Translations under genes and position numbers: made by a program
Assembly: GCF_016432865.1 (NCBI RefSeq)
Contig: NC_067400.1
Coordinates: 629,424,001 to 629,488,000 of the forward strand
Length of the DNA stretch: 64,000 bases
Source of the DNA: Antechinus flavipes
Lineage: Eukaryota
Direction: 5' to 3'
Notes under the pieces: generated by a model
The model's input: the letters and a program-made list of their open reading frames with translations, nothing else
What the model was told of the DNA's origin: nothing
Database searches by the model: none
In this document: positions 1 through 64,000 of the stretch, piece by piece
Layout of the letters: the number at the start of each line of letters is the position of its first letter
Numbering within the stretch: position 1 is the first letter of the stretch

Positions 1-444
1 TCAGGGCAGTCGATGCTTTGCTCCCCGCCTCAGGCGGCCGGGGGGCTGCCAGCCCCACCCCTCCTTGCTCTCCCAGATTCTGCCTTCCTCTGTCTGGGAG
101 GCCTCATGATGAATTGGAAGGCTTTGTAGAAGTCAGGGCACCTGCCATGGCTGACTTGGGAGAAGTGACCTCAGGGGCAGACCGGGAGCCTAGATACCAG
201 GGTTCAGATCTCATCTCGGGGACTTTGGGATTTTAGGGTCAAGCCCCATAAACTCAGTCGTCATCTGTAAATGGGGGCAAGACTCCTTCCCCAGAATCCT
301 GACAGCACGTCGGGTGGGAGAGACGGGGATGGGCGGCGGAGAGAGCCGAGCCATCCTCTCGGGATCCCGGGGGAGGGAGCGGTGAGGGACCCATTTATCC
401 TAGGTGAGGGAGGGGTGAAATCACAGTTGTGGCCGTTGAGGTGA

Positions 445-858
<414 letters not shown>

Positions 859-1445
859 TCCCAATTCCTGTCCCCAGATTCTCCCAGAGCCAGCTGCCAT
901 CTGTCACCTGCCTTCTGTCCCCTCCGTCCTGCATCCTCAGCCTCGAGGCTCTTGGGCCTGGATGCCCAAGGCAGCTGGGGCCTATCCCCGTCCGTTGGTG
1001 GAGAGATCCCACATGGACCATCACGTTTCTCCCGCCTGGACCCACCCCCTCACCCCCCAGCTGTTAGCCTTCAGGTGCTGCCTCCTCTTCCCATTTGGCT
1101 GCTTCAAGCGGCCCCTCCGGCTCCCACTCCATGACTCTGCTTCCCCTCGAAGCGGGTTTTTCAAGCGACAATCCTGTTCCCTGTGCTCTTGAGGTGTCCT
1201 CCAGAGGCAGCGGCTGGCTCGTGTCCTACGCTCTCACGGGGCTCCTGTCCACCCCTTCTCACCAGGGAACCCCTTATGGCCCAAAATGGTTCTTCTGTCC
1301 CAGGACCGATAGGTCATTTACCACTGTACCTTGCCCGCCCGGGCCCCTTAATGGTGGCCCTCAAGGAGCCCCACAAAGGCCCAGATCTTGGGTGGGATTC
1401 TGCCCCTCCCTTTCCTCCCTTCAGCACCCTCTCCCCCAGCAAGGA

Positions 1446-1466
1446 TGTGTGTGTGTGTGTGTGTGT
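1446..1466. repeat. (TG)n microsatellite in the CCDC106 3' UTR
   Basis: About 10 TG units. Confidence 0.9.
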
Positions 1467-1984
1467 CCCCGCATAAGCGGTGCGTTTATATGATGTTCCA
1501 GGGGGTGAGGGTGGGTCTTGCTGGCTCCTCTCGGGGAGCCAGTGTATCTGTATGTATATATTATCTTCCATGCTATCAGCCTCAGTTTCCCAACCCCGCG
1601 GCCCTGGTTTGCGTTCCTTGATTCCGAATCGGATCTCCTCGTCCCAAACGCAAGCTGAGATGCCAGGGCGTTCTGCAGGGGCTCCCCCAGTGGCCGGGCT
1701 CGGGTGCATTTAGAGTCCCGGCTTCTCCTCACTGCTCTGGCTAGGACTCCACTCTCCTCCCTTCCCTTCCCTAGCCCTGTTTCCTTCTGCGAGACCTTGG
1801 ATAAGTCCTTTCCACGCTGGGTCTCCGGGGCTTGGCCTCCCGCTCCCACTCCAAGCGCCCGGGGTGGGGGGGCAGCCCTCGCCCCTTCCCGGGAGGGGGC
1901 GGGGACCAAGAAGGGGGGCGCTCCCTCCCCGCAGCTCCCTGGGGCGCCCGGGATCAACAGAAATGAATTATTCACAGAGTTTAA

Positions 1985-1990
1985 ATTAAA
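1985..1990 (+). terminator. Candidate poly(A) signal (ATTAAA) of CCDC106; an alternative AATAAA is at 2257-2262
   Basis: Hexamer in an AT-rich patch about 1.1 kb after the stop codon. Confidence 0.45.
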
Positions 1991-3081
1991 AGTTAACCAG
2001 CAGATTTGGAATAACCTTGGCCTCGCTTCTGGCTCTTGGGGAGAAGGGCTGGGAGATTGGGGGGTGGGGGTGGCGTGGGGACCGGGCGGCGTGGAGCCGA
2101 GCTCTCAGGCCGTCTCCACTCCAGGTAGCGCCTGGCCGTCCGCGAGGCCATAGCGCAGGCGCCGCTCCAGCGGGTCCTTCGTTTCTAAGGCAACCGCAAA
2201 GGGAAGGAGAACGCGGTAACAGTCTTAACTGGCCCGGGACCAGTCGGCTTTAGAGGAATAAAGTGCGCGTGCGTACTGGCGAGTGAGGGCGGAGAGGAAG
2301 GAGGGGTAGCCTTCGCCCTCTCTCCCCATTGGTTAGCCCGGCTTTGCGCCAGCGCAGTAGCCCGGGGTCCCAGTTCACCAGCTCCAGCGCAGGCGTAACT
2401 TAGGTACGGCTCGACCTCGCGGGGCGGCCCGCACAGGCGCACAAAAGCCCCGCCCCCGGGCAGGCTCCACGGCGGCGCGGCATTCCGCGGCCTACCAGTC
2501 GGCGCCCTCGGTTCCTCTCGCGAGCCGCGCCCCAAGCCGGAAGCAATCGAAACGCAGAGAGCGGGGAGGCGGGAGTCGGAGGAGCGCCTCCGGAAAGAGC
2601 CGAAACCGGGCCCGAGCGCCTCCGGAAAAAGCCGAAAGCCGGAGGGGTCCGCGCGGTCGCAGGGGCCGGCAGGAGAATACGACGCGCTCGTCCGCGTTCG
2701 ATCTCCAGCGCAAACTCGAGCCTCTTCCGGCAGGGCCTGTGCGGCCTTGCGCGCCGCAACCGGAGAGGGCTCCTTTCGGCCAGAGCCCAGGAGCCGCTGA
2801 GGCAGAGGCCGCGCGCTCCGTTCGGCCGGGCGAAGCGGGGCGGGGGCCGGAAGCGGCCGAAGCGTTCCGGAAAAAGCCGAAGTGATTCGGACTCCTCCTC
2901 GAGCGAGCAGGAGGCGGGGCCGGGGGCGGAGCCTGAGTGGGGGCCGGAAGCGGGCGAGGCAGGCGCCGGAAGTGGGCGAGGCGGCGCCGAGGGCAGGCGA
3001 GGCAGGCCAGGCCGGGCCAGGCGGGGGGGACGGGACGGGGGAGAAGGCGCGAGCGCGGGCCGCGGCCGGCCGCCCCTCAGC

Positions 3082-12178
<9,097 letters not shown>

Positions 12179-12664
12179 AAGCAGCTGGGGAGGGGGCCGG
12201 GTCGGGGGCCGGAGCCGGCTGGGGGCCCCCCTCCCTTCCCCCTCCCTCGGCCTGCTAGGAGGAGGAAGAGGCCCCTCGGAGGCAGAAGGCGGAGGGGCTG
12301 AAGCTCGGGCAGGGGAGGGGCTGGGGTGCGGACACACAGACACACACACAGACACATACACACAGGGGGATGGGGGAGGGGGGAGGGCACTGGGGGGGGG
12401 TGGGCCCCCCTCCTCCCCTCGCGGTAGCAACATAGCGTGTTTATATTTTACGGCCAAAACTTTTTTCAATTTTGTTCTCCTGACCCTCGCCCCTCCGCCC
12501 CTCAGGACCACGAAGCCCTCCCCGCCCCTTCCCTCCCCGGGACCCGCCCCCTCCCCGTGATGGTTTCTTATGTAGTAGAGATGTTGTTTCTCTCCGCCCC
12601 GCCCCCTCCCCGCTGCCCCGCCCCCGCCCCGGCAGTTTCATATTTGCTAAAGACGAATTTGCTC

Positions 12665-12670
12665 ATTAAA
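12665..12670 (+). terminator. U2AF2 poly(A) signal ATTAAA
   Basis: ATTAAA followed by a U/GU-rich tract (cattttgttgtattttacttt), about 490 nt after the stop. Confidence 0.75.
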
Positions 12671-12899
12671 CATTTTGTTGTATTTTACTTTACTGCGCGT
12701 CTGATCTTGACTCGGGTCGGGGGGCGCGCGGGAGGGGGGGGAAGTGGGGTGGCCCTGGGCGGTTACTCCTGCGGGACCGCTGGGGGCCCGATCCCGAGGT
12801 GGGGAGGGTGATGGGAGGAGCCGGCCCCAGAGTCCCCAGGGACGCGGTCCTGGCCATTTCCGGGGCCGTGCGCAGTTCCCCGCGCGCTTTCCCGCTTCG

Positions 12900-13167
12900 C
12901 GTCTTGGGCCCGCCTGGTATCTCCCGGAAGCCTCGGCCCTCCGCCCCCTCCTCTAGCGCGGGTCGCTCTAGCTTCTCTCCTCTCGGTGGCTGGGGCGTGG
13001 ACAGGAAATGACGAGAAAGGGCCGCCCAGGCGGGCGGCCAGCTGAGGGAAGCCGGAAGCGGACGGGGCGCGACTTCCGCTTCCGGCCTCCCCTTCCCGGC
13101 CGCTTCCCTTGAGCTCGGCGGCGGCCCCCCGCCCCCTCCCGGGAGCCGGAGCCCGACGATCCCCGGG
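12900..13167 (+). promoter_or_regulatory. EPN1 CpG-island promoter and non-coding first exon (donor GTGAGC at 13168)
   Basis: Inverted ETS pair (ccggaagcgg near 13052 and ccgcttccgg 13077-13086), CpG-rich, ending in ccccggg|gtgagc. The TSS position is approximate. Confidence 0.65.
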
Positions 13168-14144
13168 GTGAGCGAGAGAAGGGGGCTGGCCGGGCCTGCC
13201 CTTCTCCGGACCTCGCCGGGCCCTCACCGGGTCCTCACGGCTCTGCTTCCCCCATGCCCGGGCCTCTCCCCCGAGGCTCCCTCCGGGTCTCTGTCTCTCC
13301 CCCATGTCTCTCCCAACCTCTCGCCTCTCTGGCTCCCCCGGTCTCTCTCCACCCCTGTTTTCTCTCCTCCACGTCTCCCTCATCTCTCCCGTGTCTTTCT
13401 CCGCGTCTCTCCTCTCTCTCCCCCGTGTCTCTGTCCCGATTCTCCGCCCAGCGTCTCTGCCCCGTATCTCTCTCCTGTGTCTCTCTCTGCTCCACGTCCC
13501 TCACACTCGCCTCCCCTTCCTCGAGCTCCTCTCATCTCTCGCCCCAGTGTCTCCTGCGTCTTCCCCAGGGCTCCCCTCCTGGCCGCGCTCCCGGTCCGGC
13601 ACCTCTCCGGGCAGCCTCCGGTGCTGAAGCTGGCGGGGCGGCCCCGGGGGGGGCGGCTGGAGTGGCTGGGGCCGCGCCGGGTGGGGGAGGGTAAGGGGCT
13701 CGGGGGGTGTCTTGTGCTGGGAGTGTGAGGGACCCCTCGGAAGCAGCCTCCGGTTCGGAGAGCTGGGGGCGTTTCCCGCCCGGCGGTTCTGCTCTGCGCA
13801 CGGCGGGGGCTCCGGAGAGAAGCTCTGCCAGCCGGGTACTCGTCTGCTTGTTTAGAAGCTTCATCAAGCGCCTGCCGTGTGCAAGGGACCCACGGGGGTC
13901 CGTGGTTCAGCCGGGGGGGGGGTTCCCAGGCGGTTTCCCCTTGATGTCTGCTGCCCCTCTGGGCGCTGTGAAGGGGCCGATCCGCTGAGGAGCCTCTGGA
14001 CCCGGCGTGACCCGGCCCCGCCTCAGCGCTTCTCTTGGCGTCTGCCCCCAGATGCGGTGACGGGCTCCCCCTGGTCGGAGCTGCCCCCCTTCCCTGGCCC
14101 CCCTCGCCTCCCTCGGCCCTGGGGGGCCCGGAGCGGCCGCCGTC

Positions 14145-17100
14145 ATGTCGACTTCCTCGCTCCGCCGGCAGATGAAGAACATCGTCCACAACTACTCGGA
14201 GGCCGAGATCAAGGTGCGGGAGGCCACCAGCAATGACCCCTGGGGGCCCTCGAGCTCCCTCATGTCCGAGATCGCCGACCTCACCTACAACGTGGTGGCC
14301 TTCTCGGAGATCATGAGCATGATCTGGAAGCGGCTCAACGACCACGGCAAGAACTGGAGGCACGTCTACAAGGTCAGCGGCGGCCCGGGGGGCGCGGGGG
14401 GGCGGGGCGGGGCCGGCCTCCTCACCCGCCTCCCTCCCCAGGCCATGACGCTCATGGAGTATCTGATCAAGACCGGCTCGGAGCGCGTGTCCCAGCAGTG
14501 CAAGGAGAACATGTACGCGGTGCAGACGCTCAAGGACTTCCAGTACGTGGACAGGGACGGCAAAGACCAGGGCGTCAACGTGCGCGAGAAGGCCAAGCAG
14601 CTGGTGGCGCTGCTGCGGGACGAGGACCGGCTGCGGGAGGAGCGCGCCCACGCCCTCAAGACCAAGGAGAAGCTGGCGCAGACGGCCACCGGTGAGGGCC
14701 GCCCGAGGGCGGGGGCAGGACCCCCTCTGAGGGTGGGGAAGGACCCCCTCGGGCGGGGGAAGGACCCTGGGGGGGGGGGAAGGACCCCCTCTGAGGGCAG
14801 GAGGAGGCCCCCCTCGGGACGGGGGAAGGACCCCCTGGGGCGGGGGAAGGACCCCCTCTGAGGGCAGGGGAAGGACCCCCTCGGGCAGGGGAAGGACCCT
14901 CTGGGTGGGGGGGGAAGGACCCCCTCGGGCGGGGGAAGGACCCCCTGGGGCAGGGGAAGGACCCCCTCGGGCGGGGGAAGGACCCCCGAAGGCAGGGGGA
15001 AGCCCCCATAGGGCTGGGGGGACGCCCCCTCTGAGGGCCGGGGGAGGCCGGCAGACGAGCCCCCTTGCCCCTGTCTCCTCAGCGTCCTCGGCGGCGGTGG
15101 GCTCGGGGGCGCCCCCCGAGGCGGAGCAGGCCTGGCCCCAGAGCAGCGGGGAGGAGGAACTGCAGCTGCAGCTGGCCCTGGCCATGAGCAAGGAGGAGGC
15201 CGACCAGGTAGCGGGGCGGGCGCCCGCCGGGGGGCAGTGCTGCACGGGGGCTCGGCCGCCTGTCCTCCATCTCGCCTCCCGGGGCCCCCGCCTCTCGGGC
15301 TGCTCTTGGTCCTGCCCCCCGTCCTCCTGGCCCCCCCTCACGTTCTCTCTCCCCACCCCGCCAGCCCCCACCCTGTGGCCCCGAGGATGACGTCCAGCTC
15401 CAGCTGGCCCTTAGTTTGAGCCGGGAGGAGCATGACAAGGTCAGAGCCGCACCCCCCCGTCCCCGGGCCCCGGCCCCCGTCTGGTTCATTCCACCTCCCT
15501 CTCATCTTCGTCTGCCGGTCCCCTTTAAGGGGAGAGGGTTCTTGGGAAGCGGGGAGGCGAGCGTGTGCTTGGGGGCCGCTCAGGAGCCCCCCCCCGCCGG
15601 CTGCTGACCTTTCCCCTCCCTCTCCCCCCACGCCCGCCCCCCAGGAGGAACGCATCCGTCGGGGCGACGACCTGAGGCTGCAGATGGCGATCGAGGAGAG
15701 CAAGAGGGAGACGGGGGGCCAGGAGGAGGTGAGGGGGCCTGGGGAGGGAGGGGCCTGTGAGGGGCGCAGCCCCCTCCCCCCACTTCTCTCACCTCTGACC
15801 TCTTCTCTCCCCAGTCATCTCTCATGGATCTGGCTGACGTCTTCACGGCCCCCGCCCCCCCACCCTCCTCTGATCCCTGGGGCGGCCCCGTCCTTGCAGC
15901 TGTCCCACCCTCAGACCCCTGGGGGGGGCCCCCAGGACCCCCCGTCCCTCCCTCAGCTGACCCCTGGGGGGGTCCGGCTCCCACCCCTGCATCTGGGGAC
16001 CCCTGGAGACCTGCCCCACCCCCTGGCCCTGCAGCCGACCCCTGGGGGGGCCCCCCAGCTCCCCCTGCTGGAGAGGGGGGAACCCCAGACCCCTGGGGGG
16101 GAGCCGATGGTAAGTTCTGGCTCCTCGAGCCCCTGTTCCCTTTTCTTCCGGTTACAGAATTTCCCCTTGGGGGGAGGAGGTTGTGGGGGGAGGGGGCCCC
16201 GGCCTAGTAGCTCCCTCCCCCTCCTCCCCCCAGTGCTGCCCCTTGGCACACTCCCCTGATCTTGTTCTCAGGCCCCGGCGGGGCCCCAGGCAGCGGCCCG
16301 GCCGCCACCACTGACCCGTGGGCACCAGCGCCAGCCTTCTCGGACCCCTGGGGGGGCTCCCCGGCCAAGCCCAGCACCAACGGCACCCCAGGTATCGGGC
16401 CCTGCTCGAGCGTCCCGGGGGGCCCTGGGGGGGGGGGGGCGGGCCCCTGCCGGCAGGCTCCAGCGTGCCCTCTGCCCCTGCAGTGACCGCGGCCTTCGAC
16501 GCGGAGCCCGACGAGTTCTCCGACTTTGACCGCCTCCGGACCACGCTGCCCGCCTCGGGCAGCAGCACGGGTGAGGTGGCGCCCCTGCCCCGGGGGCTCC
16601 GGGCGGGGAGGGCGCCGCGGGCCGGGCCTGACCCCCCTTCTCCCCGGTCTCTTGGATTCCGCCCCCCAGGGGAGCTGGAGCTTCTGGCCGGAGAGGTCCC
16701 CGCGCGGAGCCCCGGCGCGTTTGACCTCAGCGGGGTGGGGGGCTCCCTGGCGGAAGCCGTGGGGAGCCCCCCCCCGACGGTGCCGCAGGCCCCCACGCCC
16801 CCTACTCGGAAGACGCCGGAGTCGTTCCTGGGGCCCAATGCCGCCCTGGTGGACCTGGACTCTCTGGTGACGCGGCCGGGGCCGGCCCCCCCGGGACCCA
16901 AGGCCTCCAACCCCTTCCTGCCCACTGGTGAGTGAGGGAGGGTGGCGGCTCCCGGGGGTGTGTGGACCCGGCCCCCCCCAGCCCCCGCCTCCACCCTCCC
17001 TGACCCTCGCCCTGCTGTCTCCTCAGGAGCCCCCGGCACAACCACTGGCCCGTCCCTCACCAACCCTTTCCAGCCTCCACCTCCAGCCACACTCACTCTG

Positions 17101-17241
17101 AACCAGCTACGTCTCAGCCCCGTGCCCCCCGGTCCCGGGGCCCCGCCGGCCTTCATCTCGCCCCTGGGGGGGGGCCCTGGCCTGCCTCCCATGATGCCCC
17201 CGGGACCCCCGCCCCCCAACACTAACCCCTTCCTCCTATAA
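14145..17241 (+). CDS. EPN1: Epsin-1 (ENTH, 3 UIMs, clathrin boxes, 8 DPW, 3 NPF), 10 coding exons, 578 aa
   Basis: Exons 14145-14372 (exon starts at 14052), 14442-14691, 15083-15207, 15365-15439, 15645-15728, 15815-16109, 16272-16391, 16484-16570, 16670-16927, 17027-17241; 1737 nt, all GT-AG. Peptides MSTSSLRRQMKNIVHNYSEAE, EEELQLQLALAMSKEE, LMDLADV, FSDFDRLR, LVDLD, TNPFLL*. Confidence 0.98.
14711..15040. repeat. G-rich minisatellite in EPN1 intron 3 (about 21-24 bp unit ggggaaggaccccctcgggcgg / ...ctctgagggca)
   Basis: Roughly 13-14 imperfect tandem copies fill most of the intron. Confidence 0.9.
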
Positions 17242-17582
17242 CCGGGTGGGGGGGAGGGGGACGCCCACCTCCTCTCGCCCTCCAGGAGATCAGTATTGTG
17301 AGTGCATGTGAAAGGGGGGTCCCCTCCCTCCCCCTCCCCCCAGCCTCAGCCCCACCCTGACCCGGTCACACTACACCCTCTCCCCAGCCCCCTCCTGGGA
17401 CGGGAGGGGGGCTCGGCGGGCAGGGGGACCCTCTATCCGGAGGCATTAGATGGGGCCGGGGCACTCGGGCACCCCTCCCCGACTTCCTCCAGCCTCGAAT
17501 CCCTCCCCTCCAATCAGTGTTGGAGCCCTGATCTCCCCTCCCCCCAGTGACTGTCCCTGGTGATCACTCTTCTGACCTCTGT

Positions 17583-17588
17583 AATAAA
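17583..17588 (+). terminator. EPN1 poly(A) signal AATAAA
   Basis: Canonical hexamer about 340 nt after the stop. Confidence 0.85.
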
Positions 17589-17919
17589 TGACATTTCTGA
17601 TGGGCACCGGCCCCCGTGCCCGCTCTGTTCTCTGCCCTGGGCGCGGCCGCAGGCCACCTTTCCCTTCCTGGGGGACTTTGGAGCCGCGGCCCCGCCTCTG
17701 CCGGGCCTTGGGGCAGGAGGAGGGCGGTGGCCCTGCCCCCCCTGCCCAGCCTTGGGGAAGGAGGAGGGGGCCCTGGCACAGGCCGAGCGCCCCCCCCCCC
17801 CAGATGGCCTCAGCCCCTGAGGAGCGTGACCCCCGGGAGACGCCCCCGCCCCGATGCCTCGGGACACTTGTCTGACTCGGGACTGATTTGGGGGTTTTCT
17901 GGGCAAAGGTGCTGGAGGG

Positions 17920-18040
17920 GCTGGCCGTCTGCTCCCTCATTTTGCAGATAAGGAAACTGAGGCAAACGGGAAGCATTTGTTGCCCAGCCTGACCCAGCTC
18001 ACAAGTGTCTGGGGTCAGATCTGAACTCGGGGCGTCCTCA
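17920..18040 (-). mobile_element. MIR/CORE-SINE remnant
   Basis: CORE motif tttgcagataaggaaactgaggca followed by gtctggggtcagatctgaactc. Confidence 0.7.
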
Positions 18041-19028
18041 CTGCAGCCCCGGCTGGAGGCCCTCGCTGCCTCCCAAGGGAGGTGGGGGCCCGGCTGCCAA
18101 CAGCCTTGCCCCGGGCGGGCTCCAGAAAGCTGTGGGAGCCCTCGCTGGGGGCCCTGGGGGGCTCTGGGCCACCCACAGGAAGCCTCAGCAGCAGGAGGCC
18201 GGGGGCTCTGGCTTGGGTGGTCAGGGAGCGGGGCTCGTGGGGGACAGCCGGGTCGGCTCCTGTGGGCGCGGGCTGGGGGGAGGCCCCGGAGGAGGCTCCT
18301 TTGCTTCGTTTGCTTCACCCTCCCAGAGGAGGGGGGGGGAGGAGAGGAGGAGGAGGACGGCGAGCCCCCTGGCCCATTCTAACCACCAGCGGCTCTGGGA
18401 TGCCCACACGCTCCGTCCCTTGGGCTGGAGCACCACCTAGTGGCGGGCCTGAGCATGGCTCCCTGAGACCGGGTGCTCCCTGAGGCTGGCAGAGAATTCT
18501 GGGCACCGAGTGCCAGCACACGAGTCAGGGAGAAGATGGAAGAGCAGCCTCGGGGTCCTTCAGTCCTGCCTCGGTGGCTTCAGCTGTAAAATGGGGATTA
18601 TGAGGGCTCTTTGCCCACGTTAGGGATGATCCAGCAGGGTGATACTTGGAAAGCCCCGGACACCTGCGAGGTGCCCGGTGCCCGCCCCCTTCCTTGCCCT
18701 GGCTTCCACTTCCCGAGGGAAACAGGGCTGGTCTCTAAGCCCTCCCCAGCTCCATTCGTCCCTGGGAGCAGAAAGAGGCCTCGGAGAAAGCTCGGGCTTT
18801 AAACCCCAAACTGCTCTGAGACGGGACGCGGGACAATTCCCGGCTCCGAGACAAGTTTCTTCATCTGTAAAGGGGGGAAACTCAGCAAAGCCTAAGCCTG
18901 AAGCGCTTTAGTTTGGCACCTGTGTGCGCCAGTACTGCCCACGGCCAAGAGGTGATGGTGGCCGCGGGGGTCGAGGACCAGCGCTCCGCCCTCCAGCTCC
19001 GGGCCCACGGCCCCTTCTCATCTCCACC

Positions 19029-19337
19029 CCGGCCCCTCCCTCACCTCCTAGGCCCCCAGGCCCGGCTCCTCCCTCACCCCCCAGGCCCGGCCCCTCCCTC
19101 ACCCCCCAGGCCCGGCCCCTCCCTCACCTCCGAGGCCCCCAGGCCCGGCCCCTCCCTCACCTCCGAGGCCCCCAGGCCCGGCCCCTCCCTCACCCCCCAG
19201 GCCCGGCCCCTCCCTCACCTCCGAGGCCTCCCAGGCCCGGCCCCTCCCTCACCTCCGAGGCCCCCAGGCCCGGCTCCTCCCTCACCCCCCAGGCCCGGCC
19301 CCTCCCTCACCTCCGAGGCCCCCAGGCCCGGCCCTCT
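19029..19337. repeat. C-rich minisatellite (24/33 bp units, caggcccggcccctccctcacc[tccgaggc]ccc)
   Basis: About 10 tandem copies. Confidence 0.9.
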
Positions 19338-20006
19338 CCATCTCGGAGACTGCTTCGGGGCAGCTCCCCAGGGCCGCCTCTTGCCCACACTCCCACATCA
19401 GGCTGGGGACCGAGTCTCTCCGCAGATGCGGTGGCTCCGACCCATCCTGTCCCGGGGATGAAACGAGCGCCTCGAGGGAAGCAGCGTCCCCGGCTGTGCC
19501 GGCCCCCTGGTCCTGCTCCGGGCCCAGCGCGGCCATTCTGGGCCAGAAGCCCCGGCCCCCTCCAGTCCCTCACGCTTTCCCAGGCGCCCGAGGCCTTGAC
19601 CTTCCCCGGGCAGGGGTTCTCCTGCCTTCGGCCCCCCACGCTCCGCTCTGGGCCGGGCGTCTCCCCGCTGCCGGGGCCTCATGCTCCGAGCCCCCATCGC
19701 CGGCTCAGAACGCCCCCCCCCCCCTCCCCGCCTCCGGCTCCAGCATCCCCCGGGACCTTGTGCTTCCCCTTCCTCTGGGAGTGCAGTGGCCGGCTCGGTC
19801 CGGCCCATCTCCGCTGTCCGCCAAGTGGTTTCCAGCAGACACGGGGGCGAGGCCCCCCCCCCCCCAGCTTCCAGCCTCTTCAGATGGCTCGTTTCCCACA
19901 CCCCGGGCTCCTCCACGGAGCCGCCACAGGGAGAACCTGGATCTCGCCGCCCCCTCCCAGCAAATGCGCTACTTCCATGTTCCTCATCCCGCCCCCCCCC
20001 ACCTGC

Positions 20007-21528
20007 AGGGGCCCAGACTCCCCGTCCTCTCTAGCACAGGGGCCAGATTCCCCTTCCTCCCTGGCACAGGGGCCCAGACTCCCCGTCCTCTCTGGCACAG
20101 GGGCCAGGTTCTCTGTCCTCCCTGGCACAGGGGCCAGACTCCCCCACCTCCCTGGCACAGGGGCCAGACTCCCCATCCTCCCTGGCACAGGGGCCAGACT
20201 CCCCATCTTCCCTGGCACAGTGGCCAGACTCCCCGTCCTCCCTGGCACAGGGCCAGATTCCCCATCCTCCCTGGCATAGGGCCCCAGAGTCCCCCTCCTC
20301 CCTGGCACAGGGGCCAGACTCCCCGTCCTCCCTGGCACAGGGGCCAGATTCCCCATCCTCCCTGGCATAGGGCCCCAGAGTCCCCCTCCTCCCTGGCACA
20401 GGGGCCCAGACTCCCCGTCCTCTCTGGCACAGGGGCCAGGTTCTCTGTCCTCCCTGGCACAGGGGCCAGACTCCCCCACCTCCCTGGCACAGGGGCCAGA
20501 CTCCCCCACCTCCCTGGCACAGGGGCCAGACTCCCCATCCTCCCTGGCACAGGGGCCAGACTCCCCGTCCTCCCTGGCACAGGGCCAGATTCCCCATCCT
20601 CCCTGGCATAGGGCCCCAGAGTCCCCCTCCTCCCTGGCACAGGGGCCAGACTCCCCGTCCTCTCTGGCACAGGAGCCAGATTCCCCATCCTCCCTGGCAT
20701 AGGGCCCCAGAGTCCCCCTCCTCCCTGGCACAGGGGCCCAGACTCCCCGTCCTCTCTGGCACAGGGGCCAGGTTCTCCGTCCTCCCTGGCACAGGGCCAG
20801 ATTCCCCATCCTCCCTGGCACAGGGCCAGATTCCCCATCCTCCCTGGCACAGGGGCCCAGAGTCCCCCTCCTCCCTGGCACAGGGGCCAGACTCCCCGTC
20901 CTCCCTGGCACAGGGGCCAGGTTCCCCGTCCTCCCTGGCACAGGGGCCAGATTCCCCGTCCTCCCTGGCACAGGGGCCAGATTCCCCATCCTCCCTGGCA
21001 TAGGGCCCCAGAGTCCCCCTCCTCCCTGGCACAGGGGCCAGACTCCCCGTCCTCTCTGGCACAGGGGCCAGACTCCCCGTCCTCCCTGGCACAGGGCCCC
21101 AGAGTCCCCCTCCTCCCTGGCACAGGGGCCCAGACTCCCCGTCCTCCCTGGCACAGGGGCCAGACTCCCCGTCCTCCCTGGCACAGGGGCCAGACTCTCC
21201 GTCCTCCCTGGCATAGGGCCCCAGAGTCCCCCTCCTCCCTGGCACAGGGTCCAGATTCCCCATCCTCCCTGGCACAGGGCCCCAGAGTCCCCCTCCTCCC
21301 TGGCACAGGGCCCCAGACTCCCTGTCCTCCCTGGCACAGGGGCCAGATTCTCCATCCTCCCTGGCATAGGGCCCCAGAGTCCCCATCCTCCCTGGCACAG
21401 AGCCCCAACTCCCCATCTTCCCTGGCACAGAGCCCCAACTCCCCGTCTTCCCTGGCACAGGGCCCCAACTCCCCGTCTTCCCTGGCACAGGGGCCAGACT
21501 CCCCCTCCTCCCTGGCACAGAGGCCAGG
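20007..21528. repeat. Large minisatellite, about 30 bp unit (cctggcacaggggccagactccccgtcctc), about 50 copies with interspersed variant units
   Basis: Direct tandem periodicity. It explains the 600-aa repetitive ORFs in the track. Confidence 0.95.
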
Positions 21529-21994
21529 CTCCCCCCCCTCTTCCAGCCCTCTGGCTCTGGCCACCCCCCAGGCTCCATGTGGCCATATTCCCCTTTCCAC
21601 ACCAGCTGGCTCCCCCAGTGGGATCTCTCCAACCCCGTCTCCCTTCTGAGCTCTGATCCTGCTGCTCCTGATGAGCGTCTCCGCCCAGCATGTCCAGACT
21701 GACCTCGTTCCCTTTCTGCCGAACCCTCCCTTCTTCCCTGCGTCTCCGTGGCTGTCCGGGACCCCAGGGGACGGGACCTTGGGTCTACAGGCACCCCATA
21801 GTCTGGCCAGTTGCCAGACGTCAGCCCCTTCTCTCGGGGCTTCTCGTCCCCTCGTTCCTTCGGCCGGCCCTGCTGCCCTCGCCTTCCCAAAGGTGATCAT
21901 CCTCCATTCAGGGACTTTCCTAAAAGGGAGATGTGGCCGTCCCAGGCGCCAGGGATTTCTTTTTTCTTTTTCTAATGATGATGATTAGTTTTTC

Positions 21995-22420
21995 TTTTTC
22001 TTTATTAGAACTTTATTTTTCAAAACACATGCGTGGACAATAGTCCAGCATCCGCCCTTGCAAAACCTGTTCCAATTTCCCCCCTTCCCCTCCCCTAGAC
22101 GGAAGTGACCCAACATATGTGAAACAGTAGAAATATGTTAATTCCAACATATGCAGAGATATGGATACGATTATCCAGCGGCACAAGAAAAATCAAGTCA
22201 AACCAGAAAAAAATGCAAGCAAACATCAACAGAGCGAGAAGGCTGAGTTGTGCAGCCTCTCTGGGGGCAGCCGGCTCTCTCCGCTGCAAGGTCATCCGTC
22301 TGAATCCCCTCGGGGTTAGGAAGAGCCAAGACCCCCAGAACTGATCGGGGGATGGTCGTATCGCTGCCGGATACAAGGATCTCCTGGTCCGGCTCCTTCC
22401 CTCAGCATCGGCCCCGGGGA
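21995..22420 (-). mobile_element. Old L1 3' fragment, strongly GC-shifted
   Basis: Poly-T start, ccttcccctcccctaga motif and gatctcctgg...cagcatc match the other L1 3' ends in the window. Confidence 0.7.
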
Positions 22421-23619
22421 ATCCCCCCAGACCTCTCAGGAATCACCTTCCTGCTCCTCTCTTACGGAACGCTGCCGTCACCTTCCCAGACCATCGCCTC
22501 CCCCCTGACGGGGTCCGCTCGGCCCCCAGTTCCTGCTGCCGCGGGCGTTTGGGACCAGGGCTTTCCGTCACCTCCAGGACAGACGATGGCAAGCCTTTTG
22601 AACTCGGCAGAGTTCATGGGGAGCCCCAGAACAAGGTGGCCTGGGAGGAACTGTGGCCCCTGGCTGCTGAGGGAGACAGACACGGTCCTTTGTGAAAACG
22701 AGGGGCTAGCACTGGCTCCCGAAAACTGGAAGGAAGCCAGCCAGGGTCTGCTTAAGCCAGTGACAAGGTAGCGGAGGTGAGGTTCCTTGTGGCTCCTTGC
22801 TCCGGCCTTTCTCCCCTCCACAAAAGCCTTGGGCTCGCTCCCTCAGCCACCAGGGCCTGGGATGCCTTTCCTCCCGTCTGGAGCTATCTCTGGCTTCTTT
22901 CCAGAACTTCACCTTCTGCAGGAGGGTCCTCCTCCCCTCCCCATCTCCCCTGTCCCTCGACATGATGTAGACAGATACAGATTGATATCTCGTCTCCTTG
23001 ATTTGAAGGCGGGGACAATGTTTTTGCCTTGTGTTCCCAGAATCTGTCCCTCTCCTGGTACACAGTAAACACTTAATAAATGCTCATTGACTGATTTTTT
23101 TCTTTATCCGCATGAACTGATTTCTAAGTTCTTCTGACCTCCTTCTTCTGGCCATGATGTACATTTGTTAAGTTTACTTCAGAAGCATTGTCGGCCGTGT
23201 GGATATCTGTTCTTTTATCCATTTCTCTTTGTAGGTGGGAATTGTCTCAATAGCCCCGCCTATAGAAATGATACCGTTACAGTTAAGAGAACTGGAATTT
23301 TAGATCATGACAGTTTAACGGCGAGAAGTCAGAGTTTAAATGGCATTCTAGAAAGACTGCTAATTGTAATGACTTCACAGAGTTAAAATGAGCTAACAGA
23401 ACTGTTCTAAGAGAACTGAGTTTAACTATTACATATATATATATATATGTTATGTTTGTGTAAAATAGGAAATAGGCTTTAATTCGTATCTTGAGAGAAC
23501 TGAATGGTAGGATTGTACTTCCCGAATTTAAAAGGCAAAGAGTTGTCATCTTGGTTAAAGGTGACTTTGGCTGTGATCTTTCTCACAACAATAGATCCTA
23601 AGTCATCGTACTTTTTTGT

Positions 23620-23815
23620 TGTTGTTCAATCACTTGGGAGTCGTGTCCAATTCTTCATGAACTCATTTGGGCTTTTCTTGGCAAAGATACTGGAATGGTT
23701 TACCACTTCCTTCTCCTGCACATTTTATAGATGAGTAAACTGAGGCAAACAGAGTTAAATGACTTGTCCAAAGTCACAACTAGTAAGAGTCTAAGGTCAG
23801 ATTTGACCTTATCAG
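23620..23815 (-). mobile_element. Marsupial CORE-SINE (Mar1/MIR-like)
   Basis: tttcttggcaaagatactggaatggtttacc...ttttatagatgagtaaactgaggcaaacagagttaaatgacttgtccaaagtcaca. Confidence 0.7.
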
Positions 23816-23934
23816 CTGAGATTGTATGAGATTGTATCATTGTGCTACTCAGCTGTTTGATTAGCCACATGTGTTTTATTCTTCGGTAAACTGTTAATAA
23901 GTAGTATAGTAGTGGAGGGGGGGGTTGCTGCAGA

Positions 23935-24420
23935 GGGGGAGAGGGAGAGAGACACACAGAGATACAGAGGCAGAAAGAGATAAAGGGAGAGAGAAAGAGA
24001 CAGACAGAGACCGAGAGAAGGAGGGAGGAGAGAAAGAGAAGGGAGGAAAAGACAGGAAGAGAGAGAAAGGGAAGAGACAAGAAAGAGAGATACAGGCAAA
24101 GAGAGACAAAGGGAGACAGACAGACTGAGAGAGACATAGAGAAGGGAGAGAGAAGGGAAAAGACAGAGAGAGACAGGAGGAGAGAGAGAAAGGAAAGAGA
24201 CAAGAAAGAGAGATACAGGCAAAGAGAGACAAAGGGAGACAGACAGACTGAGAGAGACATAGAGAAGGGAGAGAGAAGGGAAAAGACAGAGAGAGACAGG
24301 AGGAGAGAAAGGAAAGAGATGAGAGACAAAACAGGAGAAAGAGAAAGAAACCTAAGAGACAAAAGAGAGACAGAAAAAAGGAAGAGAGAAAGAAAAGACA
24401 GAGAGAAGGAGGGAGAGGAG
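23935..24420. repeat. Purine-rich (GA) low-complexity tract with an internal 123-bp tandem duplication
   Basis: The block acaagaaagagagatacaggc... starts at both 24077 and 24200. Confidence 0.9.
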
Positions 24421-25754
24421 CAAAAACTTATAGGAAAAGAGATTTCCCCAATTTATTGTTTACAAATGATAATTTTAATAAAATGGGTAGGAAATCAACT
24501 AATTGATGCTAATAGTGATAAAAGCTAACTTTTGTATAACACCTACTATGAGCCTGTCACTGAGCCTTCAAGCACTTGACAATTATGATCTCATTTGATT
24601 TTCACAACGACCCTGGGAGGGAAGTTCCATTTTACAGATGAGGGAACAGAGCAAGTGACTTGCCCAAAGTCCCACCAGCCAGCAAGTGTTAGGTCTATTT
24701 TGAACTCCGGCCGGAGCTCTATGAAATGTAGCGCCACCTAGCAGATGGTAAGGGACATTGCAATTTTAGTAATTAATAGGGAAATATCACAAACCTCTCT
24801 CTCTCTTCCATTCCCTTACAAGCAGGATGATGAAGGAAGTCGCAGACAAAGAGATGACGCCACTTGGGCCAGCCGTGAAGACTGACCCTGGTGGACTCCT
24901 ATCCCACCCCATTCTCTCTCCTGTCTGTTAAGATTGTTCCCTTTCTGTGCTGTTACTATGTCCTTGCTGTGTCCTGTGCCTTCTGACTCTTCTTTGTATT
25001 TATAGTATTTAGAGTTCACAGCCCGAAGCTTCTGCGTGATCCACCCTTACTGCTCAGTCCTGAACCACATTATCGGACTTTATGCTTCTTTCTTTTTAAA
25101 ATTTATAGTACTTTAAAAATATATAGTATATATAATAAAAGTATATATATATATACTATATATACTTTCTTGAGCTACATATATATATATATATATATAT
25201 GTAGAAGAAATTATATTCATATGTCCATCTTATCTTTACTTCCTTGTAAATTGTTCCTTTTTGCTCTGCGGCTGTAATTTTTTTACTTTATTCTTGTCCT
25301 TGCTTTTATCCACTTTCCCAAGCAAGCTGTAGTTAAGAAGATACATGTATACATATGTAGAAATATACATATACATGCACAAACATATCTTTTCTATGCC
25401 TTCTGACCCTTTATTTTAATTCTGCTCCTAACTTGCCTTGCTATTACTTAACCTCCTCCACTCATCGATCCCTCCCTTGTTTCTTCCTTCTTTCCTTCTT
25501 TTCTTTCTTTTTTTTTTTTTAAGATTGATAAAAGAGGTTTATTATTAGATAAGCAAAGTTAAAGTATAGGCGAAGGTAGAGATAAAGAGGGCACTGGACA
25601 GAGGGTCCAGTGGACAGAGGGTCCTCACATGGCTGGCACGTTTGGAATCTCTGCTCTTTCTTTTCTTTCTTTCTTTGATCCATCCCTTGTTTCTTTTTTA
25701 TCTTCTTTCTTTCTCTTCCCTCCCTTCCTCCCTTCTTTTCTTTTTCTCTTTCTT

Positions 25755-25891
25755 TTTGCTGAGGCAATTGGGGTTAAGTGACTTGCCAGGATCACACAGT
25801 TGGGAGTGTTAAGTGTCTGAGGGCAGATTTGAACTCAGGTCCTCCTGACTTCAGGGCTGGTGCTTTATCGACTGCATCACCTAGTTGCCTC
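25755..25891 (-). mobile_element. WSINE1-type SINE
   Basis: tttttgctgaggcaattggggttaagtgacttgcc...gatttgaactcaggtcctcctgacttcagggctggtgc...cacctagttgcctc. Confidence 0.85.
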
Positions 25892-25949
25892 TCCCCTTAT
25901 TTCTTTATAGATTTTGGAGAGTGCTAGACTCTTCAAGGTATATATATAG

Positions 25950-27030
25950 TGTGGCCTATTTAACCCATTCGCGATGTGAGTAGGTTTTCAGAAATAGGAG
26001 CCCTCCTCCCCTTCTAATACCTCTGTGCCTATTCTTCCTCTGTCCCTCATTTGTTTAAAATTCTTTTTACCTTAACTCTGCCCCAATCTTTTTTTTAAAC
26101 TGCCCTCTTGTTGATGTCAATTTTAAATATATGATGTATATTTCTCATGTTAAAAAAAAAAACAATTTGTCCATGTTAAATTCCTTGAAATTGATCTTTG
26201 ACATTGGCTCTTATATGTTAAATTTTCTATTGAGTTCAGTTTGGTTGATAGAAAGTCCTGAAAATCTGCAAGTTCATCGAATAACCATTTTTTCTCATTC
26301 ATTATCATGGATAATTTTGCTGGATGTGATATTTTTGGCTATTGGCCCAATTCTTTTAATCATTGCCAGGACCTGTGGTCCTTTATTGTGGCTGCTAAGT
26401 CCTATGAAATTCTAATTGTAGCTCCAGAGTATTTGAATTGGTTTTTTTTCCTTGTTTTTTTGCAAAATGTTCTCTTTGATTTGTAAGTTTCAAAATTTGG
26501 CAATAATGTTCCTATGTGTTTTCTACAAAGAATTTTATTGAGGTGATGATCAGTGGATTTTTTTCTATTTCTATTTTCCATTCATGTTCTTTTACTCCAG
26601 GACAAAATTTTCTTGGATTATTTCTTGCATTATTGTGTCGAGATCCTTTTTTTGGTCACAACTTTCAGGCAGTTCAATTATTATATTTTTCTATTGTTGA
26701 TCTGTTCCCCAGATCTGTTGTTTTTCTTATGTTTCACATTCTGTTCTATTTTTTCATTCTTTATAATCTGTTTTGTTATTTATCTCTCATAGCTTCATTG
26801 AGTTCCCCTTGATCAATTCTAATTTTCAAAGAGTTATTTTCATTTTTGAGACTCTTTATCTCCTTTTCTCTTAGTTAACTTTGTTTTTTTTTCATAATCT
26901 TGTTTGTTTTTGGGGGGATGAAATTTTAATTTTTTTATATTTTAAATTTTAATTTAATTTAAATTAAAAAAAATTTAATTTTTCCTCAGTCTCTCATTGG
27001 ACTTATAAATTCTTTTTAAAGTTCTTTGAT
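25950..27030 (-). mobile_element. Decayed L1 ORF1-region fragment
   Basis: T-rich sequence similar to the ORF1 segment at 62340-62900. Confidence 0.6.
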
Positions 27031-27579
27031 AAATTCTCTTTGGGGTTTTTCTTCAGATCTTCTAGAGTCCTACCAGGAGGACCCCTCTTCTGCCTCAAGT
27101 TTTCTTGGTTTTTCCCCAGTCTATTTGTGGGGAAAATCAGAGAGCTTGAAATTTACACCTCTTCAGCCATCTTCCCAGAATCTCCCATTATCCGGCTTTA
27201 AAACCCTGCTTCCTTCCTTTGGGAGCATCTGGCCCCTCTGTAAATCTGACCTTGACCTCCTCCGCTGGGATGTCTTTTTTTCTCTGTAACTGAGGTCTCC
27301 TTGTCCTCTTCCCTCTTTGACAATCGCCCTTTCCTTTTTTGCTGTCCTGGCTGTTGTGTGAGTGTCTGAGGCCTTTGGGGGACCCCTTCTCTTCCTTGTC
27401 TCTGTGCTGGAGACATCATCACCCCCATGGGTTCCCCTTTCATCTCCACATGAAGAATTCCCAGCTCTAAGTCTCTTGCTGCAGTCTCCCTTCTGATTTC
27501 CATTGCTACTTCACTACCCAGTGGACCGTCATTGGCCTTTGTTCTCCAAGAGGACCAAAATGACATCACTCTGGAGTTA

Positions 27580-27740
27580 CCTGGGTCTGACTAGTATGAG
27601 CTCGGGGTGCCGTCCTCCAGGCCAGACCCAAATCTTGTGTTTCTTCTGGGCTAGTTCGATTCCTTCTCTGAGGAGGGCACGCCATGGCAGGCAATCCTGT
27701 GCCAGGGGCTCCCGTAACATAATCCTAAAGTTCTTAAGAG
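27580..27740 (-). mobile_element. RTE-clade LINE 3' ORF remnant
   Basis: Minus-strand peptide KVSLKNF...LAQDCLPWRALLREG...AQKK resembles RTE C-terminal ends. Confidence 0.65.
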
Positions 27741-28099
27741 AGACCTTGCTGTAAAAGGAAATGGCAAAGGCTCCAGCATCTTTGTCAAGAAAACTCCAAA
27801 TGGGGTCCCTAAGGTGACCAAACAACTTCCTGTCTAATGGGTATTTCCAACTGAGTGACCAAAGCAGAACTCATTATCTAACATTCTCCTCGTTCTAACA
27901 TTATTCTCGTTGAAGGAATCATCAGCTTTCTAATCAGCCTTGTTTGTAATCTTGACCCTTCTCAGCATTATTTTGTATTTCCTTGGTGGGTATTTTGAAG
28001 GTACTTCTCTGGATATGTGTTATTCCCCTCTCCTCCCTGTAAGGTACTCGTTGGGGGCCAGGACCATTCTTCTTCTTTGCATCCCTCGTCTGGGGTCGA

Positions 28100-29473
28100 G
28101 TATCTGGCACAAGTCCTTGACAAAAGCTTTCTACGATCACTAAAGTTTCTTTTTTTTTCTTTCTATTTTTTTAATTTAATAATAACTTTATATTGACAGA
28201 ATCCATGCCAGGGTAATTTTTTACAACATTATCCCTTGCACTCATTTCTGTTCCGATTTTTCCCCTCCCTCCCTCCACCCCCTCCCCTAGATGGCAAGCA
28301 GTCCTATATATGTTAGATATGTTGCAGTATATCCTAGGTACAAAATATGTTTGCAGAACCGAACAGTTCTCTTGTTGCACAGGGAGAATTGGATTCAGAA
28401 GGTAAAAATATCCCGGGAAGAAAAACAAAAACGCAGATAGTTCACATTCGTTTCCCAGTGTTCTTTCTTTGGGTGTAGCTGCTTCTGTCCATCATTTATC
28501 GATTGAAACTGAGTTAGGTCTCTTTGTCAAAGAAATCCACTTCCATCAGAATACATCCTCATACAATATCGTTGTCGAAGTGTATAATGATCTCCTGGTT
28601 CTGCTCATTTCACTTAGCATCAGTTCATGTAAGTCTCGCCAGTCCTCTCTGTATTCATCCTGCTGGTCATTCCTTACAGAACAATAATATTCCATAACAT
28701 TCATATACCACAATTTACCCAGCCATTCTCCAATGGATGGGCATCCATTCATTTTCCGGTTTCTAGCCACTACAAACAGGGCTGCCACAAACATTTTGGC
28801 ACATACAGGTCCCTTTCCCTTCTTTAGTATCTCTTTGGGGTATAAGCCCAATAGAAACACTGCTGGATCAAAGGGTATGCACAGTTTGATAACTTTTTGG
28901 GCATAATTCCAGATTGTTCTCCAGAATGGTTGGATTCGTTCACAGCTCCACCAACAATGCATCAGAGTCCCAGTTTTCCCGCATCCCCTCCAACATTCAT
29001 CATTATTTTTTCCTGTCATCTTAGCCAATCTGACAGGTGTGTAGTGGTATCTCAGAGTTGTCTTAATTTGCATTTCTCTGATCAGAGTGGTAATAGTTTC
29101 AATTTCATCATCTGAAAATTGTCTGTTCCTATCCTTTGACCATTTATCAATTGGAGAATGGCTTGATTTCTTATAAATTTGAGTCAGTTCTCTATATATT
29201 TTGGAAATGAGGCCTTTATCAGAACCTTTAACTGTGAAGATGTTTTCCCAGTTTGTTGCTTCCCTTCTAATCTTGTTTGCATTAGTTTTATTTGTACAAA
29301 GGCTTTTTAATTTGATGTAATCAAAATTTTCTATTTTGGATCACTAAGGTTTCATAAGCCCAGTGTCTGGCACAAGTCCTTGACAAAAGCTTGGTACGGT
29401 CACTAAGGTTTCGGGAGCCCAGTGTCTGGGACAAGTCCTTGACAAAAGCTTGGTACGGTCACTAAGGTTTCAA
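28100..29473. repeat. 59-bp tandem repeat split by the L1 insertion; a further copy lies at about 31325-31385
   Basis: Unit ataagcccagtgtctggcacaagtccttgacaaaagcttggtacggtcactaaggtttc. Confidence 0.85.
28150..29338 (-). mobile_element. 5'-truncated L1 with a 15-bp target-site duplication
   Basis: ORF2 C-terminus (MQIKTTLRYHYTPVRLAK...CWRGCGKTGTLMHCWW), 3' UTR and poly(A). TSD gatcactaa(a/g)gtttc at 28135-28149 and 29339-29353. Confidence 0.92.
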
Positions 29474-29559
29474 CTATATGCCGTTGCCCAAAGAGGTGGG
29501 ATTTTCCATGATTTAAAGAGTCCCTTTCAACTCTGCCCATCACAGCCCACCTGTGCCAG

Positions 29560-29740
29560 CCCATTCTGTTTGCCACCAGAAAGACGCCAAAAGGGACAAG
29601 GTCTCCCGGACGCTCTCAGATCCCTGGATGCCTCTGGAGTCTGCTGTCCTTCTCGAGCCCTCGTCAAGTGACCAGCCCAGCTTCTCTTAGCATCACAGAT
29701 CTGATGACATCCCTTCCTCTTGCTTTTCTGCACGTCCTTT
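29560..29740 (-). mobile_element. RTE-clade LINE remnant
   Basis: Minus-strand DAKRSWAGHLTRAR resembles the RTE motif KRRWAGHVARAR. Confidence 0.55.
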
Positions 29741-30192
29741 TGTTTGTATCTTGCAACTGCCCCTTAGTCTTGCAAGGTTTCTAAAAGTTTTCTTCTAGAG
29801 AAAAATAAGAAGACATATAATGGGATAAATTTGATTTTATGTATTTGTTCCTGTACTTTTAAGTCATCTGGGTTTTAATTATTTCTTTTGAGGCTTTAGA
29901 AATAACTGGCCCATAGCTAATATAGACTATTCGTCCAGTGGGTACCTTTCTGGAAGCAGCTCTGTTAATCTTCAGAGGAAGAGTCTCTAGACCTACACTT
30001 AACGTAAGAAACTTCCCCCATTCTGGGAGCTGGGCATAATTAGCAAGAAAATGTGACAAAAAGCCTTGAATTCCCTCGTTAGGGATCTGGGTTTCCCTAG
30101 AAATAAACCCAACCCGTGTGAGATAAATTGGAACCCCTCTCTGTACCACGGGCAACATTCACTACTGTTGGAGTCCAAGGGGGACCCCAAAA

Positions 30193-30696
30193 TGTTGGGG
30201 TTCCAGATCAGTGTCGTGAGGCGTTTCAAAAGAACTTGCAGCTCAGATCATCTCCCAAGTCAAGGGGCAAAGTTTATTATAACTGTAACACCAACTAAAG
30301 CCGGCTAAATTCCAAAGAGTCGGGTGCAAGAAGGTACATTTATAGGAAAAGTGAGCGAGCCCAGGTGTTTCTTAGTGGTCTGGTTCTGCTTTGGTGGGCA
30401 GGTGCAGTAACCAGAGTTCCGCGGCAGAGCTGGGGCTGGGGTGGAGTGGAAACTTTCTGGAGGTGTTTTTAGGCCTGAAACATCACTAGGTCAGATGGTG
30501 GGAACCCAGTTTTGTTCTGTGCCTGTGTTAACGTTAAGCACCGCGTTATTGTTGCTCGTTAGTCTCAGATACCCCGTTATCACCGGCAGCCGGCAATATT
30601 TGTGGGCTCACTGGGGGAGGATAGCCCAAGGGAAGAAACACACCATTTCTAACTGCATCCCTCCCAAGGCCAAGTGGCCGTGGAGTTATAGTTACA
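30193..30696 (-). mobile_element. ERV LTR, followed on the minus strand by leader-like sequence to about 29940
   Basis: TGT...ACA termini, minus-strand TATAAAT (about 30340) and AATAAA (30273-30278), U5 end ...ccccaaca. Confidence 0.6.
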
Positions 30697-31499
30697 TGTC
30701 TCCCAAGGGCTGCGTGTCACTATTCACACTTTCATTAGGGATACCCTTTGTACTTGTAGATGATTTTCATTAAGATTCTGTAAAGTTGGGAAAGCAGATA
30801 GATTGGTTGACCCTGTTGATATTCACTGGTATTTCCAGTGTGGATGAACCCCAAGCCTTAGTCCTTATATTTAGCATCTTCCCCATCTTTTAAATGTAAT
30901 TAAGACCTTAATGCCTTTTCTTTATTTAATAATTTAATTTCTATCTGTTGTTCTTAGATAAATTTCCTCCTTTTTTGTCCCAGAGAAAGCCATTCCTTGT
31001 AATTTTTTTAAAAAGAGGAATAAGAAAAAAAATCAAAATATCTGATATTATATTCAATGTTTTACAACATTGGCCCCCCGACTTCTGCAAAAGAGCAAGA
31101 GGAAATGTTTTCTTATATCACATGTGGGGCAACTGGATGACAAATGGTCTTCAGCAAAGACCTGAATTCAATTGTGGCCTCAGATGAAGTGGTAAGAAAG
31201 GGTGTGATAATATGAAACAGATTTGTGAGAGCATAATTGGAAAAGAATGTTATTTAAAAATAGCATCATGGAGATTTGGTTCCAATTCAATCAACCTGAA
31301 GAAATCAAGTCAGACATCCATCACATAAAGTTTCATAAGCCCAGTGTCTGCCACAAGTCCTTGACAAAAGCTTGGTATGGTCAATGAAAATAGCTTTACT
31401 ACTTCAAACTAATATAACCAGACAAAGGAGTCACGTGAATGAACAATTTGTTTTTGAGAGGACAGACTTTTAAAGATTCGGGGGAGCATTCCGTGGAAC

Positions 31500-32120
31500 A
31501 GAACTTAGGGAGTAACAAGGGCATGTGTTTGATGAGGTCCTGGGTCACTAGGTAGGGGGGGCAGAGAAAGACCAAAGTTATGATAAGGTTACTTCCTGAG
31601 GCAAGCAGGGAAGGGCAGTGATGGAGATCAGTTCCACTTTATAGTCCCAGCCCGCTGTGGAAGTCTTGGGAAACCCCACTTTACTGTATCCAATAGAAAG
31701 TCAAGTTATAATGTCAAATTTCAATTTCCGCTATAAATCTGCTTATGGCCTGCGCCATCTTTGGGGTATCCCTTTTAGATTAGCCAGCCCTGGCAGTCTG
31801 CCTCATGGTTTCTTCCTGTCTCATGGTGTCTTTCTCCTTGTTATAGTGAACGCTTTTAGGATTTAGCCTGCCAGGCAATGGTCAACTCCCCTCTCATGGA
31901 ATATGCCCTTTCTGATGGTCAATTGTGACTTGTCTTTTCCCTTGTTAATTGTGAAAATCCCTTTCCTTGCTAACTTATATGCTCCCCCAAATCTACTTCA
32001 TATTTACCACTCTGGGTGCCTATTTTATATGTTCACTTTCTCTGTAACCTCTTCTAAATAAACCTACCTTTTGCCAAAGAGAAAAGTCCTTGTGAATTCA
32101 GCCCACGACCAGATCCAACA
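31500..32120 (+). mobile_element. ERV LTR (left boundary approximate)
   Basis: CCAAT about 31690, TATAAAT about 31732, AATAAA 32057-32062. It ends in CCAACA at 32120 and is followed by TGGTGCCCAACG, a tRNA-Lys1,2-like PBS. Confidence 0.7.
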
Positions 32121-32800
32121 CTTGGTGCCCAACGCCAACATATGGAGATACTGAGATTGTCTTAAAGATAATCTGGCAAGCCCTAGTTCTCCTAAACTTA
32201 CTTGTGTCAAAGAGAAAGGCCATTGTGAACTCAGCCCATGACCAGACCCAACATTTGTGCCCAACGCCAACATATGGAGATATTGAGACTGTCTTAAAGA
32301 TAATCTGGGAAACCCAAGTTCTCCTAAACTTGCTTCTTGTCAAAGCAAAAGGCCTTTGTGAACTCAGCCCATGACCAGACCAACACTTGGTGCTCAATGC
32401 TGACATAGTCTGGGAAACCCTAGTTCTGCTAACCCTACCTTTTGCCAAAGAGAAAAGTCCTTGTGAATTCGGCCCATGACCAGACCCAACACTTGGTGCT
32501 CAAGGCCGACATATGGTGATATTGAGACTGTCTTAAAGATAGTCTGGGATGCCCAAGTACTAAATACCCTGACTTCTTGTCAAAGAGAAAGGCCTTTGTG
32601 AACTCAGCCCATGACCAGACCCAACACTTGGTGCCCAGCTCCAATGTATGGAGATATTGAGACTGTCTTAAAGATAATCTGGGAAACCCAAGTTCTCCTA
32701 AACTTGCTTCTTGTCAAAGCAAAAGGCCTTTGTGAACTCAGCCCATGACCAGACCCAACACTGGGCGCCCAGCTCCAGTGTATGGAGATATTGAGACCAG
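32063..32800 (+). repeat. Tandem array of 6 copies of an LTR U5 + PBS + leader unit (about 120-135 bp)
   Basis: Repeated ...tgtgaa(c/t)tcagcccatgaccagacccaaca-cttggtgccca...-atggagatattgagactgtcttaaagata. Confidence 0.85.
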
Positions 32801-33799
32801 CTGAAGCCCCAGTTTCCCACCAAGGCCGAAGCACTAACAATAACAAGCCGGATGACCTGGGACTTCTCCTTTTATGCAAGCGGGAGAGTTTGGGGAACTG
32901 ACCTGGTGGGAGCTGACAGAGGGGCAGGCGGGGCTCCTTCCATCATCCGGTGCCCACTAGCAGGGGGGCCTGGGCAAGTCACCTCACCGCATTAGTCTCC
33001 CTTTCCTCCTCTGGAGAAAGAGCCCGGGAAGGCAATGGTCGGCTCCGCCATCTTTGCCAGGAAAATCCCAAGCGGGGTCACAAAAAGCGACTGGACAACA
33101 GAAAAGCGGCCCTTGTTAGAGATTTTGAGGCACTTGAGAAGACTTGGGACTTTTTCCTCTGTACATGATCCATGTTTAAAATTCAGAATAAAAAAAAATG
33201 AATTTTAAAAAATGATTCCTGGCAACCTTGTGGCTCAAAGCCCGGGCACAGAATTCCGAATTTTGTTTGAACTCAGAGTCACCCCTGCCCTCCCTGTGGG
33301 TACTTGAAATAAATCTTCTAGAAAGTTGCCCAAGTCAAAGCCACCATCGTTTGGGGCGCCGGCCAGGCCCACCGAGCGCTCAGGAAGGGGAGCGCTTTTC
33401 GCTAGTCGGCCTGGCTGCCCCCAGGAGGGCGAAGCCCAATCTCGCCGGGGGAGCCCAGGGGCACAGCGGGCATCTCTAAGCAGGGTGGGCTCGGACCCGG
33501 CAGAGCGGGCTCGGACATTGCCTTTTGGCCCCTAGTGGAATGGAGGCGCCCTGGCTGCCCCGGGCGGTAGGATCCGGACAGGCAGGGGTCTGCCTTCCCC
33601 ATTCGCACTCTGTGTGTTAACAGCGGATAATGACGGCTTGGGCTTCAGGGGACCCGCACTGGGGAAGCGCTTTAACGTTAGGTCTCAGGCGAGCCGCATC
33701 ACCCCCTGGGGGGCGGAATGATTCCTATTTTACTGATGAGGAGACTGAGGCGTACAGAAGCGCAGTGAATAGCCCCGCCCAAATCCGGGTCTCTCGGAC

Positions 33800-34650
33800 T
33801 CCAGGCCTTAATTACATGGAGAACAAGGCGCTTGTAGTAGAGGAAACTAGTGACGTCACAGTTATCCCACTTATCGTGATTAGCTCCTGCGGGTGGAGGA
33901 GGGGCCGAGGCCGGTGGGAGGAGGGGCAAATAAGTCTTGGAGGGGCGCTCCCGTTATCGTGCCGACCCATGAAATGACTAAATGACAAAGTTTATTATTC
34001 TGATAGCTTTACAGTAGTGAGTAATTCCTAATAAACGACCAAATAAAATGCGTGTTCCTCCCAGGGCCCATTCCCAGCGTTTTCCTCCCTCGCCTCACCG
34101 CCGGAGGACGAAGCCGGCGCCGCGCGGGGCCTCTGGGAAATGTAGTTTTCCATGGGAGGCCTAGAGGCGCCGGGCGCATGTGCACACACCCTTTTTGAAG
34201 CTGTTCCGCTCTAAGGCCCGGCCCCCACACCTCCAAGGGCAGGGGGAGGGGCTTAGGGAGAGGGTCGGCTGTAAGAGCCAATGGAGTTGCGCCCCGGGCG
34301 CTGGGGGTGAATTCGCGAGCGAAAGTTTTCCCTCCAAAGGGAAGTAGGGCGTCGAACTCGGCGGGCGCGCTCCCGGACCCGCAACAGCCTCGGTGAGCGA
34401 GCCTCTGCCTCAGTTTCTTTTCTCGACCGATGGGATCTGGCCCCGTCCACCGGCTCCCCCTCCCCCAGTTTTCCCGCCTCCCAAGTAAGAGGGGGAGGAC
34501 TTGGCCTCGAACCCCAGGGGACAGTCCTGCCTAATGAGGCCTCTGGGGGCCGCAACCCTGCCCGGAGGGGGCGGGGCCCTGGGTTACCGCCAGTGTCTAA
34601 GCAATGCGCTCTTTATTGGTTCAGCACCTTGTCACGGGGCGCGTCTGTCC
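33800..34650 (+). promoter_or_regulatory. CpG-island promoter and putative non-coding exon 1 (donor GTGAGC at 34393) of the NLRP gene
   Basis: CRE TGACGTCA 33851-33858; ZNF143-type ACTACATTTCCCAGA (minus, 34132-34146); NRF1-like GCGCATGTGC 34174-34183; CCAAT about 34278; E2F-type TTTCCCGC about 34470; GC box about 34568. Confidence 0.6.
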
Positions 34651-34679
34651 CGCCCTGCCCCGCCCCGCCCCACCCCCAG

Positions 34680-34946
34680 CTGCCCTACCTCCCCCTCGCC
34701 GCCCCTCCCCTCACTCACTCTCACTTTCACTCTCCCTCCCCTCACTCTCTCCCCCTAGCTCTCCCTCACTCTCTCTCACTCTCCTCTTCTCTCCCTCCTC
34801 CCTCTCTCTTCTTCCCTCCTTCTTCCTTCTCCTCTTCTCTCCTTCCTCCCTCTCTTTCTTTCCCTCCTTCTTCTCCTTCCTCTCTTTTTCTCTTCCCTCT
34901 CCCTCCTCCCTCTCCTTTTCTCCCCCCTCCTCCCTTCCTCGTACAG
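34680..34946. repeat. Long polypyrimidine/CT tract ending in a probable acceptor (gtacag at 34946)
   Basis: About 260 nt of almost pure C/T. Confidence 0.75.
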
Positions 34947-35116
34947 AGAGGGCACGGGGTGGGCCTGATCCTGGGCCTGACCTGGCCACTGTCCTTTCAG
35001 GGTCCGGTTGGCCTTGTGTGAGGCAGGTGACAACTTGGTGCTGGCCACAGGGACGAAGGTCCTCTGGTCCCCTGGCCCCCCTTTGGTGAGACGGGACCCC
35101 CAGAGTCTGCGAGAAC

Positions 35117-38100
35117 ATGGAGCAGCCCCCAGAGAGCGGTGAGTGGCTCGCCAGGCTTGGCCCCCCTTTTCTCCCCAGTCTCTGGGGGCCTTCTCTGCCT
35201 TGTACCCTTTTCTCCCCAGACTGGGGAGGTTGTCTCCATCCTGTATCCCCTTCTCTCCCCAATCTTGGGGGCCTCCTCCGCCCTGTACCCCTTCTCCCCC
35301 AGTCTGGGGGCCTCTATCCTGTGCTCCCTCCTCCCTAGTCTCTGGGGGCTTCCCTCCTCTGCCTTGGGGGCCCTTGTTTCTCAGCTTTGCTCTTCTGTAT
35401 GGTGTGGTCATAGCTTAGAGGCTCTTTGGGGGGGTGGCACTTTGGGCCCTGCTCTCTGCGGGTACAGAGTGAACCCTCTTGCCTCCTGGGCTGGGTCATG
35501 CCCAGAGGTGGGATGGCCCGAAGGGAGCACTGCAGTGACTGACTGTCCCTAATTCCCCATGGGGCTCCACCAACAATGCCCCCCGTATATGTCTGTTCCT
35601 GACATTTTTCACCTTATTCTTGGTGATTCAGAGCTTGCTTTCATGTGGTTCCCCCTTCTCCCCCCCATTTGTTGGTGGGATCTGAACCCTGGTCTCTCTG
35701 GCTTTGGGTCTGGATGCTTGTCACTTTGTATCTCATCCTGCCTCACTGACCATGAGGGAGCTCGCTGAAAGAGCTGACGGGCACTGGGTCGAATGGAAGG
35801 GGGCCCCCCCGGGATGGGGAAGGTGTGGCGAGACCCCGACCGTCAGTGACCTTTGTTTGGTCCACAGAGGCCGCTGAGATGCGGGGACGGATTGGAGCCA
35901 GCCCGGTAGAGAAGGTCATTGAGCCGGAGGAGGACTCAGGTGAGTGGGGCCCCTTGGCAGGATGGGGGAGCGCAGCAGATGGGGGCAGGCTGCAAGTGTG
36001 GGCAGTGTTGTGCTCAGCCAGCTCCGATGGCTGCTTTTCCTTCCATTAACAACCATTCCTTATTTACCCTTATTCGTGCTAATTGCCTAATGTGAATGTG
36101 AATCCTAATTTGGTCCTCTTAGTGCCGTTTGTCCTTACTACCTCGAGTAGTACTATGGCCATTATGACCATGAATTTCCATGACTACTCACTGCCTCTAC
36201 CACCACCTCATTCCACCAGTAGCTACTCCCGCTGCTCTTAGCCACCACCATGACCACTTCTTATAATACTGCCACCCTTACCACCTATTACTGTCCCAAC
36301 AACTACTAAGTGCTATCATTGCCACCTCTCACTGCTAACTCCGAGCGTTAGTCCTACTGAGCGCTCTTCACTTCCACTTCCTGCCCCTAGTACCTTTAGT
36401 AACCCCAATCCCACTAGCCAACTACTAACTGCCACTGAACACAGTAGAATTAACTGCTCTAACTACCATTGCTACTATATTTAGTACCATGACTAACTAC
36501 TATTAGTAGTAATATTACTAACTCTTGACTGTCCCACCTACTTAGTATCACCAGGAACGCCATTACCACCAGTGACTACTGTTACGACCACCATTACTAT
36601 TACCTAATACCACGACCAACTACTGTTACTTCTTTTAACTACTCTCCTCTCTCATAGCTCCATACTGCTATAATACCCCTACTTACTACTACCATTCTTA
36701 TCGTCCCTTACTGCCACTGTCACTTAACTGTCACCTCGCAAAGTACGACCACTACTGTTAATACTTTTAACTACTCTTCTCTCCCACTACTCCATGCTGC
36801 TGAGTGACTACCACTTCATACCAGTACTAATAGTAATTAGTAGCAACTCTTACCTAATGCTCCTAGCTCCTATCACTAGTAACACCATTATTACCTACTA
36901 CTAACTGCCATTCTTACTGTCATGTAGCACAAAACTACTACTACTGTTACTACTTTTCACTACTTTTTTCTCCTACTACTCCATACTGCTGAGTGACTTA
37001 TCACTTCATATCAGTACTACTAGTACTATAACTTTTATTACTTGCAATTCTTACCTACTGTTCCTAACTCCTTTAATTAGTAACACCATCACTACCTACT
37101 ACTGTCTGCCATTGTTTCTGTTACTCAGCACAACTACTGCTATTGTTATGACTTTTAAGTACTCTTCTCTCCATACTGCTGAGTGACTATCACTTCATAC
37201 TAGGACTAACTACTGTTAGTAGCAACTCTTACCTGCTGCTCCTAGTTCTATCACTAGTAGCACCATTACTACCTACTACTAACCACCATTTTTACTGTCA
37301 TGTAGCACAAAACTACTACTACTGTTACTACTTTTAACTACTCTCCTCTCCCATAGCTCCATACTGCTACAATACCACTACTTACTACTACCATTCTTAT
37401 CGTCCCTTATTGCCACTGTCACTTAATTGTCACCTCGCAAAGTATGATCACTACTGTTACTACTTTTAACTACTCTTCTCTCCCACTACTCCATGCTGCT
37501 GAGTGACTACCACTTCATACCAGTACTAATAGTAGTTAGTAACAACTCTTACCTGCTGCTCCTAGCTCCTATCACTAGTAAAACCATTATTACCTACTAC
37601 TAACTGCCATTCTTACTGTCACTTAGCAAAGTACTACTATTTTTACTACTTTGAACTACTCTTCTCTCCATACTGCTGAGTAGCTACCATTTCATATCAG
37701 TACTAACTACTGTTAGTAGTTAGTAGCAACTGTGACCTGCTGCTCCTGTCACTAGTAACATCATCACTACTTACTACTAACAGCCTTTTCACTGTCCCCT
37801 AGTACAACTACTATAACTACTATCGCTTTTACTTAGTACTGCCACTGACTATTTTGGCTGATGCTTCTACTCACTTCCACTCCCTTGGACCACTAGTACT
37901 AACTCTAGCATTATCTATTGGCTACAGACTAGTAAGAGTAGTGCCTGCTGCCTCCAGTCTTGAGCTCTGCCCACTGTCCTCTCTGGCCAGCCCTCTGGCT
38001 GAGCCTTTCCCTAGCATCCCTGGGACGAGCCCCCACAAGGGGCAGGAACCAGAGGGTGGAGATGTGGCTGGGGTCCTGGGGATCCTTTCATCCAGCACTT

Positions 38101-41100
38101 TACAAAAGAACAAACTGTCAGCTCGAGGGGTGTCAGGTTAATCTAGGTTCAGATTTCACATTCAGCAGGCACAGACGAGGAAGGGAGGCCTACAAGTTTA
38201 TTGCTGATGTAAACAATGGTAAAAAGACTTGTAGTGAAAACTGTTACACAACTTAACAGACAACCATTATCATGCTATAACAAAAACAGAGAATAAATAT
38301 AAACTACATCGTCATTAATTCGGGAAACATCAACTCTGGACCCTTCAGGGCTGGGGGAGCCCCACATCAGGCTGCTGGTCAGAGTATACCCCAAATTGGG
38401 AAGAATCCCAGGCATAGTGTTCCCCTCCTTGGGTGAATAGCCCCCCCCCCCCCCGCCCTATGGGATTTATACACTGAGAACAAAGAAGGTACTACATCCA
38501 GTTTATTATTTGATATACGACCTCCTGGACAGAAAAGCTCCCCAGAGAGGGGCTCTTCCATCAAGGAGAGTGCTTTCTTCATTCCCTTATCCCAGCTGCT
38601 TCACTCAGGGAACTAACCAAGTTTTCAGAGCGAAACACATGCCCTCAAAGGAAGGTCTTAAATCGAACACAAGGAGACGTGCTCCGCTCTTCCTGTGGCT
38701 CCCGGTCTCTTATCAAATAATCGCAAGCACGTTCTCTTGTTCTTGGTAAGAAGTTCTACAAAGGGACCTGACCTTCCAGGAGATCCCTTACAAATCACAG
38801 AAAATACCCCAAGGATGTGGTCAAGACTTAGTACGATTTCTTAGTTGGGGAAGGGACTCGCTCCAAGTCCCAGGTAGCACCAGCGCTACCATATCCAAGG
38901 TAGTCAAATGACAGAGATGGAATTTGAACTCCGGTCTTTGACCTGGAGGCGGCAAGGGGGCACTACGATGCATAGAGTGCACGGCTCAGTCGGTAAGACC
39001 CAAATTCAAGTCCAGCCTCAGTCATTGACTAGCCCTTATCTGCCTCAGTTTACCACCTGTAAAGGGCATGAAAACAGCACCAAGGTGCTATGCAAACCTC
39101 AAACGCCAGCTGCCTCCCAGTGCGGGGCTCCTTAGCTACCTCCTGCCTGAGCGAACATTGGCGGTACTCGAGCTTTTAAAATCCCCTTGTTTGCCACGAA
39201 GGAGGGCTGTCCTGTGGGCATCATGGCCTTCGTGGAACAAAGCCCAGGCTCAGCTCATGTGCCAGCTTGGTGGTTTTATGTCTGTAACCATGGGCCTTTT
39301 TGACTTCTGTCCACAGATCCTAGAGCAGGGTCTGTTGATCCTAGGTTAAGAACTGGTTAAGAACTGTGGGTTTTTCTTTTCACCTAGTCAACAAACATTT
39401 ATTGAGGAACCTATTATTTTCCAGGGAGTGTGCTAACCAATGGAGATACAAATAAGGGTTAAGAACAAAACAAAACAAAATAAAAAACCAAACCAATCTG
39501 TGCCCTCAAGAAGCTTATAATACAATTCATTAAGGGAAGCTGAAAAGAGGTGGGGTGATGAAAGTAAAGAGGCTGATATTTATGGAGTTGAAACCAAGCA
39601 AAGCAACTGATGGGAAATTAAGTTAGCTGGAAATGGTGATCCTTCTGTAATGGGAAGCTTTGGGAGGACTTTATTGCTCTGGCCTCCAGCCTTTTCATGT
39701 GTAAATGATCTGACCAATTAAGAATAGAATCCTATCACTTTGATTTATTCTCTCTAAAATACGGCAGTGTTCCCTGATCACGTTCTAGACATGCACTTCC
39801 ATTACTGCAAATTTGTGAGCATTTTAGGTAGCCCACCAGACCATACAGCTTAAAGCCTATAAGAACCTTTGTAAGTAACCAAAAACAAAACAATAGCAAC
39901 AAAACCCTCTAGATTTTTCTTATGTAAACTATTCTGCAAGTGATTAAAAAAAAATTAGCTTCCCCCCTGCAAAGTACATGCAGAGATAGTTTTCAACACT
40001 CAACCTTGCAAAACCTTGTGATTCAAAATTTTTTTCCTTCTCTGCCCCCCACCTCCTCCCCTAGACAGCAAGTAATCCAAAATAAGTAAAACATGTGCAG
40101 TTCTTTTAAATATATTTGTTATGCTGCCCAAGAAAAATCAGATCAAAAGGGAAAAGTGAAAAAGAAAAAAAAACAAAAAAAAAAGGTGAAAATATGATAA
40201 CTGTGATCCACATTTGGTCTTCATAACTTTTATCTCTGGGTGTGGATGGTTCTCTTCACTTCAAATCTATTGAAACTGGTCTGAATCATGTCATGGTTGA
40301 AAAGAGCCATGTCCCCTAATACATTGTTGGTGGAGTTGTGAAGGAATCCAGCCATTCTGGAGAGCAATTTGGAACTATGCTCAAAAAGTTATCAAACTGT
40401 GCATACCCTTTGATCCAGCAGTGTCTCTACTGGGCTTCTATCCCAAAAAGATACTAAAGAAGGGAAAGGGACCCACATGTGCCAAAATGTTTGTGGCAGC
40501 CCTCTTTGTAGTGGCCAGGAACTGGAAACTGAATGGATGCCCATCAATTGGAGAATAAATTGTGGTATATGAATGTTATGGAATATTATTGTTCGGTAAG
40601 AAATGACCAGCAGGAGGATTTCAGAAAGGCCTGGAGAGACATGAACTGATGCTGAGGGAAGTGAGCAGGACCCAGGAGATCATTATATACTTCAACAACA
40701 ATACTATATGAGGATCAATTCTGATGGACGTGGCCATCTTCAGCAATGAGATTGAACCAAATCAGTTCCAATAGAGCAGTAATGAACTGAACCAGCTACA
40801 CCCAGCGAAAGAACTCTGGGAGATGACTACGAACCATTACATGGAATTCCCAATCCCTCTATTTTTGTCCTCCTGCATTTTGGATTTCCTTCACAGGCTA
40901 ATTGTACACTATTTCAAACTCCTTTTTGTACAGGAAAATAGCTGTTAGGACATGTATACTAATATTATATTTAATTTATACTTTAACATATTTAACGTGT
41001 ACTGGTCAACCTGCCATCGGGGGGACGGGGGTGTCGGGAAGGAGGGGAAAAGTTGGACAAAAGATTTGGCAATTGTCAAATTACCTATGCATATAACTTG

Positions 41101-44100
41101 TAAATAAAAACCTGTAATTAAAAAAAAATTTAAAAAAAAGATTTTCCACTCAAAAAAAAAAAAAGAGCCATATTCATCAGACTTGATTATGGTAGAGCCT
41201 TGTTGCCGTGTACAATGATCTCTGGTCCTGTTCATTTCACTCAGCATCAGTTCATGTAAGTCTCTCCAGACCTCGCTGAAATCCTCCCACTGGTCGTTTC
41301 TTACGGAACAATAATATTCCATAATATTCATATACCAGAACTTATTCAGCCATTCTCCAATGGATGGGCATATATTCAGTTTCCAGTTTCTTGCCCACTA
41401 CCAAAAGGCTGCCACAAACATTTTTGCACATGTGGGTCCCTTTCCCTCCTTTAAGCTCTCTTTGGGTTAGAGGCCCAGTAGAAATACTGCTGGATCAAAG
41501 GGTATGCACAGTTTAATAACTTTTTGAGCATAGTTCCAAATTGCCCTCCAGAATGGTTGGATCTGTTCTCCACTCCACCAACAATGCATCAGTGTCCCAG
41601 TTTTCCCCATGTCCCCTCCAAAATTCATGACTGTCATTTCCTGTCATCTTAGCCAATCAGAGAGGTGTGTAGTGCAATCTCAGAGTTGTCTAATTTGCAT
41701 TTCTCTGATCAATAGTGATTTGGAACACCTTTTGAAATGGGTAGAAATAGTTTCAATTTCTTCTGAGAATTGTCTGTTCATATCCTTTGACCATTTATCA
41801 ATTGGAGAATGGCTTGAATTCTTATAAATTTGAGTCAGTTCTCTGTATATTTTAGAAAATGAGGCCTTTATCAGCAACATTGGATGTAAAATTTTCCCCC
41901 TCAGTTTTCTGCTTCCCTTCTAGTTTTGGCTGCATTGGTTTTGTTTAATTGAATATAATTGAGATTATCCACTTTGTATTTCATCACGTTCCCTAGTTCC
42001 TGGCCTGTGCATTGTAGAATTCACCCCCATGGAGGCCCCTAGATCTCAATCCTGCGGTCCTGGCCCTCTGCTCTTGGGACTTGAGTGGAACATGAAGGCT
42101 ACTTCAGGAAAGCCCTACCCCGCCGCCACCCGTTAACCCTTGTTTCTCCGGCTTTTTTCATGACAGATGACAGGAGGAGATACAGAGCCTGGATGGCGGA
42201 GAAATTTAGTTCCTTAAGGGCTGGAGACTCTTGGCCGGGAGAGCGGGAGAACTTCCTGTACGGGCCCACCACGCTGCTGTTCTCCCGCACCTGCGCCAAG
42301 GTCCGAGTGGTCATCGGAGAAGAGGGTTCCGAGCTCCCCCCTGGCGAAGGGCCACCCTTCAGCGAGATCCCCGGCCAGGCCGGGCAGCTGGCGGCACTGT
42401 TCCAGCCCTACGAGAGGACTGACCGGCGACCCAACACCGTGGTCCTGCAGGGGCCCATGGGCATCGGCAAGACCGTGCTGGCCAGGAAGCTGATGCTGGA
42501 CTGGGCCCACGGGCACCTCTGCCGGGACGTGTTCCAGTACGTCTTCTACTTCAACCTCGGCGACATGGACGGGACGGCGGAGAAGAGCATGGCCGAGCTG
42601 ATCTCCGGAGAGTGGCCCAGCCCGCCGGTCCCCGTCTCCGACATCCTGTCGCAGCCCCAGAACCTGCTGTTCGTCCTGGACGGCTTGGAGGAGCTGAAGC
42701 CCTTCCTGGACGGGCCCGAAGCCGAGCTGTGTCGCGACTGGAACGAGCCCCGGCCGCTGGCCAGCCTGCTGCAGGGGCTGCTCCGGAGAACCCTGCTGCC
42801 CGAGGCCTGCCTGCTGCTGGTGGTGCGGCCCTCGGGCTGGGCCCGCCTGGCGCGCTGGCTGGGCTGCCCCCAGCTGGTCGAGGTCCTGGGGCTGTCCAAG
42901 GCCGACCGGGAGGAGTACTTCCACCGCTTCTTCGGGGACCGGGCCAGCGCGCGCGCCGCCCTGGCCACCGTGCGGGACAACGAGACGCTGGCCACCCTGT
43001 GCCGCTCGCCGCTGGTCTGCTGGCTGATCTGCACGGGCCTGAAGCAGCGGCTGGATGACGGGCAGGACCTGAGCCAGGGCCCCCTGACCGCCACGCGCCT
43101 CTACGTGTCCTACGTGACCGGGCTGTTCCGCGGGCGCGCCGCCCCCCAGGAGAGCCAGCTGCGGGCTCTGTGCCGCCTGGCGGCCGACGGCGTGCTGGCC
43201 CACGCCACGGGCTTCGACACCAGCGACCTGCAGCGGCACATGCTGACCCCGGCCGACCTCGAGCCCTTCCTGAACACCCACATCATCCTGGGCCGCGCCG
43301 GCGGCTACGCCTTCCTCCACCTGACCCTGCAGGAGTTCTTCGCGGCCCTGTACAGCGCCATGGAGGTGACCCGCAGCCCCTCGGCGGCGCACTCGGTGCA
43401 AGACCTGACCACCGAGCTGGAGAAGTACTCGGGCGTGGACACGAGCTTCCTGAGCCTGGCCGTGCACTTCCTCTTCGGCCTGCTGAACCCCGAGTGCGCC
43501 CGGCTGCTGGACGCCGAGCTGGGCTGCCGCCTGTCGCCCCAGCTGCGGCGGGACCTGCTGCTGTGGGCCGCCGTGTTCAGCGGCTCGGCCGCCCCCTCGC
43601 TGCGCGCCCTCTCGCTGCACCACTTCTTCTTCAGCCTCTACGAGACGCAGGACGCGGCCTTCGTGGAGGAGGCCATGGACCACTTCCGGGACCTGCAGCT
43701 GGTGCTCTGGAGCAAGGTGGACCTGCTGGTGTCGTCCTTCTGCCTCTGCCACTGCCGCCGGCTCGAGAAGCTGGTGCTCCACCTGCAGAGGGAGGTCTTC
43801 CACGAGCAGGACCCCGACGACCCGGAGTCACCCGCGGAGGCCGAGGCTGGGTGAGCGCGGGCGGCCTGGCGGGCGGGAGGCCGTCCTAGAGTGGGGCACC
43901 TCCCCCTAGAGTAGTGGGGCTCCTCCCCCCAATATGATGGGGCTCCTCTCCCTAGAGTGGTGGGGCTCCTCCCCCTAGAGAGGTGGGGCTCCTCCCCCTA
44001 GAGTGGTGGGGCTCCTCCCCCTAGAGTGGTGGGGCTCCTCCCCCTAGAGTGGTGGGGCTCCTCCCCCTAGAGTGGTGGGGCTCCTCTCCCTAGAGTGGTG

Positions 44101-47100
44101 GGGCTCCTCCCCCCAATATGATGGGGCTCCTCCCCCTAGAGTGGTGGGGCTCCTCTCCCCAATATGATGGGGCTCCTCTCCCTAGAGTGGTGGGGCTCCT
44201 CCCCCTAGAGAGGTGGGGCTCCTCCCCCTAGTGTGGTGGAGCTCCTCTCCCTAGAGTGGTGGGGCTCCTCCCCCTAGAGTGGTGGGGCTCCTCCCCCCAA
44301 TATGATGGGGCTCCTCTCCCTAGAGTGGTGGGGCTCTTCCCCCTAGAGAGGTGGAGCTCCTCTCCCTAGAGTGGTGGGGCTCCTCCTCCTAGAATAGGGT
44401 CCTCCCCCTAGAATAGGATTCTTCCCCCTAGAGTGGGGCATCTCCCCCTAATATGATGGGGCTCCTCCCCCCCTTAATATGATGGGGCTCCTCCCCCTAG
44501 AATAGGGTCCTCCCCGTAGAGTGGGGCTCCCCGCAGTGGCTTTGGGACCTGGCCCGGGCCTCCCCCAGCCGCTTTCCAACTGTCCCTTTGTCCTTCGTCC
44601 AGGCCCCAAGCTTTGGACCTCATCGCCTCGCGCTGGAAGGCGCTGTACACCGTGCTGAGCACCAACGCCACCCTGCGGGAGATGGAGCTGAGCTTCTCTT
44701 CCATGAATGACCTCTGCATGAAGTGCCTGAGTGACCAACTGAGCCATCCCGACTGCCGCCTGCACACCCTGAGGTGAGGGGGCCGGGGAGGACGGGGGAC
44801 CCTGGGGAGGATGGGGGACCCTGGGGAGGACAGGCCCAAAGCTGGGCTTGACCCAAAAAAACCATGCGGGACCCTCAGAGAGAGCCCACTCAGTGAGTGA
44901 GGGAGCTGAGGATGGAGCCAGCCAGTGTAGACAGCTTTCCTAGGAGTTGGCGGGGCATAGAGTGCGATAGCTTGGGGGGGCAGCTTTAAAGATTGGCGAA
45001 TTCCCTGGGCATCCACACCAGTCATTTTGGGGGACCCTCCTTTTTCCTTCTCCCTGGAATTGCCACCTTCGGAATTTCCCATCCCTCCTGGGGTGAGTGT
45101 GCAAGATTTTAGTCAGAGGCTTTCTGTGGAAGCCTCCGTTCCTTCTTCGTCAAACAAGGGATCCCAGTAGTGCCCACCACCCAGGGGTGGGTGTGAGGAA
45201 GTGGGGGGGGAAGAGTATTTGTAAAGGGCTTTGAGAACCTTAAATGACTATCAGTCCTCCCTCCCTTATCTCNNNNNNNNNNNNNNNNNNNNNNNNNNNN
45301 NNNNNNNNNNNNNNNNNNNNNNNNNNNNNNNNNNNNNNNNNNNNNNNNNNNNNNNNNNNNNNNNNNNNNNNNNNNNNNNNNNNNNNNNNNNNNNNNNNNN
45401 NNNNNNNNNNNNNNNNNNNNNNNNNNNNNNTCTCTCTCCCCTCCCTCTCCTCCCTCCCTCTTTCTCTCCCTCCCCTCCTTCCTCCTTCCTTCCTTTTCCC
45501 CATCTTCCTTGTCTCTCTTCTAGCTGTTACCTGATCTACCAGTAGCTTTGGGCCGAGCCCCAAACGAGATGAGTGGGGCTCCTGAAGGGGGGTGGGCAAT
45601 GTTGGGGAACAATGGCCACTCTGGGTGGGGCCCTGGCGGAGGCCGAAAGGAACAAAGGGCCTCCTCGGGCCTCCCTCCCCGCAGGATCAGGCAGACCGCC
45701 TTTGTCCCCTTTGCCTGTGGAGACTTCCCGCTGGCTCTCATCGGGCACCAGCATCTCATATGCCTTGACCTGGATCTTCAGCTGGGGGATGATGGGATGA
45801 AGCTGCTGTGTGAGGCTTTGAGACACCCCCAGTGTAACCTCCAATATCTGAGGTGAGTCTTCCTCAAAACCCTGTCCCTCCCCCCCTTCCCCGTGCCCTT
45901 TTTTGGATGGGGGAAGCACCCATGATTTGCCAGCTGTGGCTCCTTAATGGGACCAATGATGGAAGAACAGTGGGTGATGGCGAAAGGAAGGCCGATCTCA
46001 CCTCAGGACGCGGAGCACCCCGGGCCAGAAGCCACCCTGCAGCGTTCTCCCCAGTGCTCTTGCGGGGACCCGCTGGGGCTGAGGATGAACTCAATGGTGG
46101 CACAGAGTGGGGGCTTAGAAATGACTGCCAAGGGCAGCCGGCCGGTGCAGCGGATGGGGTACCAGCCCTGAGGTCAGGAGGACCTGGTTCAGATCCCACC
46201 TCAGAGGCTTAACATTTCCTGGCTGTATGACCCTGGGCGAGCCACTTAACCCCAGTTGCTTCAGGGGAAAAAACTGCTCTTGCAAAGGCCTTCTCAGGCC
46301 TCCCTTCACCCGTAATCGGGGAGTCACTGGGCTCTGGGCTATGCCTGGCATTTTGGGAGCCTGCCCGAAGCCTCCCTACCTGAAGCCTCCCTGCCCTCGG
46401 CCCCAGGACCGAAGAATTTGACAGGACAGGACTTGAGTAGCTGGGGTGGGCAGGAGACTAGAGCAGGCAGGCTCCCACCTGCTAGCGCTGTTGTGGTGGT
46501 CTGGGGAGCAAGTAGGAAGGCCTGGGGAGGGGAGTTGCAGGAAGGGGGTGAATTTGAGGGGTGCTGCCAAGGCGAGATCCTCATATGGTTATGAGGTGAG
46601 TTGCACAGTGGCGCGCCTCAGTCGGGGGTGTCCTTGGCATCAGGAGGGGAGAAGAGGGAGGAGTCGGTCCGAAGGAGAGCATTTTGTTTTGGGCGTGTGG
46701 AGGCTCAGCTGATTGGGGCAGTTGAGGAGGCTCAGGTGATTGGGGCAGTTGGAGAGGCTCAGGTGATTGGGGGCAGTTGGGGAGAGGCCAGAGGAGGTCT
46801 GCAGGAGTGGGACCTGAGAGTTCTCAGCTGAGAGGGGATCGCCCAATCCATGGGACTGATGGGATAGCGGGAGGAGCCCCGAGGGGCACCCAGGGTCAGA
46901 GGGCCCGACCGGGGAGGAGCCAGCAAAGGAGACAGACATCGGGATAGGGCGGTTTCAGTGGATGGCGCTCCAGAGGGCAGGGAAGCCACAGGACCAGTTA
47001 TGGGACTGCAGGTCGGGGAGGTCTAGGTGCAGCAGGAGGAGGGAGAGGCTGAAGCTGAGCCGGAGAAGGGGGATGAGGGGTGGGATGGAGGGGCCGCCTC

Positions 47101-50100
47101 GGGAGAGGAGATGGGAGCCACGGAGCCATGGCACGGCCACGGCCTCTTGGGTGAATCGGGCTCGGAGCTGGGAGAGCGGGGCTTTGGAAGCGCCGCTGTG
47201 GAGAGTAAGGCCGGCCCAGGGTTGGCCGCGGCAGCGAGGGCCCAGCTGTTTAACAAGCGGCTCAGTCTGAATGGCGGCAGGATGTAGGAGGGACCCTAGG
47301 AGGGATCTGAGAAAGGGGATTAATAACTTAAGAATGAGGCACCAAGAGGTCACAGTGGGGGGAGGAGAAGTCACGGAGGGGCTGGGCAGTTATGGAGAGG
47401 CAGAGGGAGCCCATAGATGGGGGTTGCCTGAGGGAATTCAGCAAGAGTGAGCATGGAGATGGTCCGTGTGTGAGGCAGAATAGCTCATTGGTTAGGGTGT
47501 TTGAGGGGAGAGTCTGTGTATGAGTCTCCTAGGAGGAGGAGGGCAGGAGTTGGGGAGGAGAGAAATATTGGGAACCAGGGACCAAACACAGGGAGGGAGG
47601 GGAGACTCGGCTCCAGGACTGGGATTGGGCAGGAGCTACGAGGAGCAGGAACCTCAGAGGCTACTGAGTGACGGGGGAAGGGGGGCTCTGGAAGCAGCAG
47701 TGGGGAGCCTGGGCCAGTGAGGGGAGGGGCAGCCAGGGAGGTTCCGTCTGCAGGGAGGGCCAGGTTTCGGAAGGAGGGAGTACATGGAAGGAGGACGAGA
47801 GGAATAGATTTAAGCTGAAGGTGGTTAATGGAACAGGCACAAAGCCTGGGGACTTTGGGGAGGGAGAGTGGGGGGTTGTGGGAAGTCGGGTGGGTGGGGT
47901 GATGGGGGTACATCTGGGTCATAATCTGCAAGGGCTGAGAGTCACTGGGATGGGAAGGGTGTGACCAGTCCCTCCCCATCGAGCGGAGGCAACCCTGGGA
48001 GCCCCCCCGGGGATTTCGGGTCGGCGCAGGAGGCGGAAGGTGCCTTGGCTGCGCAGGTGGAAGATGCCCAGCGCCGCTCATGCCCCTGGCTGCCTCCCGT
48101 CAAGGTCACGCGGTGCCCGGCGGGAGATGCAAGGCTCAGGGCACCCTGGGTGCGAGGGCTTCTCGCTGCAGAGGTGGTGAGGAGGGGGCAGCAGGAAGCG
48201 TCGGGGGCAGGGAACTGAGGCTGAAGTCTGCGTTCAGATTCAGCTTTGACTGGGCGCATCGCTCTTGGGGGACCCGAGCCGAGGACCGTGTGGTGTCCCT
48301 CTCGGCCCACCCCGGGGTGCTCGGCTGCCTCCTCCCTCCTTCGGGAGTCTTCCTTCCTCTCCCAGCCTTCTCTCTCAGCTTCCCAGCTCTCTCCAGTGTC
48401 TCATTAGTCCCCGCTGGCTCCCCCCATCCCCCCCATGCGGTCATGGCCAGGTCCCCCCTCCTGCCAGTGCTGCCCTTTCTCCTGCTCTCCTGCCCAGGAC
48501 AGTTGTTCTCTGTTCAGAAAATAGAAACATGGGGTGGGGGGTGAGGAAAGGGGGAGGAGGGTGGGACAAGGAGAGACCCCAAGGGCAGAGGAAGAGGAGA
48601 TGGAGGAGCTGACGGGGACAGGCAGGACAGAGACATGAACAGAACCTCAGACACGCAGATGGGAGACGCAGCAGGACGGGAGGGGAAGGAGGAAGAGTGG
48701 GGAGGGGAGGGGACGGGACAGGGAGGGGAGGGGGGAGGCGGGCGGCCCCGTGACGCTCACTGCTCGCCCCCCAGGTTGAAGAGCTGTGCCCTCACCAAAG
48801 CTTGCTGCCCAGACCTGGCCCTGGCCCTCACCTGCAACCAGAGCCTGAGCCACCTGAACCTGGAGGGGAATCAGCTGCTGGACAGCGGCGTGCAGGTGCT
48901 GTGTGAGGCCCTGAACCGGCCCGAGTGCCACCTCCAGAAACTGGTGTAAGTAGCCGCTCCCCCGCTCCCGTACCGGGGGCAGGCTGGGGGGCCGCGGGAC
49001 TTCTCGGGGTGACTGAGATTCCCTCGCCTGGGAAATGGCGCCGTGGTGGGCATCCGGGAGGAACGGGATAAGGCTGGGGAAGGCAGTGAGAGCTGTGGTC
49101 AGACTTGGAGGGCCAGCACACGGAGGAGGGGCCAGCCTTGCCCAGCTCCAGGGGCACTTATGGTGGACGGGAGGTGATGGCGGAAGGGGGAGGGTGTGAT
49201 GGCAGACGGGGGGTGATGGCGGACACATCTGGCGATGGTGGCTTTGGGTCGGCACTCGTAGACACCGAGTAGTGCAGTGGTTCACCCTGTGAGGTTGCAG
49301 AGGGCAGTCGAATTACATGAGCCCTGTTATGTCTCGATGGTCTTAAACATGCATAGAAATAGGGAAAGACTGCACCGGGGAGGGCAGGAGAGGAAGGGGG
49401 AGGGAGGTCGGGGCAACGGCGTCTCACGTACTCGGGGTGAGCGAGTAGACGTCGCTGTGAATGGAGGGGAACGGGTGCGGGGAAGCCTGACCCGCATCGA
49501 ACCGGTCAAAGGAGACCCTAAGCAGAAATGTTTCCCTCAGCAGAGAAGTGGGAAGGAAGAGAAGAGACAGGGAATGGGGGTGGGTTAAGCCCTAAGCAGA
49601 GCAAACGGAAGAGCCGCAGACCTTTAGAACGGGCCTTTTTTGGTGGCCAAGAGCTGGAGAAGGGGCCGTCACGTTTGGGAAATGACTGAACAAGAGCCTC
49701 CGAATGTTGAGGGGCACACTGGTGCCGGGAGCAGGCAGGAAGGGAGTGGCTGCAGGGCAATCTGGGCAGCTTCCGTGCACAGAACCAGGGGGCAAAGTCC
49801 CTGCGCTTTGGGGGAGCCTTTTGCGTCCCGATCGCACGATTCCAGGAGACTGATGCTGAAGCCTTTTGTGGCCGACGTGGACGGGCGCTGTGCTCCACGG
49901 TCGGGTTTGGATCGGGGCTTTGGTTTTACTCCCTGTTTTTGAGGGGGAGTGCAGGCGAGGGAGAAGAGAAGGGAGGTTTTTTGCCCATTAAAAAAAAGTT
50001 AAGAAACAGAAACAAACCAGGATGGATGGCCCAGGATTGCAGAATAAAAATGTCCTGAAAAAGGGAAGAGCGGCACAGAGCCACAAACGTTGGCCCGTAA

Positions 50101-53100
50101 ACTTGGCTAACTTGAGGACAGGAAGCGGTGATGGAGGGAGCTGGGCCGATCGGGCCCCCGGACTCGCCGCCTTCTCCCCCGGAGCCGGGCCGATCGGGCC
50201 CCTGGACTCGCCACCTTCTCTCCCGGAGCCGGGCTGATCGGGCCCCCGGGCTGCATTCTCTATAAGCTGTCTGGCGCTCTCCTTGTGGAGGAGATGGAGC
50301 CGTGTGCGCCGGATGCCGTCCCAGCCCATTGGCGATTGGATGGACGGGGCTCCCAAGATCATGGACTTTCTGGGTTGTCTGAGCCTCTAGTCTTAAAGAT
50401 GGAGAAACCGAGTCCCAGAAAAGTGCCATCCAGGATCCACAGCCAGGGATCGCGCTTGGGAATTCCTGACTGCCGAGATCTTGTGCCGCATTGAGGGGCT
50501 CAGCCCTTGGGAGGGGGGAGGGCCCTCCTGGGAAGCTAGCTGAAGTGAGTCCAGAGGACGACAGCCTGGATGGGGGGAGATTGGGGCAGTGGGAGGAAGT
50601 GGCTGATGGTAGCATCTGAGGGATCCTGTGTGGAGGAGGGGGTCGCACTTGTGTCTGACCCGAGAGGTGGGGGAAGTAGCCAAGGCAGGTCATGGACGTC
50701 GCAAGCTCCCCCTCTGCGGGGGACCCAGAGGTGGCTGCTTCGGGGGTGCCTCGATGGAGACACCGCTCCCCCCCTTTTGCTCCTTGCCTCTAGCCAGCCC
50801 CTTCTGTTCCTGTCTCCTTGTCCCTCCCCCATAGAAGGCCCGGGGTCATTTCCCACCTCTGTGTGTCCCCCCTCGCAGGTTGGCAGGATGCGGCCTGACC
50901 GACAGTGGCTGCCAGGATCTCTCTGCCACCCTCACCGCCAGCCGGAAGCTCACCCACCTGTGCCTGGCCCACAACAGCCTTCGGGACGAAGGCCTAAAGA
51001 TTCTGAGCACAGCTTTGAAATGCCCCGATTGCCCCCTCCAAAAACTGACGTAAGGCCTCAGGGATGTGCCCTCCAGGGTCCCTGGGTGGGGGCCTTCAGG
51101 AGGGTCCTTGGGGGGGCCTTCAGGAGGGTCCTTGGGAATGGGAGCAGGGGCTCATACCCTTAGTTACTTGGACTCATCTCTGGTAATGGGGCAAGTGCTT
51201 CTGGGTCCTTATGTGGGAGCTGCCCTAGTATGCTGGAGCACACTGAGGAGGAGGAGGGATGGGAGGAGAAGAGAGGGAGGAAGGAAATAGAGGGAGGAAG
51301 GAGAGGAGGGAGGGAGGGAAAGAATAGGACCAGAGGAGACGCAGAAGCCAGAGGCCTCTCCAAGAGGGAAGGAGGGGGCAGGCCCCAGGCTGAGGGGGAC
51401 GCAGTGCCCCCAATGGGGAGGAGCTAGGAGGTGGCCCCTGTCCACGCCCTTCCCAGCCGGGGGGGCACCGGGAGGCAGAGGGGTGGGCACCCCGAGGTCG
51501 GCCACGGCCTGCCCTTGCCCGGCTCGCAGCGTTCCTCAGCTTGGCGGGGGCAGGCGGGGGCAGGCGGGATTCTCCATCTCCTGTGGCCCTTTCAGCACAT
51601 TCTGGCCCTCGTGGGCCCCCAGCTCTCTGTAGCCGACACCGGTGCTGCCTGGGTCCCCCTCGTAAGGAGCCCCTGGCTGTCCAGAGCACCTCAGGAAGGA
51701 GCCCGTCTCCCTTTGCTGGCTGGGGGGCCCTCCCTGCCGTGTGGGTGGGGGCGCACCAGGGCCCACATGGACATGCCTTTGTTCTAGTGAAGCGCAGTGG
51801 CAGAGGGCAGAGGGCAGAGGGTGGGCCCCCCCCATGGCACCCCTGCTTCAGCCTAAGGCTGAGTGGAGGGGGGTTGCTGAGGGTTGGGTTGGGGGCCAGC
51901 GTAGGCCCGATTGCTGGGGGTGGGGCCTGAGTGAGTGCCCCCTCCCCACTATGGGACTGCTCAGTCCCCCGGGGTGGGGGCCGCAGGGACGCCGGGCTCA
52001 GTGGAGGTGAGCGCGCGTCCTGGCCCGGCCTGCAGGTTGTGGAGCTGCGGGCTCACCGCCGCGGGGTGCCAGGATCTCGCCACGGTGCTCCTCAACAACA
52101 AGAACCTGACTCACCTGGACCTGGGGGAGAACGACCTCGGGGATGACGGCATGAAGCTGCTGTGCGCCGCCTTGGCGCAGCCGCAGTGCAGCCTTCAAGC
52201 CTTGGAGTAAGCCCTTGCCGTCTTCAGCACTTACGTAGCACCACTGCATGCAGGGGCTGTGGGCGGGGGTTACCGCGGCCTCGTCGTGTGCCCCTGTCCT
52301 CGGCAAGGGAGCTCCGGCCACGACCCCGGAGGGGGGGACCGAGGCAGAGGGGAAGGGCTCGGGGGCTCGGCCTCGGGCTCCCCCTCACTCCGGCCTCTCC
52401 CACAGCGTCTTGGTCTGCTTCCTCACCGAGGCCTGTTGTCAGGACCTCGCGGACGCCCTCATCCTCAACCGGAACCTGCACAGCCTGAACCTGGGTCACA
52501 ACGCTCTCAAAGATGAGGGGGTCAAGCTGCTCTGCAAGGCCCTGAGACACCCCGACTGTCAGCTCCAGAGGCTCGGGTACATCAGGGGGGCCGAGGGACC
52601 ACGGCGTGGTTCTTGGGGGGGGGCGGTAGGACTGCAGCATGTTTCTGGGGCCACTAAGACTGTAAACTCCTGGGGGGGGGCGAGGCTCATACTTGGCACA
52701 GGCCTTTGTGTTGGCTGGTAGCCGTCCTCCATTCCCCAAGAGGGCCGACATGGCGTCGCTTTGTGAGTCGGGTTACCGTGTGTCCGGGGTGGCCGATTGG
52801 GCCATCGCGGGCTTTGGAACCTTGGGTCACAGCTTGGACACGTGGTCCCTATGGAGGCTGTGGGGCTGGAGCCTTAAGGGAAGGAGGGGGAACCGTGGGC
52901 CTCTGGTAAGGAGGGGGAAGGCCCAAGGGCATCCAAGGTCACGCGATGGCGAGAGGGCAGAAACGATGGGCAGCCCCGCTAGCTGAGCGTTCCAGTGGGA
53001 GCCATGTTAACTCAAGGGGCCGTGGAGTCAGCTGGCTAGAGGGAGGCTCTAGGGAGCGCACAGAGGGCTGCGATCTGCACTTGGGAGTGGAGTGTGTGAG

Positions 53101-54123
53101 CCCTCCCAGGGTGGTGAGAGAGAAGGGGCCAAGCACGGGGCGAGAGGAGGAGAAGCTGAGGACGAGGGCCAGAAAGCCATCTGTGACCTTGGATGAGGGA
53201 ACCTTGGGAGCACAGGGAGCGGGGCCTCTGGCTGGTTCACCCCTTCTCTGCGGAGCCCCCAGCCGGTCTGCACCCTCTACCCCGGGCCTCGGGGCCTCTG
53301 CGCCCTCTACTCACGCCGGCCACGCTCACGGCCTCGCCTGTGTCCCTCGGGCAGGCTGGAGAGGTGCCAGATCAACACCGCCGGCTGCCAGGACCTCTCC
53401 TCGGTCATCCTCTGCAATTCGAGGCTGAAGAGTCTGAACCTGGCCCAGAACGCCTTGTGGGACGAAGGGGTGAGGCTGCTGTGCGAGGCCCTGGAGCGGC
53501 CTGAATGCGGACTGCAGCTCCTGGCGTAAGTGCCCAGCGAAGGCGCGGCGGTGGCGGGCGGACCCTGCTTGGACTCTGTCTCCCTGCCCCAGTCTAATTA
53601 GTGTTCCCTGGCCATTTTTGTGCACCCCAGAGGTGTCTCATTAATGTTCCCCGGCTGGGCCCAGTGTTACCTCAGAGGTGTCTCATTAATGTTCTCCAAC
53701 TGGCCCCCAGTGTACTTGGAGGAGGTGTCTTAATTAGTGTTCCCCGCCCGGCCGGTGCACCCCAGAGGTGTCTCATTAATGTTCGCTGGCCATTTTTGTG
53801 CACCCCAGAGGGGTCTAATGTTCCCTGGCTGGGCCCAGTGTTACCTCAGAGGTGTCTCATTAATGTTCCCCAACTGGCCCCCAGTGTACTTGGAGGAGGT
53901 GTCTTAATTAGTGTTCCCCGCCCGGCCGGTGCACCTCAGAGGTGTCTAATTAGTGCTCCCCGCCGGCCCCCTCCCCCCCAGGCTGTGGAAGGAGGCGTTC
54001 AGCGAGGACGCGCAGCGGATGCTGAAGGCGGCCGAGGAGAACCGGCCACAGCTGGTCATCACTGGCGACTGGTACAGTCACGAGCCCGAGGAGTTCGGCT
54101 TTTCCTGGTGGCTGGAGACCTGA
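35117..54123 (+). CDS. NACHT-LRR protein of the reproduction-related NLRP group (NLRP5/NLRP14-like), apparently without a PYD; about 1037 aa (1050 with an optional microexon)
   Basis: Model: 35117-35138, 35868-35939, (39317-39355 optional), 42167-43850, 44603-44773, 45685-45852, 48775-48945, 50879-51049, 52036-52206, 52406-52576, 53355-53525, 53982-54123. All GT-AG, phases 1-1-(1)-2-2..., no stops. Confidence is high from the NACHT exon onward and moderate for the N-terminal exons. Confidence 0.85.
35160..35350. repeat. About 40 bp minisatellite (about 5 copies) in NLRP intron 2
   Basis: Unit approximately ccccttctccccagtctgggggcctcctctgccctgta. Confidence 0.7.
36130..37930. repeat. G-poor (ACT/TAC)-derived low-complexity region with higher-order about 130/190-bp units
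   Basis: Recurring blocks such as tactcttctctcccactactccatgctgctgagtgactaccacttcataccagtactaatag at about 36770 and 37470. Confidence 0.85.
38050..38770 (-). mobile_element. Probable ERV LTR remnant
   Basis: Plus-strand gtttattg (minus AATAAA) and LTR-like composition; termini not resolved. Confidence 0.35.
40320..41140 (+). mobile_element. L1 3' fragment (ORF2 C-terminus, 3' UTR, A-tail)
   Basis: atgctcaaaaagttatcaaactgtgcataccctttgatccagca...; A-rich tail at about 41103-41140. Confidence 0.88.
41200..41995 (-). mobile_element. L1 ORF2 C-terminal fragment
   Basis: Reverse-complement match to L1 ORF2 ([14 protein letters not shown]...; KNSSHSPIDKWSKDMNRQF). Confidence 0.88.
42167..43850 (+). 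CDS. NLRP NACHT exon (FISNA-like start, Walker A/B, HD1, WHD, HD2)
   Basis: DDRRRYRAWMAEKF; GPMGIGKT; LLFVLDGLEEL; LLPEACLLLVVRP; CRSPLVCW; FLHLTLQEFFAALY; FLFGLLN; SLYETQD. Phase-1 acceptor tgacag and phase-2 donor GG|GTGAGC. Confidence 0.95.
43886..44532. repeat. 23-bp VNTR (tagagtggtggggctcctccccc), about 27 copies, filling the intron after the NACHT exon
   Basis: Direct periodicity, with a variant unit aatatgatggggctcctc. Confidence 0.95.
45273..45430. other. Assembly gap (158 N) within a CT-rich tract of an NLRP intron
   Basis: Run of n. Confidence 1.
46131..46272 (+). mobile_element. WSINE1-type SINE, GC-shifted
   Basis: gggcagccggccggtgcagcggatgg...aggtcaggaggacctggttcagatccc...cacttaaccccagttgcttcagg-A tail. 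Confidence 0.8.
47000..47870 (-). mobile_element. Decayed L2 LINE (endonuclease and adjacent region)
   Basis: Minus-strand peptide IFLSSPTPALLLLGDSYTDSP resembles the L2 endonuclease segment FLSSPTPALILGDFNIH. Confidence 0.55.
53590..53960. repeat. About 44-bp tandem repeat (about 9 copies, with a higher-order duplication) in the last NLRP intron
   Basis: Core (ca)gaggtgtctcattaatgttccc / gaggtgtcttaattagtgttccc. Confidence 0.9.
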
Positions 54124-55779
54124 CCCGCTCCCCTTCCCTGCCCCCGCCCCCATTCTCAGTCTGTCCCAGGGGCCCATGGGAGCAGCGGGTCCCCGGCGCG
54201 GCACGCGTGCCCTACAAGACCCCCTTCAGCCCTCGGCGGTCACGCGGTGTCCACACCCTTCTTCCCTTGGACATCTTCGAGGGTGAATCAAATACAGACT
54301 GATTGTTTTTCTCTGCATTCAGTGTGCTTGTGTGAGTTGTGACGTGCGCCTGTAAGTCCGGGCCGGGCTCCCGCTCCCCTGGTGCGGCTCGGCCTTGCGG
54401 ACCCCCGGGAAGTCCCCCTCCCCTTTGCTCGCTCGCGTCATCCCTCAAGTCACTCCCCAGAGCTGCTCCGGGGGGACCTCAGACTGGGAGAGTCGGGATC
54501 TTGCTTTTCCCAAATGTTGATGATAGGTCCTGGCTCCCACACAAGTAGCTCGGGGTGGGAGGGGTGGCCTGCCTCCCCTCCCGAGGATTCAGGGGCTCCC
54601 GGGAACCTCTAAACACCAGAATGATTGTCCTTAGGAGTGAGGACCATCCTACAGGGTCAGCGGGCCCCTCGAGGGGAACTAGTTTGGGCCTCCAGGGAGT
54701 TGGCTGACCTGCCCCCCAGCTGCTTGTCCCCAGCATGTGGACCCCTTTGTAAGGGGGATAATCCCAGTGGCATGATGGGGCCCCTGGGAGCCACGTCTGG
54801 CTGAGTTTGGGCCTGAGCAGGTAACTGTCCGGATAACTCATGGCAGGGGACTTGTGCCCCCTTGGGTCATGGCTTTCATCCTCTGGTTTCCATGACACTG
54901 TCTCCCCTCCCAAGAGGGGATTGCTATTCTCTCTGGAAGGTGGATTGGGCCAGTACCAAAGGGGCAGGTTCTGGAACCGTGGCACCCTTTCTGTGGCTGC
55001 TGTCTCGGGGGCTTCCCACATCCAGGAAGAGGGGGGTCCAGGAGCTGTCCCCTTTGGTCCCAGGGTTCATAAGCAGATTCTGGACCAACAGCTCTCGCAG
55101 ACTCCCCCAAGCCCCTCTGCCCATTCTCCCCTCCCAAGGATCTCTTGGGAAAGGCAAAGGATTGTCAGAGCCAGCCAAAGGGGGGGATCAAAGAGCTCGT
55201 CTACCAGCTCGAGGAGGGGTCCGGAGATGAGGCGAACGAGCCCCACCCAGTGCAGGGTGGCCACTGGCCACCGCAGGAGGGAGCGTACCCAGTGGGCGCC
55301 GCCTCCCCCACCATCCCACATGTGCACGATTGCTAAGGGCGGCTTCCTTGGGTCTGCAGAGGGCCCCGGGGCCCATCATCTCCCCGTTTTAGGAGCAAAG
55401 AGTGATTTTGTGGTGAGCTCGTGGTCCTGCCAGCAAAGCAAGTCCTGGCCCTCGAGGGGTCAAGTATTTATATAATATTCTCATTTTTTCTTTGAACAAT
55501 TTTGAGATCCCAGTGGAGTCAGAATAGGGGTCAAAGCAAACTTTTTTTGGTCGTTTTTTCCTCCTTTTCTGATCGTTCTTTCACAAAATCACTGAACGTG
55601 GAAATAGGTTTTACACGATTGTGCCCGTGTAACCCACGTCAAACTGCCTGCCCTCTTAGCGAGGAGGGGCGCGAGCGGAGGGAGGAATTAGAACAGAATT
55701 TTAAGCGAATGTTAAACATCGACTAAGTGTAATTGGGGAAATTATACACGGACTATACATGGGCAGTCACACGAAACAT

Positions 55780-57432
55780 TTCCCTATTAGCCATATTGTG
55801 GAAAAACCTCAAAGCAAAAAGCTATCAATATTCTATATTAAAATATATATTATATAGAATTAAAACATATATTGAAAATTATAATAAAGTTATGGGAACG
55901 ACCTGCTAGTGGCTGCTTGGGGATATCAGCCATGTTGTGGAAAACCCCAAAGCAAAAAGTTACTGATATTATGTATCAATATATATTATACATAACTAAC
56001 ACATATATGAAAAATAATGTTACGGGAACCACCTGCTAGTGGCTGCTGGGGATATGAGCCACATTGTAGAAAATCCCTAAAGCAAAAAGTTAATATTATG
56101 TAACTATATATTAAGTAATGTTTTTTTGGCGTTTTCTTGAGGTCTCTGGGTAGTCTTTCAGCAGAGAAAGCACCACAAGAATAACCAGAGGTTCAAGTCC
56201 AAAAGTGTCTGTCTCCTTCACCTGGTGCTCGTGGCCTTCAGAGGGGATGTAGTTTCAGTGGAGAAAATGCAGGAGGACGGGCCAGCATGGCGGTGGGAGA
56301 TGAAGTGGGTCTGGTCCCCGGCTTGTGCTTCAGCTTCCAGCCACCACGAACGTGGACGATGGAATGAATCTGTCTCTGCCTCCTTTGGCTGAGTTTGTCT
56401 CAGCTTATATTCTCCAGCATATGAGTATGAACCAATCATGTCACTAGGAAACCATTATTTGTTGTAAGATTAAATCAATCATACCGAACTTAGAGAACTA
56501 TTAATGACCGTGCTAAACCACACAACCATTGTCTCATCAATTCCACTCAATTAGCACCTTGTAAGAATCCTTGTTTCCACTTCAGAGTTCTGGCCCATAG
56601 CAATATTATACATAACTGACTCATATATTAATAATAAATGTTTTGGGAACCACCTGCTAATGGCTGTTGGGGTTATCAGCCATGTTGTGGACAACCCCAA
56701 AGCAAAAAGTTATTATGTATCAATATATATTATACATAATTAACACATATATTAAAAATAATAAATGTTACTGAAATCACGTGCTAGGGGCTGCTGGGGA
56801 TTATTAGCCACGTTGTGGAAAAAACCCCAAACAAAAAGTAATTATTATATATTAAAATATGTGTTATATATAATTAACACATATATTAAGAATAAAGTTA
56901 TGGGAACCACTTGCTAGTGGCTGCTGGGGATATCAGCCATGTTGTGGAAAACTCCAAAGCAAAAAGTTATTATGTATCAATATATATTGTACATAATTAA
57001 CACATATATTAAAAATAAATGTTACAGGAACCACGTGCTAGTGGCTGCTGGGGATATTAACCACATTGTGAAAAAAACTCCAAACAAAAATTATTATATA
57101 TTAAAATATATGTTATATATAATTAACACATATATTAAAAATAATAAATGTTACAGGAACCACGTGCTAGTGGCTGCTGGGGATATTAACCACATTGTGA
57201 AAAAAACCCCAAACAAAAATTATTATATATTAAAATATATGTTATATATAATTAACACATATATTAAAAATAAAGTTATGGGAACGACTTGCTAGTGGCT
57301 GCTGGGGATATCAGCCATGTTGTGGCAAACTCCAAAGCAAAAAGTTATTGATAATATGTATCAATATATATTATACATAACTAACACATATACTAAAAAA
57401 AAAAATGTTACGGGAACCACCTGCTAGTGATT
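55780..57432. repeat. About 125-130 bp satellite, about 9 units, interrupted by a solo LTR
   Basis: Unit gggaaccacctgctagtggctgctggggatatcagccatgttgtggaaaaccccaaagcaaaaagtt plus an AT-rich spacer. Confidence 0.92.
56114..56602 (-). mobile_element. Solo ERV LTR with 6-bp TSD (ATATTA)
   Basis: TSD at 56108-56113 and 56603-56608. Shares tcactaggaaaccattatttgttgta and the terminal block with the LTR at 60148. Confidence 0.8.
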
Positions 57433-59183
57433 GCTAGGAATCTAGTTCTGATCAGCAGGAGGGATCCCTTTTATGTGAGAGGATGATAATGATACAAGGA
57501 GACTGGGGGGCAGGAATAGGCTCTGGACTCCCTCTTCTGGCCTCCCATTTATTCCATTCCCAATTCACAAGCAACATCTGGTCAGGAAAGGCTGATTTGC
57601 AATTCAGGGGTGTTGGCATTCACAGCTGGGGGGGCCTTGGGAGAACCGATGGCCCCTTAATGGAGCAGGCCTTTTAACCCTTTACAGGCTTTCTGGGTTT
57701 CGCACTTGGGAGAGTGATCCTTAAGAGTGAAAGTCTGCTTCAGTCTGCCTTGGAGCCCATGAGGCACAAGAGTCTTGGGAAATATCCATTGCGTTGCTAA
57801 GAGCTAAGTGACCGGTAACTGGGACTGTCCAGTGACCGCTGGTTCTGTTCCCTTGCTGCTGTCTAGTGGGACAACTCCTGAGCCCACAGTGGTGGTGGGG
57901 TGCTCTTGGCAGATGCTGGAGGGGGTTGGCTATTTTCAGCTCAGTTTATAGGTGAGGAAACTGGAGCAAACCCAGTTAGGAGTTGGCCAGGGTCCCGCCC
58001 AGCTTAGGAAGTGACCCGAAAAGAGGAGTCTTGGCGATCCCAGTCCCCAACTCACTCTGTGCACTGCCCCCAGCAGCCACCTCCTCAGGCTTCTCTGAGC
58101 ACATGCTCCCCAGCATTTCTTATGACACAATCATGTGCCACAACCTACTCTGCTGATTGACACTCGTCCCTTCAGTTTTCAATTCTTTGCCACCACAGAG
58201 CAACTTGCTAGAACTCCTTCCGTACCTTCCTCGGGCCTTTTCCTTTTCTTTGGGTTAGGGATGTAGGAACAGTATCCCTGAGTCTTAGGACCCATAGACT
58301 TATTTCCAAAGTGCTCTCCAGAATGTTGGTGATATATAAAAATGCTGAGGATTTATATGGGTTTATTTTGTATCCTGCAACTTTGCTAAAGATGTGGATT
58401 ATTTCTAATAGCTTTTTAGTAGACTCTCTGGAGTTCTCTAAGTATACCATCATATCATCTGCAAAGTGATAATCTGGTTTCCTCATTACTTAAATTACTT
58501 TAATCTCTTTCCCTTTTATTGCCAAAGCTAGCAATTTCTAATACAATATTGAATAGTAATGATGATAGTGGACAACCTTGTTTCACTCCTGATTTTATTG
58601 GGAATGGTTCTAGTTTGTCCCCTTTACATATGATGCTTACTGATGGGTTTAAATAGATGCTACTCACTATTTTAAGAAAAAGTCCATTTATTCCTATACA
58701 CTCTAGTGTTTTTAATAGGAATTAGTGTTGGATTTTATCAAATGCTTTTTCTGCATCTATTGAGATGATCATATGATTTTTGTAGTTTGGTTACTGATAT
58801 AATCAATTATGCTCATATTTTCCTAATATTGAACCAGCCCTGCATTCCTGGTATAAATCCTACCTGGCCATGGTGTATTATCCTGGGGATGATTTTCTGT
58901 AATCTTTTTGCTAGTATTTAAGATTTTAGCATCAATGTTCATTAGGCAGATTGGTCTATAATTTTCTTTCTCTGTTTTCATCCTACCTGGTTTTAGGTAT
59001 CAGTACCATGTCTGTGTCATAAAAGGAATTTGGTAGGACTCCTTCAATTCCTGTTTTTTCAAATAGTTTATATAGCAATGGAATTAATTGTTCAAATAAT
59101 TTATATAGCAATGGAATTAATTGTTCTTTAAAAGTTTGGTAGAATTCACATGTAAATCCATCTGGTCCTGGGGATTTTTTCTT

Positions 59184-59904
59184 TTTTCTTTTTTTTTTCT
59201 TTTTAAGAATACCCCATATATATAGATTTATAGATTTTTATTTACAAGATATATGCATCGGAAATTTTTCAGCATTGACAGTTGCAAATCCTTTTGTTTC
59301 AACTTTTCCCCTCCTTCCCCCCACCCCTGTCCCCCAGATGGCAGGTTGAGCAATACATGTTAAACATGTTAAAGTATAAGTTAAATAAAATATATGTATA
59401 CATGTCCAAACAGTTATTTTGCTGTACAAAAAGAATCGGACTCTGAAAATAGTGTACAATTAGCCTGTGAAGGAAATAAAAAATGTAGATGGACAAAAAT
59501 AGAAGGACTGGGAATTCTATGTAGTGGTTCATAGTCATCTCCCAGAGTTCTTTCCCTCGGTATAGCTGGTTCAGTTCATTACTGCTCTATTGGACCTGAT
59601 TTGGTTTATCTTCATTGTTGAAAAGGGCCACATCCATCAGAATTGATCATCATATAGTATTATTGTTGAAGGTGTATAATCTCCTGGTCCTGCTCATTTC
59701 ACTCAGTATCAGTGCATGTAAGTCTCTCCAGGCCTCTCTAAAATCATCCTCCTGATCATTTCTTACAGAACAATAATATTCCATAATATTCGTATACCAC
59801 AATTTATTCAGCCATTCTCCAATCGATGGGCATCCACTCAGTTTCCAGTTTCTGGCCACTACAAAGAGGGCTGCCACAAACATTCTTGCACATACAGGCC
59901 CCTT
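59184..59904 (-). mobile_element. Younger 5'-truncated L1 nested in the older L1, with a 16-bp TSD
   Basis: TSD ctggggattttttctt at 59168-59183 and 59905-59920; poly-T tail; ORF2 end [16 protein letters not shown]. Confidence 0.9.
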
Positions 59905-60147
59905 CTGGGGATTTTTTCTTAGGGAGTTAATAGCTTGTTCTATTTCTTTTTCTAAGATGGGACTGTTTAACAAATTTACTTCTTCCTCTGTTAATCTGGG
60001 CAAGCTATATTTTTGTAGGTAATCCTCAATTTCATTTAAGTTATCAAATTTATTGTCACAAAATTGGGCAAAGTAATTCCTAATTATTGCTCTAATTTCC
60101 TCTTCATTAGTGGCAAGTTCTGCCTTTTCATTTTTAAGACTAACAAT

Positions 60148-60663
60148 TGTAATGTTCTCTTCTCTAAATTATAATCGTTCTCTGCGAGCAGGTTTCTTGG
60201 GGAGCTTCTGGAGGCAGCCTTAGTTTCAGTTCTGTTTAATAATCACCTCAAATGCAGCCAGCTATTAAAGTCCAGGTACTTTATTTTCTCTTTCCTTCTC
60301 ACGGGGCTTGGCTAGCTTTCTGGAGGCCTTCCGAATCTTGGTTTTAGTATTCTCCACAGGACAGCCTGCCACTTCTTCTGTCTTCCTTCGTTCAGCCCAA
60401 CTGAATCCTGGCTTCTCAATCTCCCAGAGTGTTCTTTGGCCCTGAGAGTGTCTTGCTTATATGCTGCACATTGAGTATACTCCAATCATTAATTATATCA
60501 CTAGGAAACCATTATTTGTTGTAGGGTTAAATCAATGCTAAATTAGATTTAACTATTGTCTCCTCAATTCCATTTAGTACCTTATTTCAAGTTCTGGTCC
60601 ATAACATCTCCTTATAGCATCAGATCAATTCTACTGTCTTAGTACCTTGTAAGAATCATAACA
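60148..60663 (-). mobile_element. Solo ERV LTR (516 bp) with 6-bp TSD (AACAAT) inserted in L1 ORF2
   Basis: TGT...ACA termini; TSD at 60142-60147 and 60664-60669; the L1 reads through when the LTR is removed. Confidence 0.88.
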
Positions 60664-63600
60664 AACAATTTGATTTTCCTCTTTCCTTTTCTAATCAAAT
60701 TTATCAAGGGTTTATCTATTTTGTTGGTTTTTTCATAGAACCAACTCTTAGTTTTATTTACTAATTCAATAGTTTTTTTTTTTAACTTTCAATCTCTCCT
60801 TTTAATTAATCTCTCCTTTTGTTTTTAGAATTTCAAGGTTATTGTTTGACTGGGGGTTTTTAATTTGCTCTTTTTCTAGCTTTTTTAGTTGCAAGCCTAA
60901 TTCATTGATTTTCTCTTTCTCTATTTTATGCAACTAGGCCTCTAGAGATAGAAAATGTCCCCTTATTACTGCTTTGGCTGCATCCCACACATTTTGGTAT
61001 GACGTCTTATATTATTGTCATTCTCTTAGGTGAAATTATTGTCTATGATTTGCTGTTTCACCCAATCATTCTTTTGGATGAGATTATTTAGTTTCCGATT
61101 ACTTTTTAGTCTATTTTCCCCTGGCTTTTTATTGAATGTAATTTTTATTGTATCATGATCTGAAAAGGATGAATTTATTATTTCTGCCTTTCTGCATTTG
61201 AATTTGAGGTCTTTATGTCCTAATATATGGTCAATTTTTGTATAGGTTCCATGAACTGCTGAGAAGAAAGTGTACTAAATTCTGTCACCATTTAGTTTTC
61301 TCCAAAGATCTATCATACTTAACTTTTCGGCGTTCTATTTACCTCTTTAATTTCTTTCTTAGTTATTTTGTGGTTTGATTTATCAAGCGTTCTATTTACC
61401 TCTTTAATTTCTTTCTTAGTTACTTTGTGGTTTGATTTATCTAGTTCTGAGAGTGCAAGGTTGAGATCTCCCAGTATTATAGTTTTGCTATCTATTTCTT
61501 TTTGAAGCTCTCTTAACTTGTCTTTTAAGAATTTAGATGCTACACCACTTGGTGCATAAATGTTTAATATTGATATTGCTTCATTATCTATGCTACCCTT
61601 TAGCAAGATATAGTGCCCTTCCTTATCTCTTTTAATAAGATCAACTTTTGCTTTTACTTGATCTGAGATCAGGATGGCTACTCCTGCTTCAAGTGTGCTT
61701 TGTAAACAACACATTGTAGGATTCTGACTTTTAAATCCAGTCTGCTTCATGGGGGAGTTTACCCCATTCACATTTATGGTTAAAATTACTAATTCTGTAT
61801 TTCCTGCCATCTTGTTAACCCCAGATTATGCTTTTCTCTTTCCTCTCCCCCCTTACCCCTCTTCCCAGTATTAAATTTGTGAGCACCATTTGCCTTATGA
61901 AGCCCTCCCTCTTAGGATGCCTCCTCTTCCTTAGAGTCCCTCCCCTTTCCTTAATTCTTTTCCTTTCGATTTCTATATTCCCTTCTATTTAGCTTACTCC
62001 TTCCCTTTTTGTTTTCCCCCTTCCACTTTTCAATAAGGTAGGAGAAATTTCTCTGTAAATCAAATGTGTCTAACATTTTCTCTTTGAGCCAATTCTTATG
62101 ACAATAAGATTCACATCCCCCTCCCTTCTTATCCTCATATATAATAGGTTTCCTTGCCTCTTTGTGAGATGTAGTACCTTCACTTTCCCTTTTTTCAGGT
62201 ACAATTTCCTTTCCACTTTTCTTTTCGGCATTCTATTTTTTATAGCTTCTTTTTTATATTATAACAGTAAAAGCAATTATACATGTACTCTTTATATATA
62301 CTCAAAACAGAAATATAGTTCCCAAGATTGCTTTTTACCTTTTTATGTTTCTCTTGAGTCCTATGTTTGGAGGTCAAACTTTTTGTTTAGTTCCTGTTTT
62401 TTCATCAGAAATAGATGGAATTCACCTATTATATTCAATGTCCATTTTCTTCTCTGGAAGAAAATGTTCATTTTGGCTGGGTAAGTTATTCTTGGCTGCA
62501 TACCAACTTCCTTAGCCTTTGGGAATATCAGATTCCAGGCCCTTTGGTCCTTTAATGTGGACACTGCTAGATCCTGAGTAATCCTCATTGTGGCTCCTCT
62601 CTATTCGAATTGTTTTTTTTTTCCTAGCTGCTTGTAGTATTTTTTCCTTGGTCTGATAGTTCTGGAATTTAGCCACAATATTTCTTGGAGTTTTGATTTT
62701 GGGATCTCTTTCAGTAGGTGATCGATGAATTTTTTCAATGCCTATTTTACTCTATGTTTCTATAACATCGGGCAGTTCTCTTTGATGATTTCCTTAAAAA
62801 TAGTGTCTATGCTCTTTTTTTCATCATAATTTTCAGGAAGTCCAATAATCCTCAGATTATCTCTCCTAGATCTATTTTCCAGGTCTGTTGTTTTCCCAGG
62901 TAAGTGTTTAACATTTTTTCTATTTTTTTTTTTTTTTTTTTGGTTTTGCTTTACTGATTCTTGGTGTCTCCTTGAGTCATTCATTTCCATTTGTTCGATT
63001 CTGATTTTTAAGGAATTCTTAATTTAATTTTAAAATTTCTTTTTGTAATTGTCCAATTGAGGTTTTAAATGAGCTGTTTTGTTCTATGGAATTTTTTTCC
63101 ATTTCACCAATTTTATTTTTTAGGGAACTATTTTCTTTCCCCAAATCATTAATTCTATTTTTCAGGGAGTTGATTTCTTTATCTACTCTATCTTTTAATG
63201 AATAACATGACTTATTCATATCCTCTTGCAAAGCTTCCCTTTCCTTTCCCCATTTTTCTTCTAGCTCTTTTTAAAAGAGCCTTTTAAATTTCTTCTTTAA
63301 GCCTATCTATAGTTAGATCCCGCTTTGCCTCTTTACTGATTTTGAGAAAACAACAACAACCACAACAACAACAACTGCAGTCTACTTTGGGGAGAGTGTG
63401 GTGTTACCAAGCTTCCTCAATAGACAATAGGAAGTAGCAGTGGGGCAGCAATGGCTGTGCTGGGAGCAGCATCTGCATTGGGATCAGTGTCTAAGCTGCG
63501 ATCAGTGTCTAAGCTGCGCTCAGTGGTTGTGTGCTGAGATCGTGCTGAATCCCTTCAAGTGCTGGGTGCGTGTGGGGTAGGTCTCAAGAGACTTTAGCGT

Positions 63601-64000
63601 TTTGGGGTCACAGTCTTTACCCTTTGTGTTTATAGCCTCTCTGCTGATCCACTGGTTTGCTGCCAGAGCAGAGCAGAGCAGCTGACACTGTGGTAAATTT
63701 CTCCCCCAAAATTTTCCACTGGCAAAGACCCCCCCACCCCCACCTCCCTCCAGAGTCTGTTCAGCGTGAGCTGCTTCCTGTGCTCTCATTGCTAAGTTGC
63801 CTGAAGCTGTGCCTGATCTAACCATCCCTTTTCTGGTGAATTTCAAGATTATCTTCTGTTGGTAATGTGTTGCACTCCCAATACTCCCGGGTTTTGATAG
63901 TCAAGCACTAATTCCGAGGCTGTTCCATTAAAAAGTAGTCTCAGGGTGAGGGAGAATTTAGACAAATGTGTGTGTCCCCTCCTCCATCTAGGCTCTGCCA

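Follow-up and report, generated by a model that had tools for sequence, protein, structure and literature searches.

The 64,000-nucleotide stretch of Antechinus flavipes DNA analysed here (the window) raises the question of whether a NACHT-LRR gene that seems to lack a pyrin domain (PYD) is an undamaged NLRP, and if so where in the family it belongs, how it came to lack the domain and what its product might do. Splice-aware reconstruction places the gene on the plus strand at 35117-54123, with 11 exons, AG/GT at every exon border, and an open coding sequence of 3114 nt encoding 1037 residues; the exon junctions are based on RefSeq models and cross-species conservation. Compared with the RefSeq protein P0065 ('NLRP14 [Sarcophilus harrisii]'), three of the 1037 residues differ (G361S, T588A and H645R). 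Read directly from the plus strand, an in-frame TGA (35087-35089) stands 30 nt 5' of the start codon (35117-35119, in gagaacATGG), which opens a 22-nt coding exon 1 (35117-35138) encoding MEQPPES plus one nucleotide and ending at the donor AGAGCG/gtgagt. Coding exon 2 (35868-35939, 72 nt, phase 1 to 1, encoding EAAEMRGRIGASPVEKVIEPEEDS) is likewise seen to be flanked by ccacag and gtgagt, and the acceptor atgacag leads at 42167 into coding exon 3, the NACHT exon (42167-43850, 1684 nt), which is 99.5% identical to P0065 and carries the pre-NACHT region, NACHT, winged helix and HD2. Seven phase-matched LRR exons of NLRP type follow, six of 171 nt (exon 4, 44603-44773, the first of the LRR region; exon 6, 48775-48945; exon 7, 50879-51049; exon 8, 52036-52206; exon 9, 52406-52576; exon 10, 53355-53525) and one of 168 nt (exon 5, 45685-45852), and then exon 11 (53982-54123, 142 nt including the TGA stop), all on the plus strand. 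The sole N run in the window (45273-45430) lies within intron 4, clear of every exon.

The original prediction had proposed the splice chain 35138>35868>42167, and this is the chain of the RefSeq model; its start codon, upstream TGA, donor and 72-nt exon are all confirmed. The letters of its N-terminal peptide match the N-terminus of P0065 (MEQPPESEAAEMRGRIGASPVEKVIEPEEDSDDRRRY) exactly, save for one spurious G before DDRRRY: the codon at the exon 2/3 junction is G/AT (Asp), so the peptide runs EEDS-D-DRRRY without the additional residue. Also sound was the claim that the rest of the gene is undamaged, as the coding sequence of 11 exons is intact and conserved, and encodes a PYD-less protein with a short acidic N-terminus. 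This N-terminus, contributed by the 22-nt and 72-nt exons, comprises 31 residues with a net charge of -6 and is predicted to be disordered, residues 1-27 having a pLDDT below 50 in an AF2 model that has a pLDDT of 80 and a pTM of 0.72 overall. Pfam identifies NACHT (6.9e-45), NOD2_WH (1.2e-9), NLRC4_HD2 (1.2e-21) and LRR_6 (4e-20) in P0065, and matches to ribonuclease-inhibitor chains at about 1e-80 indicate that the C-terminal LRRs are of ribonuclease-inhibitor type. In alignments, YRAW at residue 37 falls opposite roughly position 127 in NLRP14 and 134 in NLRP3, which means that homology with these proteins begins exactly at the NACHT exon; the 31 N-terminal residues show no significant similarity to the pre-NACHT regions of 24 NLRPs.

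A PYD HMM trained on 46 PYDs found nothing in 1724 six-frame ORFs of the window (20 aa or longer; best E 3.5), in the stop-masked whole frames of the 64 kb (best E 2.3) or in the protein itself. The positive control was sensitive, with detection of 14/14 PYD proteins not used in training (E 1e-9 to 1e-18), very diverged ones included. Pfam-A, run on the 44 ORFs (75 aa or longer) of the plus strand from 21.65 to 41.8 kb, returned no death-fold family and nothing stronger than E 0.055, and the stretch upstream of the NACHT exon is free of assembly gaps. A six-frame PYD HMM search, of the kind that had been suggested with the prediction, is thus negative across the whole window, and the statement that no ORF between EPN1 and the NACHT exon resembles a PYD stands.

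The same architecture recurs across marsupials. RefSeq holds orthologue models from eight species in six orders, opossum and other didelphids included, and the PYD is absent from all eight (P0065 and seven others, PF02758, no match at E<=1), as it is from the gapless koala locus searched with 10 kb upstream; the comparison with opossum, wallaby and koala that the prediction called for therefore agrees with it. Six of the eight keep the N-terminus MEQ..ES / E(E/D)DSD(D/E)RRRY across orders, and its MEQ..ES part is shared from devil to opossum. Alternative starts or a longer N-terminus are found in three models: RefSeq isoforms of sugar glider and wallaby start at a later Met, in sugar glider one within exon 2, and the didelphid models have extended N-termini, the opossum start being the same as the devil's. 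In koala the coding stretch of 22 nt and its donor are the same, a 72-nt exon lies at the equivalent position, and the exon sizes are identical to those of the window gene (22, 72, 1684, 171, 168, five of 171, and 142 nt). For devil, koala, bilby and Dromiciops, RefSeq already contains this exact protein model; in public databases the gene is annotated as NLRP14, and no new kind of gene is involved. The missing signalling domain, and the weak constraint on the 31 N-terminal residues (omega 0.53 on 93 nt), would be compatible with a decaying relic that has lost its effector domain and is en route to a pseudogene. The chance of this is negligible, as the dN/dS comparison named in the original prediction yields 0.206 overall between devil and koala (NACHT 0.23, LRR 0.18), purifying selection that effectively refutes a pseudogene relic. 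Protein models in eight marsupials of six orders, the exact match of devil and koala exon sizes and intact ATPase motifs (Walker A GPMGIGKT, Walker B LLFVLDGLEE, sensor-1 LLLVVRP) likewise speak against decay. The gene has been PYD-less since before the crown-marsupial split, yet is under purifying selection.

Upstream of the coding exons lies a CpG-rich block (33500-34500, plus strand; CpG o/e 0.75-0.81, GC 0.57-0.62) that is probably a promoter or an untranslated first exon, and the interval 33804-34937 aligns with koala L001 8109-9303 at 66%. A conserved candidate acceptor (cccccag/AG, 35103/35104) sits after the upstream TGA but before the ATG, so a non-PYD upstream exon, coding or untranslated, is possible. 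The same acceptor could also take a PYD exon that was overlooked because it belongs to an unannotated isoform, lies outside the window or is too diverged to recognise, but we regard this as very improbable given that neither strand of the 64 kb nor the koala locus with its 10 kb of upstream sequence gives a PYD signal, that all eight independent RefSeq models are without one, and that the HMM caught very diverged PYDs among its 14/14 controls. Furthermore, the upstream space is occupied by other genes on the same strand, as the window gene sits directly 3' of U2AF2-EPN1. The ENTH-domain exon of the epsin gene EPN1 is at 14061-14858 (plus strand, Pfam ENTH 1.9e-51), and upstream of it an RRM peptide at 8040-8711, on the strand of the NLRP gene, is U2AF2-like, judged by its resemblance to the human sequence. 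In Gracilinanus, CCDC106 is found upstream of the orthologue. The same place beside U2AF2-EPN1 is probably filled in humans and other eutherians by the cluster NLRP9-11-4-13-8-5.

Quick IQ-TREE searches with NLRC3 as outgroup nest the window gene inside the NLRP radiation (support 100 vs NLRC3), and it is thus an NLRP by descent that is secondarily without the domain that gives the family its name. The marsupial sequences form a clade in the best tree (SH-aLRT 100), which joins the eutherian reproductive NLRPs (NLRP2/4/5/7/8/9/11/13/14; SH-aLRT 99), and these in turn group to the exclusion of the marsupial clade (SH-aLRT 95), so that the marsupial gene branches as sister to the whole group. 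The gene found here appears to be the one reproductive-type NLRP of marsupials, where eutherians have nine or more. The RefSeq name would imply a true orthologue of eutherian NLRP14, and NLRP14 is indeed the best full-length match in the PDB and a 50% representative library (759-760 bits, 45% identity), the highest sequence similarity being to bat NLRP14 P0099 (45% over 929 aa). It is also the top fold match to the AF2 model (human NLRP14 9ln6_A, TM 0.79/0.86), and the two genes share the NACHT-WH-HD2-LRR layout and 171-nt LRR exons, although eutherian NLRP14 has a PYD and the marsupial gene does not. Such orthology is nevertheless highly improbable: a clade of the marsupial gene with NLRP14 is rejected (AU p=0.012, delta lnL 19.75), human NLRP14 lies at 11p15, away from EPN1, and the short stem of NLRP14 (0.33, compared with 0.72 for NLRP5) means that the similarity can be explained by its slow evolution. 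The name NLRP14, taken from the eutherian gene, is therefore a misnomer.

One-to-one orthology with NLRP5/MATER, with a PYD loss independent of that in mouse NLRP5, is a more serious contender though still unlikely. A clade of the marsupial gene and NLRP5 is not rejected (AU p=0.16, delta lnL 13.2), NLRP5 proteins score about as well as NLRP14 against the window protein, and human NLRP5 lies in the EPN1-linked cluster of chr19, which would put the two genes in the same cluster. The maximum likelihood tree, however, unites the eutherian reproductive NLRPs without the marsupial clade (SH-aLRT 95), and since the marsupial and NLRP5 stems are both long (0.72-0.73), any mutual attraction would artificially favour their grouping.

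Placement as sister to the eutherian reproductive NLRPs has implications for how the PYD came to be absent. Because the marsupial gene is the earliest branch of this clade, the distribution of the PYD can be explained by one change, on either stem, and the early branching of the gene is what favours the idea that the PYD-less form is ancestral for reproductive or scaffold-type NLRPs and that eutherians gained the domain later. We consider this very improbable. All sampled eutherian subfamilies have a PYD by HMM, as do the NLRP3/12-like relatives in marsupials and monotremes; the domain is present in marsupial NLRP3/12-like genes, echidna P0071 and eutherian NLRP3/12/6, and in the majority of the NLRPs sampled from sauropsids and frogs. 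Moreover, eutherian reproductive NLRPs have their PYD immediately 5' of the same phase-1 junction that leads into the NACHT exon, and a gain would need the PYD exon to be re-inserted at its original position. As both the eutherian reproductive subfamilies and the NLRP3/12-like outgroups carry the PYD, one loss on the marsupial stem is simplest, and the PYD was most likely lost there, before the crown-marsupial split. Of the two alternatives offered by the original prediction, independent (convergent) loss is the one that fits the PYDs of the relatives; an ancestral state is unsupported, because eutherians would have had to regain the domain at the same exon-phase position. The PYD exon would have been lost in such a way that the ancestral phase-1 junction at the start of the NACHT exon was preserved by the mini-exons of 22 and 72 nt.

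Without a PYD the marsupial protein would be unable to nucleate ASC/PYD filaments, and so would not be expected to work as a PYD inflammasome sensor of the canonical kind. The surfaces of its NACHT and LRR domains would most likely provide a scaffold in oocytes and early embryos, by analogy with NLRP5 and NLRP14 in the subcortical maternal complex (SCMC) and cytoplasmic lattices; oocyte lattices have NLRP5, NLRP4F and NLRP14 among their structural components (PMC13253339). Our literature search found no paper on expression of the gene in marsupials. The OOEP KH domain is the docking site for the human NLRP5 or mouse NLRP4f PYD (10.64898/2026.03.30.715201), and marsupials are without the OOEP/KHDC3 family (PMC4247878), so loss of the PYD may have been tolerated. 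The account as a whole, of an intact, lone marsupial reproductive NLRP, sister to the eutherian clade, that lost its PYD on the stem and is predicted to be an oocyte scaffold, seems to us probable. Considerably more speculative, and on balance doubtful, is the suggestion that the gene represents a minimal, PYD-independent oocyte scaffold, PYD-KH docking being a eutherian innovation and the PYD having been discarded by marsupials. If so, docking of PYD to KH would have arisen alongside the OOEP/KHDC3 family and the expansion of the NLRPs, and marsupial lattice-like storage, if any, would be built by NACHT/LRR contacts alone.

Both the gene model and the existence of PYD-less NLRPs were public knowledge already, and this is a modest addition to the view of NLRP evolution. 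The marsupial gene nonetheless offers a natural test of which SCMC, cytoplasmic-lattice and UHRF1/tubulin-storage functions need the PYD and which only the NACHT and LRR domains, and an outgroup for dating the eutherian NLRP expansion tied to imprinting disorders and molar pregnancy.

Mouse NLRP5/MATER, which the original prediction invoked as a precedent, is likewise a reproductive-clade NACHT-LRR protein without an N-terminal PYD (10.64898/2026.03.30.715201). Its loss is rodent-specific in a family that otherwise bears PYDs, whereas the marsupial loss is common to the six orders sampled; the two N-termini are unrelated, and the NLRP5 partners OOEP and KHDC3 are those absent from marsupials. 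NLRP3/NLRP12-type sensors, including marsupial P0002, P0101 and P0114, share with the marsupial gene the NACHT-LRR core and the phase-1 junction into the NACHT exon, NLRP3 residue 135 aligning to residue 32 of the marsupial protein. They fall outside the reproductive clade, however, and have a PYD and mostly Pfam FISNA, neither of which the marsupial protein has. NLRP3 structures match the predicted marsupial conformation poorly (TM 0.30-0.55) and are outranked by the mouse cytoplasmic-lattice chains of NLRP14 and NLRP5, the NLRP5 SCMC/CPL chains resembling the AF2 model in fold with TM about 0.70-0.74.

The gene downstream of EPN1 has the 5' structure originally predicted for it. The stretches 35000-36100 and 42000-44200, read directly, place its ATG at 35117 in the context gagaacATGG. 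In the same frame a TGA precedes this ATG by 30 nt (35087-35089), and 22 nt of coding sequence lead up to a gtgagt donor. The next exon has 72 nt (35868-35939), with ccacag before it and gtgagt after it, and the large NACHT exon begins at 42167. The N-terminal peptide given in the original prediction stands except for an extra 'G', as the codon at the exon 2/3 junction, G/AT, encodes Asp, giving MEQPPESEAAEMRGRIGASPVEKVIEPEEDS-D-DRRRY. The predicted gene model is that of RefSeq, the Tasmanian devil protein P0065 ('NLRP14 [Sarcophilus harrisii]', 1037 aa) opening with exactly the predicted peptide. Mapping of P0065 onto the window by tblastn and splice-site search placed 11 coding exons, all with AG/GT signals and on the plus strand, at 35117-35138, 35868-35939, 42167-43850 (the NACHT exon), 44603-44773, 45685-45852, 48775-48945, 50879-51049, 52036-52206, 52406-52576, 53355-53525 and 53982-54123. 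The resulting CDS of 3114 nt differs from P0065 at three residues, which marks the window as DNA of devil or of a dasyurid very close to it, and the sole run of N in the window (45273-45430) lies within intron 4. Judged by its sequence, this is a genuine gene, intact and conserved.

An HMM built on the N-termini of 46 NLRPs bearing a pyrin domain (PYD, Pfam PF02758) matched none of the window's 1724 six-frame ORFs with a length of 20 aa or more (best E 3.5) and gave no match on its stop-masked full frames (best E 2.3). With E-values of 1e-9 to 1e-18 it did detect the PYD in 14/14 proteins outside the training set (NLRP5, NLRP13, NLRP2 and one echidna NLRP). On the plus strand, 44 ORFs reach 75 aa or more in the stretch from 21.65 to 41.8 kb, and Pfam-A returned only noise from them (best E 0.055). 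None of these searches found a cryptic or decayed PYD, and the earlier statement that no ORF here is PYD-like is upheld. The same 46-sequence HMM found no PYD in the marsupial orthologues, and none was found in the gapless koala locus, which includes 10 kb on either side of the gene. Eight marsupial proteins carry NACHT, NOD2_WH, NLRC4_HD2 and LRR_6 by Pfam-A, with the PYRIN, FISNA, CARD and Death families absent even at E≤1. In a 41-protein alignment the marsupial Tyr37 (YRAW) aligns at approximately residue 127 of NLRP14, 165 of NLRP5, 99 of NLRP4/9 and 134 of NLRP3, so homology starts with the NACHT exon, the PYD and linker being without counterpart. No PYD relic is visible in introns 1-2. 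A conserved 235-nt block of intron 2 (38846-39080; 77% identity to koala), which holds an 85-aa ORF on the window side, was rejected as a relic exon, as it is a MIR-like SINE (core ctcagttt..cacctgtaaagggcatgaaaa) with frames broken in koala.

When the 31-aa N-terminus was compared with the pre-NACHT regions of 24 NLRPs (Smith-Waterman with shuffled controls), every score stayed at z≤1.4, so no similarity was detectable, and a likeness to the 'MEQE..AAE' repeats of human NLRP5 was unsupported. The ATG exon is CpG-poor (0.17). A block 0.6-1.6 kb upstream of it (33500-34500) is CpG-rich (o/e 0.75-0.81) and conserved in koala. A candidate acceptor, cccccag/AG at 35103/35104, is likewise conserved in koala and falls after the in-frame TGA and before the ATG. 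Taken jointly, the block and the acceptor suggest a first exon that is untranslated; the acceptor leaves room for an upstream exon that is either untranslated or non-PYD.

In a protein search the NACHT-exon translation had 83% identity to a protein of sugar glider, and a second search added orthologues from wallaby, Tasmanian devil, Dromiciops, koala, bilby, Gracilinanus and Monodelphis. NCBI labels every one of them 'NLRP14(-like)', and their precomputed domains do not include PF02758. Koala shares both the splice signals and the exon sizes (22, 72, 1684, 171, 168, five of 171, and 142 nt). The elements MEQ..ES and E(E/D)DSD(D/E)RRRY are kept in devil, Dromiciops, koala and bilby; the opossum has an identical start and a longer second exon, and Gracilinanus retains the acidic motif alone, behind an over-extended N-terminus. 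Nei-Gojobori dN/dS, calculated for the single pair devil-koala, is 0.206 over the whole CDS (dS 0.50), with 0.14 for aa 32-120, 0.23 for NACHT-HD2, 0.18 for the LRR and 0.53 for the first 31 codons, where sites are few. On these ratios the gene is functional, as first proposed, and its new N-terminus is weakly constrained. The RefSeq models conflict at the 5' end: that of Gracilinanus (P0069), 1362 aa over 54 kb with a stretch of ~130 aa duplicated, is probably over-extended, and the X2 isoforms of sugar glider (Petaurus, P0001) and wallaby (Notamacropus, P0064) start at a Met within exon 2 and within the NACHT exon, respectively.

A sequence search of the PDB placed NLRP14 first (759 bits), followed by mouse NLRP14, NLRP3, NLRP5, NLRP2 and NLRP9. 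In an exhaustive search of representatives the marsupial orthologues all fall in one 50% cluster, the next full-length match being a bat NLRP14 at 45% identity. We placed the gene in a tree of 59 proteins rooted on NLRC3 (quick IQ-TREE search, LG+C20), in which the stems are long. The marsupial clade (support 100) is sister to all eutherian reproductive NLRPs (13, 8, 2/7, 14, 4, 9, 11 and 5; support 95), the two together having support 99, and the marsupial NLRP3/12-like genes, an echidna gene, NLRP3, NLRP12 and NLRP6 lie outside. Grouping the marsupial gene with NLRP14 was rejected (AU p=0.012), and the RefSeq name is a similarity label. Specific orthology to NLRP5 is a live alternative, the AU test giving p=0.16 and no rejection, and the best reading of the tree is that the gene is the pro-orthologue of the whole reproductive clade. 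An ENTH/epsin gene and a U2AF2-like gene lie upstream on the same strand with the NLRP gene directly downstream of them, where the human NLRP9-NLRP5 cluster would also lie. The closest PYD-bearing marsupial paralogue is P0101 (Notamacropus 'NLRP3-like', 1073 aa, 45% identity), which shares a 462-Mb wallaby chromosome record with the orthologue P0064 and has one isoform also labelled 'NLRP14-like' by NCBI; in the tree it clusters with marsupial NLRP12-like genes, outside the reproductive clade.

Among the tree members the HMM finds a PYD in every eutherian subfamily and in the marsupial and monotreme NLRP3/12-like relatives. The data are explained if the marsupial stem lineage lost its PYD once, before didelphids and australidelphians split. 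This favours the loss entertained in the original prediction over its other suggestion, that a PYD-less scaffold is the ancestral state, as the relatives carry the domain and the ancestral state would require its re-insertion at the same phase-1 junction. The exceptions lacking a PYD by HMM are single NLRP5 models of a bat (Saccopteryx, P0072) and a mole (Talpa, P0127), one lizard and one frog model; the two NLRP5 cases may be incomplete or, as in mouse, may reflect additional independent losses.

The AlphaFold2 model (pLDDT 80.3, pTM 0.72) has residues 1-27 below pLDDT 50, a helix at 32-49 and then a well-folded NACHT-LRR body. The predicted fold is similar to NLRP14 and NLRP5 of the cytoplasmic lattices and subcortical maternal complex (TM 0.70-0.86) but less alike to NLRP3 (TM 0.30-0.55). 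NLRP5, NLRP4F and NLRP14 belong to the structural components of the lattices in mouse oocytes and bind their partners mainly via NACHT and LRR (PMC13253339). The KH domain of OOEP is the docking site for the PYD of human NLRP5 or mouse NLRP4f, and mouse NLRP5, a precedent for a reproductive NLRP of this kind, has no PYD (10.64898/2026.03.30.715201); marsupials lack the OOEP/KHDC3 family (PMC4247878). Because of this mode of lattice binding, the mouse precedent and the missing OOEP/KHDC3 family, it is plausible, by analogy, that the protein acts in the marsupial oocyte as a scaffold without a PYD; lacking the domain, it would be unable to seed ASC filaments.

Several marsupials already have this protein model in public databases. 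Our literature search found no paper on marsupial-wide PYD loss, which is no proof that none exists, and the evolutionary reading (one copy, a pro-orthologue, PYD loss on the stem lineage and the NLRP14 misnomer) thus seems a small addition to what is known.

Repeats are present around and within the gene. A GC-rich minisatellite between EPN1 and the NLRP gene (20006-21534, also 19028-19339; 30-nt unit, ~51 copies, 87% match) gives rise to long spurious ORFs in each of the six frames, the longest at ~660 aa. A 41-nt unit is repeated 3.7 times in intron 1 just past the exon-1 donor (35163-35314), and ~27 copies of a 23-nt unit (43891-44501) begin 40 nt past the NACHT-exon donor. Two long minus-strand ORFs (28549-29340 and 40948-41397) have no Pfam match at 1e-3, resemble L1 ORF2 fragments by eye and match repeated copies in the koala locus.

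Follow-up and report, generated by a model that had tools for sequence, protein, structure and literature searches.

We found that a 64-kb stretch of DNA (hereafter the window) carries one intact NLR gene, which probably arose from the ancestral gene that also gave rise to the placental reproductive NLRP clade, and which sits at the EPN1 flank of that clade. Judged from sequence comparison, this gene most likely corresponds, in marsupials, to the egg-expressed NLRP group of placental mammals. On the trees described below, its placental counterpart is the reproductive clade as a whole. That clade includes NLRP14 and NLRP2/7, both located elsewhere in the human genome, and extends beyond the EPN1-side cluster. 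The name "rNlrp-like" was given to this gene in opossum, devil and koala by a study that used the EPN1 argument (PMC13076529, J Mol Evol 2026, supplementary file 3). Because that study already proposed a marsupial counterpart, our result confirms a known proposal and makes no discovery of its own; with the core claim published, the value added here is incremental.

The order of genes on the + strand is U2AF2, EPN1 and then the NLR gene (Table 1). The ENTH segment of EPN1 scored 161 bits against epsin-1 structures compared to 59 bits against epsin-2/3. In Gracilinanus, CCDC106 lies upstream of the orthologous gene. A tblastn search with 253 NLR proteins detected no second NLR coding sequence in the 64-kb window, including the 10 kb downstream of the gene, in agreement with a preliminary description that had placed a single NLR 3' of EPN1 on the same strand. 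The EPN1 flank of placental mammals carries NLRP9/11/4/13/8/5 (PMC13076529).

Table 1. Features annotated in the 64-kb window.
Feature	Coordinates	Strand	Remarks
U2AF2 exons	8100..12100	+	ORFs; RRM segment 11009-11134 matches U2AF 65 kDa at 81 bits
EPN1 exons	14145..17300	+	ORFs; ENTH exon 14145-14372, further exons 3'
Coding exon 1	35117..35138	+	ATG, MEQPPES; inside GC-rich island
Coding exon 2	35868..35939	+	72 nt; acidic linker without pyrin domain; AG/GT; phase matches NACHT exon
NACHT exon	42167..43850	+	Pre-NACHT segment, NACHT, winged helix, HD2
LRR exon 1	44603..44773	+	171 nt; AG/GT
Assembly gap (N)	45273..45430		Intronic, between LRR exons 1 and 2
LRR exon 2	45685..45852	+	168 nt; AG/GT
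LRR exon 3	48775..48945	+	171 nt; AG/GT
LRR exon 4	50879..51049	+	171 nt; AG/GT
LRR exon 5	52036..52206	+	171 nt; AG/GT
LRR exon 6	52406..52576	+	171 nt; AG/GT
LRR exon 7	53355..53525	+	171 nt; AG/GT
Terminal exon	53982..54123	+	NLRP5/NLRP14-type tail and stop codon; AG/GT

The NLR gene consists of 11 coding exons, with AG/GT at every splice site, and its spliced product of 1037 aa matches the public "NLRP14-like" model of Antechinus flavipes (P0294) at 100% identity. The preliminary description gave the extent of the gene as 42167-54123. While position 42167 is the start of the NACHT exon, whose acceptor AG ends at 42166, the gene itself begins earlier, with two further coding exons upstream. 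The N-terminus encoded by exon 1 is kept in koala, bilby and Dromiciops models as well as in dasyurid models. The exon coordinates confirm the LRR exon sizes reported previously (171-168-171x5 followed by the terminal exon). Splice signals are present on either side of the run of Ns and the spliced frame is unbroken across it; orthologues show no exon missing at this position (e.g., residues 608 to 611 of P0002 are continuous).

The NACHT exon matched the Pfam models NACHT (6.9e-45), NOD2_WH and NLRC4_HD2, and the orthologue models carry annotated LRR Pfam families. PDB entries combining NLRP5, NLRP14 and NLRP4F were seen among the structure matches. All of the ATPase motifs are intact (Walker A GxxGxGKT, Walker B DGLEEL, sensor-1 Arg and the winged helix His). 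Walker B DGLEEL had been likened to NLRP4/8/13, which proved correct, and the same D-to-E change occurs in NLRP9. The long C-terminal tail is otherwise present only in NLRP5 and NLRP14; the C-terminus quoted in the preliminary description is present, and comparison of the tails agrees with the likeness to NLRP14 and NLRP5 that was claimed for it.

No pyrin domain was detected in the window by tblastn. A custom PYD HMM, applied to all six frames of the window, gave a best E of 8.6, and control proteins were matched by it (151, later 287). Pfam PF02758 matched 0/10 marsupial orthologue models. A weak PYD-like tblastn match on the minus strand, at 62.5 kb, was dismissed as lying inside LINE-1-like sequence. 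It is new relative to PMC13076529 that neither the window nor any of the 10 marsupial orthologue models shows a pyrin domain. The gene has the NACHT domain and C-terminal LRRs of the NLRP architecture but not the N-terminal pyrin domain; going by its sequence relationships, it is an NLRP by descent and not by PYD-NACHT-LRR architecture.

We used phylogenies of two protein regions to investigate the origin of the gene. In the best NACHT tree (LG+C20 PMSF, 78 rows), the marsupial clade was sister to all placental reproductive NLRPs (2/7, 4, 5, 8, 9, 11, 13 and 14; UFBoot 96 / SH-aLRT 81), on a long stem (0.9 changes per column) with skewed amino-acid composition. AU testing of the NACHT region, in which the marsupial clade regrafted on a fixed backbone and partly searched constrained trees were compared in one run that may slightly favour rejection, rejected placement with NLRP9, NLRP4 or NLRP11 alone and retained a more basal position (p = 0.45). 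In the LRR+tail tree, a quick search of hard-to-align repeats with SH-aLRT support only, the marsupial clade fell among NLRP14/5/8 (SH-aLRT 85-88). The two trees therefore differ on the exact position of the marsupial clade.

By raw similarity, the NACHT region is closest to NLRP3 (372 bits), ahead of NLRP9 (299), NLRP14 (269) and NLRP5 (241), and the top PDB and database similarities of the NACHT exon are to NLRP3 and NLRP12. This could suggest an immune sensor or regulator of the NLRP3/NLRP12 type that simply no longer has a pyrin domain, and marsupial Nlrp12 has been placed in the same chromosomal neighbourhood (PMC13076529). Furthermore, the phmmer alignment with NLRP3 starts at residues 25-28 of the query and at residue 132 of NLRP3, in the FISNA region. 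However, the Pfam FISNA model (PF14484) had no match at E <= 0.01, the AU test rejected placement with NLRP3 or NLRP12 in both NACHT (p = 0.0008-0.0036) and LRR+tail (p = 0.0001-0.0012), and a pathogen-driven sensor would not be expected to show the dN/dS of 0.01-0.02 seen among dasyurids. We consider this origin very improbable. With the NLRP3/12 grouping rejected in two protein regions and no paralogue in the window, the reading of the gene as a reproductive-type NLRP is upheld, and the pro-orthologue status proposed in the preliminary description, which had named a NACHT phylogeny as its check, is supported. It is also unlikely, if somewhat less so, that the gene belongs to the NLRP1 or marsupial-monotreme "Nlrp-like" lineage and lies next to EPN1 by chance. 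The NACHT AU test retained NLRP1 (p = 0.30) and the marsupial (p = 0.14) and platypus (p = 0.18) Nlrp-like proteins; Nlrp-like proteins are the nearest in the NACHT part by path length and BLAST, and the pre-NACHT segment has weak similarity to genes of the Nlrp-like lineage only. Against this, the marsupial Nlrp-like placement was rejected for LRR+tail (p = 0.0024), the reproductive grouping has a UFBoot of 96, and synteny, tail and Walker B all point away from it.

A third reading is a possible one, though clearly less probable than descent alongside the whole clade: the gene may be co-orthologous only to NLRP14/NLRP5(/NLRP8), in which case the reproductive NLRPs would have formed several lineages before the marsupial-placental divergence and marsupials would have lost the rest. 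This is consistent with the nesting in the LRR+tail tree, for which placement with NLRP14 was best (AU p = 0.72) and placement with NLRP5+8 scored nearly the same (p = 0.69), with the restricted distribution of the tail, and with LRRs colinear with both NLRP14 (51% identity over 426 aa) and NLRP5 (42%). The NACHT AU test likewise kept NLRP5 (p = 0.20-0.25) and, on a constrained tree, NLRP14 (p = 0.084). On the other hand, regrafting onto NLRP14 in the NACHT region gave p = 0.011, and the NACHT ML tree unites the placental reproductive NLRPs with the marsupial gene outside (SH-aLRT 94). A position as sister to all reproductive NLRPs was also retained for LRR+tail (p = 0.136), and the likeness in LRRs and tail could reflect ancestral states retained in slowly evolving members. 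On the preferred reading, of descent alongside the whole clade, the topology tests on both protein parts indicate that the egg-expressed NLRP lineage is older than the divergence of marsupials and placentals, and that it was present as one copy at the EPN1 locus.

Orthologues with 71-85% identity were found in Dasyuromorphia, Diprotodontia, Peramelemorphia, Microbiotheria and Didelphimorphia. These scored at least 1631 bits, compared to at most 979 bits for the next best matches. The window gene is the Antechinus-type dasyurid copy of a single marsupial gene, known as NCBI NLRP14(-like) or rNlrp-like. Within dasyurids dN/dS was 0.012-0.022, compared to 0.21-0.41 across families and orders; the very strong purifying selection among dasyurids is likewise new relative to PMC13076529. 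The gene thus encodes an intact STAND ATPase module and LRRs, lacks a pyrin domain, and is under purifying selection. Tentatively, the pyrin domain may have been lost before the marsupial radiation from the sole marsupial NLRP of the reproductive lineage, yet the gene remains tightly constrained, extremely so in dasyurids.

A protein of this kind, having no pyrin domain, would be unable to recruit ASC by PYD-PYD contact, so it most likely serves as a nucleotide-bound scaffold rather than an inflammasome sensor, in the manner of NLRP5 and NLRP14 in oocyte complexes and cytoplasmic lattices. Germ-line expression is presumed here by analogy; a literature search found no paper on oocyte, early-embryo or germ-cell expression of the marsupial gene. 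OOEP and KHDC3, partners in the subcortical maternal complex (SCMC), are regarded as confined to placental mammals, which we counted against our main reading. If the product does act as a maternal oocyte or embryo scaffold, the ancestral job of the clade would need no pyrin domain and would predate the placental-only SCMC partners, and the one-gene marsupial system could be used to dissect that job. The lack of a pyrin domain across the marsupial orders, together with strong constraint, may also make this gene a simple system for studying what reproductive NLRPs do outside the inflammasome.

Compared to known systems, the gene shares with NLRP3 and NLRP12 the highest raw NACHT similarity, conserved ATPase motifs and an alignment that reaches into the pre-NACHT segment; it differs in lacking a pyrin domain and a Pfam FISNA match, and is excluded from that group phylogenetically. 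Eutherian NLRP5 (MATER, the core of the SCMC) resembles it in belonging to the EPN1-side cluster, in its tail motif and in its colinear LRRs, and a sister relation to NLRP5 was unrejected by AU in both regions. However, NLRP5 differs by its pyrin domain and its long N-terminal extension, and its NACHT similarity to the window gene is the lowest among NLRPs (226-241 bits). Among placental proteins, eutherian NLRP14 gives the best match over the full length (42% identity, rising to 51% in the colinear LRR region), and both proteins have an acidic tail ending in WW. Unlike the window gene, NLRP14 has a pyrin domain, and NACHT monophyly of the two is weak or rejected. Human NLRP14 is located at 11p15.4 (PMC13076529, table) and not by EPN1, whereas the neighbours in the window are U2AF2 and EPN1. 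On these sequence grounds, it is misleading to call the marsupial gene "NLRP14", as public records do.

The closest known system, the marsupial rNlrp-like of PMC13076529, is this very gene: it lies beside Epn1, falls outside true NLRP14, and diverges before or among the reproductive NLRPs. That study is silent on selection and topology tests, on the characters of the tail and Walker B, and on the lack of a pyrin domain. The window comes from another dasyurid; its product is identical to the Antechinus flavipes model and differs from the Tasmanian devil protein (P0106) at 3/1037 residues.

The gene 3′ of EPN1 was modelled by mapping marsupial orthologue proteins on the window with tblastn and reading the splice sites directly. 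The model has 11 coding exons, with AG/GT at all internal boundaries, and the joined frame encodes 1037 aa with the terminal stop as its only stop. The spliced product is identical to P0294, the public Antechinus flavipes "NLRP14-like" protein model, and differs from the Sminthopsis and Sarcophilus models by two and three residues, respectively. The large exon occupies an open frame (42085-43854) that matches Pfam NACHT (6.9e-45), NOD2_WH and NLRC4_HD2. Exon mapping and splice sites agree with the start at 42167 given in the preliminary description, which is that of the NACHT exon, but the gene itself begins 7 kb earlier, with two small exons. The LRR exon sizes first described (171-168-171x5 plus a terminal exon) match the gene model, and the C-terminal tail quoted there is present in the terminal exon.

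Features of the window, with coding exons of the NLR gene
Feature	Position	Strand	Length or evidence
U2AF2 exons	~8.1-12 kb	+	ORFs; one RRM segment matches U2AF 65 kDa, 81 bits
EPN1 ENTH exon	from 14145	+	161 bits to epsin-1 structures vs 59 bits for epsin-2/3
GC-rich tandem repeat	18900-21900		
Exon 1	35117-35138	+	22 nt
Exon 2	35868-35939	+	72 nt
NACHT exon	42167-43850	+	1684 nt
LRR exon 1	44603-44773	+	171 nt
Assembly gap (N run)	45273-45430		
LRR exon 2	45685-45852	+	168 nt
LRR exon 3	48775-48945	+	171 nt
LRR exon 4	50879-51049	+	171 nt
LRR exon 5	52036-52206	+	171 nt
LRR exon 6	52406-52576	+	171 nt
LRR exon 7	53355-53525	+	171 nt
Terminal exon	53982-54123	+	142 nt

The assembly gap is intronic, between the first (171-nt) and second (168-nt) LRR exons. 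The intron has a donor GT at 44774 and an acceptor AG ending at 45684, the frame is unbroken over the junction, and orthologues of other species continue from exon to exon across the gap (e.g. residues 608 to 611 of the marsupial orthologue P0002). No exon is missing there. Isoform X2 of the Petaurus orthologue (P0003) lacks the final LRR exons together with the conserved tail, ending in unrelated residues; its 3′ end is probably alternative or mispredicted.

The order on the + strand is U2AF2, EPN1, GC-rich tandem repeats, AT-rich repeats and a single NLR gene. The long GC-rich repeat lies directly 3′ of the EPN1 exons and contains open frames of 370-640 aa in several frames on both strands. 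As originally described, the NLR gene stands alone: tblastn with 253 NLR proteins detected no other NLR coding sequence in the window, including the 10 kb 3′ of the gene. The stretch from 56000 to 64000 contains no gene and is AT-rich, with minus-strand LINE-1-like ORF fragments, and a weak PYD-like tblastn match at ~62.5 kb was discarded as it sits within one of these. In Gracilinanus, the public model of the gene (P0304; locus L005, 10001-64516) has 1362 aa and spans 54 kb. It starts 2 kb past a gene adjoining CCDC106, which confirms the CCDC106-side synteny in didelphids. Its residues 1-364 are non-NLR sequence, and the model looks over-extended or fused.

The preliminary description proposed this gene as a possible marsupial pro-ortholog of the eutherian reproductive NLRP cluster, and took grouping with NLRP3/12 as evidence against that reading. 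By raw similarity, the result looks like such a grouping. Against solved structures, the NACHT exon scored highest with NLRP3 (372 bits), followed by a fusion construct (331), NLRP9 (299), NLRP1 (275), NLRP4F/NLRP14/NLRP7/NLRP2 (~267-270), NLRP6 (255) and NLRP5 (226-241). In a large protein collection, three marsupial orthologues (1066-1124 bits) were followed by marsupial "NLRP12(-like)" proteins (~400 bits) and NLRP3 (~370 bits). Since similarity favours slowly evolving relatives, we built trees, naming clades via the cluster members of 150 representatives from an exhaustive search. In a FastTree analysis of 226 NACHT regions, the window gene and its orthologues (stem 0.87) are sister to a clade of all placental NLRP2/7, 4, 5, 8, 9, 11, 13 and 14. 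The main IQ-TREE analysis (78 rows, LG+C20+F+G4, PMSF) gave the same topology, uniting the marsupial clade with the reproductive NLRPs at UFBoot 96 / SH-aLRT 81, with the placental reproductive NLRPs by themselves at SH-aLRT 94. NLRP1 and the "Nlrp-like" genes of marsupials and platypus join them in a wider clade with SH-aLRT 99, and NLRP3 and NLRP12 fall outside it. NCBI names these Nlrp-like genes NLRP12-like or NLRP3-like; given their separation from true NLRP3/NLRP12, many marsupial "NLRP12-like" names are misleading.

For the AU test, the marsupial clade was regrafted on 18 alternative branches and five partly searched constrained trees were added. Placement with NLRP12 (p = 0.0008), placental NLRP3 (p = 0.0012) or marsupial/platypus NLRP3 (p = 0.0012) was rejected, as was the constraint with NLRP3+12 (p = 0.0036). 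Placements with NLRP9 alone (p = 3e-5), NLRP4 alone (p = 2e-16), NLRP11 alone (p = 2e-5), NLRP4/9/11 (p = 0.011) and NLRP2/7 (p = 0.027) were also rejected. The p-values were 0.20-0.25 with NLRP5, 0.084 (constrained) or 0.011 (regraft) with NLRP14, 0.086 with NLRP8/13, 0.30 with NLRP1, 0.14 and 0.18 with marsupial and platypus Nlrp-like, respectively, and 0.45 basal to NLRP1, Nlrp-like and reproductive NLRPs together.

The LRR and tail regions were analysed separately. End-to-end identity is 51% to NLRP14 (426 aa) and 40-42% to NLRP5. In a quick PMSF tree built from 57 LRR+tail regions, seven marsupial orthologues fall within the reproductive clade (SH-aLRT 85) and group with NLRP14, NLRP5 and NLRP8 (SH-aLRT 88). 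The best AU placements were with NLRP14 (p = 0.72) and NLRP5+8 (p = 0.69), and a position sister to all reproductive NLRPs was not rejected (p = 0.136). Placement with marsupial Nlrp-like (p = 0.0024), NLRP12 and NLRP3 (0.00014) or NLRP4/9/11 (p = 0.003) was rejected. The terminal-exon tail does not stop where it usually would but runs on in a GDWYSH-acidic-WW motif. Counterparts of this tail occur only in NLRP5 (E ~1e-8) and NLRP14 (E ~4e-7), the two proteins whose tails it had been likened to. The Walker B motif is DGLEEL, as first reported; its D-to-E change is common to NLRP4, 8, 9 and 13, sporadic in NLRP2 and koala NLRP1, and was not seen in NLRP3, NLRP12, sauropsid/amphibian homologues or marsupial Nlrp-like genes. 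Combined, NACHT, LRR/tail, Walker B and synteny support placing the gene with the reproductive NLRPs, either as sister to all of them or nearer NLRP14/5.

The observation is therefore confirmed, and its interpretation as a reproductive-type NLRP is supported. The idea is correct and already in print (PMC13076529, J Mol Evol 2026). That study (supplementary file 3) places the marsupial "Nlrp14" of NCBI near marsupial Nlrp12, flanked by Epn1, and finds that it does not group with NLRP14, splitting before the reproductive NLRPs in an ML tree and joining Nlrp5 in an NJ tree. It proposes a reproductive NLRP, named rNlrp-like, and reports no homologue in monotremes. It credits Duenez-Guzman & Haig 2014 with an earlier examination of the reproductive NLRPs of opossum and platypus; marsupials are absent from Tian et al. 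2009 (PMC2735741). Our data add topology tests on two separate protein parts, the tail and Walker B characters, pyrin loss over all marsupial orders (ten models) and selection figures.

Selection was estimated by the Nei-Gojobori method, comparing codons of the gene in the window (35117-54123) with those of fetched marsupial loci (L002-L006) and the two didelphids with each other. Synonymous/nonsynonymous differences were 57/2 against Sminthopsis (dN/dS 0.011-0.012), 45/3 against Sarcophilus (0.021-0.022), 261/213 against koala (0.21) and 239/337 against Monodelphis (0.41), and 121/88 between Monodelphis and Gracilinanus (0.23). Thus, dN/dS is more than 10-fold lower among dasyurid genera than between didelphids and between marsupial orders (0.21-0.41). 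These comparisons indicate that the gene is functional everywhere and that constraint in dasyurids is unusually strong.

A tblastn search that used 105 NLRP N-termini as queries recovered coding exon 2 and detected no PYD-like sequence between EPN1 and the NACHT exon. A PYD HMM (122 N-termini) that recognised 151/253 controls gave a best E of 8.6 across 1718 six-frame window segments. It matched 287/411 proteins of the set versus none of ten marsupial orthologue models (devil, dunnart, antechinus, wallaby, koala, glider, bilby, monito del monte, opossum and gracile opossum), and PF02758 is in none of their precomputed Pfam lists. Conservation of the short, 31-aa N-terminus (MEQPPES...) extends throughout Australidelphia, and the Monodelphis N-terminus begins identically. 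Placental reproductive NLRPs, in contrast, retain the PYD (Pfam lists), so its loss most likely occurred on the marsupial stem.

The gene is under purifying selection, and its protein has a full LRR array, intact Walker A and Walker B motifs, and an intact sensor-1 arginine and winged-helix histidine. It is predicted to bind nucleotide as other NLRPs do. Lacking a PYD, it should be unable to nucleate ASC through a pyrin domain, making a canonical inflammasome role unlikely. OOEP and KHDC3 are regarded as confined to placental mammals, so a full subcortical maternal complex should not be assumed in marsupials. By analogy, from its descent and its NLRP5/14-type LRR and tail, the protein would most likely act as a structural component of germ cells or early embryos; solved oocyte assemblies in the PDB contain NLRP5, NLRP14 and NLRP4F side by side.
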